Shown here: in pieces, positions 1-64,000 of the stretch
Position numbering within the stretch: the stretch's first letter is position 1
Layout: the number at the start of each line of letters is the position of its first letter
NCBI RefSeq assembly: GCF_004010195.1
Contig: NC_057749.1
Span: forward strand, 16,766,901-16,830,900
DNA: 64,000 nucleotides
Source of the DNA: Chiloscyllium plagiosum
Taxonomy: Eukaryota
Direction of reading: 5' to 3'
Translations under genes and position numbers: made by a program
Notes under the pieces: model-generated
Told to the model about the DNA's origin: nothing
Seen by the model: only the letters and a program-made list of their open reading frames with translations
Databases searched by the model: none

Positions 1-299
1 CTTTCAATTTCCACTGTTACATTTATTATGCATCGTCACAGTATCCTACCTGAATGGACTCTCTTCCATTCTCTTAGCTTACCTCCCGATCGCATCTGCT
101 CTAATGATGAGGCATATAGCGGGAGGTACCGGGGGAAAGGCGGTGCGTTATGCTCAGGAAAGTTTTGTTTTGGCAGTGAAGATTCCTGGCACCGTCAATG
201 ACAGGGCTCTCAGCAGGACCTTTACTTAAAACGATGAAAGGTTCACTGTTGTACTGAACTGAAAACCCAGTAGTCCTTGCATCTGCAAGTTCGTAAGGA

Positions 300-724
300 A
301 GCATAATCATCAGCCACAGGGTGGAATATAGGAGGAAGGAAGTATTGTTGCAGACTCTAAAGAAAGATATGGTTAGTCCACAGTCTGCGCGGGTCCAATC
401 GCTACAAAATCGGCAGGGAACAATTGCACTGCAGAGATTGCAGAGAGGTTTCACGGGATGTTCCCTGAAGTGAGAGGTCTCAGCAAAAAGTTAACTTTTG
501 TTTGGGGTCTGTGGAGCAGAAGAGGCTAAGGGGGCAATTGATGCAGACATAATGGTGAGTGATATAGACTGGGCCGATTGTGATAAATACTTCCGCGATG
601 TAGGCATGTCTTAGACCAATTGAATTAAGGTTAAAGTGAAAAATGAAGCATTTCGCGAGGATCTGATGGAAAAGCAAATTACCCAGGGGATGGGTCAAAT
701 ATGGAACATGTTGCCTGAGAGGGT
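300..724 (+). mobile_element. Old CR1 LINE ORF2 3' fragment
   Basis: Degenerate GVEYRRKEVLLQ and QRGFTGMFP segments, similar to the other CR1 copies in the window. Confidence 0.5.
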
Positions 725-890
725 AGCTTATCTCTCCATGCTTCAGGCTCTCTGCCTTTATTCCTGATGAAGGGCTTTTGCCCGAAACGTCGATTTTGCC
801 TGTCCTCGGATGCTGCCTGAATTGCTGTGCTCTTCCAGCACCACTGATCCAGAATCTGGTTTCCAGCATCTGCAGTCATTGTTTTTACCT
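725..890 (+). mobile_element. Penelope-like element terminal (pLTR) fragment
   Basis: Nearly identical to the right arm of the element at 50019-50128; ends CCAGCATCTGCAGTCATTGTTTTTACCT. Confidence 0.7.
758..797 (+). ncRNA. Putative minimal hammerhead ribozyme in a Penelope-like pseudo-LTR
   Basis: CTGATGA-A-GGGC(TTTT)GCCC-GAAA-CGTC at 764-791: conserved core boxes, 4-bp stem II, palindromic ACGT stem III. Activity is untested. Confidence 0.55.
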
Positions 891-2849
891 CTATAACTTC
901 CTTCCCAAGATCTCTGTGCTCCACCAATTCTGGTCTTGAGAACAGCCCAATTTTTGACTGTGTCTTCAAATGACTTGGCTCCAAACACAGAACTTTCCTC
1001 CCTAAACCATTCCAGTTCTCAAGTTCTCTTTCCTCTTTTAACACACTCGTTAAAACATACCTTTTGGGTCCTTGGATTTGGTTATTTTTCTACTACCTCC
1101 TTGTGATTGTGTTTAATTCGATAAAGCACCAACGAAGCATCTTGAGTTGAATGTTTTATGAGATACAGTATAAATGCAAGTTGTTATATCCCAAAACTTG
1201 CCTACATAACAATGGTCCCTGCAAGTGAACACATTGAAGTGTGTAGATGGGATTCCATTGGTCTAACAACATGATTATTAGAATTACTGTATTTAACAGC
1301 ATAGGAGAAAATGACAGGAATGAGATTTATCACAAAACTCAATTAAATTATTGACATTTCCACTGAAATAAATCATATTTGAAACCAACACAATTGAATA
1401 AAAAAGACTGCCAGGATTGAAGCATTTTGTCATTTTCTTTCAGAGACATATAGAATCCACAGTACAGCTCCTGAGCCTGACCAACATATCCTACAGAAAG
1501 ACAAGGCAGCAGATGATTGAATGGCTAATTTGGACTGCTTGCCTGACTTTCTTGGCAGTGTTCATGCCTGGGTTTCACAGTGTTCAGCAGTTACATACTG
1601 TGGCACCCCTGAAGATGTCACCTGAATTTGAGCTTCCTTTTTAAAGTCTGTGTTTTATTTCAGTTACATTAAATTATTGATGCTTTTTCTGTTAGTTCCT
1701 CTTTGCTGTCAATATACCAACTAGCTAAAAAAGGTCCATAACTCCATAACAATCAACACTAGCTTCAAAAAAACAACATGTTATAATGCTTCAAAATGCT
1801 TCACTGGAGAGCGAACAGACAAGTGATGCCTCATTAAGAAAGGAAGTGGGTGTAAATGATGAGTAAATCTTCGTCAAAGAGATTGGTTTTAGGGAAGGTT
1901 TTAAAGGTGGAGAGGCACTCCTGCTGTCACTGCACCAGGTCATTCCCCCAACATACACAGATTCCTCAGGGGGAAACAGATTGTCAAACCAAAGACCTAG
2001 CATTAAAGAACACAAAAGCATAATATGAAAAATAGGAACAGGAGTAGACCACTTGGCCTTTCAAGGCTACTCCAGCATTCAAAACAATCATGGCTGATCT
2101 TGGACTTTGACTCCAATTTCCACTGATTTCCTGAGAGACCAAACATCTATCTTTCCCAGCCTTGAATATATTCAATGATGAAGCATCCACAATTCTCTGG
2201 GTAGAGAATTCCAAAAACTCATGACCACTTGAGTTAAAAAGTTTTTTCCCTAAGCTGCAAAGGTTTAAGTGTGTATGAGACCCATATCCCAGTGAGAGTA
2301 GGTGTGTGTGAGATTGTACACCAGTGAGAGTCAATGTGTTAGGGCACCCGATACCCCACTGAGAGTCAGTGTGTGTGGGACCCTTACCCCAGCGAGAGTC
2401 AGTGTGTGGGACCCTTACCCCAGCGAGAGTCAGTGTGTGGGGGACTGTACCCCACTGAGAGTCAATGTGTATGGGAGCCATATTTCAGTGACAGAAAATT
2501 TTGTGTGGGATCTGCATCTGTGTGCCAAGTTCCCATTTTCCAGTGTATGTTACCATATCCAACTGAAAATGGTGTTTGGGACATGTTACCCTTGAGAGTC
2601 AGTGTGGATGGGACCTGTGTAACAAAGGGGATCACTGCATGTGGGTAACATTATCCAGTCAGAGTCCATGACAAGAATTCCATACCCCAATGAGAGTCAC
2701 CATATGAGACCATACAGCTGTGTGATCTAATATGCTCAAGCCATGCACAACAGTGAGATGCAATGTGAGAATTTGTATCCCAGTGATGGTCAGTGTGTGT
2801 CGGACTCATACCTAAATGTGAGTTAATGTGTTTGTGTGTGGGATCTGTA

Positions 2850-2951
2850 GCTGAAAATGTGTTGCTGAGAAAGCGCAGCCGGTCAGGCAGCATCCAAGGA
2901 GCAGGAGAATCGACGTTTCGGGCATGAGCCCTTCTTCAGCCATTCTCCTTC
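2850..2951 (-). mobile_element. Short Penelope-derived insertion with a 13-bp direct repeat
   Basis: TGTGGGATCTGTA at 2837-2849 and 2952-2964. It lies inside a minisatellite, so the duplication is less diagnostic. Confidence 0.65.
2905..2941 (-). ncRNA. Second putative minimal hammerhead core
   Basis: Minus strand CTGAAGA-A-GGGC(TCAT)GCCC-GAAA-CGTC. The stem II loop differs from the 764 copy while the stem is kept. Confidence 0.45.
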
Positions 2952-4229
2952 TGTGGGATCTGTACCCCAGACAGAGTCAGCATGTGTGAGATCCATACAT
3001 CAGTGACCGCCAGTGTATGTAGGGGACCCCTTACCACACTGAGAGTCAGTGTGTGCAGGACTCTTACCCCAGTGACAGTCTGTGTGTGTGGAACCCCATA
3101 TCCCAGTAAAAGTCAGTGTGTGTAGGATCCTGTACCTCACTGAGAGTCATTGTGTGTGGGGTCCTGTACCCCAGTGAGAGTCATTGTGTGTGTGGGACCG
3201 CATAGCCCAGTGAGAGAGAGAGAGAGAAAGTGTGTGTATGTGTGTGTGTGTGCTTCCCTGTACCCCAGTGAGAGTCAAGTGCGTGTGTGGGACCGCATAG
3301 CCCATTGAGAGTCAGGTGTGTGGGATCCTGTACCCCAATGAGAGTCAGTGTGTGTGTGGGACCGCATAGCCCAGTGAGAGAGAGAGAACGTGTGTGTGTC
3401 CGCGCGCTTCCCTGTACCCCAGTGAGAGTTAAGTGCGTGTGTGGGACCGCATAGCCCAATGAGAGTCTGTGTGTGTGTGTTTCGCTGTACCCCAGTGAGA
3501 GTCAGTGTGAGTGTGCACGTGTGTTTTCCTGTACCCCAGTCAGAGTCATTGTGTGGGGACCTGTACCCCAGTGACAGAGAGAGTGCACGTATGTGTGTGT
3601 GGGACCCCGTACCTCAGTAAGAATCAGACAGTGTGGGATCTTGAACCCCGGTGAGATTATTATCAGTGGAGTTTCTGCAACCCCTTTTCAAGGAATAGAG
3701 AAAAGACTGGGGAAAGTCCGTTTATAATAATCAGAAAAACCAACAGAGGAAATTCTTGCAGCAGAAGAAACCAAAATGGCAGGAAATTGGCTGACACATG
3801 TTTTAATTTTTCCAAGAACTCAGTTTGACCACAGCATATTTTCCAGAAGGTGATAACGTATCTCCACATTTGGTGCTGTCAGATATCAGCTTGTCCTGTC
3901 TTAAAGTCAAGGCTGCCAAGTCACACAGATATAAAGCTAGGAAGCAACAAACTATGTACAGACATTAGAAATGGAAGCAGGAGCAGGGTATACCACCCAT
4001 TGAGGCAGTTCCACCATTTAACAAGGCCATGGTTGGTCTGTATTTTCATACTCACTTTTCTGCCAGAGTCGTTTTTTTCCCCTCAGTTCCCTACATGCCT
4101 AAAAGACAATCGATGCTGGCCATGAATAAACTCAATGACCGAACATTCTGTGTGGTCCTGGATACAGAATCCCAAAGATTTAAATCCCCTTCCATATATT
4201 TATATTGATTTAAGTTGTTATTTCTTTAT

Positions 4230-4770
4230 CATTGTCACACTTTCTACCTTCTTTATCCATTGTTAACCATCTTCAGCCCTTCACAAGCTTATTTTTGATC
4301 TTACCTGAAACACTGTTGCCATGTCCTAACTCATACCAAGTCCCCTTGCCTTGTGCCCACTGACCTACACCAGATCCTCCCAGGGAACATTCTCATTCTT
4401 GCTTTCCAATCTCTTTATGTCCTCACCTTTCCTTAATTTTATAATTTATTTCAGGTCTGCAACCTCCCAAGGTTTTTGCATTTCTCTGTTTCTGTTCTCC
4501 TGCACACTCCCAATTTTAACCACTCTACTATTGGCAGCCATGCCTTTAGCTGCATAGGTTTGAAGCTTTGAAAATCTCCCTCCCTGAATCTCTCCAGCTC
4601 CTTTCTGCTTCTTCTTTCTGCTATTTGGCTGAGCTTTTTGTCATCTGTCAGAAATCTCTTCAGAGATTTGGCTTAGTGTTCATTTTTATTTGACAATGTT
4701 CCTCTATAGTGCTTAGGAAGTGTTTTATGAAATGAGAGCTATTATATGAATGCAAACTGTTGTTACGTTT
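4230..4770 (+). mobile_element. L2-like LINE 3' fragment
   Basis: ATTGGCAGCCATGCCTTTAGCTGC ... GCTATTATATGAATGCAAACTGTTGTT-type 3' end; a related piece lies at ~890-1190. Confidence 0.45.
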
Positions 4771-5149
4771 ATGTTGTCTGAGCACTAACTCTTCCTAACT
4801 GCCACATTTAGTGACTAAGTCCTGACAGTTTTACATTAATTCAACAGTAGTAACTAGATGCAATGTTGTACCAACAAGGCATGTGTAATATTAACAAACT
4901 TGAGAGCTTGACAAAGTAATCTACTAGCACCATCTACTGAGAATACTTAGAGTGTTTAGAATCTCTACAATGTGGATACAGGCCCTTCAGCCCAATAGTA
5001 ATTCTGTATCCCCTAAAGCTTCCGAATCCGTTGCTTTCTTGTATTGCAGATTAGATTGATGCCAAAAGTCACAGTGTCAGGCTACCATTATTGTCATAAA
5101 ACCCAAAACGTAGTCACTTTGGTTTAGTCAAGACTTCAGGCCACCCCAA

Positions 5150-5395
5150 AATGCTTCCAACCCCACTTTGAAGTGTTGTCATTGGTCAATATAAGAACCA
5201 CAGCAACCAGTTCCTACAAACTGTAACAGTAATGACCAAATAACCTTTCTTTCATTGGGATCAATATTGGCAGGGACACCAGGGAAAGCCCTCCCGCTGC
5301 TCTTTGAAGTGCCAAGATGCTTTGGCTCCTCTTAGAGGCAGAGTGGACCACAATTTTAAAATTCCTCTGAATTGTTGGTGCCTCCCACAGTGCAA
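5150..5395 (-). mobile_element. Deu-domain SINE fragment
   Basis: Reverse complement resembles the Deu domain (GCACTGTGGGAGG...GGTGTCCCTGCCAATATTGATCCC); related copies at ~14405-14550 and ~38810-39000. Confidence 0.5.
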
Positions 5396-7730
5396 CATAG
5401 CGTCAGACAGCATGGAAACAGACCATTCATTCCAACTTGTTCATACCAACCAGATTTCCCAAACTAAATTGGTCCCATTTGCCTGAATTTGGCCCATGTC
5501 CCTCTCAACTGTTCCTATTCATGTACCTGTCTTTTGAATGACTTTTAAATGTTGTAATTGTACCCACCTGCACCACTTCCTCTCGCAGCTCGTTCCATAT
5601 ACACACCACAATCTGTGTGAAAAAGTTCCCCTTAGGTCCCTTTTAAATGTTTCCCCTCTCACCTTAAACCTATGCTCTCTAGTTTTGAATTCCCCTATCC
5701 TAGGGAAAATACCTTTACTATTCACCTTATCCATGCCCCTCATGATTATATGAACTTCTACTAAATCACCCCTCAACCTCCCAAGCTCTAGTGAAAAAGG
5801 TTCCAGTCTATCCAGCCTCTCCTTATAACTCAAGCCCTCCAGACCCAGTAACATCCTTGGAAATCTTCTCTGTATCATTCCCAATTTAATAAAATCCTTC
5901 CAGAACTGTACGCAGTATTCCAAAAGTGGCCTCACCAATGTCCTATACAGCTGCAACATGACGTGCCAACTCCACACTCACCACTCTGACCAATGAAAGT
6001 AAGTGTGTGAAATGCCTTCTTTACCACCTTGTCTACCTGTGACACCACTTTCACAGAACTATGTATCTAAACTGCTAGGTTTCTCTGTTCAACAACACTC
6101 CCTAGTGCCCTATCATTAACTCTGTAAATCCTGTCCTGATTTGCCTTACCAAAATGCAACTCCTTGCATTTATCTACATTACACTCCATCTGCCACTCCT
6201 TAGCTCGTTAGCCCAGGTAATCAAAATTCAGTTGTACTCTTACATAACCTTCACTGTCCGCAATACCACCGATGTTGATGTCATCTGCAAACTTACTAAC
6301 CATACCTCCTATATTCTCATCCAAATCGTTTATGTAATTGACAAACTCGAATGGACCCCAGCACTGATCCCTATAAAACATCAATAGTCATAGGCCTCTA
6401 TTCTGATAAATAACTCTCCACTACCACAATTTTTGTATCCAATTGACAAGCTCTCCCTGGATCCCATGTGATCAAACTTTACTAAGCTGTCTACCATGCG
6501 GAACCTTGTCAAAGGCTTTACTAAAGCCCATGTAAACAATGTCTACTGTTCTGCCCACACCTTATCTTCTTGGTCATCTCCTCAAAATACTCAGGGGAGA
6601 AAGTGAGGTCTGCAGATGCTGGAGATCAAAGTACTCAGTCAAGTTTGTGAGATGATTTCCCATGCACAAAACTATGCTGACTACCCCTTTGCTTCTCCAA
6701 ATGCACATAATCTTTCTCTTTCTCAGAACCTCTGCAACGATTTACCCACTACAGGCTCACTGGTCTGTAGTTCCTTGGCTTTTCTTTGCAGCCTTTCTTA
6801 AATAAAGGCACAACATCAGCCACACCCCAGTCCTCTGGCACCTCAACCATGGCTGTTAATGACATAAATATCTCTGCTAGGGGCCAAACATAGGACTGAA
6901 AATGTATTGCTGGAAAAGCGCAGCAGGTCAGACAGCATCCAAGGAACAGGAGAAACGACGCTTCGGGCATAAGCCCTTCTTCACCAGCAACACATTTTCA
7001 GCTCTGATCTCCAGCATCTGCAGTCCTCACTTTCTCGCCAAACATAGGGGCCAACTTCCCACAATGTCCTAGGATACACTTGATGAGGTCAAACAGTCAT
7101 AGTCATACAGAATGGGAGACCCTTCGGTCCAACCAGTCCATGCCAAATATAATCCCAAACTAAACTAGTCCCACCTGCCTGCCCCTGTCCAATATGCCTC
7201 CAAACCTTTCCTATTCATGTGCTTATCTAAATCTCTTTTAAACATTGTAACTGTACCTGCATCCACCACTTCCTCAGGAACTTCATTCCACCTGCAAACC
7301 ACCCTTTGTGAAAATAGTTTGCCCCTCAAGTCTTTTATAAAGCTTTCTCCTCTCACTTTAAAAATATCCCTGCTGGTCTTGAAATCTCCCATCCTAGGGA
7401 AAAGGTCTCAGGAATTTATCTACTGTTTTACATTTTTTAAGACCTTTAGCACTTCCTTTTCTGTAATATGGATTGTTTTCAAGACATCAATATTTATTTT
7501 ACCCAAGTTCCTCGCTTCTATGTCTTTCTCTACAGTAAATACTGATATGAAATATCCATTTAGTATCTCTCCCATCTCTTGTAGTTCCATAAAAAAAATG
7601 GCCTTGTTGATCTTTAGGATGGCCTATTCTCTCCCTAGATTCTTTTTTGCACTTAAAGAACTTGCAAACTCTCTCTTATCTCCTTAACCTTACCTCATGT
7701 CCCTTTTTTGCCCTCCTGATTTATTTCTCC
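5396..7730 (-). mobile_element. Composite CR1 LINE ORF2 (frameshifted) with nested insertions
   Basis: [42 protein letters not shown] second CR1 3' end (7095-7402) and two Penelope pieces are inserted. Confidence 0.9.
6895..7036. mobile_element. Penelope-derived fold-back insertion inside a CR1
   Basis: TSD GCCAAACATAGG at 6883-6894 and 7037-7048; inverted arms CTGAAAATGTATTGCTGG / CCAGCAACACATTTTCAG. Confidence 0.8.
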
Positions 7731-7784
7731 CATTTCAGTCAGCGGGAAGACTGGCAGTGCACACTTCAACAGCCTTTGGTTCAT

Positions 7785-8650
7785 TATCATTATCATTGGT
7801 GGTCCCTTGCAGATAAGGATGACTCTCTCCCATTCTCAGGGTGAATCAGTAGATGGCTGTAAAACTGATGTGGCTACCACAGGCTCTGTTACACTTGGGG
7901 CAGGTAATGGTCACGAGAAGGGGTGGGTGGGGCATTGGTGTGGCAGTACGCTCCTTTTGTTGTTTCACTTGGCTTCCATTTTTTCCCGATGGCAAGTCTC
8001 CAGGTGCACAACGCCTTCCTGGATGCTCCTCTTCTACTTTGGACAGTCTTGGGTAAGTGATTCCCAGGGTCTGTGGCAATGCCGCACTTCGCCAGTGAGG
8101 TCTTGAGGGTACACAATGTGAAGAGACATCCCTGTTGCCAACTTCTGCCCTTGGAGTTTGTAACTGGCGGGGTTTGCTGCTGGCAGCCAGTAAACCTAGA
8201 AAAGTTGAAAGTGAATCTGCAGTCACAGCAGAACACCAGAATCACAAGCACCTTGTTGATTTGGATTTAATGATGCCTCGCTACAGTCCAGTTGTGGAGC
8301 AGCCATTAGTTGTATCTGTCTTGAAGATAATAGTTTCCATGGAGACACCATTGCTTCTGCGGGGAAGGTAATGGTGGCCACTGTGTGGACAATGTAGCTG
8401 TCGGAATGGCAGTAGTTGCTACAGTGTGGCCTTTGCAGAGAAGGCCATTATTGTGGCTGCATGGAAGGCCATTGTGACCATGAGGAAAGCCATTTGCAGT
8501 CTCAGGGTAGCCAGTAATTGCCACGGGATAGTTGGTGTGGATGTGGGGGTTGGATATTATTGTGGCTGAAGGGAAGGCAGTAGCAACAAAAGGTTGGCCA
8601 ATTTGGATACAGAACAGCCACTGCAAATGGTCATTCTTGCAGCCCAGCTC
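7785..8650 (-). mobile_element. RTE-clade LINE 3' fragment
   Basis: C-terminal CPKCNRACGSHI zinc-finger-like motif; homologous to 25283-25915; (ATG)n-like tail. Confidence 0.7.
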
Positions 8651-9731
8651 AAGGGAATTACAGTGGTGTGGGGAAACTGTGGGAGGAACCAATGAGGTTG
8701 GAGGGTGCAAGGGTGAAACTGGGAATGGGAGGGGGTACCCCCTTATACTCCTTATGGGATTCACTTGATCCCAGCTGACTGTACCTGACATATGCCTTCT
8801 TGTTTTTCTTACTGGGAAACTCAGCCAGTCTTTGTGGAACACAAATAGGTAAACTTTGGTGTGAACAGATGCAAACAAACTAAAATGGAAATGAGAAATA
8901 TTTTCACATGGGCGGGTTTTTAAGATCTGGAATTTTGAATAGAAAGTTTTAATAAACAATTACTTGAAGAGGAATAATTTACAGGGGAACAACTGGGCAT
9001 CTATTAGCATAGACAGAATGGACTGAATGGGCTCTTTCTTTGATGGAAGATTCAGGTTGACTTATTTAAAAGGTATCTGAATAGGCATTTGAGCATCTGC
9101 ATCACCCGAGAATGTGGATAAAGTGCTGGAAAATAGGATTGGACAGTGTGGTTCGTTGTTCAGCCAGTGTAAGGAAAGTGGGCAAATTGCTTTCCTTTTG
9201 GCTGCAATCATTTATTCATCATTTTCAATATGCAGTAAACTTTTTATTATCCAACAGCAAATGGGACCAGACATGTGCTGATCAAATATTCTGGATAATC
9301 AAAAGGTCCACATAATCAAAAACACACACTAAATAATAAAAATGTAATACAGCGATACATACATTACAATTATACATTATTTAGAGTAAAAATCACTTAA
9401 ATAATAATGCAACTTTGCCTTCAAAAGCGTACTAGTAGACAGCCATCTCACTTACACCCTCAATGACACTTGAACATTGCAACAGACCACAGGATTTGAG
9501 GAGAAATTGAGTCAAAATTTAATCAACTGCTAATATTTCAGGTAGTATTCAAATGAACAACAAACATTGAGTGAAAGAAAGTAAAAAGCTGTAATAATTG
9601 GACAGAATAATACTGTAAACTTTAGAGTATTTGTGTTATGCAATTTTTGCCAGTTTATTAAGCGTGCCGGTTAGAACATAGTTTGCTGCACTACAAAGGC
9701 CTGAAGATCAGCAACGTGCAGGGATTGGGAA

Positions 9732-11169
9732 GGGGGCAGCATGGGCATAATGGGACAAATGGCCTGTTCTGAGCTAAGGGGCAGCAATGGGCATGATGGG
9801 ACAAATGGCCTGTTCTGAGCTAAGGGACAGCATGGGCATGATGGGACAAATGGCCTGTTCTGAGCTAAGGGGCAGCATGGGCATAATGGGACAAATGGCC
9901 TGTTCTGAGCTAAGGGGCAGCATGGGCATAATGGGACAAATGGCCTGTTCTGTGCTAAGGGACAGCATGGGCATGATGGGTCAAATGGCCTGTTCTGAGC
10001 AAAGGGGCAGCATGGGCATAATGGGACAAATGGCCTGTTCTGTGCTAAGGGGCAGTATGGGCATAATGGGACAAATGGCCTGTTCTGAGCAAAGGGGCAG
10101 CATGGGCATAATGGGACAAATGGCCTGTTCTGAGCTAAGGGGCAGCATGGGCACAATGGGACAAATGGCCTATTCTGAGCAAAGGGGGCACCATGAGCAT
10201 AATGGGACAAATGGCCTGTTCTGAGCTAAGGGACAGCATGGGCATGATGGGTCAAATGGCCTGTTCTGAGCTAAGGGGCAGCATGGGCACAATGGGACAA
10301 ATGGCCTATTCTGAGCAAAGGGGGCACCATGGGCATAATGGGACAAATGGCCTGTTCTGAGCTAAGGGGCAGCATGGGCATAATGGGACAAATGGCCTGT
10401 TCTGTGCTAAGCAACAGCATGGGCATGATGGGTCAAATGGCCTGTTCTGAGCAAAGGGACAGCATGGGCATAATGGGTCAAATGGCCTGTTCTGAGCTAA
10501 GGGGCAACATGGGCATAATGGGACAAATGGCCTGTTCTGCGCTAAGGGGCAGCATGGGCATGATGGGTCAAATGGCCTGTTCTGAGCTAAGGGACAGCAT
10601 GGGCATAATGGGACAAATGGCCTGTTCTGTGCTAAGGGACAGCATGGGCATAATGGGACAAATGGCCTCTTCTGTGCTAAGGGACAGCATGGGCATAATG
10701 GGACAAATGGCCTGTTCTGAGCAAAGGGGCAGCATGGGCATGATGGGACAAATGGCCTGTTCTGAGCTAAGGGACAGCATGGGCATGATGGGACAAATGG
10801 CCTGTTCTGAGCAAAGGGACAGCATGGGCATAATGGGACAAATGGCCTGTTCTGCGCTAAGGGGCAGCATGGGCATAATGGGACAAATGGCCTGTTCTGT
10901 GCTAAGGGACAGCATGGGCATAATGGGACAAATGGCCTATTCTGTGCTAAGGGACAACATGGGCATAATGGGACAAATGGCCTATTCTGTGCTAAGGGAC
11001 AGTATGGGCATGATGGGACAAATGGCCTATTCTGTGCTAAGGGACAGCATGGGCTTGATGTGACAAATGGCCTGTTCTGTGCTAAGGGACAGCATGGGCT
11101 TGATGGGTCAAATGGCCTGTTCTGAGCTAAGGGGCAGCATGGGCATGATGGGACAAATGGCCTGTTCTG
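9732..11169. repeat. 45-bp minisatellite, ~32 copies (GGGCAGCATGGGCATAATGGGACAAATGGCCTGTTCTGAGCTAAG)
   Basis: Direct reading; 15-aa periodicity in the ORF track. Confidence 0.97.
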
Positions 11170-11269
11170 GACTCTAACGATGCTGTCACTCTCTCAACAC
11201 TCGGGAAAATGCCTTGAGGAATTTGATGGGCTGCCCTTCTGTGCTGCTCCTGCCCCCAAGGCCCCAACT

Positions 11270-11660
11270 GTGGCACCGTCCCGCCCGTGGAGTTGCTCCT
11301 GGCGCAAGTCAAATCAAATTCAGGCCCCACCCACTCACATGCCACGCCCACTCGCAGGCCCCGCCCCGGTGACCGTCCCTGCCCAGTGATGTTGCGATGT
11401 CATAAAGGAGGGTGTGTCCTTCTTGATGAGGTCATCACCCTGCGATACCTGTTCGCCATCTTGTTGTTTCAGGGCTGTTTGTTTTGTCTCTTTCGCCCAG
11501 GCCTCGGTCTCAGGAAGCTGCACCGCCGCCATGGCCGCCCCGCTCAGCCTGAACGCCAAGCAGCCGCCGATTCAATCCACGGCCGGAGCCGTGCCCGTCC
11601 TCAATGAGAAAGGTGAGCGGGGGCTGCGGCCGCGGCATGAAGCCTGGGGTCGGCTGGTAC
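11270..11660 (+). promoter_or_regulatory. CpG-rich MFAP1 promoter / first exon
   Basis: Locally high CpG density. GC/KLF boxes CCACGCCC (~11342) and CCCCGCCCC (~11359). Palindromic CRE/ATF-like TGATGAGGTCATCA at 11424-11437. Confidence 0.7.
11531..11612 (+). CDS. MFAP1: MFAP1 coding exon 1 ([28 protein letters not shown])
   Basis: ATG in strong Kozak context; donor AAAG|GTGAGC. Confidence 0.95.
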
Positions 11661-14600
11661 AGGGGCCCCCCTCTCCCGGGACCATCGGTACAGGGGCCCC
11701 CCTCCCCCCGGGACCATCGGTACAGGGGCCCCCCTCCCCCCGGGACCATCGGTACAGGGGCCCCCCTCCCCCCGGGACCATCGGTACAGGGGCCCCCCTC
11801 CCCCCGGGAGCATCGGTACAGGGGCCCCCCTCCCCCCGGGAGCATCGGTACAGGGGCGGCCCCCCTCCTCCCGGGACCCTCGGTACAGGGCCCCCCCCCT
11901 CCCCCCGGGGCCCTCGGTACAACCATACCCCCGCGCTCTTGATATCGGCGATAATGAGAGCTGGACATCAGAATCAAAAAAGTGTGGCGCTGGAAACGTA
12001 CAGCTGGTCCGGCAGCATCCGAGGAGCAGGAAAGTCGGCTCGTTCTCCGATGCTGCTTCACCGGGACTGCTTTTCTTGCGCCACACTTTTTGACTCTCGG
12101 TACAGGGATCCCCTGAACGCCCACTCCCCAGGGTCTTAGTATAGGGTCTCTCTTCCCCCCCCCCCGCCCCAACCTGTTGTTACAGGTGCAACTCCCTTCC
12201 CTGTGTACGCTCTCTGTACGGGGAGTGGGTTGCTCCTGTGTACACTGATCAAGTGAAAGCTGGGTTCTGCTGAAATGGTTTTGGTTTGTTAGTCAAATGG
12301 TGATCCCTGTCGCCTCAGAGTCCGGCCCAATCCTTGTACCTTCTTTCCCTGCCTACCTCTCATACTTGCATACTTCATTTCTACCACATGGGTTCTTTTG
12401 GCCCTGACCCTAAGACCTACTAATGTCCTTGGATATATTCTCTGCTTTCCCTCTCCCCGGGCTACGTTAATGAATGAGCTACTGACTGTTCATGGAAAAC
12501 AGTCCAAACACTCCCATTCATCGGTGATTATTCTGTATGGTGTGATCATGGGAGTGATTGCAACTGCCACTTCCTGCAGCCCCTGGTTCACTGAAACCAG
12601 GGAGACCCTGTCACCCTCTTCACCAAATCATGCCTTAATATCCTCCAGCACCTTTTCCCCCTTTGAGTACTTTGAGGTTTGCCTGCCCTCAGCCAAGATG
12701 TATGTACTGCTTTGCTCTCGGCCCAATGTTACCCTGAAGTGCTGTCCTACTCTACAGTCATACAGCATGTAAACAGGCCCTTTGGTCTTGCTACTCCATG
12801 CCAACCATGTCCTTCATCCAACGCTGCTCTTTGATGTCTCGTCCACTGTGCTCTTAATCTGTCTCCTCTTGGCCACACTGGGGTGAGAATGCTGGCAACT
12901 GGGCTTCTTTCGATCACTTTTTGCTGCTGATCCTGTGGTTACTGTGTCAGGTGAGGTGTCGATGGAAAAAGTGAAAGTCAAGCGCTATGTCTCTGGTAAA
13001 CGACCCGATTATGCGCCAATGGAGTCCTCAGATGAAGAGGAGGAGGACTTCCAGTTTGTGAAGAAGCCGAAAGATGCAGAGGCAGAGCCTGAGGTTACCG
13101 AGGAACTGGCAAACGATCCTCGTCTGAAACGTCTCCAAAACCGACTCTCTGAGGATGTAGAGGAAAGGTAAGAGAATCCGTGGCTTCTGGTGATCACATG
13201 GGTCCTAACTGGCAAACTCAAGTTTATTTTTATATATGGCATACTAAAACTGAAATTGCTGGAGAAATGCAGCCCTGAGAAAGCAAAATTAACATTTTGA
13301 CTCCAGAGACTCTACCATTAACTCTAACATTAACTGTTTTCTATCCATAGATGCTGCTAGACCTGCTGAGTTTCTCCAGCTGTTTCTATTTTTGTTTCAA
13401 ATCTTCAGTTCTTTGTTTATAATATTTTATTTGTCTCTGAAAATGACATGGTTCCTCCCTTAATCTCTCTGTCTGGTCCTGGACTGTATAGATCATGGAA
13501 GATGTGGATAGAATGTCTGCCCTTAGTTGATGGTAATGGGAAGTGATCAGTAGTTTCCGTGCACCTCAGTTAATGAGAGGAATAAAAAAACACCAGAATT
13601 GTTGTTGCTAACCAGGAACTGAACATATAAACCAGGCTGGTGTTTTAGCATGATTTGATTTGGTTTAAGCTTTATTGTCGCACATACTCAAATATGGAAG
13701 TACAGGATTACAGTGTAAAGCGTATAACGAGACCACGCATCTTAGGAATGAAGGTTTAGGTGCAAGTAGTAACATAGCAAAACAAAGTTAAAACTAAAAC
13801 ATTACAGTTGTTCTTAGTATAAGCAGAAAAATAAAGAAATCAAGTTACAAGTTAATATTATAGTCCTTCCACAGTGGATCAGCGGTGGGCACTGCTGCCT
13901 CTCATCAACAGGGACCCAGGTTTAATTTGTACATACTACCCGTGTCTGTGTGGGTTTACTCTGGGTTGCTCCATTTTCCCCTCTGTCCAAAGTTGTGCAG
14001 ATTAGGTGGATCGACCACGCTAAATTGCCCATAGTGTCCAGGGATGTGCAGGCTCGGTGGATTAGCTGTATGCAGGGTTACGGTAGATTAGGGGGATGCG
14101 TCTCAGTGGGATGCTGTTTGTAGGGTCAGTGTGTACTTGATGGGCTGAATGGCCTACTTCCACACTGTAGGGATTCTATGATTATTCGAGTATTAAGTGG
14201 AAAAATAAAGGTAAAAGTTTCTGATAAAGGGCTTTTGCCCGAAACATTGATTCTCCTGTTCCTTGGATGCTGCCTGACCTGCTGTGCTTTTCCAGCACCA
14301 TGCACTTGTCATAAAAGTTTAACAGTCATTCTTAAGTGCACTCCCTGCAAGGGCTGGGTCTCCTCCACTTTGGCCTGCTTTCTGGGAAACCTCAAGCTTC
14401 CTCAGTGGTATTGATAAAGGACTGCACAGATAGAGGTGTCATCTTTCAAATGAACTGTTAAACCAACTCTCATTTGCCAATTCAAGGGAATGTCTAAGAT
14501 CCCGTAGCATTATTTCCTGGTGTCCTGGACAGAATTTATGCCTTAAACAAAATTGTCAAGAAAACAGACTAACTGGTGATTTATTTTGTTGTTGCAACCT

Positions 14601-17600
14601 TAACAACAGTGATTGCATTGCATGGAATCCAGCTTGGGAAATCCTGATGGTGTGAAGGTTGTACAAATGTTGGAGCTCTGTTGTTCTCCAAGAGGCTGAC
14701 ACTTTCCCCCCTTTCTGCAGATTGGCAAGGCATCGGATGATTGTTGAGCCTGAGGTGGTGATGGAGGCGGAATCTGAGGATGAAGGGGAGCCTTGGCACA
14801 TTGATCGTGAGGACACCAGTGAAGAGGAAGAGGAGGAAGTGGACGACGAGGTGAGTATGGATGTCATACTAGTGCCTAAGAAACAATGACATGTTAAAGA
14901 AGAGGACAGACCCACAGCTGGAAGTGAAGTGCTGAGATAGTGACTGGATTAAGGCTCAGAGGCCTAATGCAGACCCCAGAGACATTGCCAGGCAGCACAG
15001 GCCTGATAGTGACGAATCTGAACTTCTCGTTAGGATGTTATTTCTTTCATGCTTGTGGTTAATGACAGTTGAAGAAAGGCATCGCAAGGAGTGGTCGAAG
15101 TAAAAAACTTTGTAGTTAAGGGGAAGCTAAATAGTGAGGAAAGAAATTGTAGGATTACCTGAGATGAAGTAGAGTGGAGCACAAACATTGAGACTGACCT
15201 GTTGGGCTGAATGATCTGTTTTTACACCTTTTATTAAAAAGGCATTCAAGGCTAAGGCAGCCCCTGAATTTGTCCCAAACTGCCATGGTGAGATTTGAAC
15301 ATGTCTCAAGATCGCTTGCGAAGCCCACTGGATTACAAAATCAGTAGTATAACCATTCTGCTACCATCCCAGTCCAATCCTCTTTCCATGTGGCCTTTAA
15401 CAATCCAAATTCAGCCGGCAACATCGGATGCACCTCAGGTTTTGGTTTTCTGGCCCTGGAGCTGTTCTCCCAGTTGTCTGCTCACCCAGGATATAGGTGT
15501 TGGGGCTGAAACTTTCTAAGGACCTGGTATCTTTGCTGAGATGGCTTACTGCAGCCAATGCAGATAGAGAGAGTTAGCTTCAGCCTCCCATGAGCAACGA
15601 TCAGGACTCTGGCTGTGTTGCTGTTCTGGTGTAATGAAGACATGATGCCTTCCTGTTTCAAATAATCTGTCAAGGTAAACCCCTTCAACTGCATAAGTGA
15701 GGGAGCCAGAAAGAGTCAGCACCTAAACAACTACATGTCGGATAGGTTACCTTGGCTGGACAAGGGTAAGGGAGTAGAGGAGGGAAAAACTGATCTGTTG
15801 TCCGATAGATCTAGGGACGGCCATTTGCAGCCCAAACAGGTCATTCGATTCAATGGGTTTGCTCGAATCTCCAACCGATCTTCCTTCATCTTGGAACATG
15901 TTTATTTTTTTACATCTCCCTCACGTTTCCTAGATTTCCTTTAGGTGCATCTATATCGGTTCATCTCTACCAGTCCCAATGGTAACGAGCTCCACATTCT
16001 TGCCGCTCAGTAAAGCTGTTTCTCTGCATTCCCGATTGAATTTTGAGGCATTCTGATTATGAATTGAGTTGTGACCATGTGGAGAGCCTTGATCAGTTGG
16101 TGAGGTGACCGATTTAGAGCCATTTCTCTGGTATCTTTGACAGGAAATTGAGCGACGTCGGGCCATGATGAGACAGCGGGCTCAGGAAAGAGAGACCGAA
16201 GAATTGGAACTTTTGGAATTGGAGGATGAAGGTCGATCTGGAGAAGAGTCAGAAGAGGAGTCAGAGTACGAAGAATATACGGACAGTGAGGATGAAACTG
16301 AACCCAGGCTAAAACCTGTCTTTATAAGAAGGTATGATTTATCAGTAAAACTGACTAACCGATGTTTCTCGCACTAAGCAATATGAGGGTACACAACGTA
16401 ATCAGTAAAATTTGTCAATTCACTTGGCCCGCAGGCTGGCTGGTGTGAAATGAGTGCAGTAAGGAGGCCCTTCTGGGAATGAAGTTGGACAATTTGAGTA
16501 ACTAGAGTGAGATTGACTCTGTTCAACGTTTCTGCCCCTTCGCCATGACTGTTTGATGGGGACAGTCTAGAAGAGCTTCACTGTGAATCTGACCCCATGC
16601 TGTAACTGAACATGGGAATGTTTGGGGAGACTGGAGGGCCCTTTCCTCTGTATCTAACCTTATGCTGACCCTGACTTGGGAGTGTTTCGGTACATGCCAG
16701 AGGGAGCTTTGCTCTGTATCTAACCCCGTACTGGCACTGTTCAGGGGGTGTTTGATGGGGTCAGGGTGTTTTATTTTATATTGAACCCCGTGCTGTACCT
16801 GCAAGCGTTTGTTTGGGACTCAGTCAGATATTATAGTTTTGTTTTACTGGATAATTGCAGTTGAAAAAGAGCAACACCGTGTGGGTGAAGTAACTGCCAT
16901 TGCTGTATTTAAGGGCCAGCAAGACAGACTTGAGTGAGAAAGGAATGGAAGGAAATGCTGATGGAGTGGGATGTATTATTGGGTTGAATAAACCAACAGC
17001 TGATTATTATCAGCTTGTCTTTGTGGGATTTTGCTGTGCATAGATTAGCTGCCATGGTTTCCTGAATTTCAACAATATTTCAGAAGTATTTCATTACCTG
17101 AGAAGGGTTTTGGCAATATAAAATTGGTTTTAGTTAATTTAGTTATCTCTAGTTTTGTATGGTGAGCTTGTCTTTTGCAGCTCTCTTGCTGAACTTCTCC
17201 TTCTGATTTTCCAGGAAGGACCGTGTCACTGTGCAGGAACGTGAGGCCGAAGCCATAAAGCAAAAGGAGCTGGAGGCGGAGGCCAAGCGTTTGAGTGAGG
17301 AGCAGCGCAAATACACGTTGAAGGTACCGAGCATAGCCTATGCTCCTTGTGGGAAATCCTGCGCTGTGGTTACGGGTTGGGAATCTGGGAAGCCCTGGAC
17401 CAGTTGCATTGCTGGGTTTTGGAGACTGTCCAGTTTTTGGGGTGGAAAAAATTAAAAATCTCAGAACACCAGGTTATAGTCCATTTGGAAGTACCAGCTT
17501 TTGGAGCACTGCTCCTTCATTGGGTAGCGAGTGGGGTAAGATCATAGGACGCAACTTATAGTAAAAGATCAAAGTGTAATACAACTGATGTGATGTCTTG

Positions 17601-20600
17601 AACAAACCTAGATTGCTGTTAAGTCTTTAATCACTTAGAACAGGGGTGCAGATTTTAATTGATTAATATGTAAATCCCAGAACTACTTTCAAGTCACAGT
17701 CTCACGATAACTTAAGGTTTTATAAAAAATGGTGACATCTCACCTCAGATGATGCATTAAAGGTGTGAGGTTAGAATCTGCCTGTATCCCAACCTCGAGT
17801 CAGACTGGCTCTATTTCCAAAGTGGGAATTTTTTGGGGTGGTATTGGTGGAGGTAGACAACACCAATTTGTGGGAATGGGGGTTAGTGGAAGACCATTTT
17901 AGTAAGGGCAGATAATTCCCTGGTATATCATTTGTAGATTGTGGAGGAGGAGGCCAGGCGAGAGATTGAAGAGTCCAGGAGAACATTGTCAGCTCTCGAT
18001 GCACTGAACACAGATGATGAGAACGATGAAGAGGAATATGAGTCATGGAAAGTGCGAGAACTTAAACGCATCAAGCGGGACAGAGAGGAGCGGGAATCGT
18101 GAGTACTGTGTTTGATCATTAAGTAGAAGTTTGTCAGAACTGCAGCAGCTACCCATCCCCTAAACCCTTGCAGCAACACAATCAGCATACAGGTTACATA
18201 CCCAATTCTCACTATCCCATATTGAAGTTACTTGGTAATTTCTTTGAGCAGCATTTCTGATATGTCAGTACATTTCTTCCTTTAGTGTTTGTATTTGTAA
18301 TCAATGCTTACTTTGAATAAAATTAATTTTGCTTTCCTCTCTTCTAATTATGGGACTGTCAGTCTCTCTCCCTGTCTCCGCATGACTGTTTGCATGAATG
18401 AATTGATTGTTTTGTTTATGAAGAGTCACTCCTTGTTTCATTACCATCATGTGTTGCAGCATGGAGAAGGAGAAAGCTGAGATTGATCGTATGCATAATC
18501 TGACTGAAGAGGAAAGGCGAGCAGAACTTCGAGCCAACAGCAAAGCCATTACCAACAAGGCCAGCAAAGGGAAGTACAAATTCCTGCAGAAGTACTACCA
18601 CAGAGGAGCCTTCTTCATGGTGAGTGTGGCTAATTTCAACCAGTACTGACCCTTATGTCTGGGGTTCTCTTGTGAATCTGGTAATGGGTGCTTTAGCATA
18701 TGCTCACACTGCCATTGGTTATCCAGTGAATTGTACTGAGAAGCGTTTACAGCAGGAGTGGGCTCCAACATGACAGCCTAATACTCTGAATGCTATTGGC
18801 CAAGAGTAACAACCATTTGGTCTAGTCTGAGAGGGGTTGCTGCTGCATGTTGCACCAGGCCCCAGAGAGACAGCACCTTTCGAAGACGGTCATGGCTCTC
18901 ACTCTTGTTCAGTCATCAAGCAAGTGCTGATTATCTGCATAAATTGGACCAAAGGCAAATTGTGTTTTGTTTTATTGTAACCCCATTTGGTCTATTTTGG
19001 GAATATGCATCACTTATATAGTATATAATACCCATTGCTGTGTCAAATGAACTGATCTTTTTAATATCTAACAGGATGAAGAGGAGGATCTTTACAAACG
19101 GGACTTCAGTTCCCCGACACTGGAGGACCATTTCAATAAGACCATTTTGCCCAAAGTCATGCAGGTACAGTATTATGCACCTCGATTACTTGATGTTGCA
19201 CAGGCACAGGCGGTACCAATATGTGTGCGTTCCTGTACCACTCCCCTCTGATAAGAAACAGCTTCTGAGCAGTTTAGAAAAATGCACCTTTATTGCTTTA
19301 TGGGGACCTGGGGTAATGCCAGAAAAAGACTGGGTTTCAGAAAGAATCACAGCTCTGGGTGTGTGTGGGATAGAAGGGGATCAGCTGGAAGAACAGTGTC
19401 CTTGTCAGATGAGTAGAGGAAGATACTAAGTCCCACTGGACTCTGAGAACATATATGACATAGTCAGAGATATACAGCATGGAAATGGACCCTTTGGTCC
19501 AACCCGTCCATGCTGACCAGATATCCCAACCCAATCTAGTCCCACCTGCCAGCACCCGGCCCATATCCCTCCAAACCTTTTCTATTCATATACCCATCCA
19601 AATGCCTTTTTAAATGTTGCAGTTGTACCAGCCTCCACCACTTCCTCTGGCAGCTCATTCCATACACATACCACCCTCTGCGTGAATAAGTTGCCCCATA
19701 GGTCTCTTTTATATCTTTCCCCTCTCACCCTAAACCTATGTCCTCTAGTTCTGGACTTTTCCCTCCCCCCGCGAGAAGAGATTTTGTCTATTTATCCTAT
19801 CCATGCCCCTCATGATTTTTTAAACCTCTATAAGGTCACCCTTCAGCCTCCGACGCTCCAGGGAAAACAGACCCAGCCTGTTCAGCCTCTCCTGATAGCT
19901 CAAATCCTCCAACCCTGGCAACATCCTTGTAAATATTTTCTGAACCCTTTCAAGTTTCACAACATCTTTCCGATAGGAAGGAGACCAGAATTGCATGCAA
20001 TATTCCAACAGTGGCATAACCGATCTCCTGTACAGCTGCAACATGACGTCCCAACTCCTGTACTCAACACTCTGACCAATAAAGGAAAGCATACCAAACG
20101 CCGCCTTCACCATCCTATCTACTTGCGACTCCACTTTCAAGGACCTATGAATCTGCACTCCGAGGTCTTTGTTCAGCAACACTCCCTAGGACCTTACTAT
20201 TAAGTGTATAAGTCCTGTTAAGATTTGCTTTTCCAAAATGCAGCCCATTTATCTGAATTAAACTCCATCTGCCACTTCTCAGTCCATTGGCCCTGTTGTA
20301 ATCTGAGGTAACCTTGTCCAATTTTGGTGTAATCAGCAAACTTACTAACTAGACCTCTTATGCTCACATCCAAATCTATATATAAATGATGAAAAATAGA
20401 GGACCCAGCACTGATCCTTGTGGCATTCCACTGGTCACAAGCCTCCAGTCTGAAAAACAACCCTCCATCACCACCCTCTATCTTCTACCTTTGAGCCAGT
20501 TCTGTATCCAAATGGTGAGTTTTCTCTGTATTCCATGAAATCTAACCTTGCTAATCAGTCTCCCATGGGGAACCTTGTCGAACACCTTACTGAAGTCCGT

Positions 20601-23600
20601 ATAGATCACATCTACTGCTCTGCCCTCATCAATCCTCTTTGTTACTTCTTCAAAAAACTCAATCAAGTTTGCTAGACATGATTTCCCACGCAGAAAGCCA
20701 TGTTGACTATCCCTAATCAGTCCTTGTCTTTCCAAATACGTATACATCCTGTCCCTCGGATTCCCTCCAACAACTTGCCCACCACCGAGGTCAAGCTCAC
20801 CGGTCTGTAGTTCCCTGGCTTGTCCTTACCACCCTTCTTAAACAGTGGCAACACATTTGCCAACCTCCAGTCTTCCGGCGCCTCACCTGTGACTATCGAT
20901 GATACAAATATCTCAGTAAGAGGCCCAGCAATCACTTCCCTAGCTTCCCACAGAGTTCTCGGGTACACCTGATCAGGTCCTGGGGATTTATCCACTTAGG
21001 CGTTTCAAGACATCCAGCACTTCCTCCTCTGTAATATGGACATTTGTCAAAATGTCACCATCTATATCCCTACATTCTATATCTTCCATGTCCTTTTCCA
21101 CAGTAAATACTGATGCAAAATACTCGTTTAGTATCTGCCACATCTCCTGCGGCTCCACACAAAGGCCGCCTTGCTGATCTTTGAGGGGCCCTATTCTCTC
21201 CCTAGTTAACCTTTGTCCTTAATGTATTTGTAAAAACTGATTGGATTCTCGATAACTCTATTTGCCAAAGCTATCTCATGTCCCCTTTTTGTCCTCCTGA
21301 TTTCTCTCTTAAGAATACTCCTACTGCCTTTATACTCTTCTAAGGATTCACTCTATCTTGTCTATAACTGACATATGTTTCCTTTTTCTTAACCAACCCT
21401 CAATTTCTTTAGTCATCCAGCATTCCCTATATCTACCAGCCTTTCCTTTCATCCTTACAGGAGTATACTTTCTCTGGATTCTCGTTCTTATTTCTGAAGG
21501 CTTCCCATTTTCCAGTCATCCCTTTACCTGCGAACATCTGCCCCCAATCAGCTTTTGAAAGTTCTTGCCTAATACTGTTAAAATTGACCTTCCTCCAATT
21601 TAGAACTTCAGCTTTTAAATCTGGTCTATCTGTTTCCATCACTATTTTAAATTATGGTCGCTGGCCCAAAGTCCTCCCCCACTGACACTTCAGTCACCTG
21701 CCCTGCCTTATTTCCCAAGAGTAGGTCAAATTTTGCATCTTCTTTAGTAGGTCCATTCACATACTGAATCAGAAAATTTTCTTGTACACACTTAACAAAT
21801 TCCTCTCCATCTAGACCCTTAACACTGTGGCAGTCCCAGTCGACGTTTGGAAAGTTAAAATCCCCTACCATAACCATCCTATTATTCTTACAGATAACTG
21901 AGATCTCCTTACAAATTTGTTTCTCAATTTCACTCTGACTATTAGGGGGTCTAAAACACAACCCCATTAGGATGATCATCCCTTTCTTATTTCTCAGTTC
22001 CACCCAAATAACTTCCCTGAATGTATTTCCGGGGAATATCCTCCCTCGGTATAGCTGTATTGCTATCCCTTATCAAAACGCAATCCCCCCTCTCTTGCCT
22101 CCCTTTCTATCCTTCCTGTAGCATTTGTATCCTGGAACATGCAGCTGTCAGTCCTGCCCATCCCTGAGCCATGTTTCTGTAATTGCTATGATATCCCAGT
22201 CCCATGTTCCTAACCATGCCCTGAGTTCACCTGCCTTCCTTGTTAGGCCTCTTGCATTGAAATAAATGCAGTTTAATTTCAGTCCTACCTTGTTCTCTGC
22301 TTGCCCTGACTGCCTGCCCTGACTGTTTGACTCGCCTTTGTTCTCAATTCTACCTGTCTCAGATAGAAATCTTTCCTCACTATCTCCCTGGGTCCCCACC
22401 ACCACCACTTTACTAGTTTAAATCTTCCTAAGCAGCTCTAGCCAGTCTCCCTGCCAGTATATTAATCTCCTTTCAACTCAGGTGCAATCCATCCTTGTAC
22501 AGGTCACTTCTACCCCAAAACAGCTTCCAATGATCCGAAAATGTGAATCCTACTCCTGTACACCAGCTCCTCAGCCATGTATTCATCTGCTCTATCCTCC
22601 TGTTCCTGCCCTCACTAGCTCGTAGCACCGGGGGTAATCCAGATATTACTACTCTTGAGGATGAGAGTAGTCTTATTTGCTTCTTCACTGACTTGCACTT
22701 CATCCAGGAAAATGCACAGCACATTGATCAGCCATCGAAAGAGAGAAGCTGTCTGTGTTTCTTGTGGATTCTTTGTCAGAGTAATGTTCTGTTTAATGGA
22801 GGATCCTGCCGGCAACTGTAAAACTCTTTTTTAAATATTGTCTGATCTCTGCCATGCACTTTCCTGGCACCTTAACCATCTGTTGTAAAAGATGGGGAAT
22901 GAGAAAATGCAGTTGCTCCTTGAATGACATGTGCCAGTTATTAACTGTAAAGAATTATTAACTTGGCCATACCTCCATATGTGAGAAAGTGGGGAATGCT
23001 GGAATCTGAGCTGAGTAAGGATACCAACTTCAACCCATCTTTTCTACTTCTTTAGTTATTTTGTCTCAAGCCTTTTATTTAGACTTTAGAAATTTCAGTT
23101 ACCAAGGGAGTAACTGAAAAGTTTTCAGATTTAAGTCTGACAAATTTCAATGATGTGGTGTATACAGCTTTAATGGACAGTGAAGATTGAATACTAGCTT
23201 CCAAAATGAAATTTAACAAATACATAAAAGAAAAAAAAATCTGCAAGGTATAGGGGAGATTCTATTGGGGAGGTACAACAAATCATGGGGCACCTTTTTC
23301 AAAGAGCCAGCCCCATCGTGTTGGGCTGAAATAATGGCTGATGGACTACACTTTTCTAGCGCTTTATTGTGAAGTTTTCTTCACTGATGTTTAAACTGAA
23401 AGTGGGTTTCATTTTACTCCCTTCAGGTCAAGAACTTTGGTCGTTCGGGGCGGACCAAATATACTCACCTGGTTGACCAGGACACCACCTCATTTGACTC
23501 AGCATGGGCCCAGGAATCTGCTCAGAACAGCAAATTCTTTAAACAGCGGGCAGCTGGTGTGCGTGATGTTTTTGAGAGGCCATCGGCCAAGAAAAGGAAG

Positions 23601-23609
23601 ACCACGTGA
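11531..23609 (+). CDS. MFAP1: Microfibrillar-associated protein 1 (spliceosomal B-complex factor), 9 coding exons, 439 aa: join(11531..11612,12951..13167,14721..14850,16144..16331,17215..17323,17938..18098,18460..18619,19075..19164,23427..23609)
   Basis: Peptides [100 protein letters not shown] match MFAP1. All introns are GT-AG, phases are consistent, total 1320 nt, Kozak GCCGCCATGG. Confidence 0.97.
11655..11922. repeat. 32-bp GC-rich minisatellite, ~8 copies (GGTACAGGGGCCCCCCTCCCCCCGGGACCATC)
   Basis: Direct reading; starts about 43 bp into MFAP1 intron 1. Confidence 0.95.
11958..12097. mobile_element. Diverged Penelope-derived fold-back in MFAP1 intron 1
   Basis: TCAAAAAAGTGTGGCGC ... 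GCGCCACACTTTTTGA inverted arms with the GCAGCATC motif. Confidence 0.6.
12951..13167 (+). CDS. MFAP1: MFAP1 exon 2
   Basis: tgtcag|GTGAGG...GAAAG|gtaaga; [20 protein letters not shown]...EDVEE. Confidence 0.95.
13880..14180 (+). mobile_element. tRNA-derived SINE (HE1/V-SINE-like), diverged
   Basis: GCACTGCTGCCTC...GTCCAAAG.TGTGCAGATTAGGTGG...CCACACTGTAGGGATTCTATG. Confidence 0.75.
14721..14850 (+). CDS. MFAP1: MFAP1 exon 3
   Basis: ttctgcag|ATTGGCA...GACGAG|gtgagt; [13 protein letters not shown]. Confidence 0.95.
16144..16331 (+). CDS. MFAP1: MFAP1 exon 4
   Basis: tgacag|GAAATT...AGAAG|gtatga; [15 protein letters not shown]...PRLKPVFIR. Confidence 0.95.
16545..16805. repeat. Diverged ~70-bp satellite units (same family as 44262 and 51441)
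   Basis: TGTTTGATGGG...GAGCTTT.CTCTGTATCTAACCCCGT. Confidence 0.75.
17215..17323 (+). CDS. MFAP1: MFAP1 exon 5
   Basis: ttttccag|GAAGGAC...TTGAAG|gtaccg; [10 protein letters not shown]...RKYTLK. Confidence 0.95.
17938..18098 (+). CDS. MFAP1: MFAP1 exon 6
   Basis: tttgtag|ATTGTG...GAATC|gtgagt; IVEEE...[23 protein letters not shown]. Confidence 0.95.
18460..18619 (+). CDS. MFAP1: MFAP1 exon 7
   Basis: gttgcag|CATGGAG...TTCATG|gtgagt; [19 protein letters not shown]...YYHRGAFFM. Confidence 0.95.
19075..19164 (+). CDS. MFAP1: MFAP1 exon 8
   Basis: taacag|GATGAA...ATGCAG|gtacag; [30 protein letters not shown]. Confidence 0.95.
19457..22660 (-). mobile_element. Long CR1 LINE in MFAP1 intron 8 (ORF1 esterase end + endonuclease + RT, frameshifted)
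   Basis: [25 protein letters not shown] (ORF1 SGNH-like), [19 protein letters not shown] and VGDFNFP (APE endonuclease), [13 protein letters not shown] and SKFAD (RT), CR1 3' tail at ~19460-19560. Confidence 0.95.
23427..23609 (+). CDS. MFAP1: MFAP1 exon 9 (last coding)
   Basis: ccttcag|GTCAAG...ACCACGTGA; [27 protein letters not shown]...PSAKKRKTT*. Confidence 0.95.
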
Positions 23610-24149
23610 TCCTAGGGAGGCAGGGACATTGTAGCTACACGCACTTTGTGGTTTACAACGAGCATCAGAACTCTCACACGGTGATTGTACTAGCCCTCGT
23701 TCCAGGTTCTAAACCTCCTTTGTTGACGTATTGTTTCCTTTGCTGACAATACTGTTCACACAAGTAATTTAAAACTTTTTTTTTTAAGTAAAATAGACAT
23801 ACTTTCTGAAGAGTTTACAACTCTGTAATCATGTATTTTTTCCTTTGCTGTTGTTTTATCAAATTTGATAAAAACTGAGTTAGTGAATTTATTTATAATT
23901 TTCTTGTTTCATTCGTATGGGATGGGCTGTATACATTCCTGAAGGAGAGTGACCTCACTGTTCAGGAAACAGTGAGATCCTACACATTGACAAATCAAAC
24001 CCAAGACATTGATTTACAATTCAATTACATTACAGTGTAAGTAGAAATTGCAATGCAAAAGTATTAAGAATATTGATTGATGCATTGTGAAAATATGGAA
24101 TGTGCAGTCTGAAAGGTTGGTTGTAGCAAATTCCAAACAAACATTCAGA

Positions 24150-25280
24150 ACCACAGAGAACTGATGGCACAGAAAGATGCTATTCAGACCATTGTGTCAG
24201 GTGTTGATCCAAGTGTTTTTTTGAATTTAATGAGTGTTTCTGCCTTACCACCAAAACCAACAGTGAATTCCAGCCACCCACCGCTCTCTGGGTGTAAAAT
24301 GCTCTTTCTCATGTCCTCTCTAATCCTACTGCCAGCCACTTTTAGTTTGTGCCGTCTGGTAACTGTCTGCTCTGCAATGGGAAACAGTCTTTCCTGTCTA
24401 CTCTGTTCAAACCCCTAATGAGTTTGTACACCTCAGTTAAGTCACCCTTACACTTCCACTGCTCTACACCAAACAATGCCAGCCTATCTAATCTTCCTTT
24501 ATGTCTGCAATTTTCCAAGTCCTGTAGCATTCTTGTGAATTGCCTCTGTAGTCTCTCATGTGGAATAGAATAAATAGTGTGGAAGGAGGCCATTTAACCC
24601 TTGAAGAGCATCCCAACCAGACCACTCTGTGCCTGTAACCCTGCATTTCCCATGGCTATACAACCTAGCAGTACCAATCCATGTAACCTGCACATCTTTG
24701 GACTGGGGGAAGAAACTGGAGCACCGAGAGGGGACCCATGCAGGCATGGGGAGAACAGACAAACTCCACACAGTCACCTGAGGCTGGAATTGAACCTGGT
24801 GATAAGAGGCTGCAGTGCTAACCATTAAGCCACCATGCTGCAATTTCCTGTATGTGGTGACTCGAACTGTATGTAAAATTTCAGCAGTGGCTGACCATTT
24901 TGTACAGTTCCAGCATGATATGCTAGCTTATGTTTTCTATACCTCATCTGATAAAAGTAGGCATTCTGTATGCTTTCTTTACCACCTTATCTCCCTGTCC
25001 TGCTACCTTCAGGAACCTGTGGACATACAATTTGTCTTGCTCACTCTGTGCCTTTCCACATTCTCCCACTGATGTATTCCCTTGTTTTGTCTGTCTTCTC
25101 TGGATGCATTCTTTCACTCCTTCGGATTGAATTCCATTTGCCACTTTTACATCTATTCTGTCAAACCATTGATAACTTCCTGCAGTTTGACAGCCATCCT
25201 CTTCACTTTCAACCACATGGCTAATTTTTACGTCACCCACAAATTTCCAAGTCATGTCTATCATATTTAAATTCAAATCA
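24150..25280 (-). mobile_element. Diverged CR1 fragment interrupted by a SINE (24566-24838)
   Basis: ERLQRQFTRML, GDLTEVYKLIRG, KFVGDVKI; the SINE has a tRNA-like head on the minus strand. Confidence 0.8.
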
Positions 25281-25282
25281 TT

Positions 25283-25915
25283 GTCATCATCGGTGGTCCC
25301 TCGCAAATTAAGATGACTCTCTTCCACTCTCAGGATGAGTCTGTAGGCGGCTGTACAGACCAATGCAGCTACTGTTGTACTTGGGGCACGTGGTGGTCAC
25401 AGGAAGGGGTGGGTGGGGCATTGGTGTGGCAATGTGCTCCTTGTGTTGTTTCCCCCGGCTTCTGCTTTTCCCAACAACAAGTCTCTAGGTGCTTGATGCC
25501 TTCTTGGATGCACCTGCTCCTGTTTAGATGGTCTTGGTCCAGTGATTGCCCCAGGTGTCGGTGGAAATGCCGACTCCTCGCCTGCCCCCCTTTTAAAGAT
25601 ATCCCTGAGGTGCTTACTCTGTCCATTTGGGGCTCGACTGCTGTTGGAGTAGAGCATCTGTTTGGGGAGCCTCGTATCTGTCATACGGATGACGTGCCCA
25701 GCTCATTGTAGCTGATCAAGTGGGGTCAGTGCCTCGATGTTGGCTTGGTCGAGGATGCTGATGATGTGTCTGTCTTCCCAGCAGATTCACAGGATCTTGT
25801 ACAGGCAGCATTGGTGGGACTGTTCTAGTGCCTTGAGGGTTTCTGCTGGTGACAGTCCACGTCTCAGAGCCATACAGAAGGGCAGGAACCACCACAGCTC
25901 TGTAAACCACGATCA
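25283..25915 (-). mobile_element. RTE-clade LINE 3' fragment
   Basis: VYRAVVVPALLYGSETWT and MTDTRLPKQMLY motifs. Confidence 0.85.
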
Positions 25916-26670
25916 TTAATATATAAACCAAATAGCAAGAGACCTAGCACTGAGCTATAAGACATTGGAGCAGAATTTGCCCCATTGATTTTTGTTTGAC
26001 AATTCAGTGAGATTGTGGTTGATCTGATAATCCTCAACACTTTTATTTTTTTTTCCCATAACCCTTGATTCCCATACTGTTTAAAATTCTATCTATCTCT
26101 GTCTTGAACGTTCTTAATGAACTAGCCTCTGCAGCTTTCTGCAGTAAAGAATTCCACAGATTCACTACTCTCAGGAGAAATATTTATTCTTTTCTGTCTT
26201 AAATGGGCAATCACTTTCTCTGCATTATATCCCTTGGTTCTGGACCCATCCCATAAATTTCCTTATTTCTACCTTGAATAAATTCAGTACTTAGTAAGAC
26301 CAATCCTTAATGAAACTGTGCTGACTGATTATTCTGTGGATTTCTCAGTGCCTGTTTATCCTGTCCTCAGAATTGGTTCTAATAATTTGCTCACCACTGA
26401 AGTCATACTGACCAGTTTAGAATTGTTTGGTGAATCACTTACAACTACTTTCAGATATTCACAGACCTCCAGTCCTCCCCGTTACCTTACCTGTATCTAG
26501 TGTGATTTGGAAAATTAACATCAGAGGTTTTTCTCACCTCCCTGTCTTCCTTTAACAGTTTGGGTTACAATCAATCTGACCCTGGATATTTATCCATCAT
26601 CAAGGATGTTAGTCCTTCCAGTTCCTCCTGCTTATGCTTCATGTATCTTAATATTTCACACTTTAACAGG

Positions 26671-26987
26671 GATTAGATTAGATTAGATTACAGTGTGGAA
26701 ACAGGCCCTTCGGCCCAACAAGTCCACACCGACCCGCCGAAGCGAAACCCACCCATACCCCTACATTTACCCCTTACCTAACACTATGGGCAATTTAGTA
26801 TGGCCAATTCACCTGACCCTGCACATCTTTGGACTGTGGGAGGAAACCGGAGCACCCGGAGGAAACCCACGCAGACAAGGGGGGAACGTGAAAACTCCAC
26901 ACAGTCAGTCGCCTGAGGCGGGAATTGAACCCGGGTCTCTGGCGCTGTGAGGCAGCAGTGCTAACCACTGTGCCACCGTGCCGCCCG
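26671..26987 (-). mobile_element. Full-length young tRNA-derived SINE (HE1/V-SINE-like)
   Basis: Minus strand GGGCGGCACGGTGGCACAGTGGTTAGCACTGCTGCC (A box)...GGGTTCAATTCCC (B box)...CR1-like tail, (TAATC)n end. Confidence 0.92.
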
Positions 26988-28999
26988 ATGATGCCAACAT
27001 ACTAGTTAGTGAAAACAGAAATAAACTACTCATTAAGAACCCTGCCCACATCTTCTGCATCACATATTACCTTGTACATTTGTTGGACAGTTGAAAACAT
27101 TTTTGGGTTTTCCTTCATTTTACCTTTTGAATATTTATCCTCTCTTTGATTGCCTTTCAAACTGATATCTCCCCTAATATCTAATAGATTGTGTAAAACT
27201 TTAAAGAATATAGAGTAGGTAAATACAAAAAAATATCTTGAGTCTTATTTACCAAAGTAGAATGAGAGAATATGGAGTCAAACTAATTAAAAATGAATTT
27301 AGGGCAGAAGACAGAAGTTCTTCAAATTGCAAAAGATTAACAACTGGAATAAGTTAAACATTATATGCTGTGGTGAAGAGGGACATTAAGGTTTTGTTTT
27401 GGATGGAGTAAAAAAAATTAGGCCAAATGCCCTTCTCTGTCTGTTATTATCTTGCAGTCCTGCAGAGGGACAAATCAAATGGAGAGAAGTTCTCATTGTC
27501 AGGATCTTTGCCCAAAGGGATGGGATGCCGTTAGTGAACAGTGCCATTAACATTTAAACTGATCATTCACAAAAATCAGGCTGAGGGCCCAAATGTACAG
27601 AACTTTTGCTTGAGAGTTAATTTGCAATCCAACTTTAGTACCCATCTGGGTGCAAATTTATATTTACTAAACTGATGATGAGAATTAACGAACTCATTCT
27701 GCATTGGAAAGTCTTTTACCTATGACTGAATGATAACATTTCATAAAGAAACATGTTCCAGGCCACTATAACCAGCATTTTACAAACATTACATATTCCT
27801 ATCCAGTGACAGTAACAATTATCAATCCAAGTGCAATAGAGAATCAAATAAATTATCAAGTTCTTTATTCAGTGTCCAATGCATAGACCCTGCCACATAA
27901 ACATTGAAATAATGTAATTTTCACTTTACTAGCAAACAACTATATCCTTAGGTTTTGACCTCTCTAAGTAACATTGCCAATTTGATGACAATGAGAAGCA
28001 ATTTTGTATTGTGCATTCACATCCCACAAGGTCAGATTACTTTAACTCATTTACTCAATTGGAGAGGAGACATTTTTCTTTTCATTTGGCAATATTACAA
28101 GCCAGGATTCAACAGGTAATAGTAATGCACAAATGCTCTGAAGCATCTATTCCAACAATTGTTATTTTTGCTCATTTCTAATCCAACAACCTGCATGGAG
28201 ACGCTCTGATGTGAATATTCTTAGTGCATTGTACGTATGTCATAATGATGAATCCAAATCCCAAAATACTGCAGGCATTTTTAGTGCTCAATTCTATCAA
28301 GCTTTTTTTTTAAAGAGGACTGCAACAGAACAAAAATAACTGCAGGTATAAATTCAGCAGCTGGCTGGCACAATGATTGTGAGAGATGGATAGGTTGTAA
28401 TACCTAAATGTGTCAAAGAAACTTCAAAAAGATTTGACTGTGATCTCTTGTGACTACAAAAATGGCAATGGGCTTAACTGCGAGCCATTCACTGCAGATC
28501 ATTTTCAAAACTGCAAAGATATATTGAAGAATACAAATTGATAAAATTTAAAAAGTTAATTTCAACTCCACTGGAGTGTGCTAGTGGAACTCAAAAGTTC
28601 TTATGTATATCAACCTGGGTTTGAGCATTAGCATGCTGTGAAAGTCATAGTCAAAGAACTATCCTGCAGTCACCCTTCTATTGCAGGTAAAGACCCTGTA
28701 CTTTTTATTCTTCTCTAGATTTTAAAAGCATCAGTTTTTTTTTGTAACTGTCATAAGCATGCTTTTTCTGCTGTGTCATACTCTGCCTACTTCTGGATGA
28801 CTTGTGACTTTAGATTTGCCTGTGCCACCCTTTTTTCTGTCATGGGGATATGTCTGCAGAGTGCCTGTTAGTTCTCGCTTTTGAATGGCTCACACTGCAT
28901 TATCACTAAAAATGAAATTTGATCTGTGAAGTAAGTGAAAGGAATAAAATGATATGCAGATGTGAGCGGACACATGTGTGCTTCAGGTTAGAACAGTGA

Positions 29000-29225
29000 C
29001 CCAGCTCCACTGCCTCACAGCAGTACTACAGTTCTGTGTCTGTGTGTGTTTCTGCTGGGTGCTCTGGTTTCCTATCTTAGTCCAAAGATGTACCGGCTAT
29101 GTGGATTAGCCATGGTAAATATGAGGATAGAGTTGGGGGCTGGATCTGGGTGGGATGACCTTTGAAGGGTTGGTGTTGACTCAATGGGCTATGCAGTCTC
29201 TTAACACTGTAGGGATTCTATGGTT
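29000..29225 (+). mobile_element. Diverged SINE of the same family
   Basis: CACTGCCTCACAG...AGTCCAAAGATGT...ACACTGTAGGGATTCTATG. Confidence 0.65.
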
Positions 29226-29959
29226 AAGAATGTAACTGCCAGTGGCTGAATGGTCTGTCTGTGTTGTAAATACCTAGTGCTGTTACAATACACACAATGG
29301 ATTGAATGGAAAAAGTTCAATGATTATTACCACAGCTTGATATTATTGATGCTGTTTGCTCAGTTGAGTTGAAATGCACACCATCTTCGGCAGCCATAGA
29401 GGACGGACACACACTGTCAGAGTCAGGACCTCACTACCAGTGTTGCTCAGAATAGGGTCTGAAAGGAAGGAGTCTTTTACAATGGAGCCATGAAACCAGT
29501 TGCAGCTTGTAATGTTTATTTTTCATTCATCCAAATTTAGATCTATTTGCCCAGTGCTGTAATCCTAATTTGTGATCATCACAGGATACATACAGGTAAA
29601 TCCAATTGAACCATTTAGTTCATTCAGAAAAGAACACTCCATTTCTCAATATATGATCAATTTCTTCACAGATTTGTCTTCAATTAATCATAGAGTTTAT
29701 TCTAGGTGCTGGTCACTGTTCCTAAAGAACATACTGATGTTGATCTTAACCACTGTTGTTTTACCCTTTTTCCACAATTTAATCCAGACAAATGGATCTT
29801 GATAATCTTGTGTCCCTGAAAAAAAAACTATTTTCTAATCAACTATTCAGCTATGTTCTTCCACACCTCTGGACCAAGTGCAACTTGAACCTGGATCTTC
29901 CTGACTTTGAGCTGGCTCCACTATGCCACACTGTGTTTGAATGCAAAGCATCTTAGAAA

Positions 29960-30066
29960 AAACTACAAATGCGTCAATCCGGATGCTGGCGCAGCGTGTA
30001 CGTGCTGGCGTCATGTCCGGGCCTGCGCACTAAGGCAGTTACTGGCGGCGTGGACGGGTCGCAGTA
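29960..30066 (+). promoter_or_regulatory. Compact CpG-rich HYPK promoter / 5'UTR
   Basis: Abrupt CpG enrichment. Two GCGTCA (CRE half-site) motifs, an ETS-like CCGGATG and an ACTACA motif lie directly upstream of the ATG. Confidence 0.6.
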
Positions 30067-30219
30067 ATGGCGGAGGCTGACGGAGACCTGGACCTGGAGA
30101 ATGAGGAGAGCGAGCGGCCTGCAGAGAAACCCCGCAAACACGACAGCGGAGCCGCCGACCTGGAGAGGGTGACCGACTATGCGGAGGAAAAGGAGATTCT
30201 CAGCTCGGACCTGGAGACG
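30067..30219 (+). CDS. HYPK: HYPK exon 1
   Basis: ATG at 30067; donor GAGACG|gtgagg. Confidence 0.93.
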
Positions 30220-33200
30220 GTGAGGCCAGNNNNNNNNNNNNNNNNNNNNNNNNNGGAGATATTGGGTCAGGAGGAGACTGAAATGGAGAGTAGGTGGAGG
30301 AGCAGTAAGATATGGGAGAGTGTAAGCTGATTTGGGAAAGGAGAGTTTTAATGGGTGGCAGGGGGGACTGTAGGAATGGGAGCAAACGAGGATGGATAAG
30401 CTGGAAGGGAAGATATGCTGAGAGGATGGTGGGTATGGTGATGGACATAGTCATACAACACAGAAAAAGACCTTCAGTCCAACTTGTCCTTGACATCCAG
30501 GCATTCCAATCTGACCTAATGCCGTTTGGCCCATATCCCTCTAAACCTTTCAAGTTCATATATCTATCCAGATGCTTTTTGAATGTTGTATTTGTACTTG
30601 CCTCCGCCGCTTCTTCTGACAGCTTGCTCCATGCTCTGCATGAAAAAGTTATCCCTCTGGTCCTTGTTAAAGCATTTCCCTTCTCACCTTAAACCTATAC
30701 CCTTTGGGTTTGGACTACCGTACCCTTGGAAAAGACCTTGGCTATTCACTCTGTCCATGTCCGTTATGGTTTTATAAACCTCTATAAGGTAACCCTTCAA
30801 CTTCCAACGCTCCTGGGGAAAAGAAGCCCAGATTGTTCAGCCTCTTCCCATAACTAAAACCCTCCAATCCTGACCACCTCCTTGTAAATCCTTTCTGCAC
30901 CCCCTCAAGGTTGCCAGCATCGTTCCTGTAGAAGGGTGGCCAGAGTTGTGTACAGTCATCTAAAAGTGGCTTCACCAATGTCCACAACTTGACATCCCAA
31001 CTCTTAAACTCAATGTTCTGACAATGAAGGCAAGCTTGCCAAATGCCGCCTTCACTACCCCATCTTCTTGCAATTCCAGTTTCAAGGACGTACCATTTGC
31101 ACCCCATGGTCTCTTTGTTCAGCAACACTCCCCAGGGCTCTACCATTAACTATATAATTCCCTCTCTGGATGCCTTTCCAAAATGCAGCATCTCTCATTT
31201 ACCTAAATTAAACTGCATCTGCCACTCCTCAACCCATTGGCCCATCTGATCAATGTCCTGTTGTACTCTGAGATAACCTTCTTCACTGTCCACTACACCA
31301 ACTATTTTGTTGTCACCTGCAAACTTACTAACCACGTCTCCTATATTTACATCCAGATCATTTGTATAAATGATGAAAACCAATGGACCCAGCACTCATC
31401 CATGTGGCACACCGGTGTGCCGCAGTTTCTCCCTTCAGATTGGAATGTCTGCATGTCACGGATGAGTTGAACTGAAGGGTCTGTTTCTGTGCTGTATGAC
31501 TGTATCCATCACCATACCCACCATCCTCTCAGCATATCTGACCTTCCACTATGCACCCCCTCTCCTTTTGCTCCCATTTCTATGGCCCTCCCCACACTCT
31601 CCCTTCCCAAGTCACAACCAGAAAATTCCTCCCCATCCAAGCCCTTAATACTATTGATAATCCCAGTCGATGTTTGGAAAGTTAAAATCTGCTACCATTA
31701 CAGACCTAGGTTTCTTACAGATATGAGATCTCCTTACATATTTGCTTCTCAATTTCCTACTGAATATTGAGATGAGCAGGAGGGGTCCATGAAGAGAGGG
31801 AGGGCATGTTTGGGGAACAAGATAGAGGAAGGAAGGTGAATGCGCAGTGCTGGAAAGGGAGGAGGTGAGTTGGAAAAGATAGGAGGGTCTGGGAAAGGGA
31901 GGTAGGTGAGATGTGATGGTAAGGAGAGAGATGAGTGATAGAGCATAGTCAGGATTTTGGGAGTGGAGTGTTAGATAGAGGGTGGAAAGTAGATTTGGTT
32001 ATGGCAGTGTGTGGATTGTGACTTATGTGATTTTATCTACAGGCAATGTCTGTCATTGGAGACAGAAGATCCCGGGAACAGAAAGCTAAACAGGAAAGGT
32101 CAGAATCTCTGAACAGATGCAGAATGTTCTGCACCATAAATAAAGTCTCTTTAACAGTTGGGAAAGGACTGCAAACAGACAGGGCTGGGGTGCAGAAAGC
32201 GTTTCCATAGAAGACCAGTTCCTGTCAGAAACCTCAGCCCCTGTTTCCATCTCTTAAACCAGATGTTTGATACCTCAATGTATTTATGATACTGAGCCAA
32301 ACTTCAAATTTCCACCCATAACACTGGCGGTCTCCTCCCCTGTTCAAACCCTTCACTTAAAATGACCGTGATGTTTTTGTGAGCTCAAGTGGTGTCCCCC
32401 ACCATTGTGGGTTCCTATTTCCAAAACTGACTTCAGCCCATACTGATTTCCTAATGCCCCAGAGCATTGATTTCTGTATCATAGTGGATATCTAACCTCC
32501 GTAATTAATACTTTGCAGATCATACCTTCCCAGTTGTGACTCTGATCAACAGTGCATCGTGGGGTAGGTGCAAAGAGATTGTGACCCCTTGTGGGTGAGT
32601 CTAGGACCAGAGGGCTCAATCTCCAAGTGAGGAGCTGTCCATCTAAGACCAGAGATGAGGAGGATTTATTTTTTCTGCATGAATCTGTGAAATTCTTTAC
32701 CTCAGAGAGCTGTAAAGGCTCAGTTGTTATGTCATGTTTTAACTGGCATTCTCGATAAACCGGCAAAAATTATTATACCTCAAATACCGCACAAAGTTTA
32801 CTGGATTAATGCAATGTCTAGGTAGTCAGCTGAGGATGTGGGTGAGAAAGCTTTCTGTTGGTAGGTTTTATTTAAGGCAAAGTTGCATTATTATTTGTGA
32901 ATTATGCTGTAAATAAAGTATAATAGTGATGCATATACCTCCTGCATTACATTTCTGTTACTTTGTGTGTGTTTTTACGTTGTGCACCTCTTGATCAATT
33001 GGAATATTCTTCAACCAGTGCACTCCTGGTACCATAGGGGCTGGTTAACAAAATGTTTCCTGTGTATTCAGAGCTGAGATAGGCATTTCTAATTATGGAA
33101 GGAATCAAGATTTGTGGAAATGAGGCAGGAGAATGGATAATCATCAACTCCAATCAGCCATGATCTCTGTCAGTGATGGAGCCAATTCCTTGAGCTGATG

Positions 33201-34780
33201 GCCTGTGATAAACACTTCAGCTGTCATTGTCCTGCAGGAACCTCTCTTCACTATCTGTCACCACCCCATTCCACATAATCAAAAGTCTCCACTTGGAGCC
33301 GCAATCTGTTACCTTCCTGGTGATCAGTATCTCTCTTACCTGATCCAGTTCCTTGGGCTGTCTGACTATTTTTGAGTATTTCACATCCTTTTTTCCCTCG
33401 CCAGTCTGGAATAATCCCTGAGGTGAAAGCTTCTCATTCCACCGAGCTGTGCCTTGTATTCCGCAGCCCAGTAAAGAGCTGTGTTTTGATTTTATTTCCC
33501 TCTCTTGCAGGGAGAAAGAATTGGCAAAAGTGACCATCAGGAAGGAGGATGTTGAACTGATTGTAAGTGGTTTGCAAGTGTAAAAGTATTTGTTTGTGTT
33601 TGAGCTGTAACTCCAGCTCTTCTATGCCATACCATGCCCTGCTCTACAGGAGTCAGCCTGTCCAACAAAACATGCATTTAGGGAGAAGCTAAATGGAGGG
33701 AGGACGTTTATACAGATATCGCCAGCATGGACCATTTGGGCTGAATGACCTGTTTCTGGAAATCCTGTATAAATTTATGAAGTATTTTTTGTAATGTACT
33801 TCCATCAGTTAATTATGTACTGCAAGCAGATTGTGGTTTTGCCATGTTTACCCAGAGATCCTCCTTCAGGTCAAACTCTAAATAATTGTGCATCATTCTT
33901 AGTACTTTAACTTTCATGTACTCAAAGCTGATGGCATTTTAAGACTGATTAATTGACTGAAAACAGCGGACTAAAATAAAACTGTTGGTCTGTTTTTTGC
34001 AACAGAACTCCACTCCAGCCCTCAGCCCACACCGAATGATTTTATTGCAGTAGGGAAGGGACTGGTGTCTTGCAGGCAAAACAATAAACTGTGGCTCCCT
34101 CTGCCAGTCCAGCTGTTAAGGACCCATGATATTCAGAGAGATCTCCCTCTTTCAACCAGCAACCTAAGATGTTTTTCCAATTAATTAGTTCAAAGATGTT
34201 ATGACATACTTCCGGAGCAGGTAGGACCTGAACCCCAGGCCTTCTGCCTCAGAGGTAGGGACACTACCACTGTGCTACAAGAGCCCTTAAATAGGAACCT
34301 AACTGGTCGATCATCTCATTGCCTTTTCTGCATTGGTTGCTGAGAAAGTGATTGCTGTTCTAAAATATGAAGTGTATTGGATAAGCACCAGGATTTTGTA
34401 ACTTTATAGGAAGAGACCATTCTGCCCTCTGCTGGCTCTTTGACAAAGCTATCACATTTGTCCCACTTCCATTGCTCTTTCCCTATTGTCCCTGTAAGCA
34501 TTATTCCCTTCACATATTTATTGACTTGAATTTTTTGTTTGGGTTGCTATGGAATCTGCTTCTTTCACAATTCTACGGAAACTGTGTTTTTAAAACCAAG
34601 AGGGTCTCCTGCAGAAGTCAGTGAAGGTGAGGGGGACTGATCTGTTTAAAAAATACTGATCTAATTTTAACCTCTTCTCTCCAGATGAACGAAATGGAGA
34701 TCTCTCGAAGTGCAGCAGAGCGTGGTTTACGAGAGCACTTGGGAAATGTCGTTGAAGCCTTGATAGCTCTCACTGACTGA
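30067..34780 (+). CDS. HYPK: Huntingtin-interacting protein K (NatA regulator), 4 exons, 118 aa: join(30067..30219,32043..32098,33511..33562,34685..34780)
   Basis: ERPAEKPRKHDSGAADLERVTDYAEEKEI, AMSVIGDRRSREQKAKQER, EKELAKVTIRKEDVELI, MNEMEISRSAAERGLREHLGNVVEALIALTD*. GT-AG introns, total 357 nt. Confidence 0.97.
30445..31750 (-). mobile_element. CR1 LINE fragments in HYPK intron 1
   Basis: LGPLVFIIYTNDLD..VSKFAGDNKI, QWVEEWQMQFN; endonuclease remnant at ~31660-31750. Confidence 0.88.
32043..32098 (+). CDS. HYPK: HYPK exon 2
   Basis: ctacag|GCAATG...GAAAG|gtcaga. Confidence 0.95.
33511..33562 (+). CDS. HYPK: HYPK exon 3
   Basis: cttgcag|GGAGAAA...CTGATT|gtaagt. Confidence 0.95.
34685..34780 (+). 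CDS. HYPK: HYPK exon 4 (UBA-like C-terminus)
   Basis: ctccag|ATGAAC...GACTGA. Confidence 0.95.
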   Translation: MNEMEISRSAAERGLREHLGNVVEALIALTD

Positions 34781-35018
34781 GGTCACAGTGCTTGACCTGA
34801 GACACTTTTTTGGAGATGTTTGGGAAGGGGGTGGGGGTGGGGATAAATCCAAAGAGATTGCAGCAAAATGGAATGGAAGCGGAGGTCCACCTTATGTGCA
34901 ACTGCTGCCTGCTGTTTGGTGACAGGACGGGGATGATTTCAGTGAAATGAATGCTTCACTACTGAAGATCCAACACTGACATCCTGAATATGGGTGCGAT
35001 GCTCCAAATCGGAAAGGA

Positions 35019-35046
35019 AATAAAAGACTCCACTTGAACCAATAAA
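35019..35046 (+). terminator. HYPK polyadenylation signals (AATAAA x2)
   Basis: AATAAA at 35019-35024 and 35041-35046, followed by GT-rich tggtatgtgtttgctttt. Confidence 0.7.
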
Positions 35047-37389
35047 CCTGAGCTCATTACTCAAACCTTGGTATGTGTTTGCTTTTGGCGATTCTTACAG
35101 TGTGGGGAGGAAGCATATTCTACACGTGAAGTCCGACCGTTGACTTTTATCAGTTTAAAACCACCACTTCTGCTTAATCTCTCAAGTTAAAGTAAGGTTT
35201 TGGATCTGTAATTCCACTTTATCTTTTTAAACGTTATTGAGCAGTCTCTAGGTATATTCTGTCAGACAAAGTTTATCTGGCTTTTGAAATTATTTCTTCA
35301 AAGGTCAGGGATGAGCTCTGGAGAATACTTGCCCTGTGTGTGAGAACAATTTTCAAGGTGTAGTCAGTCAGCCCTGAGTAGGTAACATCCACCATCCTGG
35401 TTATATTCCGATTTTTTTTTTCTGACATCTATTTCCATGATTCCTTGATTTTAATCCATTTCAGTTTGATCTTGATTAGTCTGTACATCAGCACAAGGTG
35501 GCTGATGCCCACGTCCACCTTTAGATAATTAATGCTTCATTATTTAGACAAGGGCTTTCCCAAAAAATAATTTGCAGGATGATACACAGAAGCATAAGGG
35601 CGTGTACCAAATTGTATTTTAAAAATTAGAAGAAACGTGGGAACAGGACTGAGCCATATACCACCTTGAGTCTGTTCCACCATTTAATTAGTTCATGGCT
35701 GAGTGGTGACCTAACTCTCAGAAGGGATTTGCCCTGTATTCTTCTCAAGGTTTTTACAGAACTCTGCAATCTCAGGTTTGAAGTCTTCTGTTGATCCAGT
35801 GTCAGTTTTCTGTTTGTGGAAGAGAATTCCAAACTTTGTGTGATCCTTCATTCTTAAAAGATGTGACTCTTATTGTTAGTTTGTGTTCCTTTAATCCTGG
35901 ATGCTCAACAGCCAGGAGAAAACTTTTCTCTTGAATGGAAGGAGACTAAAAAATTCTCACTGGAAGTGTACTTGTGACCCTCAAGAACAGAAATTGCTGA
36001 AGAAGCTCAGCATCTATGGAGAGAAATCAGAGTTAAAGTTTCAGTTCCAGTGACCCTTCCTCAACTGACCTGAAACATTAAATGATTTCTCTCCACTGCT
36101 GCTGCCAGACCTGCTGAGCTTTTCAGAAACCAAATTACTGCATCGACAGTAATTAGAATAGAATGATTGTGGTTTGGTCTAGTGGCTACTATCTTCATTG
36201 CCAAAGGGAAAGGTTATGGAAAGAAAGTGGGAAATAGGTTTTTCAACCCCATCAACCATGATCCAATGGTGGTGCAGGCTTGATGGGTAGATTGGCCTAA
36301 TTTCTGCTCCTTTGTCTTATGGTCTTATCTTTTCCTTTGAACTAGAAGCAGCAGGTTCATGTCCCATTCCATGACTTAATGGCCGAAGAATGTTCATATT
36401 CCTACCCAAGCAAGTCGAGGAACAAATTATAATTCCTTCCAATATGTCAGGCAGTAAGAGTGGGAGAAATTCTTAGCCACATGATAGCAAGACATTGGAG
36501 CCTCCACCATCACAGTCAGTTCCAGTTTCCAGTCCTTGGGTATGAATGGCAGGAATGCAGAATTGAGATCGCAACTGGATCAGCAGTGATCTTATCGAAT
36601 GAAAGATTGGGTTTAGGGGCTGAATGACCTCCCCTTGCCCCTAGTTCTGATGTAAGTGTTTGGATGGGACAAATATTGAAATCCAAAAAAAGCTGCAAGC
36701 TGGATGGGAGGGTTAACCAAGTAAGCATTCTGGTAGTGTGTGTGAAGCACTTCACGTCAGTCACAAGGTGACCACAGTGTGGAATGGAATGAAGGGGCAG
36801 ACCGGTTTCTGGGTCAACTTTACACAAAATTAAAAGCTAATCAAGTGGCTGGTGCCAAAAGAAAACTTCTGGAACTCTGGCGGTAGTGAGAAGTCAGGGT
36901 ATGGAATCGCCATTAAAAAATCTTGCTATAGCAAGGCAGAAGAATTGTACAGCTACTTAGAGGGTAAGGTGTAGACATAGCAGCCTGAGGAAATAGTCAA
37001 AAACCCAGAAAACTTAGAGTAGAAATCAAGTTGCTCATGAAACAATGGAGCAGCGAGTTAGTGGTGATGGAGATGAAATTTCAGGGTCCTCTGTCTTTAC
37101 CCAGTTACAGGCTGACTCCCTCCTGTAATAGTGGAACTCTGCACTTAAATCGATTAACTGTCAGAAAAGGCTTCCATGATTATGGAAATATGAGCAGACC
37201 TGTTTGCGCCTCCTCAGATACTGAAACTGTGCATGTGGATACAGAGCAGTGCCTCAGCTGATCAATTGCAAGCTAGTCAAACTGCACAAGTGCCAGTGTA
37301 TGCCCATCTTCGATGAATTGAATTTATTGTCAAGTGTACAGAGGCACAGTGAAAAGAGAAAGTAACATTGTTTCCTGTTTAACAGCATT

Positions 37390-37800
37390 ACCTTCACTAA
37401 ATAAATACATCATTGATGTCTTAGGCATTGGTATTGCCTACAAATTTAACTGGGTAGGCCATGTACGTTTTGTGGCTCCAAGAGCAAAGACTGGGGCTTC
37501 TGTAGTGAGGTACTCACCCCCTGACTCCCCAAAACTTGTCCACTATCTACAAGGCACAAGTCAGGAGTCTGATGAAATACTCCCCACTTGTATGGATGAG
37601 TGCAGCTCCCAACAGCATTCAGGAAGCTCAGCACCATCCAGAACAAAGCAACTCGCTTGATTGGCACCACATCCACCATCTTCAACCTTCCATCCATCAC
37701 TGAGGCACAGTGACAGCAGTGTTTATAATTTGCAAGATGCACTGCATTAACTCACCAAGGCTTCTCCAACACCACACTCCAAACCAGCAACCTCTACCTC
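37390..37800 (+). mobile_element. CR1-group LINE 3' fragment (different family)
   Basis: LSTIYKAQVRSLMKYSPLVW-like ORF2 C-terminal segment. Confidence 0.6.
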
Positions 37801-37819
37801 AAAGACATTGGGCCAAGAA

Positions 37820-38775
37820 GCCATTTATGTAAATGATTTGGATGTGAGCATGTGAGGTATAGTTAGTAAGTTTGCAACAAACTTTTGACACCAAAATTGG
37901 AAGTGTAGTGGACAGCGAAGAAGGCTACCTGAGATTACAGTGGGATCGTATTCAGATGGGCCGATAGGCTGAGAAGTGGCAGATGGAGTTTAATTCAGAT
38001 AAATTCATTTTAGGAAAGCAAATTTTAGCAGGGCTTATACACTTAGTGGTAAGGTCCTAGGGAGTGTTGCTGAACAAAGAGATCTTGGAGTGCAGATTCA
38101 TAGCTCCTTGAAAGTGGAGTCACAGGTAGATGGGATAGTGAAGAAGGCATTTGGTATGCTTCCCTTTATTGGTCAGAGTATTGAGTACAGGAGTTGGGAG
38201 GTCATGTTGCAGCTGTACAGGACATTGGTTAAGCCACTATTGAAATGTGTGCAATTCTGGTCTTCCTATTGGAAGGATGTTGTGAAACTTGAAAGGATTC
38301 AGAATAGATTTACAAGGATGTTGCCAGGGTTGGAGGATTTGAGCTATAGGGAAAGGTTGAATAGACTGGGGCTGTTTTCCCTGGAGCTTTGGAGGCTGCA
38401 GGGCAACCTTATAGAGGTTTACAAAATCATGAGGGGCATGGATTGGGTAAATAGGCAAGGTTTTTTCCCTGGGCCGGGGCAGTCTGGAATCGTGGCATAT
38501 GTTTAGGGTGAGAGGGGAAAGATATAAAAGAGACCTAAGGCTTAATGTTTTCACACAGAGGGTGGTACGTGTATGGAATGAGCTGCCAGAGGAAGAGGTG
38601 AAGGCTATTATAACGCAACATTTAAAAGGCATCTGAATGGATATATGAATAGAAAGGGTTTGGAGGGATATGGGCCAGGTGTTGGCAAGTGGGACTGAAT
38701 TGGGTTGGGCTATCTGGTCAGCATAGACTTGTTGGACCGAAGGGTCTGTTTCTGTGCTGTAAATCTCTATGACTT
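37820..38775 (+). mobile_element. CR1 LINE ORF2 3' part with tail
   Basis: [23 protein letters not shown]...LYRTLVKPLL; tail GGACCGAAGGGTCTGTTTCTGTGCTGT. Confidence 0.92.
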
Positions 38776-39212
38776 GCATTTTTATAGCTCTTCCCGCAAC
38801 TAAAGTGTTTCCCAAGTGTTTGAAATTTAGTCACCAGTGTGGGTAAAGTGTAGCCAAGACCGGCACAGCAAGATCCCCCACACAGAAGTGGTAATGAGCA
38901 TGAGGTTTTTCTGACATATTAATTGAGGGATGAACATAAGTCCGAGATACTGGGATAACTCCTCTGTTTTTCTTTGCAACTACCATGGGACCTTTCGAAA
39001 AGCCTTCTGTACTATGCCAATGTCACTTTTCCTTTTCCCATTTTAACCTCGAATGGGATTTGATCCAAAACCTTAAGTTGGAGACCAGGGCTTAGCACAC
39101 CTGTAACATCAAGTGCCAGAGGTGCCCCAGCAAGTTCCCCACCAACTCTCAAACCATCCTGGCCTGGAATTATATTGTCATTCACAGCCTCTCATTGATG
39201 CTCCCTCCACAT

Positions 39213-39760
39213 TGGTTAGGCCACTGTATGGAATATTGCGTGGAATTCTGGTCTCCCTATCGGAAGGATGTTGTGAAACTTGAAAGGGTTCAGAAAAGAT
39301 TTACAAGGATGTTGCCAGGGTTGGAGGATTTGAGCTATAGGGAGAGACTCAATAGGCTGGGCTGTTTTCCCTGGAGCGTCGGAGGCTGAGGGGTGACCTT
39401 ATAGAGCTTTATAAAATCTTGGGCATGGATAGGGTGAATAGACATAGTCTTTTCCTTGGGGTGGGGGAAGTCCAGAACTAGGGGGCATAGGTTTAGGGTG
39501 AGAGGGGAAAGATTTGAAAGGGACCTAAGGGGCAATGTTTTCACACAGAGAGTGGTATGTGTATGGAATGAGCTGCCAGAGGAAGTGGTGGAGGCTGGTG
39601 CTATTACAACATTTAAAAAGCCATCTGGATAGGTATATTAATTGGAAGGGTTCAGAGGGATATGGGTCAAGCGCTGGCAAATGGAGAGAGATTTATTTAG
39701 GATATCAGGACGAGTTGGACTGAAGGGTTTGTTTCCATGCTGTACAGTTCTATGTCTGTA
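39213..39760 (+). mobile_element. CR1 LINE 3' fragment
   Basis: [28 protein letters not shown] plus 3' tail. Confidence 0.9.
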
Positions 39761-40501
39761 GTGGGTGTACCTACAGCACACAGACTGCAGTGGCTTACAA
39801 CCACTTCACGGGCAACAAATATAGGTCTTGCCAATGGCATGCAGATTCTGAGTGAGGTTGAAAAGGAGAGATGATCTTGTCTAGCAATAGAAGGACTGGG
39901 AATCAGTCTTTTTAAAATTTTAAATGCAATTATCCTGAAAGATTCCTATCCAACTTGCCAGTTGTGGCCTGAATCTGATGTGGCCAGGTCAGTGCTGATG
40001 GACTGGAGGAGGGAGCTGGAACCTGCCTCTTGGTGGGAAGGGTGCAAACTGAGAGAGAACAATGAAATTTCGGATTGAAGTCTTCCTGAGGTGTACATTC
40101 AGCAATCTCCAGGTCGTTGCTGTACTGAAGAGTTTAAAGTGTTTGTCCCAGGTTCTATTTTCCACATGTTAAGACGGGTTTAAGGAGCCTCAGAGGATTA
40201 GCAGCTAATCTCTGCTTTAATGCTGGTTCAACATAAATTTGACATTCCTGCTGGAAGATCAGCTTCTGCCCACACCGTCTCCAAACTGGTCAGCTAGGAA
40301 ACCTTGTTCATCTGGAGTTACTGCTCGATATTAGAGTAAATTTTAACAGTGTGTGGGGCTTTTCTTTTTGGATTGCTTTGCTGCAGCATGCTGTTGGGGT
40401 TGCCAGCACTGCACGGCCTGTTGCAAAGGAGCCGACACATTGCTCAGGGCTCGTTCAACTTGTGGGTCCCCTGACCTTGGAGATCTGCAATTTGTGGGGG
40501 T

Positions 40502-40528
40502 ATGTGTGAGCGCAGTTTCCGAGCACAG
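40502..40528 (+). CDS. SERINC4: SERINC4 probable coding exon 1 (MCERSFRAQ)
   Basis: ATG followed by a strong donor CAG|gtaagc in phase 0, matching exon 2. Nine codons ending in Q, like the SERINC5 first exon. No homology check was possible. Confidence 0.6.
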
Positions 40529-43500
40529 GTAAGCAGCAACCTGGAGAGGAGATTATCTGTCATCCCCGGGAGGACCCAGGTTGCAGGGTAGCGGGGTTTT
40601 GGAGGACAGGAACCGGGTGGTAGAGGCAGAGGACAACGAGCAAACAGATATGAGTAAAGTCCTAGTCCCCATAAATAAAAGGTGTGAGACTTGTGTAAAC
40701 TTTAGGAGAAAGAAAGGGTGGAACGGTGGCTCAGTGGTTAGCACTGCTGCCTCGCAGTGCCAGGCACCTGGGTTCGATTCCACCCTCAGGTGATTGTGTG
40801 GAGTTTGCATGTTCTCCCCGTGTCTGTGTGATTTCCTCCGGGTGTTCCACTTTCCTCCCATACTCCAAAGATTTGCAGCTTAAGTGAATTGGCCATATTA
40901 GATTGCGTAGTGTCCAGCATGGGAAATACAGGGACAGGGTGACATGTTCTTCAGAGGGCTGGTGTGGACTCGATGGGCTAAATGGCCTGCTTCCACACTG
41001 TATGGATTATTTGATTCTATATCTTTATTGGACCACAGTGAGATGAGAGAGAAATGGGTCGAGTAGTGGGATGGGGAGTTGAAGTCAAAGCAGCTGGTGT
41101 TTGAATCAGATTGATAGTAGGGAAAATGAGATTTAAGATGATGAATGGCTTCCAGAACCAGCCAGCACTGTCAGAGGGTCAGTGCTGAGGGAGTGCCGCA
41201 CTGTCAGAGGGTCAGTGCTGAGGGAGTGCTGCACTGTCAGATGGTCAGTGCTGAGGGAGTGCCGCAATGTCGGAGGGTCAGTGCTGATGTGGTGACGCAC
41301 AGTCAGAGGGTCAGTGCTGAGGGAGTGCCGCACTGTCAGAGGGTCAGTGCTGATGTGGTGACGCACTGTCAGAGGGTCAGTGCTGAGGGAGTGCCGCACT
41401 GTCAGAGGGTCAGTGCTGAGGGAGTGTCGCACTGTCGGAGGGTCAGTGCTTAGGGAGTGCGGCACTGTCGGAGGGTCAGTGCTGAGGGAGTGCCGCACTG
41501 TCGGAGGGTCATTGCTGAGGGAGTGCAGCACTGTCGGAGGGTCATTGCTGAGGGAGAGCCGCACTGTCGGAGGGTCTGTGCTGAGGGAATGCCACACTGT
41601 CAGAGGGTCAGTGCTGAGGGAGTGCCGTGCTGTCGGAGGGTCAGTGCTGAGCAAGTGTCGCACTATCAGAGGGTCAGTGCTGAGGGAGTGCCGCGCTGTC
41701 AGAGGGTCAGTGCTGAGGGAGTGCCGCACTGTCGGAGGATCGGTGCTGAGGGAGTGCCACACTGTCGGAGGATTAGTGCTGAGGGAGTTCTGCAGTGTTG
41801 GAGGGTCAGTACTGAGGATGTGTCACACTGTTGGAGGGTCAGTGCTGAGGGAGTGCCGCACTTTCAAAGGGTCAGTATTGAGGGAGTGCTGCACTGTTGG
41901 AGGGTCTGTGCTGAGGAAGTGCCGCACTGTTGGAGGGTCAATGCTGAGAGAGTGCCACGTTGTCGGAGGGTCAGTGCTGAGGGAATTTTGCAGCGTTACA
42001 GGGTCAGTGCTGAGGGAGCACCACACTGTCGGAGGGTCAGTGCTGAGGGAGTGACGCACCGTGAAATGGTCAATGCTGAGGTAGTGCGGCACTATCTTCC
42101 ATTTCAGCAGTGATGACAATTCAGCAAATAATGAATTGGCCGAAAGCAGTTAGGAACTTGAGTGTGAAAGGGATTATGTAAGTACAACTTTTTTTCCGGG
42201 ATTTCTGATTTATTTCTGCGCCAAATTTATCGTGGGAATTAACACATTGCCAGCACCTGCAGTTTTATTGGGAGATGCACCTTCGAGAGCAGACCCCAAC
42301 GGAGAACGGTGTCTCTGCCATAAACTGAGTTACTGATCTCAGTCAATGCAGCTGAAAGGGACTGTGGTATTAATGAAAGAGCCACATGAAGAAACATTGC
42401 CTTTGGATTTTGCATAGTGAAGTCAGGGTCTCTTGCTATCTGACCACACATCAGAAAAAATAAAACTTGTGCAAACAGTGGCTTTTTAATTAATATCCCG
42501 GTGAGATTCAGCCCCTTCAGGAACTGTATCCCAGTGAGAGACAGCCCCTTCAGGAACTGTGTCCCAGTGAGAGTCAGCACCTTCAGGAATTGTATCCCAG
42601 TGACAGCACCTTCAGGAACTGTATCCCAGTGAGAATCAGCACCTTCAGGAACTCTATACCAGTGAGATTCAGCCCCTTCAGGAACTGTATCCCAATGAGA
42701 GTCAGCCCCTTCAGGAACAGTGTCCCAGTGAGAGTCAGCACCTTCAGGAACTGTGTCCCAGTGAGAGTCAGCACCTTCAGGAACTGTGTCCCAGTGAGAG
42801 TCAGAACCTTCAGGAACTGTATCCCAGTGAGAGTCAGCACCTTCAGGAACTGTATCTCAGTGAGAGTCAGCACCTTCAGGAACTGTATCCCAGTGAGAGT
42901 CAGAACCTTCAGGAACTGTATCTCAGTGAGAGTCAGCCCCTTCAGGAACTGTGTCCCAGTGAGAGTCAGCACCTTCAGGAACAGTATCTCAGTGAGAGTC
43001 AGCACCTTCAGGAACTGTATCCCAGTGAGAGTCAGCATCTTCAGGAACTGTATCCCAGTGAGAGCCAGCACCTTCAGGAACTGTATCCCGGTGAGAATCT
43101 GCAACTTCAGGAACTGTATCCCAGTGAGAATCTGCACCTTCAGGAACTGTATCCCAGTGAGAGTCAGCCCCTTCAGGAACTGTATCCCAGTGAGAGTCAG
43201 CACCTTCAGTAACTGTATCCCGGTGAGAATCTGCACCTTCAGGAACTGTCTCCCAGTGAGAGTCAGCCCCTTCAGGAACTGTATCCCAGTGCGAGTCAGC
43301 AGCTTCAGGAACTCTCTCCCGGTGAGAGTCAATGCCTTCAGGAAGGGATTGAATTTTTTGAATGCCAATTTTAGACCGAGACAACTTTTATAGTGTGGGT
43401 TAAAATTGTATTCAAATTAATCAACAGTACTGTGTACATTTATTGCCCCAGTGTTTGAAAACCTGATGGAACACACTCCTCTCCAGGTTTACAGAGCAAG

Positions 43501-46500
43501 CCACTTGGATTTTTGGAGCATGGCAAATTCTGACAGTTCTGTTTATCACCTGGAGAGTTTAGACCATAAGACATAGGAGTGGAAGTAAGGCCATTCGGCC
43601 CATCGAGTTTGTACCTCATGAGATTGTTTGCTAGATCCTTCCAGAAAGCATTGAGTTAACGACATGTGAGTTTTCCTGTCCACCCCGAGTTGTTAACAAT
43701 GGGAGATTACTTACTTTGAAGAGTATTGTCAAACCTACACACTGAAAATTTACATTCTCGGGTTTCTGATTCAGAAATTGCAAAGTTTCATGTTAATTGA
43801 AGCCTCCCATTATAGTGGGATTTGTGCCTGTGTCTGTTGTTTTTTCTTGTTGCCAGCAGTGCTATAAAGCTACAGCATGGGACAACAGGCTTATTGTGTT
43901 TCAGGGTAATGTGCCAGAAGTGTACAGCCACTCACTCAGTCTCAGAGAGCGGGCAGACAGACAGCTTCATTCTGCCACTCTACCTGTCATTACAAACTGG
44001 AATGGAGTGCTGGGTCTCTTCTGGCTGAGAACATCCAAAAGGCAAACCAATTTGGCGATTTTCAATGGGGTGGCTGAGACTGCCAACTCGTTACTGTTCT
44101 GCTGAAGGTCATCATCACGATGTAGCATGAACTGAACAAATATGCTCCTGAGGCCACCGACTTGGGAACTGTGAAAAATATTGAGCTACTCCCATCATAG
44201 GAGGTGTCATGGGGAAAATATAGCAACACTTTCCCAGGGTAATAGAGCGGGCAATTTCATTGTAGAGGGAGCTTTACTCTACATCTAGCCCCGTGCTGTA
44301 CCTATTCTGGGAGAGTTTGATGGGGGACAGTGTAGAAGGAGATGTGCAGTGTAACTAACCCCCATGCTGTCCCTGTCCTGGAACTGATGGGGGGTAGTGT
44401 AGAGGGAGCTTTACTCTGTATCTAATCCCATGCTGTCCCTGTCCTGGGAGAGTTTGATGGGGAACAGTGTAGAGGAAGCTTTACTCTGTATCTAATCCCA
44501 TGCTGTCCCTCTCCTGGGAGTGTTTGATGGGGGACAATGTAGAGGGAGCTTTACTCTGTATCTAACCCCATGCTGTCCCTGTCCTGGGAGTGTTTGATGG
44601 GGGACGGTGTAGAGGGAGCTTTACTCTGTATCTAATCCGTGTTGTCCCTGTCCTGGGAGTGTTTGATGGGAGACAGTGTAGAGGGAGCTTTACTCTCTAT
44701 CTAACCCTGTGCTGTCCCTGTCCTGGGAGTGTTGTATGGGGACAATGTAGAGGGGCTTTACTCTATGTCTAATGCTGTGCTGTCCCCGTCCTGGGAGAGG
44801 TTGATGAAGGACAATAGGGGAACTGAAGTGGAATATGACCCCTTTCCAAATTGGACAGTACTTAATTTGATGAAGAAGATCTTCCTGGGTTAGATAGGGC
44901 TGTGCAGAAGGTGCAGCATCCTGGGGGTAGGTCCTGTTTCCTGGGTGTTGCCTGCTGTAAATTGATGTTCCATTTTGTTCCTCTCAGATTAGCTGCTGCT
45001 GCGGCCCTTCGCCCTGCTCTCTGTGCTGTCCCTTCCTGCCAGGAATTAAAGTCTCTTCTGGGTCCCGGCTGATGTACACCCTGTATCATATTGTCAGCTC
45101 CACTGGCTGCTGCCTCCTGCTCTCCAGGACAGTTGCAGAGTCAGTGAGAGAGAGAGTAAGTACAAACCATGGGTTCACATCAAACTGTAATCCACTCTGC
45201 GCCTTCTCTCTCCAGCAAAATCCTAGCAAGCCCTCACTTCCTCCTTCCTATCTCTGTCATCTCCAGTGCTGCTGTCCTCTGAGTTCCAAATGTCCTCCTT
45301 TTTCCTCTTTCCCACCTGCAATGTTCAATTCTTCCACCAAGAGGAGGCAGTATACATGGTACAGGATCAACTGTTTGAGTAGAGTTAGTGATGGGAGAGT
45401 GTACATGGGCTGTGGGGCAACCAGGCGGTGAGCTGAGTGAGATCTCTCACCCTCACACTGATGTGAATGCTTTTTAATGACTGTTGTGTTTCAACTCTCC
45501 TTAACCTGTCGATATTTAGCATGGTTGGATTTTTCTTTTGCAAAAATATTATTTAACAAAAAATTACAAAATAATTCAAATCAGACAGTACAGAAAACAT
45601 AACAAATATCACCTTTCTCAGGTGAGTACTTTCTACTCTGCGGCGCCTCTATTTGAACTAACAAGTAACTACCTTTATTCCAGTAGAAACTACAAGGGTT
45701 TCAGTAAATTAGTGGCCACATGCTACATAATAACAGAAAGTTCTCAGACAGTGCCTCTGCCCCAGACTTTCGTCCCTCAGCACCTCACCCCAGACTATGG
45801 AACCTGCTGCCCCACTGAGAGAGCCAGACATTTTGGGCAGAAGAAAGATTGCATCTCACGGAGTTGATGGTGCTGCAGGAATAGTTGATGTTGGTTCCAT
45901 TTCTCATGTTGAGCCTATGCTGCAGCAGTTTGACTCTCTCTGTTTCTCTCTCTCTCTCTCTCTGTCTCTGCTGCAGGTGCCTTTCTTCAGGTCTTTCTGT
46001 GAACAGTTGCAGCCAGGCTCAGACTGTGACATGTTAATTGGATATTCGGCGGTGTACAGAGTGTGTTTCGGCACAGCCTGCTTCTACCTGCTCCTCTGTG
46101 TGTTCCTCTTCAACGTCAAGTCCAGTCGGGATTACAGAGCCCTGATTCACAACGGGTAACCAGAGGATCTAAACCTGTCTCTGTGTGAGAGAGACTGTAA
46201 CAATACCAAACCAATCACTGCACACACACTCATTGATCCATTCCCTTGTTGACCAATCATTGCCTGCACGTTGACCTGCTTAATTTTCTCTGAAAGGGTC
46301 ACAATTTCTCAGTTTGATTTTAAACTCACGTCTCCACATTTCCACATTTTCTTGATCAAACATTCCTCACTGTGGCTGATAGCACTCTCACAGTGACACT
46401 CTATTACTCTATCTCAGTCTCACTCTCTTATTCTGTTACTCTGTCTTGGTCTGTCTCTCTGTTACACACTCACTCTCTTATTCTGTCTCAATATCACTCA

Positions 46501-49500
46501 CTCACTTACTCTGTCTCAGTCTCACTCACTCTTACTCTGTTACTTTGTCTCAGTCTCACTCACTCTTACTCACTCTGTTACTTTGTCTCAGTCTCACTAT
46601 CCTACTGTGTCTCTGTCACACTCATTCTATTACTCACTCTCTCTGTTAGTCACTCACTCTGTTACTCTGTCTCAGTCTCTCACTCACTGTTACTCACTCT
46701 GTTACTCAGTCTCTCACTCACTCTGTTACTCTGTCTCAGTCTCTCACTCACTGTTACTCACTATGTTACTGTCTCAGTCTCTCACTCACTGTTACTCACT
46801 ATGTTACTGTCTCAGTCTCTCACTCACTGTTACTCACTATGTTACTGTCTCAGTCTCTCACTCACTGTTACTCACTATGTTACTGTCTCAGTCTCTCACT
46901 CACTGTTACTCACTATGTTACTGTCTCAGTCTCTCACTCACTGTTACTCACTATGTTACTGTCTCAGTCTCTCACTCACTGTTACTCACTATGTTACTGT
47001 CTCAGTCTCTCACTCACTGTTACTCACTATGTTACTGTCTCAGTCTCTCACTCACTGTTACTCACTATGTTACTGTCTCAGTCTCTCACTCACTGTTACT
47101 CACTATGTTACTGTCTCAGTCTCTCACTCACTGTTACTCACTATGTTACTGTCTCAGTCTCTCACTCACTGTTACTCACTATGTTACTGTCTCAGTCTCT
47201 CACTCACTGTTACTCACTATGTTACTGTCTCAGTCTCTCACTCACTGTTACTCACTATGTTACTGTCTCAGTCTCTCACTCACTGTTACTCACTATGTTA
47301 CTGTCTCAGTCTCTCACTCACTGTTACTCACTATGTTACTGTCTCAGTCTCTCACTCACTGTTACTCACTATGTTACTGTCTCAGTCTCTCACTCACTGT
47401 TACTCACTATGTTACTGTCTCAGTCTCTCACTCACTGTTACTCACTATGTTACTGTCTCAGTCTCTCACTCACTGTTACTCACTATGTTACTGTCTCAGT
47501 CTCTCACTCACTGTTACTCACTATGTTACTGTCTCAGTCTCTCACTCACTGTTACTCACTATGTTACTGTCTCAGTCTCTCACTCACTGTTACTCACTAT
47601 GTTACTGTCTCAGTCTCTCACTCACTGTTACTCACTATGTTACTGTCTCAGTCTCTCACTCACTGTTACTCACTATGTTACTGTCTCAGTCTCTCACTCA
47701 CTGTTACTCACTATGTTACTGTCTCAGTCTCTCACTCACTGTTACTCACTATGTTACTGTCTCAGTCTCTCACTCACTGTTACTCACTATGTTACTGTCT
47801 CAGTCTCTCACTCACTGTTACTCACTATGTTACTGTCTCAGTCTCTCACTCACTGTTACTCACTATGTTACTGTCTCAGTCTCTCACTCACTGTTACTCA
47901 CTATGTTACTGTCTCAGTCTCTCACTCACTGTTACTCACTATGTTACTGTCTCAGTCTCTCACTCACTGTTACTCACTATGTTACTGTCTCAGTCTCTCA
48001 CTCACTGTTACTCACTATGTTACTGTCTCAGTCTCTCACTCACTGTTACTCACTATGTTACTGTCTCAGTCTCTCACTCACTGTTACTCACTATGTTACT
48101 GTCTCAGTCTCTCACTCACTGTTACTCACTATGTTACTGTCTCAGTCTCTCACTCACTGTTACTCACTATGTTACTGTCTCAGTCTCTCACTCACTGTTA
48201 CTCACTATGTTACTGTCTCAGTCTCTCACTCACTGTTACTCACTATGTTACTGTCTCAGTCTCTCACTCACTGTTACTCACTATGTTACTGTCTCAGTCT
48301 CTCACTCACTGTTACTCACTATGTTACTGTCTCAGTCTCTCACTCACTGTTACTCACTATGTTACTGTCTCAGTCTCTCACTCACTGTTACTCACTATGT
48401 TACTGTCTCAGTCTCTCACTCACTGTTACTCACTATGTTACCAGTCTTTCACTCACTGTTACTCACTCTGTTACTCTGTCTCAGTCTCTCACTCACTCTG
48501 TTACTCTGTCTCAGTCTCTCACTCACTGTTACTCACTCTGTTACTCTGTCTCAGTCTCTCTCACTCATTCTGTTACTCTGTCTCAGTCTCTCACTCTATT
48601 ACTCTGTCTCAGTCTCTCACTCACTATTACTCATTCTGTTACTCTGTCTCAGTCTTTCACTCACTGTTACTCACTCTGTTACTCTGTCTCAGTCTCTCAC
48701 TCACTGTTACTCTGTCTCAGTCTTTCACTCACTGTTACTCACTCTGTTACTCTGTCTCAGTCTCTCACTCACTCTGTTACTCTGTCTCAGTCTCTCACTC
48801 ACTGTTACTCACTCTGTTACTCTGTCTCAGTCTCTCTCACTCATTCTGTTACTCTGTCTCAGTCTCTCACTCACTGTTACTCATTCTGTTACTCTATCTC
48901 ATTCTCTCACTCACTCTGTTACTCTGTCTCAGTCTCTCATTCAATGTTACTCACTCTGTTACTCTGTCTCAGTCTCTCACTCACTCTGTTACTCTGTCTC
49001 AGTCTCTCCCCCGACCTCTGTTACTGTGTCTCAGTCGCTCATTCACTCTGTTACACTGTCTCCGTCTCTCTCACTCATCTCTGTTACTCTGTTTCGGTGT
49101 TATTTACTCTGTTACTCTCTGGTTTAGGTTTTGGTTTGTGAAATTCCTGATGTTGGTCGGCATCTCCGCTGCTGCCTTTTTTATTCCCGATGAGTCGTTT
49201 CTGCACGGTGAGTGAATTTATAAACTTGCTTCACCCCTACAGAGGCAGCTTCCAGTAAACCATCTTGGTAGCTCTGTTTCATGTATGACTCAGAGATAGT
49301 GAGCGGCAACAGAATATTCAACCATGGGGTGCTGCACAGCCTGACCTGGTTGACTCTGGCCCTGATGGTCACCCTCAGACACAGTAGCTGTTACTGCAGT
49401 GTGAACAGGAGCAGGAATTCAGGTAAATCTCCCCTTCCCCACTCCAACCAGATGAGCCAAATGGCCTATTTCTATGTGGTAAAGTCTGACATGAGATTGG

Positions 49501-52500
49501 ACGCTAAAGCTGGTGTATAGCCAACTAGTAGCCACCAGATGGCAGGAAACCCCAACAAATGAAACCAAATTTGCCCCAGAACACCCCCCCCCCCTCCATT
49601 CCTCTTACCTATAGCTGCTGTTCACCTCTGTCACACCTGACCCAGCCCTGTCCCACTGTTCAATGAATCCCTACATCACAGAAAGAGGCCATTCAGTCCG
49701 GGTCCACACCAGAGATCATCCCATCCAGACCCATCCCCCTACCCTAACCTTGGAACCCTGCATTCTCCCATGGCCAATCCACTCCAACCTGCACATCTTT
49801 GGACTGTGGGAGGAAACCCATGCAGACACGGGGAGAATGTGCAGACTTCGCCCTCACTGTCACCTGAGGGTGGAATCGAACCTAAGTCCCTTCTGCTGTG
49901 AGGCAACAGTGTTGATAGACATTACTTTGTCTCTGGATCAGTGGTGCTGGAAGAGCACAGCAATTCAGGCAGCATCCGAGGACAGGCAAAATCGACGTTT
50001 CGGGCAAAAGCCCTTCATCCCGAAACGTCGATTTTGCCTGTCCTCGGATGCTGCCTGAATTGCTGTGCTCTTCCAGCACCACTGACCCAGAATCTGGTTT
50101 CCAGCATCTGCAGTCATTGTTTTTACCTCATTACTTTGTCTCAGTCTCTCTCACCCACTCGATCTTACTCACTGTCACCAGGGAGAACAAATAATTTGTG
50201 TGCTGAAAATGTGTTGCTGGAAAAGCGCTGCAGGTCAGGCAGCATCCAAGGAGCAGGAGAATCGACGTTTTGGGCATGAGCCCTTCTTCAGGCTCATGCC
50301 CGAAACGTCAATTCTCCTGCTCCTTGGATGCTGCCTGACCTGCTGCGCTTTTCCAGCATCACATTTTCAGCTCTGATCTCCAGCATCTGCAATCCTCACT
50401 TTCTCCTTGAAAATAATTTGTGTGAACAACATCTGAGTGAGGGAGTGAGTGGTGTATTAGTGAGATGGTGACAGACGTTTGTCTTGGTGCATTCAAATGG
50501 TCCATTAGGCAGACATCTCTCCAGACGTAAGACTGTGGGACTCTCCCTGTAGATTAGAGTGAGGGGCTCAGGGAGGACCCTGATGGATCTGGGCCAAGGG
50601 TGTCACTGTGGGGTTCTGCACCGGGTGACTGAGGTTGTAGTAACCTCATTACTCGAGGCTGATACCAGTAAACAATCAAAACCCCTCCCTGCTACTGAGT
50701 GAGCTGACTGTCAGTCAGAACCTGATGGCCTCTGGTCTGAGTGATTCCTTTAGTTTTCCTCGTCTGTGTATGTCTGTCAGGGAGTTTTCTGACGAATGTC
50801 TGCACTTTCCCTTCTGTCTCTCTTCCCTGGTCAACGCTGTTACCGGGTGGATCACAGTTTGGCGATACGTTGGCGTTACTGGGGCACTCTTGTTCATTTT
50901 GATGCAGCTCTCTCTCATCAGTGTGTTTGCACATTTCTGGAACAAGAACTGGTGAGTCCAATTCTGTGGATTTTTGTCTCCTGGCCCAAAAGCTCCCCCT
51001 TCCCTGATGGTGCAGGATCAGGTAGTGTTCATCACTGAGGGCACAGTGACTTGGCAGACCAGCACCAGCCCAGCTCCAGAGAGTGGCCTGGGCCTGAGTT
51101 TGCTGTGGTCAGTGGGTTGGGTGCCCCTGGGGGGATAGCACCCAGGGACAGCGCAGCTCCAGGGAGAAGACCAGTGTATCAGGGTCAGCAAACCACCTGG
51201 GGAACGGGCAACGCATCGGCCAATCACTGGGCACACTCCCTCAGTGAGGCCATAGCAACACTCCGCTAGAGAGCTGTTTGAAGCTGGTGTTAAACCAAGG
51301 ATCAGAGTCCGAAAGGTTCTGGAAGGGAATTCCAGAGTCAGGACCTGGAATAAGGCACCATCACCAAAAGGAGAACAGTTACACTCAGGGAGGCTCGAGA
51401 AGTCAGAAATCACAGGTGGTTTCACATTTTGACTTCACTGAGAGCTTTACTCTGTATCTAACCCCGTGCTGTCCCTGTCCTGGGAGTGTTTGATGGGGGA
51501 CAGTGTAGAGGGAGCTTTACCCTGTATCTAACCCCGTGCAGTCCCTGTCCTCGGAGTGTTTGATGGGGGACAGTGTAGAGGGAGCTTTACCCTGTATCTA
51601 ACCCCGTGCAGTCTCTGTCCTGGGAGTGTTTGATGGGGACAATGTAGAGGGAGCTTTACTCTGTATCTAACCCCATGCTGTCCCTGTCCTGGGAGTGTTT
51701 GATGGGGGACCGTGTATAAGGAGCTTTACTCTGTATCTAACCCCATGCTGTCCCTGTCCTGATAGTGTTTGATGGGGGACAGTGTAGAGTGAGCTTTACT
51801 CTGAATCTAACCCCGTGCTATCCCTGTCCTGGGAGCTGGGTAATTCTGGGTGAATGAACTAAACCTGCTGCTTCAGTCTGGTGGTTCCAGGTGAATCAGG
51901 AACGGTCTGCGATGTGGATTGCGTTGGTGTAATGTTTCATCGATCACCTTGGGCTCTCTCTGTGGCTGTTGCTCTCTGACAGGATGACAGGAGCTGCACA
52001 TGGGAAGTGGTGGAGTCTTGCTGTGCTGGCTGTGACCCTACTGTTCTATGCTCTGGCAGTGACTGCGTTCTCGCTCATGTACAAGTTCTACACCCACCCT
52101 GCAGGCTGCTTGGTCAACAAGGCCCTGCTCATCTTGAACATCAGTCTGTGTTTCCTGGTGTCACTGTTATCCCGTAGTCAGTGTGTTCAGCAAAGGCAGC
52201 CCCACAGCAGTCTACTGCAGGCCTCCATCATCAGCTGCTATGTCATGTACCTGACATTCTCTGCCCTGTCCAGCCGGCCCCCAGAGACAGTGCAATATCA
52301 GGGTCAGAACATCAGTGTGTGCTCACCGAGTGTCAATGAGAATGGCGTTCAGGCCAAGGGCAGGCTCATTGCCTTCTTTGGAGCTGCCGTCATGTACTGC
52401 TGCGTGCTGTTTGCTTGCAACGAAGCCTCTTACCTGGCCAAGGTGTTTGGGCCATCGTGGATGGTCCGTGTTTACAGATACGAGTTCAAGAAAGCATCAT

Positions 52501-55500
52501 GTTGCTTCTGCTGTCTGGACGAGGAGTTGCCGAGCTGTGAGGTGGAGGTGACGGGAGGCCAGGAGGTGATCCACGATGAGAGGGACCGAGTCACATACAG
52601 TTACTCCTCCTTCCACTTTGTGTTCTTCCTGGCCTCACTCTATGTCATGATGACCCTGACCAACTGGTTCAAGTAAGTCTAAGAAAGAGATTGTTAGGGG
52701 TGGGGTGGCTGTTNNNNNNNNNNNNNNNNNNNNNNNNNNNNNNNNNNNNNNNNNNNNNNNNNNNNNNNNNNNNNNNNNNNNNNNNNNNNNNNNNNNNNNN
52801 NNNNNNNNNNNNNNNNNNNNNNNNNNNNNNNNNNNNNNNNNNNNNNNNNNNNNNNNNNNNNNNNNNNNNNNNNNNNNNNNNNNNNNNNNNNNNNNNNNNN
52901 NNNNNNNNNNNNNNNNNNNNNNNNNNNNNNNNNNNNNNNNNNNNNNNNNNNNNNNNNNNNNNNNNNNNNNNNNNNNNNNNNNNNNNNNNNNNNNNNNNNN
53001 NNNNNNNNNNNNNNNNNNNNNNNNNNNNNNNNNNNNNNNNNNNNNNNNNNNNNNNNNNNNNNNNNNNNNNNNNNNNNNNNNNNNNNNNNNNNNNNNNNNN
53101 NNNNNNNNNNNNNNNNNNNNNNNNNNNNNNNNNNNNNNNNNNNNNNNNNNNNNNNNNNNNNNNNNNNNNNNNNNNNNNNNNNNNNNNNNNNNNNNNNNNN
53201 NNNNNNNNNNNNNNNNNNNNNNNNNNNNNNNNNNNNNNNNNNNNNNNNNNNNNNNNNNNNNNNNNNNNNNNNNNNNNNNNNNNNNNNNNNNNNNNNNNNN
53301 NNNNNNNNNNNNNNNNNNNNNNNNNNNNNNNNNNNNNNNNNNNNNNNNNNNNNNNNNNNNNNNNNNNNNNNNNNNNNNNNNNNNNNNNNNNNNNNNNNNN
53401 NNNNNNNNNNNNNNNNNNNNNNNNNNNNNNNNNNNNNNNNNNNNNNNNNNNNNNNNNNNNNNNNNNNNNNNNNNNNNNNNNNNNNNNNNNNNNNNNNNNN
53501 NNNNNNNNNNNNNNNNNNNNNNNNNNNNNNNNNNNNNNNNNNNNNNNNNNNNNNNNNNNNNNNNNNNNNNNNNNNNNNNNNNNNNNNNNNNNNNNNNNNN
53601 NNNNNNNNNNNNNNNNNNNNNNNNNNNNNNNNNNNNNNNNNNNNNNNNNNNNNNNNNNNNNNNNNNNNNNNNNNNNNNNNNNNNNNNNNNNNNNNNGGTG
53701 AGGGGGGGTGTTTGGGGTAAGGATGGTGTTTGGGGTGATGGGGGTGATGTGGGTGAGGGGGGTGTTTGCGGTGAGGGGTTGGGTCTGAGGCCACTCGTGT
53801 TGAGCTTGCGAGATCCACACTGAGCTGCCAGTAGCCATCCCTGGAAGATGCTATGCCTGACCTCAGTGTCCTGGCTTCAAGCTGTCATTGATGGGCCTTA
53901 TCTCCAGTGAGAAGAAGGGCTTATGCCCGAAGCGTCGATTCTCCTGTTCCCTGGATGCTGCCTAACCTGCTGCGCTGTTCCAGCGGCACATTTTCGGCTC
54001 TGATCTCCAGCATCTGCAGACCTCACTTTCTCCTTATCTCCAGTGAGGAGTGTGTGTGTGACCGTGATGGGGAGAGCCTGGAAGTTGCCTGGATTCCTTC
54101 CCAGTCTATCTCGAGGCGCAAGGGCAGAACAGGCAGAGGGTTTGGCCAATGGGACTATGGGCCCTTCACCCAGGAAGGGGAAATTACAGCGAACTCAGTT
54201 TAGATTCCATTGAGAAATCAGCAAGGATTCTCTAGCTCCCTGCCCCCCATTGGCCTGATTTCTGGTGGAGATGGACTGATCTGAGTTTGTGCGTAACCAT
54301 GACACCATGGTGAGAGCAGAAACCGAAACTAGGGGGCTGTGGAGAGGGCCAATCAATAATAGACAGTCAAAATGAATCCACTCGGGAATTCAGAAGAAAC
54401 ATCCTTCCCTAGAGAGTAGGAAGAGGATTGGAACTCACTCCCAAAGGGAATAATGTGTAATGGATGGGAAAGTTAACCAAACCCGTAGTGAAAAGCTGGC
54501 GAGGAGATGGTGAGTAAGAACAAAGTTCCAGTGGAGAATCACCCAGGCACAGAGCAGCAGGCCCCAGTCAGTCTGCTTTTCTGATCAGGTTTGATGGAGT
54601 TCTTGTTGAACGAAGGTGGAGTCTTCCTGTTTATTATTTTTGATATAAACACTAAAGGCCGAGTCAGTAATTACATTTCAACATTTTAAAACAGTTTCCA
54701 GAGTATATCAATTTCTCGATAAAAAGATGCACTTACGTCATTGTGAATGATCTCCATCTCTCTTTCTCTCCCTCTGTTTTTCTCACCTGTTTGTCTCCCT
54801 CTCCCTCTGTCTTGCTAACCCTCCTTCTTTCTCCTTATCTGTCTCTGTTGCTCTCCATCATTCTTTGTCTCTTTCAATCTCTCTTTCTCCACTTCTCAGT
54901 CTCCATTCCTCTCCCTCCTTCTGTCTAGCCCTGCTTCTGTCTCTCCTTGTCCCTCTGTCTCTTCTCGCTCTTTCCCCACCATTGTCTGTCTCTCTCTTTG
55001 TCCCTCATCCTCTCTCTGTCTCTCTCTGTTTCCCTCTGTCTCTGTCACTTGCTGTCTGTCTGTCTGTCCTTCCCTCTGTCTGTGTCTCTATCTCTCTTTC
55101 TGTCTCTGTCTCTCTGTCTGTCTGCCTTTGCCTCTCTCTCTCTCTCTATCTCTGTGTCTCTCTATCTCTTTCTCCAGGGTGGCACGATGGCACAGTGGTT
55201 AGCACTGCTGCCTCACAGCACCAGAGACCCGGGTTCAATTCCCACCTCAGGTGACTGACTGTGTGGAGTTTGCACGTTCTCCCCGTGTCTGCGTGGGTTT
55301 CCTCCGGGTGCTCCAGTTTCCTCCCACAGTCCAAAGATGTGCAGGTTAGGTGAATTGGCCATGCTAAATTGCCCGTAGTGTTAGGAAAGGGGTAAATGTA
55401 GGGGTATGGGTGGATTGCGCTTCGGCGGGTCGGTGTGGACTTGTTGGGCTGAAGGGCCTGTTTCCACACTGTAATGTAATGTAATCTAATGTAATGTGTC

Positions 55501-55980
55501 TGTCGGTCTCTCTGTCTGTCGGTCTCTCTGTCTGTCGGTCTCTCTGTCTGTCGGTCTCTCTGTCTGTCGGTCTCTCTNNNNNNNNNNNNNNNNNNNNNNN
55601 NNNNNNNNNNNNNNNNNNNNNNNNNNNNNNNNNNNNNNNNNNNNNNNNNNNNNNNNNNNNNNNNNNNNNNNNNNNNNNNNNNNNNNNNNNNNNNNNNNNN
55701 NNNNNNNNNNNNNNNNNNNNNNNNNNNNNNNNNNNNNNNNNNNNNNNNNNNNNNNNNNNNNNNNNNNNNNNNNNNNNNNNNNNNNGTCTCTCTGTCCCTT
55801 GATGATTGCGCCAGCTATGAGTCTGCGACGCTGGAGACAGTGTTTTCCCAGGGAAGCTGGTCCACGTTCTGGGTGAAGAGTTGTTCCTGTTGGCTCTGTC
55901 TGCTGCTGTACCTGCTGATCCTCCTTGCCCCGCCGTGCTGTGTGGACAGTGAGAGACGGCGCGCGGTCCACGTGAAATAG
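40502..55980 (+). CDS. SERINC4: Serine incorporator 4, 7 coding exons, 467 aa: join(40502..40528,44988..45155,45977..46155,49128..49207,50858..50951,51983..52672,55815..55980)
   Basis: SERINC motifs [86 protein letters not shown]. The NEASYLA..FGP and YTHPAGC motifs are SERINC4-type, and the gene is syntenic with HYPK/MFAP1. Total 1404 nt, open frame. Exon 1 is less certain. Confidence 0.92.
40717..41020 (+). mobile_element. tRNA-derived SINE
   Basis: GGTGGCTCAGTGGTTAGCACTGCTGCC..GGGTTCGATTCC A/B boxes, CR1-like tail. Confidence 0.85.
41165..42095. repeat. 33-bp minisatellite, ~28 copies (GCACTGTCGGAGGGTCAGTGCTGAGGGAGTGCC)
   Basis: 11-aa periodicity in the ORF track. Confidence 0.97.
42495..43345. 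repeat. 33-bp minisatellite, ~26 copies (CCCAGTGAGAGTCAGCACCTTCAGGAACTGTAT)
   Basis: 11-aa periodicity in the ORF track. Confidence 0.97.
44262..44812. repeat. ~70-bp satellite, ~8 copies
   Basis: GGGAGTGTTTGATGGGGGACAGTGTAGAGGGAGCTTTACTCTGTATCTAACCCC.TGCTGTCCCTGTCCT. Confidence 0.95.
44988..45155 (+). CDS. SERINC4: SERINC4 exon 2
   Basis: ctctcag|ATTAGC...GAGAGA|gtaagt; [14 protein letters not shown]...CCLLLSRTV. Confidence 0.92.
45977..46155 (+). CDS. SERINC4: SERINC4 exon 3
   Basis: ctgcag|GTGCCT...AACGG|gtaacc; VPFF...[15 protein letters not shown]...RALIHNG. Confidence 0.95.
46400..49120. repeat. Intronic satellite: ~45 apparently identical 38-bp units (GTCTCAGTCTCTCACTCACTGTTACTCACTATGTTACT, ~46730-48440) with degenerate flanks
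   Basis: 38-aa periodicity (3 x 38 nt) in all three + frames. Confidence 0.97.
49128..49207 (+). CDS. SERINC4: SERINC4 exon 4
   Basis: gtttag|GTTTTGG...CACG|gtgagt; [26 protein letters not shown]. Confidence 0.95.
49668..49915 (-). mobile_element. Diverged tRNA-derived SINE
   Basis: ACCTGCACATCTTTGGACTGTGGGAGGAAACC...GGAATCGAACC, as in the 26671 copy. Confidence 0.8.
49934..50128. mobile_element. Penelope-derived fold-back insertion
   Basis: 14-bp TSD CATTACTTTGTCTC (49920-49933, 50129-50142); about 70-bp near-perfect inverted arms. Confidence 0.85.
50203..50410. mobile_element. Penelope-derived fold-back insertion (second subfamily)
   Basis: 14-bp TSD AAATAATTTGTGTG (50189-50202, 50411-50424); about 80-bp inverted arms. 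Confidence 0.85.
50858..50951 (+). CDS. SERINC4: SERINC4 exon 5
   Basis: tcacag|TTTGG...AACTG|gtgagt; WRYVGVTG...FAHFWNKNW. Confidence 0.95.
51441..51836. repeat. ~70-bp satellite, ~5.5 copies
   Basis: Same unit as 44262-44812. Confidence 0.95.
51983..52672 (+). CDS. SERINC4: SERINC4 exon 6 (unusually large, 690 nt)
   Basis: tgacag|GATGACA...TTCAA|gtaagt; uninterrupted frame from [10 protein letters not shown] to MTLTNWF. Confidence 0.95.
52714..53696. other. Assembly gap (N run); further gaps at ~30230-30254 and ~55578-55785
   Basis: Runs of N flanked by G-rich or simple repeats. Confidence 0.99.
53912..54031 (+). mobile_element. Penelope-derived single-arm insertion
   Basis: Direct repeat CCTTATCTCCAGTGAG at 53896-53911 and 54032-54047; begins inside a degenerate hammerhead core. 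Confidence 0.8.
54755..55176. repeat. CT/CTGT-rich low-complexity tract
   Basis: Pyrimidine-rich simple repeats; a 20-bp TCTGTCGGTCTCTCTG-type repeat follows at 55497-55577 and runs into the gap. Confidence 0.85.
55177..55495 (+). mobile_element. Full-length young tRNA-derived SINE
   Basis: Near-identical to the reverse complement of 26671-26987; A/B boxes; (TAATG)n tail. Confidence 0.92.
55815..55980 (+). CDS. SERINC4: SERINC4 exon 7 (last coding)
   Basis: gccag|CTATGAG...AAATAG; [26 protein letters not shown]...LAPPCC. Confidence 0.93.
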
Positions 55981-56850
55981 CTGCCTATCAGGACTAGGGA
56001 ACATTCACTGCGACTGGGGACAGTCTCTGGGATTGGGAATACTCACAGGGATTGAGAACGCTTTCCATGATTTGGTATACTTGCCAGGATTGGGAATTCT
56101 CTGGGACTGGGAACTCTCTCTGTGATTTTAGAAGCAACAGCGAACTGGATGGAATCTTCTAGAAGCCAATCTTCTGCTTCCTTTCACAAACACTGAGGGT
56201 ACAGCACACTAGTCTGAGATGGTTTGCGCACAGGTTTTTGGATTTTGTCTCCACAGGATACGATGGTCTTGTGACTCTGACATCGCTCAGGAGATTCCGA
56301 GAGTTCGAATCCCACCAGGACAGACTCCAAGATCATACTGAATACATCTGGCCATTTGTGAGCTGCCAGCAAGCAAACTGACCAGAAGAATCTGCTGGAT
56401 CTCCTGCTGGTCCTAAAACCCAACCTGTTGATTAATATCCTTTGGGGGAGGGGGCCCTGTTGTCCCACTGATCTTTTCTGGTCCCACTCTCTGTGTGGCC
56501 GCTGAAACAACCCAACGAATTCCTTTAAACAAGAAAGGGCAGGAGATGGAGTAAAGATGGAGAAACTGTTCAATAGGACGAAGAACTGCAGCTGCCGATG
56601 ATCTGAAACAAAAGCAGACAGTGCTGGAGAAGCTCAGCAAGTCGGACAGCATCTGTGGAGAGAGAGGAACAGAGTTCGTGTTTCTGGTCTGGGCTGACCC
56701 TTGTTTAGAGACTGTTTCCAGTGACGAGAGGGAAGAGAATTGAGAAAGAACCACAGGGAGAGAGGAGACTGGGATCTGGAACGACAGGAACATTCCGAAG
56801 GGAATCAAATAAAAACTGAAGGGAAGTGTGGCGAAAGAGCCGGGGACTGG

Positions 56851-58164
56851 CTATTTACCCTATCCATGCCCCTCATAATTTTGTAAACCTCTATAAGGTC
56901 ACCCCTCAGCCTCCGATGCTCCAGGGAAAACAGCCCCAGCCTGTTCAGCCTCTCCCTGTAGCTCAGATCCTCCAACCCTGGCAACATCCTTGTAAATCTT
57001 TTCTGAACCCTTTCAAGTTTCACAACATCTTTCCGATAGGAAGGAGACCAGAATTGCATGCAATATTCCAACAGTGGCCTAACCAATGTCCTGTACAGCC
57101 GCAACATGACCTCCCAATTCCTGTACTCAATACTCTGACCAATAAATGAAAGCATACCAAACGCCTTCTTCACTATCCTATCTACCTTCGACTCCACTTT
57201 CAAGGAGATATGAACCTGCACTCCAAGGTCTCTTTGTTCAGCAATACTCCTTTGGACCTTACCATTAAGTGTATAAGTCCTGCTAAGATTTGCTTTCTCA
57301 AAATGCAGCACCTCACATTTATCTAAATTAAACTCCATCTGCCACTTCTCAGCCCATTGACCCATTTGGTCCAGATCCTGTTGTAATCTGAGGGAACCCT
57401 CTTCGCTGTCCACTACACCTCCAATTTTGGTGTCATCTGCAAACTTACTAACTGTACCTCTTATGCTCGCATCCAAATCATTTATGTAAATGACAAAAAG
57501 TACAGGGCTCTGCACCGATCCTTGTGGCAATCCTTGTGTCACAGGCCTCCAGTCTGAAAAACAACCCTCCACCACCACCCTCTGTCTTCTACCCTTGAGC
57601 CAGTTCTGGATCCATATGGCTAGTTCTCCCTGTATTCCATGAGATCTAACCTTACTAACCAGTCTCCCATGGGGAACCTTGTCAAATGCCTTACTGAAGT
57701 CCATATAGATCACATCTACTCTGCCCTGATCAATCTTCTTTGTTACTTCTTCAAAAAACTCAATCAAGTTTGTGAGACATGATTTCCCATGCACAAAGCC
57801 GTGTTGACTATCCCGAATCAGTCCTTGCCTTTCCAAATACATGTATATCCTGTCCCTCAGGATTCCCTCCAACAACTTGCCCATCACCGAGGTCAGGCTC
57901 ACCGGTCTATAGTTCCCTGGCTTGTCTTTACCGCCCTTCTTAAACAGTGGTACCACGTTTGCCAACCTCCAGTCTTCCGGCAGCTCACCTGTGACTATCG
58001 ATGATACAAATATCTCAGCAAGAGGCCCAGCAGTCACTTCTCTACAGAGTTCCCACAGAGTTCTCGGGTACACCTGATCAGGTCCTGGGGATTTATCCAC
58101 CTTTAACCGTTTCAAGACATCCAGCACTTCCTCCTCTGTAATCTGGACATTTTGCAAGATGTCC
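56851..58164 (-). mobile_element. Young CR1 ORF2 segment with an uninterrupted RT frame, truncated at both ends
   Basis: ORF 56805..58157: [40 protein letters not shown]. Confidence 0.95.
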
Positions 58165-58557
58165 AGATTCCCATGTTTACACGAGCAATCCCAACCCTAA
58201 AACTCTCACAGACACATGGATAGAGAGTGGGAATTTGTCTGTAATTGTTCAATGTTCACAATCTGGAGACAGGAAGCTGTCAGGACTGAGCTTTGCTCAG
58301 AGCCCTCTCTGTCCTTAATGACAGCTTTCAAACTGGACCATAGGAAATATTCATGTTCAATGACCAGAACTTTGTAATGTTCTCAATAAAACCTGTTACA
58401 CTGGCCTCGGTTTATCATTCTGTTTGGGTCAGATCTTTACTCTCCATGAACCAATTATCACCCGATCAAAATTAGCGCTCCAGTAGGGAGGTGGTGTGAT
58501 GTTCACATTTTCAGATGTTGCTGGTTTTTCAGATTTGCTCTGTTTCAGAGTGCATCA

Positions 58558-59630
58558 TGGCTATTACCCCAAACACTGGCTATTACCCCACACACTGGCC
58601 ATTACCCCACACACTGGCCAATACCCCACACACTGGCCATTGCCCCACACACTGGCTATTACCCCACAGATTGGCCAATACCCCACACACTGGCCATTGC
58701 CCCACACACTGGCCAATACCCCACACACTGGCTATTACCCCACACACTGGCCAATACCCCACAGACTGGCCAATACCCCACACACTGGCCATTGCCCCAC
58801 ACACTGGCCAATACCCCACACACTGGCTATTACCCCACACACTGGCTGTTACCCCACACACTGGCCATTACCCCACACACTGGCCAATACCCCACACACT
58901 GACCAATACCCCACACACTGGCCATTGCCCCACACACTGGCCAATACCCCACACACTGGCTATTACCCCACACACTGGCCAATACCCCACAGACTGGCCA
59001 ATACCCCACACACTGGCCATTGCCCCACACACTGGCCAATACCCCACACTGGCTATTACCCCACACACTGGCCATTACCCCACACACTGGCCATTACCCC
59101 ACACACTGGCCAATACCCCATACACTGGCTATTACCCCACACACTGGCCACTACACCACACACTGGCTATTACCCCACACACTGGCTATTAACCCACACA
59201 CTGGCTATTAACCCACACACTGGCTATTACCCCACACACTGGCTATTACCCCACACTGGCCACTACACCACACACTGGCTATTACCCCACACACTGGCTA
59301 TTAACCCACACACTGGCTATTACCCCACACACTGGCTATTACCCCACACACTGGCCACTACACCACACACTGCTATTACCCCACACACTGGCCACTACAC
59401 CACACACTGGCCACTACACCACACACTGGCCACTACACCACACACTGGCTATTACCCCACACACTGGCTATTAACCCACACACTGGCTATTACCCCATAC
59501 ACTGGCCACTACATCACACACTGGCCACTACTCCGCAATCTGGCCACTACATCACACACTGGCCAATACCCCACACACTGGCTATTACCCCACACACTGG
59601 CTATTACCCCACACACTGGCTATTACACCA
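58558..59630. repeat. 19-bp minisatellite, ~56 copies (CTGGCTATTACCCCACACA variants)
   Basis: Direct reading. Confidence 0.97.
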
Positions 59631-59686
59631 CCCCTTGGCAGCTAGCCCGTGTGATGGAATGTTTGGGCTGACCCAACAGCTAGGTC

Positions 59687-59827
59687 GTCAGGCAGCATCC
59701 AGGGAACAGGAGAATCGACGTTCTTAAACGTCGATTCTCCTGTTCCCTGGATGCTGCCTGACCTGCTGCGCTTTTCCAGCAACACATTTTCAGCTCTGAT
59801 CTCCAGCATCTGCAGACCTCACTTTCT
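59687..59827. mobile_element. Penelope-derived fold-back insertion
   Basis: 14-bp TSD CCAACAGCTAGGTC (59673-59686, 59828-59841); perfect ~35-bp inverted arms meeting at CGACGTT-CTTA-AACGTCG. Confidence 0.85.
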
Positions 59828-60254
59828 CCAACAGCTAGGTCAGTGAGGTAAGGGTTTAAGCAGTGTCTCAGGCGAGGACAGAATGATGTTAGGCTTTGGG
59901 TATGTGAATGTGCTACATAAATGCAATAGTCATGCATTTTGGCTCTGTTTCTGTTCCCTGGATTTTTATAAAATCCCAGCTCCATCTTAAGGCTTCCCTA
60001 CAACTCCTGGATGTTTAGATTCCAGCCAGAGGCAGGAACAATGAACAAGTCCCTGTCCCGGGAAGTGCAGAGACAGATTTCTGATGTCATGAGAATGGTG
60101 CCCACCCTCAAAAACTACATTCCTGCTCATCACATCGCAACGTCATGCCTCAAGAAGCACAGGACTCAAACAGAAACAGCGTGTTCATGACTTTTGAGTG
60201 ACGCTTAAAAATAGAAAATAACAAAACACGATTTCAGAACAACAGATCCAAGAA

Positions 60255-60385
60255 GCTGAATGGCCTCCTCCTGTTCCCGTGTAACAGGTTCGAGGGGCTG
60301 AATGGCCTCCTCCTGTTCCTGTGTTACAGGTTTGAGGGGCTGAATGGCCTCCTCCTGTTCCTGTGTAACAGGTTTGAGAGGCTGC
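60255..60385. repeat. 42-bp tandem repeat x3 (GCTGAATGGCCTCCTCCTGTTCCTGTGTAACAGGTTTGAGGG)
   Basis: Direct reading; resembles a CR1 3' tail. Confidence 0.85.
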
Positions 60386-61024
60386 CTTCTCACTCTTCCT
60401 TACTGTCCTTCCCAAATCCATCATTACCTTTCCACATTACACTGTCAATCCTCCTCATTTCCCTTCTCTCCCCCTTTGTGACTGATATTCCACCGTGTGG
60501 GCGATGTAATTGATTACACTTCTGTTCTCTGTAATATAACACGGATCTACTTCAGAGAGCAGATATTTACATCCTCCACTGGTTACTTGTTAAACTGCCT
60601 GATTGGTAAATTACCTGCCTCCACATTCCTGAAATGTTTGGATATTGGGTGAACTTGAGGCAAGGCTGGATTGCTGCCAGCGAATGAGAGCCGTTTCATG
60701 CTGAACTGCTGAACAGCAAGATTTGAAAGTGCGCTCACCCACTGATACTGCACTGCACTCTGTGCTGGGGAGAGCCCAAGGAGACTGAGCTCAGGGTTCA
60801 CAACCTGAGAGTTCAAAGTTTCAACCAGTTTCAAATGAAAAATCAGTCTTGACAATGACACAGATACACACATGCGCGCACACACACACACAAACACGAT
60901 AAAGACTCCCATAGATGGTCAGTCACAAACTCACAAACACATCTGCATGTATCCTAGTGTTTTACACAAACAGAATGCTGTAAAGAGACGTTATGACATG
61001 GAAGCTTTTTGTCTTATGGGACCT

Positions 61025-61740
61025 GAGGAGTGTTGCTGGACAAAGACACTTAGGGCTACAGGTGCATAGTTCCTTAAAAGTGGAGTTGCAGGTAGACAGG
61101 ACGGTTAAAAAGGTGTTTTATATGTTTGCCTTCGTTGGTCAGTGCGCTGAGTACAGGAGTTGGGGTGTCACATTGTGGCTGTACAGGACATCGGTGAGGC
61201 CACTTTTAAAATACTGCATGCAGTTCTGGTCACCCTTCTATAGGAAAGTTGTAGTTAAAGTTGAGGAGGTGCAGGAAAGATTTACAAAGACATTGCCAGG
61301 GTTGGAAGGTTTGAGTTGGAGGGAGAGACTGAATAGGCTGGGGCTGTTTTCCCTGGAGCATCGGAGACTGAGGGGTGACCTTATAGAGGTTTATAAAATC
61401 ATGAGGGGCATGTATAGGATAAAGAGACAAAGTCTTTTCCCTGGGGTGGGGATGTCCAAATCTAGAGGGCATAGTTTTAAGGTGAGAGGGGAAAGATTTA
61501 AGAGAGACTTGAGAGGCAACTTTTTCATGCAGAAGGTGGTGTGTGTGTGTAATGAGCTGCCAGAGGAAGTGGTGGAGGTTGGTACAATTGCAACATTTAT
61601 AGGCATCTGGATGGGTATATGGATAGGCAGGGTTTAGAGGGATAAGGGCCAAATGCTGGCAAATGCCATTTTGTCACATTGGGATGTCAAGTTGGGGTGG
61701 ACTGAAAGGTCTGTTTCCGTGCTGTATCACTCTATGAATT
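61025..61740 (+). mobile_element. CR1 LINE ORF2 3' part with tail
   Basis: LGLQVHSSLKVELQVDR...RGDLIEVYKIMRG...; tail GGTCTGTTTCCGTGCTGT. Confidence 0.92.
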
Positions 61741-62033
61741 TAGTCATCAGGACAGAATCACAAGAATAGAAATTTCAAAGGGAACCACAATTTATAATGA
61801 ATAAGAAAGGGTTTCAGATTGGTTCAATTAGTGCACTCTGATTTGTTGAGGAGAATGTACCAGGAATATAAGAATGTAGAAGCTAGGAGCAGGAGGAGGC
61901 CATTCAGCCCCTCCATTCTTCCCTGCCATTTAATATGATCATGGCTGATCTCATCTCGGCCTCAACTCCACTTCCATGCCCATTTTCCATGATCCTTCAG
62001 CCCATCACTCATTAAAAATCTGTCTATAACAAG

Positions 62034-63800
62034 AAATAAAATCAGAAGATGTTGGAAAAACTCATCAGTTCAGGCAGCATCTGTAGAGAGAGAAACAAAG
62101 TTAATGTTTCAAGACTGGTATGATTTCTTGAGAACTAAGGCTCTGGAAAAAGGTGTTGGAAACTCGGTTTATTTAAATACTTTTGACAAAGGCGGAGAAG
62201 TGTCAAAAGGGCAGATGGTATAGAGGCCACAGTGCAGAGGATAAAGGGGTTGTGAATGGTGGAGAAAGAAAATGTGAAATGCAAAAAGAGTGTAAATTAA
62301 GTTGCGAAAGGGAAAGAACTGGTTCTTTCTAACAAGTGCAAAGTAAGCAAGTCACAAACATGACATGGCCGTGGGGGAAGTGGGTGTGGGAGAATGTAAT
62401 AAAAAGGAGAGCAGACTTCAGGTGGTCAATTTCTGAAGTTATTGAATTCAATGTTGAGACCTCGAGGCTAGACTGTGCGTAAGCAGAAAGTGAGCTGGTG
62501 TTGGTGGAGCTGAACAGAAATATTTACTTGAGAGGAAGGTGGTTTATTGAAATGGCAAGCAACTTGTTCCTGCGGAGAAACAATAAAACAGTCACCCAGT
62601 CTGCGTTTGTTCTTGGCAATGTAAAGGAAACTGTACTGTGAGCAGTGAATGCAGTAGACTAGATTGAAAGAAGGAGAAGTGAAACACTGCTTCAGTTTGA
62701 ATGCATGTTCAGGGCCTTGGACAGTGAGAAGGGAGGTGGTGAATCAATAAGTGTTACACCTCCTGCAGTTGCGTGTACTATGAGAGAGGAGGAAATGTTT
62801 GAAATGATGGAAGGTCACCAGGGTAATACAGAGGGTACCAACCCTGCCAAACACTGACAGTGGAGGGGAGGGATAGCAGCAGAGTGGGGAAAATGACCAT
62901 TTAAATGCAGGGACTTCTTGAGTGGGAAGAAGGGGAAGGGTGAGGAGAAAAGTGCGGGATTTTATTTGATTTGTTATTGTCGCCTGAGCCTGGGTACAGT
63001 GAAAAGTTGTGTTTTGCATGCAGTACAGGCAGGTCATAACATACAAAGTGCATTAGGGGTAAAAGAACAGAGTGAAGAATATAAAGTTATGGCTGCAGAG
63101 AAGGTGCACAGAGAGCAAGATTAACATGAAAATAAAATTTTGAGAGGTCCATTCAGAAGCTGTTGATACATGCGTTTAAACTTTGGTATCTTCTGCCTGA
63201 CAGAAGAGGGTGCAAGAGAATATAACCAGGTTGGGGGAGGGGGGGGTCTTTGATGATGTTGGCTGCCTTGCAGGCCACAGGGACTGAAGAGATGCAGTGA
63301 AGGTAACCGTGTGTGTCAGAATGCTTGCAGTGAATGTTCGTGGACAGCCTATCCCCAGAAATGGAAACAGTCAAATCAAGGAAGGAAAGAGTCAGAGTTG
63401 GACCAGGTGAAGGTGGGAGAAAGATGTAAATTGGAAGTGAAACTGATTAATGTTTCAAATTTCCAGCGAGAGTGGGAAGTACCAAAGACATTGTCGTTGT
63501 AACGGAAAGATTTGTTGGGGGCCTCAGTAAGACTGGAAGAAGGAATGTTTGACCTATCAACAACAGCTCAGGCATTGCTGGGACTTGTGGGCACACCTTT
63601 GACTTGGAGAAATGGACTCCTCCACCTCTGTCAACAGGAAATTTTAAAAACCCTATTTTCCAACACCTTTCAGATCTGAGGATGAATCAGACCAGACTCA
63701 AAACATTAACTCTGCTTCTGTCCGTCTCCACAGATGCTGCAAGACCTGCTGAGTTTCTGTGTGGTTATTTTTTGCAAGTTTTGAGCATCTGAGGTACTTT
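62034..63800 (-). mobile_element. Degenerate Penelope-like retroelement remnant (RT + GIY-YIG) with inverted terminal pieces
   Basis: The minus strand gives FLDLTVSISGDRLSTNIHCKHSDTHGYL (PLE RT thumb region, ~63290-63390) and NLVYCIHCSQYSFLYIAKNKRRLGDCF (GIY-YIG-like, ~62585-62667). pLTR-like ends at ~62034-62135 (-) and ~63675-63800 (+). Confidence 0.7.
62958..63272 (-). mobile_element. Rex1/Babar-like LINE 3' fragment nested in the Penelope remnant
   Basis: KAANIIKDPP..PGYILLHPLLSGRRYQSLNACINSF, typical of a Rex/Babar ORF2 C-terminus; ends in AATC-type microrepeats. Confidence 0.6.
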
Positions 63801-64000
63801 GCCTTAATTTAAAGTTGCCTGTTAAGTTTCTGATTGGTTGAAAATATGAGCAACGTTGTAAGTGAACAGACGAAGCTTCAATGAACAACAACTGCCAACC
63901 CAATTTCTAATCTTAAACCAGTCATTTTTAGCAAAGTCAGGATTGCTTAGCAAGTGTTAACCAACCACAGAGTCACATCTAATGTTGGACATTATGTTCT

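Follow-up and report, generated by a model that had tools for sequence, protein, structure and literature searches.

The SERINC4 gene of the bamboo shark Chiloscyllium plagiosum raises a simple question: how did a single internal exon of 690 nt come to stand where bony vertebrates have six exons separated by five introns? We consider in turn whether the exon is genuine, whether introns were lost or gained, and by what route the present structure arose. The window is the whole 64,000-nt stretch of DNA that was analysed (NC_057749.1), and all coordinates refer to it. In this window, SERINC4 has seven coding exons, and its six introns are all of the GT-AG type:

40502..40528, + strand: SERINC4 exon 1, coding part, 27 nt
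44988..45155, + strand: SERINC4 exon 2, 168 nt
45977..46155, + strand: SERINC4 exon 3, 179 nt
49128..49207, + strand: SERINC4 exon 4, 80 nt
50858..50951, + strand: SERINC4 exon 5, 94 nt; the upstream loose end of the spliced contig matches its 3' end
51983..52672, + strand: SERINC4 exon 6, the fused internal exon, 690 nt, found in genomic contigs and in the spliced contig
55815..55980, + strand: SERINC4 last coding exon (ancestral exon 12), 166 nt with the stop; the downstream loose end of the spliced contig matches its 5' end

The joined frame encodes 467 aa, with 0 differences from the named C. plagiosum SERINC4 X1 (P0251). Exon 6 is one open exon in phase 2-2, bounded by an acceptor AG at 51981-51982 and a donor GT at 52673-52674. 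The donor, CAA/GTAAGT, matches the consensus at 8 of 9 positions, and the exon is in frame without a stop: 1 nt ends W183, 229 whole codons encode M184-F412, and 2 nt begin N413. The first-pass annotation had described an uninterrupted 690-nt exon with clean AG and GT ends and other exons of 27, 168, 179, 80, 94, and 166 nt, and both descriptions agree with the frame and splice-site check and with the 467-aa model. It had also called the introns long; they span 821-4459 nt (1031 and 3142 nt on either side of exon 6), which is moderate rather than especially long. The 3142-nt intron that follows exon 6 contains two runs of N (983 and 208), the larger of which begins 41 nt past the donor.

The identity of the gene is clear from its protein and its surroundings. 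The Serinc domain (PF03348) is complete over aa 11-457 (E 1.1e-131), and in a 33-row tree the gene groups in the SERINC4 clade (100/100), not with SERINC5 or SERINC1-3, and within a carpet-shark clade (100/100), without a long branch of its own. The 690-nt exon has 62-71% identity to SERINC4 of chimaera, gar, sturgeon, and coelacanth. The nearby features of the window are as follows:

11531..19164, + strand: MFAP1, neighbour of SERINC4, at least eight GT-AG exons in an open exon chain; Pfam PF06991 on 17938-18096
33511..34780, + strand: HYPK, neighbour of SERINC4, last two exons; Pfam PF19026 on 34685-34777
56805..58196, - strand: piece of a non-LTR retroelement reverse transcriptase, stop-free over 462 aa; Pfam RVT_1, E 1.7e-35

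Both MFAP1 and HYPK, which we take to be the genes that flank SERINC4 in humans, retain introns. Since SERINC4 lies beside these intron-bearing neighbours and is nested within the SERINC4 tree, it is not a retrogene; its six kept introns and the lack of exon relics in the sequenced window likewise rule out a processed copy. The reverse transcriptase piece lies 0.8 kb past the SERINC4 stop, and the window holds seven more decayed copies. This shows that a source of reverse transcriptase is present in the genome, and is not proof of its use at SERINC4.

To judge whether the exon exists in real DNA, four sequencing runs (X1, X4, X10, and X14) were aligned to positions 51845-52713. In X4 (contigs totalling 2.7 Gb, organism A) and in X10 (3.2 Gb, organism B), a single contig without gaps covers the whole stretch and both intron flanks, and X14, from organism B in a separate study, gives a single piece (51845-52571) that spans each of the five old intron sites. 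A flag marks X4, unlike X10 and X14, as a possible source of the assembly. The transcript-like run X1 covers 51982-52672, and its loose ends match the last bases of exon 5 and the first of exon 7. On this stretch, no joints, no indels, and no second, intron-bearing piece at 85% likeness were seen in the four runs. The fusion therefore exists in the genomic DNA of two bamboo-shark organisms, correctly spliced and at its native position. One could still suppose that cDNA sequence was used to close an assembly gap and so created the exon, given that the window is gappy and the 983-N gap lies only 41 nt beyond the donor. Genome-scale contigs of organism B, from two studies, nevertheless cross all five sites unbroken. 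Moreover, all 18 indexed runs that matched retain 0.56-0.94 of the sequence words, and the four genome-scale organism-A runs retain 0.94, against a ceiling of about 0.77, by our arithmetic, if the junction words were absent. We regard the chance of an artefact as negligible. The first-pass annotation had itself raised the prospect of an exon patched from cDNA or a retrocopy, which these contigs contradict.

At five sites inside the 690-nt exon, open reading frames (ORFs) that retain SERINC4 introns break off in bony vertebrates (teleosts, frog, lizard, birds, and mammals), so that the ancestral exons map onto it as 212/96/127/73/37/145 nt:

51983..52194, + strand: ancestral exon 6 segment, 212 nt; lost intron 6 in phase 1, codon R254
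52195..52290, + strand: ancestral exon 7 segment, 96 nt; lost intron 7 in phase 1, codon V286
52291..52417, + strand: ancestral exon 8 segment, 127 nt; lost intron 8 in phase 2, codon C328
52418..52490, + strand: ancestral exon 9 segment, 73 nt; lost intron 9 in phase 0, before K353
52491..52527, + strand: ancestral exon 10 segment, 37 nt; lost intron 10 in phase 1, codon L365
52528..52672, + strand: ancestral exon 11 segment, 145 nt; intron 11 (phase 2) retained

From here on, lost introns carry these ancestral numbers. At site 6, 20 of 31 ORFs break and 0 run through. At sites 7 and 8, 11 of 31 break and 2 run through in each case; those that run through site 7 are partly spliced chicken-like RNA. 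A loss of intron 7 in birds (P0099, P0261) was considered and rejected, since the same cluster has ORFs that retain the intron; the bowfin model P0216 also translates straight through this site. Site 9 is broken in 5 ORFs and read through in 6 of the 31. A break there, after EF[KQ], is also found in the chimaera model P0259 and the sturgeon models P0072 and P0128, and five teleost ORFs read through it while keeping the neighbouring introns, so intron 9 alone seems to have been lost in some teleosts, and single losses would thus occur in SERINC4. At site 10, 67 of 128 ORFs show an edge, and chimaera models P0258 and P0259 support the intron indirectly, by an intron-like, pyrimidine-rich insert ahead of exon 11. 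The flanking introns 5 and 11 lie at the same codons and in the same phase as in outgroups.

A metagenome scan gave 49 loci, none from a shark, of which three were informative for intron phase. Intron 10 is found in phase 1 at the same place in the DNA of fish SERINC4 (L035) and SERINC5 (L019), and a worm-like locus (L040) has intron 6 in the same codon, again in phase 1. With one site common to SERINC4 and SERINC5 of fishes and another shared with a worm-like gene, the shark state is a loss and not the absence of a gain; at least two of the five sites are older than the jawed fishes. The opposite reading, that the long exon is ancestral and bony vertebrates gained the introns, draws on the fact that no intron-bearing genomic DNA of a cartilaginous fish was seen directly, but it conflicts with these shared positions and with the insert and the intron 9 break in the chimaera models, and is highly improbable. 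The earlier claim that five adjacent introns were lost while the upstream ones and the last were kept thus holds, and the outgroup genes are not intronless here, the case that its author had named as contrary.

Evidence for the fused exon is direct for the two bamboo-shark organisms and indirect for the whale shark. In C. punctatum, a 230-aa single ORF lies on a 912-nt contig (P0249), and the whale-shark ab initio model P0250 corresponds to exactly M184-F412, so the whale shark probably shares the exon. The chimaera models suggest that introns 9 and 10 are retained there, and we infer that the loss took place after the chimaera split and before the split of whale shark and bamboo shark. Within this interval, we lean slightly towards a loss confined to carpet sharks; an older shark or shark-plus-ray event is a serious possibility. 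Among 166 short proteins that were classified for single-exon shark or ray ORFs that might date the loss, none was found; four had a cartilaginous-fish best match, all weak, and none was a shark SERINC4.

Models of other sharks and rays show oddities at sites 9 and 10. The Amblyraja model ends DEE-G-G-stop at site 10, which fits intron read-through but equally a frameshift of one base. At the same site, Pristis is one residue longer, which a tandem acceptor or the insertion of a triplet could explain, and Carcharodon is 5 residues shorter, which fits either state. Leucoraja misses one residue at site 9. The site-10 codon starts with G in 12 of 13 aligned sharks and rays outside the carpet sharks, and with T in carpet sharks. 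As hints of intron retention, these are weak at most, and since the intron-10 loop is variable, they are no proof of it.

The pattern of the loss bears on its cause. If five of eleven introns were lost at random, they would be consecutive in 7 of 462 ways (0.015 by our calculation). The lost introns 6-10 sit in the 3' half of the gene, and the last intron is retained. Residues 184-412 align without an indel to every one of the four further carpet-shark models and to 11 of the 15 from the remaining sharks and rays, and the protein is collinear with nearly all relatives at sites 6-9. At site 10, all sharks and rays have a loop 3 residues shorter than that of chimaera, gar, sturgeon, and coelacanth, so the precision of this junction is not proven. 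An AG ends only two of the five junctions, which does not favour deletion by microhomology. The rest of the sequenced window shows no relic of the old exons. Both outer boundaries at the outgroup position and phase, together with this lack of relics, are as expected for homologous replacement.

We therefore consider it quite likely that the five neighbouring introns of the native shark SERINC4 gene were lost by one RNA-templated germ-line replacement with ends inside old exons 6 and 11. The adjacency, the collinear protein, the kept outer boundaries, the contiguity and splicing, and the adjoining reverse transcriptase source support such a replacement. Of the cDNA-recombination footprint proposed at the outset, the block loss pattern stands; the RNA template is read from that pattern. 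In this model, SERINC4 mRNA would have been present in the germ line and would have been reverse-transcribed by a LINE- or Penelope-type enzyme, or directly in RNA-templated double-strand-break repair. The copy would then have paired with the gene and replaced the tract between the exchange points; alternatively, a longer 3' tract may have been replaced, and meiotic recombination with an intact allele may afterwards have cut it back, restoring intron 11. The allele would finally have been fixed as near-neutral, presumably because the protein stayed collinear and the large new exon was still recognised. The SERINC4 transcript was seen in one run (X1). Human SERINC4 is reported to be poorly expressed (PMC10085909), which we counted against mRNA-templated loss. 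We also counted against it that the SERINC4 product crosses the membrane several times, since multi-pass membrane proteins are under-represented among the rodent genes with intron loss in the account of PMC3652778. The retained last intron conflicts with the simplest poly(A)-primed model, while internal intron loss is described as common in Cryptococcus (PMC2395259).

Two other routes have to be weighed against a single replacement. The introns may have gone singly or in pairs over a long time, through separate precise deletions (end joining or microhomology) or several small RNA-templated events, so that the block is only apparent. Long unsampled branches leave room for this, intron 9 seems to have been lost singly in some teleosts (5 ORFs), and the hints of retention beyond the carpet sharks are confined to introns 9 and 10, so that 6-8 could have gone earlier. 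Stepwise loss is nonetheless unlikely, given the adjacency, the retention of introns 1-5 and 11 and of those in adjoining MFAP1, the AG at just two of five junctions, and the elephant shark, which according to PMC3964593 has the fewest intron changes among the vertebrates compared.

The other route is that an older, drifted processed copy of SERINC4 converted or replaced a segment of its parent, or that a partial retrocopy inserted and took over. Of 14 residues unique to carpet sharks, 12 lie inside the fused exon, and local alignment of intron 5 with exon 5 scores 22 (15-20 in 10 shuffles) and that of intron 6 with exon 7 scores 25 (19-24 in 10 shuffles), each slightly above its controls, the 1191 N bases of intron 6 being excluded from this search. 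These scores amount to a mere 11-12 matching bases, and once control clades and tips are taken as the reference (118:57), the inside excess (12:2) is no longer significant (Fisher two-sided p=0.23). The two ends of the exon coincide exactly with ancestral splice sites, none of the four runs yields a second SERINC4 copy at 85% likeness, and the tree has no long branch, all of which makes such a donor very improbable. Faster protein change inside the fused exon, from a drifted donor or released splicing constraint, was rejected on the same comparison; branch lengths inside the exon exceed those outside on most branches.

A multi-intron block loss is the clearest footprint of RNA rewritten into a vertebrate germ-line gene. 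Such losses are rare in vertebrates, as the first-pass annotation held, but they are documented, and the precedent of rat Cyld (7 adjacent introns, PMC3652778) makes the present one less surprising than it had implied. Since fixed vertebrate cases are few (a handful in rodents in the account of PMC3652778) and elephant-shark introns change slowly (PMC3964593), a five-intron shark loss adds a useful data point, and after mapping it would serve as a nearly homoplasy-free marker for shark relationships. Our literature search, made mostly in open-access papers, found nothing on shark SERINC4 intron loss; Supplementary Note VII of PMC3964593 and Fig S1 of bioRxiv 10.1101/2020.02.24.962506 may bear on known shark intron losses. 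The protein layout is unchanged and gives no reason to infer a new function. Under the exon-definition hypothesis, skipping is predicted at 526 nt (PMC2614967). The 690-nt exon exceeds this size, lies between 1.0- and 3.1-kb introns, and is skippable in frame, so its inclusion rate would test exon definition directly. Taken together, one might tentatively suppose, against the greater likelihood, that one RNA-templated repair event in a carpet-shark ancestor erased five introns from a weakly expressed gene for a membrane protein and left a 690-nt exon that is efficiently included between kilobase introns, as the visible tip of a more widespread and unrecognised block loss. If true, block intron loss would be wider in retroelement-rich shark genomes, the elephant-shark view of near-frozen cartilaginous-fish genes would be overturned, and SERINC4 would be a natural test showing that exon-definition size limits do not bar block losses.

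The gene can be set beside several known systems. Bony-vertebrate SERINC4 (PF03348, SERINC4/5 branch) is its orthologue by the tree and shares the codon positions of introns 5 and 11, but differs in having 12 coding exons rather than 7. Retrogenes and processed pseudogenes arise from spliced RNA, lack introns, and lie at a new locus with a poly(A) or target-site scar. SERINC4 resembles them in its intronless stretch, probably derived from spliced RNA, whereas it keeps six introns at its native locus and has no poly(A) or insertion scar. In human tumours, RNA-templated double-strand-break repair is reported to cause precise whole-intron deletions of up to five consecutive introns (PMC12065846), which are likewise at the native locus and are templated there by spliced mRNA. 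Those deletions are somatic and are ascribed to Pol zeta, not to a retrotransposon, whereas the shark loss is inherited; that paper leaves the evolutionary role of such repair open, and the shark pattern cannot tell Pol zeta from a retrotransposon enzyme. In Cryptococcus, as in SERINC4, consecutive internal introns were lost and the 3'-terminal intron was kept, which PMC2395259 explains by poly(A)-primed cDNA followed by meiotic recombination; those genes are fungal with short introns, whereas the vertebrate SERINC4 has introns of 1-4 kb and was left with an internal exon of 690 nt. Closest in outline are the rodent cases of mRNA-mediated loss, in which Cyld of rat lost 7 adjacent introns and Apex2 lost 4, as described in PMC3652778. 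There too, a run of neighbouring introns is gone from a native gene, the rest are kept, and the state is fixed in a lineage; SERINC4 stands apart from them in belonging to a cartilaginous fish, in encoding a multi-pass membrane protein, and in recording an event that is both old and fixed.

The loss of a block of introns from SERINC4 is well supported. Exon 6 of this gene (window positions 51983-52672, 690 nt), described in the first-pass annotation as uninterrupted with clean ends, indeed has AG before 51983, GT after 52672 and one stop-free frame, and when GT-AG boundaries are searched for, only one open model emerges, with exons of 27, 168, 179, 80, 94, 690 and 166 nt (seven in all), in which the six smaller exons have the sizes already proposed for them. 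The 467-aa product shows no differences from the Chiloscyllium plagiosum entry named SERINC4 X1, and the peptide of the fused exon matches entries from C. plagiosum and C. punctatum at a rounded 100%; the window is thus DNA of a bamboo shark. The introns are 821-4459 nt long, those around the fused exon measuring 1031 nt (upstream) and 3142 nt (downstream, with two N gaps). The fused exon has phase 2-2 and a length that is a multiple of three, so that its skipping would give an in-frame product of 237 aa; its inclusion is seen in one spliced contig. Among related models, a C. punctatum isoform (P0122) skips exon 2, and in three stingray or devil-ray models (P0126, P0254 and P0255) four residues are missing at the junction of intron 2, the donor being shifted. 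Two SERINC4 introns and an MFAP1 intron have a 70-bp minisatellite in common:

44261-44813, minisatellite copies, SERINC4 intron 1
51442-51835, minisatellite copies, SERINC4 intron 5
16641-16801, decayed minisatellite copies, MFAP1 intron

The exon was also traced in public sequence data. When 72 sampled words were tested for presence in 18 indexed sequence sets, at least half were kept in all 18, and in organism A, one of two bamboo-shark organisms behind the runs, four contig sets of genome scale kept 0.94, exceeding the share of about 0.77 that by our own arithmetic is the most expected if words across five junctions were missing. Four runs were then aligned to 51845-52713 at 85% likeness, and no joints, indels or extra pieces were found in these alignments. 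Runs X4 and X10 each give one gap-free contig spanning the exon and both intron flanks, and X14 gives one piece from 51845 to 52571, beyond all five old intron sites. The X1 contig matches only 51982-52672 and continues beyond this match with sequence of exons 5 and 7; this contig is a spliced transcript. X10 and X14 come from an organism other than that of X4 (13-15 differences) and from two studies, while X4 may be the source of the assembly. In addition, a 912-nt contig from C. punctatum carries a gene call (P0249, 230 aa) that consists of the fused exon plus one read-through residue. An assembly artefact is excluded by the contigs crossing the exon, including those of the second organism in two studies; the earlier concern that the exon had been patched from cDNA is answered by gap-free genomic contigs that cross it with its flanks. 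Note that at position 52103 the window has A and all four aligned runs have G, a synonymous difference reflecting an allele or an assembly error.

The ancestral introns were mapped using proteins called on public contigs, whose reading frames continue into unspliced introns. Among 143 proteins that are unnamed or short, 128 have trimmed, ungapped segments matching a SERINC4 reference at 80% or more, including about 20 motif-only matches to paralogues or invertebrates, and their segment edges cluster at aa 184, 253/255, 285/286, 327/329, 352/353, 365-367 and 412. From these, 31 clear SERINC4 ORFs were kept by hand after removal of paralogue matches and single exon-11 ORFs; their best references are teleost, frog, bird and mammal, with one lizard-like ORF besides. 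Breaks number 20, 11, 11, 5 and 8 at sites 6 to 10, and unbroken crossings 0, 2, 2, 6 and 1, so that the outgroups, which could have proved intronless here, break at all five sites. Read-through residues give phases of 1, 1, 2, 0 and 1 for the lost introns, and ancestral exons of 212, 96, 127, 73, 37 and 145 nt, 690 nt in total. Adding the five to the seven present exons agrees with the 12 that we take human SERINC4 to have. In metagenome DNA, a teleost SERINC4 locus (L035) and a fish SERINC5 locus (L019) both have a phase-1 intron 10 and a phase-2 intron 11, and in a worm-like gene (L040) the site-6 codon is interrupted by an intron, likewise of phase 1. Since SERINC4 and SERINC5, sister paralogues in our tree as in published work (10.1101/2020.02.24.962506; PMC10085909), share sites in DNA, these introns are older than sharks.

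Five teleost SERINC4 ORFs with rockfish-like or gar-like best matches (P0069, P0091, P0092, P0103 and P0263) cross site 9 unbroken, and nevertheless read through introns 8, 10 and/or 11; intron 9 was likely lost independently in one teleost group, while catfish and sturgeon models keep the break. In fish SERINC1/3-like loci, the end of the penultimate exon recurs in short tandem copies within the following intron:

L049, 1-243, tandem copies of the penultimate-exon end
L018, 1141-1182, tandem copies of the penultimate-exon end

The date of the loss is only bracketed. An ab initio whale-shark model (P0250) spans exactly M184-F412, indirect evidence that most plausibly means the single exon is shared, whereas chimaera probably keeps introns 9 and 10, because in models P0258 and P0259 a pyrimidine-rich, intron-like insert directly precedes exon 11, and one of the two has a break at site 9. 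The loss would thus fall between the chimaera split and the split of whale and bamboo sharks, with a slight lean towards carpet sharks only. Among 15 models from sharks and rays other than carpet sharks, 11 remain collinear across aa 184-412; the four anomalous ones (Leucoraja, Pristis, Carcharodon and Amblyraja) all deviate at site 9 or 10, against none of four other carpet-shark models. Each deviation fits a retained intron but also a simple insertion or deletion in a loop that varies, which leaves the date bracketed. The picture is not entirely clean, as every shark and ray is shorter at site 10, by three residues, than chimaera and bony fish.

The locus is the native one. In the tree, the protein falls inside SERINC4 and, within it, among the carpet sharks (support 100/100 for each clade), and its terminal branch is short; MFAP1, which keeps at least eight exons, and HYPK lie upstream, and both are neighbours of SERINC4 in humans; and where the window is sequenced, tblastn and blastn detect no relics of old exons. 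The fused exon starts and stops at ancestral splice sites, as an inserted retrocopy would not be expected to do. Together these observations mark SERINC4 here as the native gene rather than a copy. In the same tree, Heptranchias perlo P0253, named "serine incorporator 5", groups inside SERINC4, and its name looks wrong. MFAP1, HYPK and SERINC4 (11531-55980) are all on the + strand; human HYPK has the opposite orientation, which suggests that the region was inverted locally in one lineage.

When consecutive introns disappear precisely from a native locus, this is the signature of a spliced-RNA template. We consider it likely that a single RNA-templated replacement of the genomic stretch took place, in which the exchange points would lie inside old exons 6 and 11. 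Stepwise loss of the five introns is unlikely: under random loss, five consecutive introns of eleven have a probability of 7/462. Deletion through microhomology is not favoured because only 2/5 junctions end in AG. A drifted retrocopy as donor of the fused stretch was at first suggested by the residues specific to carpet sharks, 12 of 14 of which lie there, but the control clades are skewed in the same way (118:57, p=0.23), and we regard such a donor as highly improbable. A reverse transcriptase lies nearby:

56805-58196, minus strand, stop-free reverse-transcriptase ORF piece (462 aa, RVT_1), 0.8 kb beyond the SERINC4 stop

This ORF, presumably CR1-like, and seven further decayed copies within the window show availability only. 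Two published observations count against the easy version of an RNA-templated replacement: membrane proteins, of which SERINC4 is one, are under-represented among rodent intron-loss genes (PMC3652778), and human SERINC4 is weakly expressed (PMC10085909).

The class of mechanism is already known; searches of open-licence main texts returned no printed report of the SERINC4 case. A five-intron loss in a shark is notable beside the elephant shark, whose intron changes are outnumbered by those of every bony vertebrate in the comparison (PMC3964593), as is an internal exon of 690 nt, since under the exon-definition hypothesis skipping is already expected at 526 nt (PMC2614967). Runs of adjacent introns are likewise gone from rat Cyld (seven) and Apex2 (four) (PMC3652778), and tumours can lose as many as five through RNA-templated break repair (PMC12065846). 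As in Cryptococcus, where internal blocks sparing the last intron are common and may arise if the altered gene subsequently recombines with an intact allele (PMC2395259), an internal block has been lost and the last intron kept.
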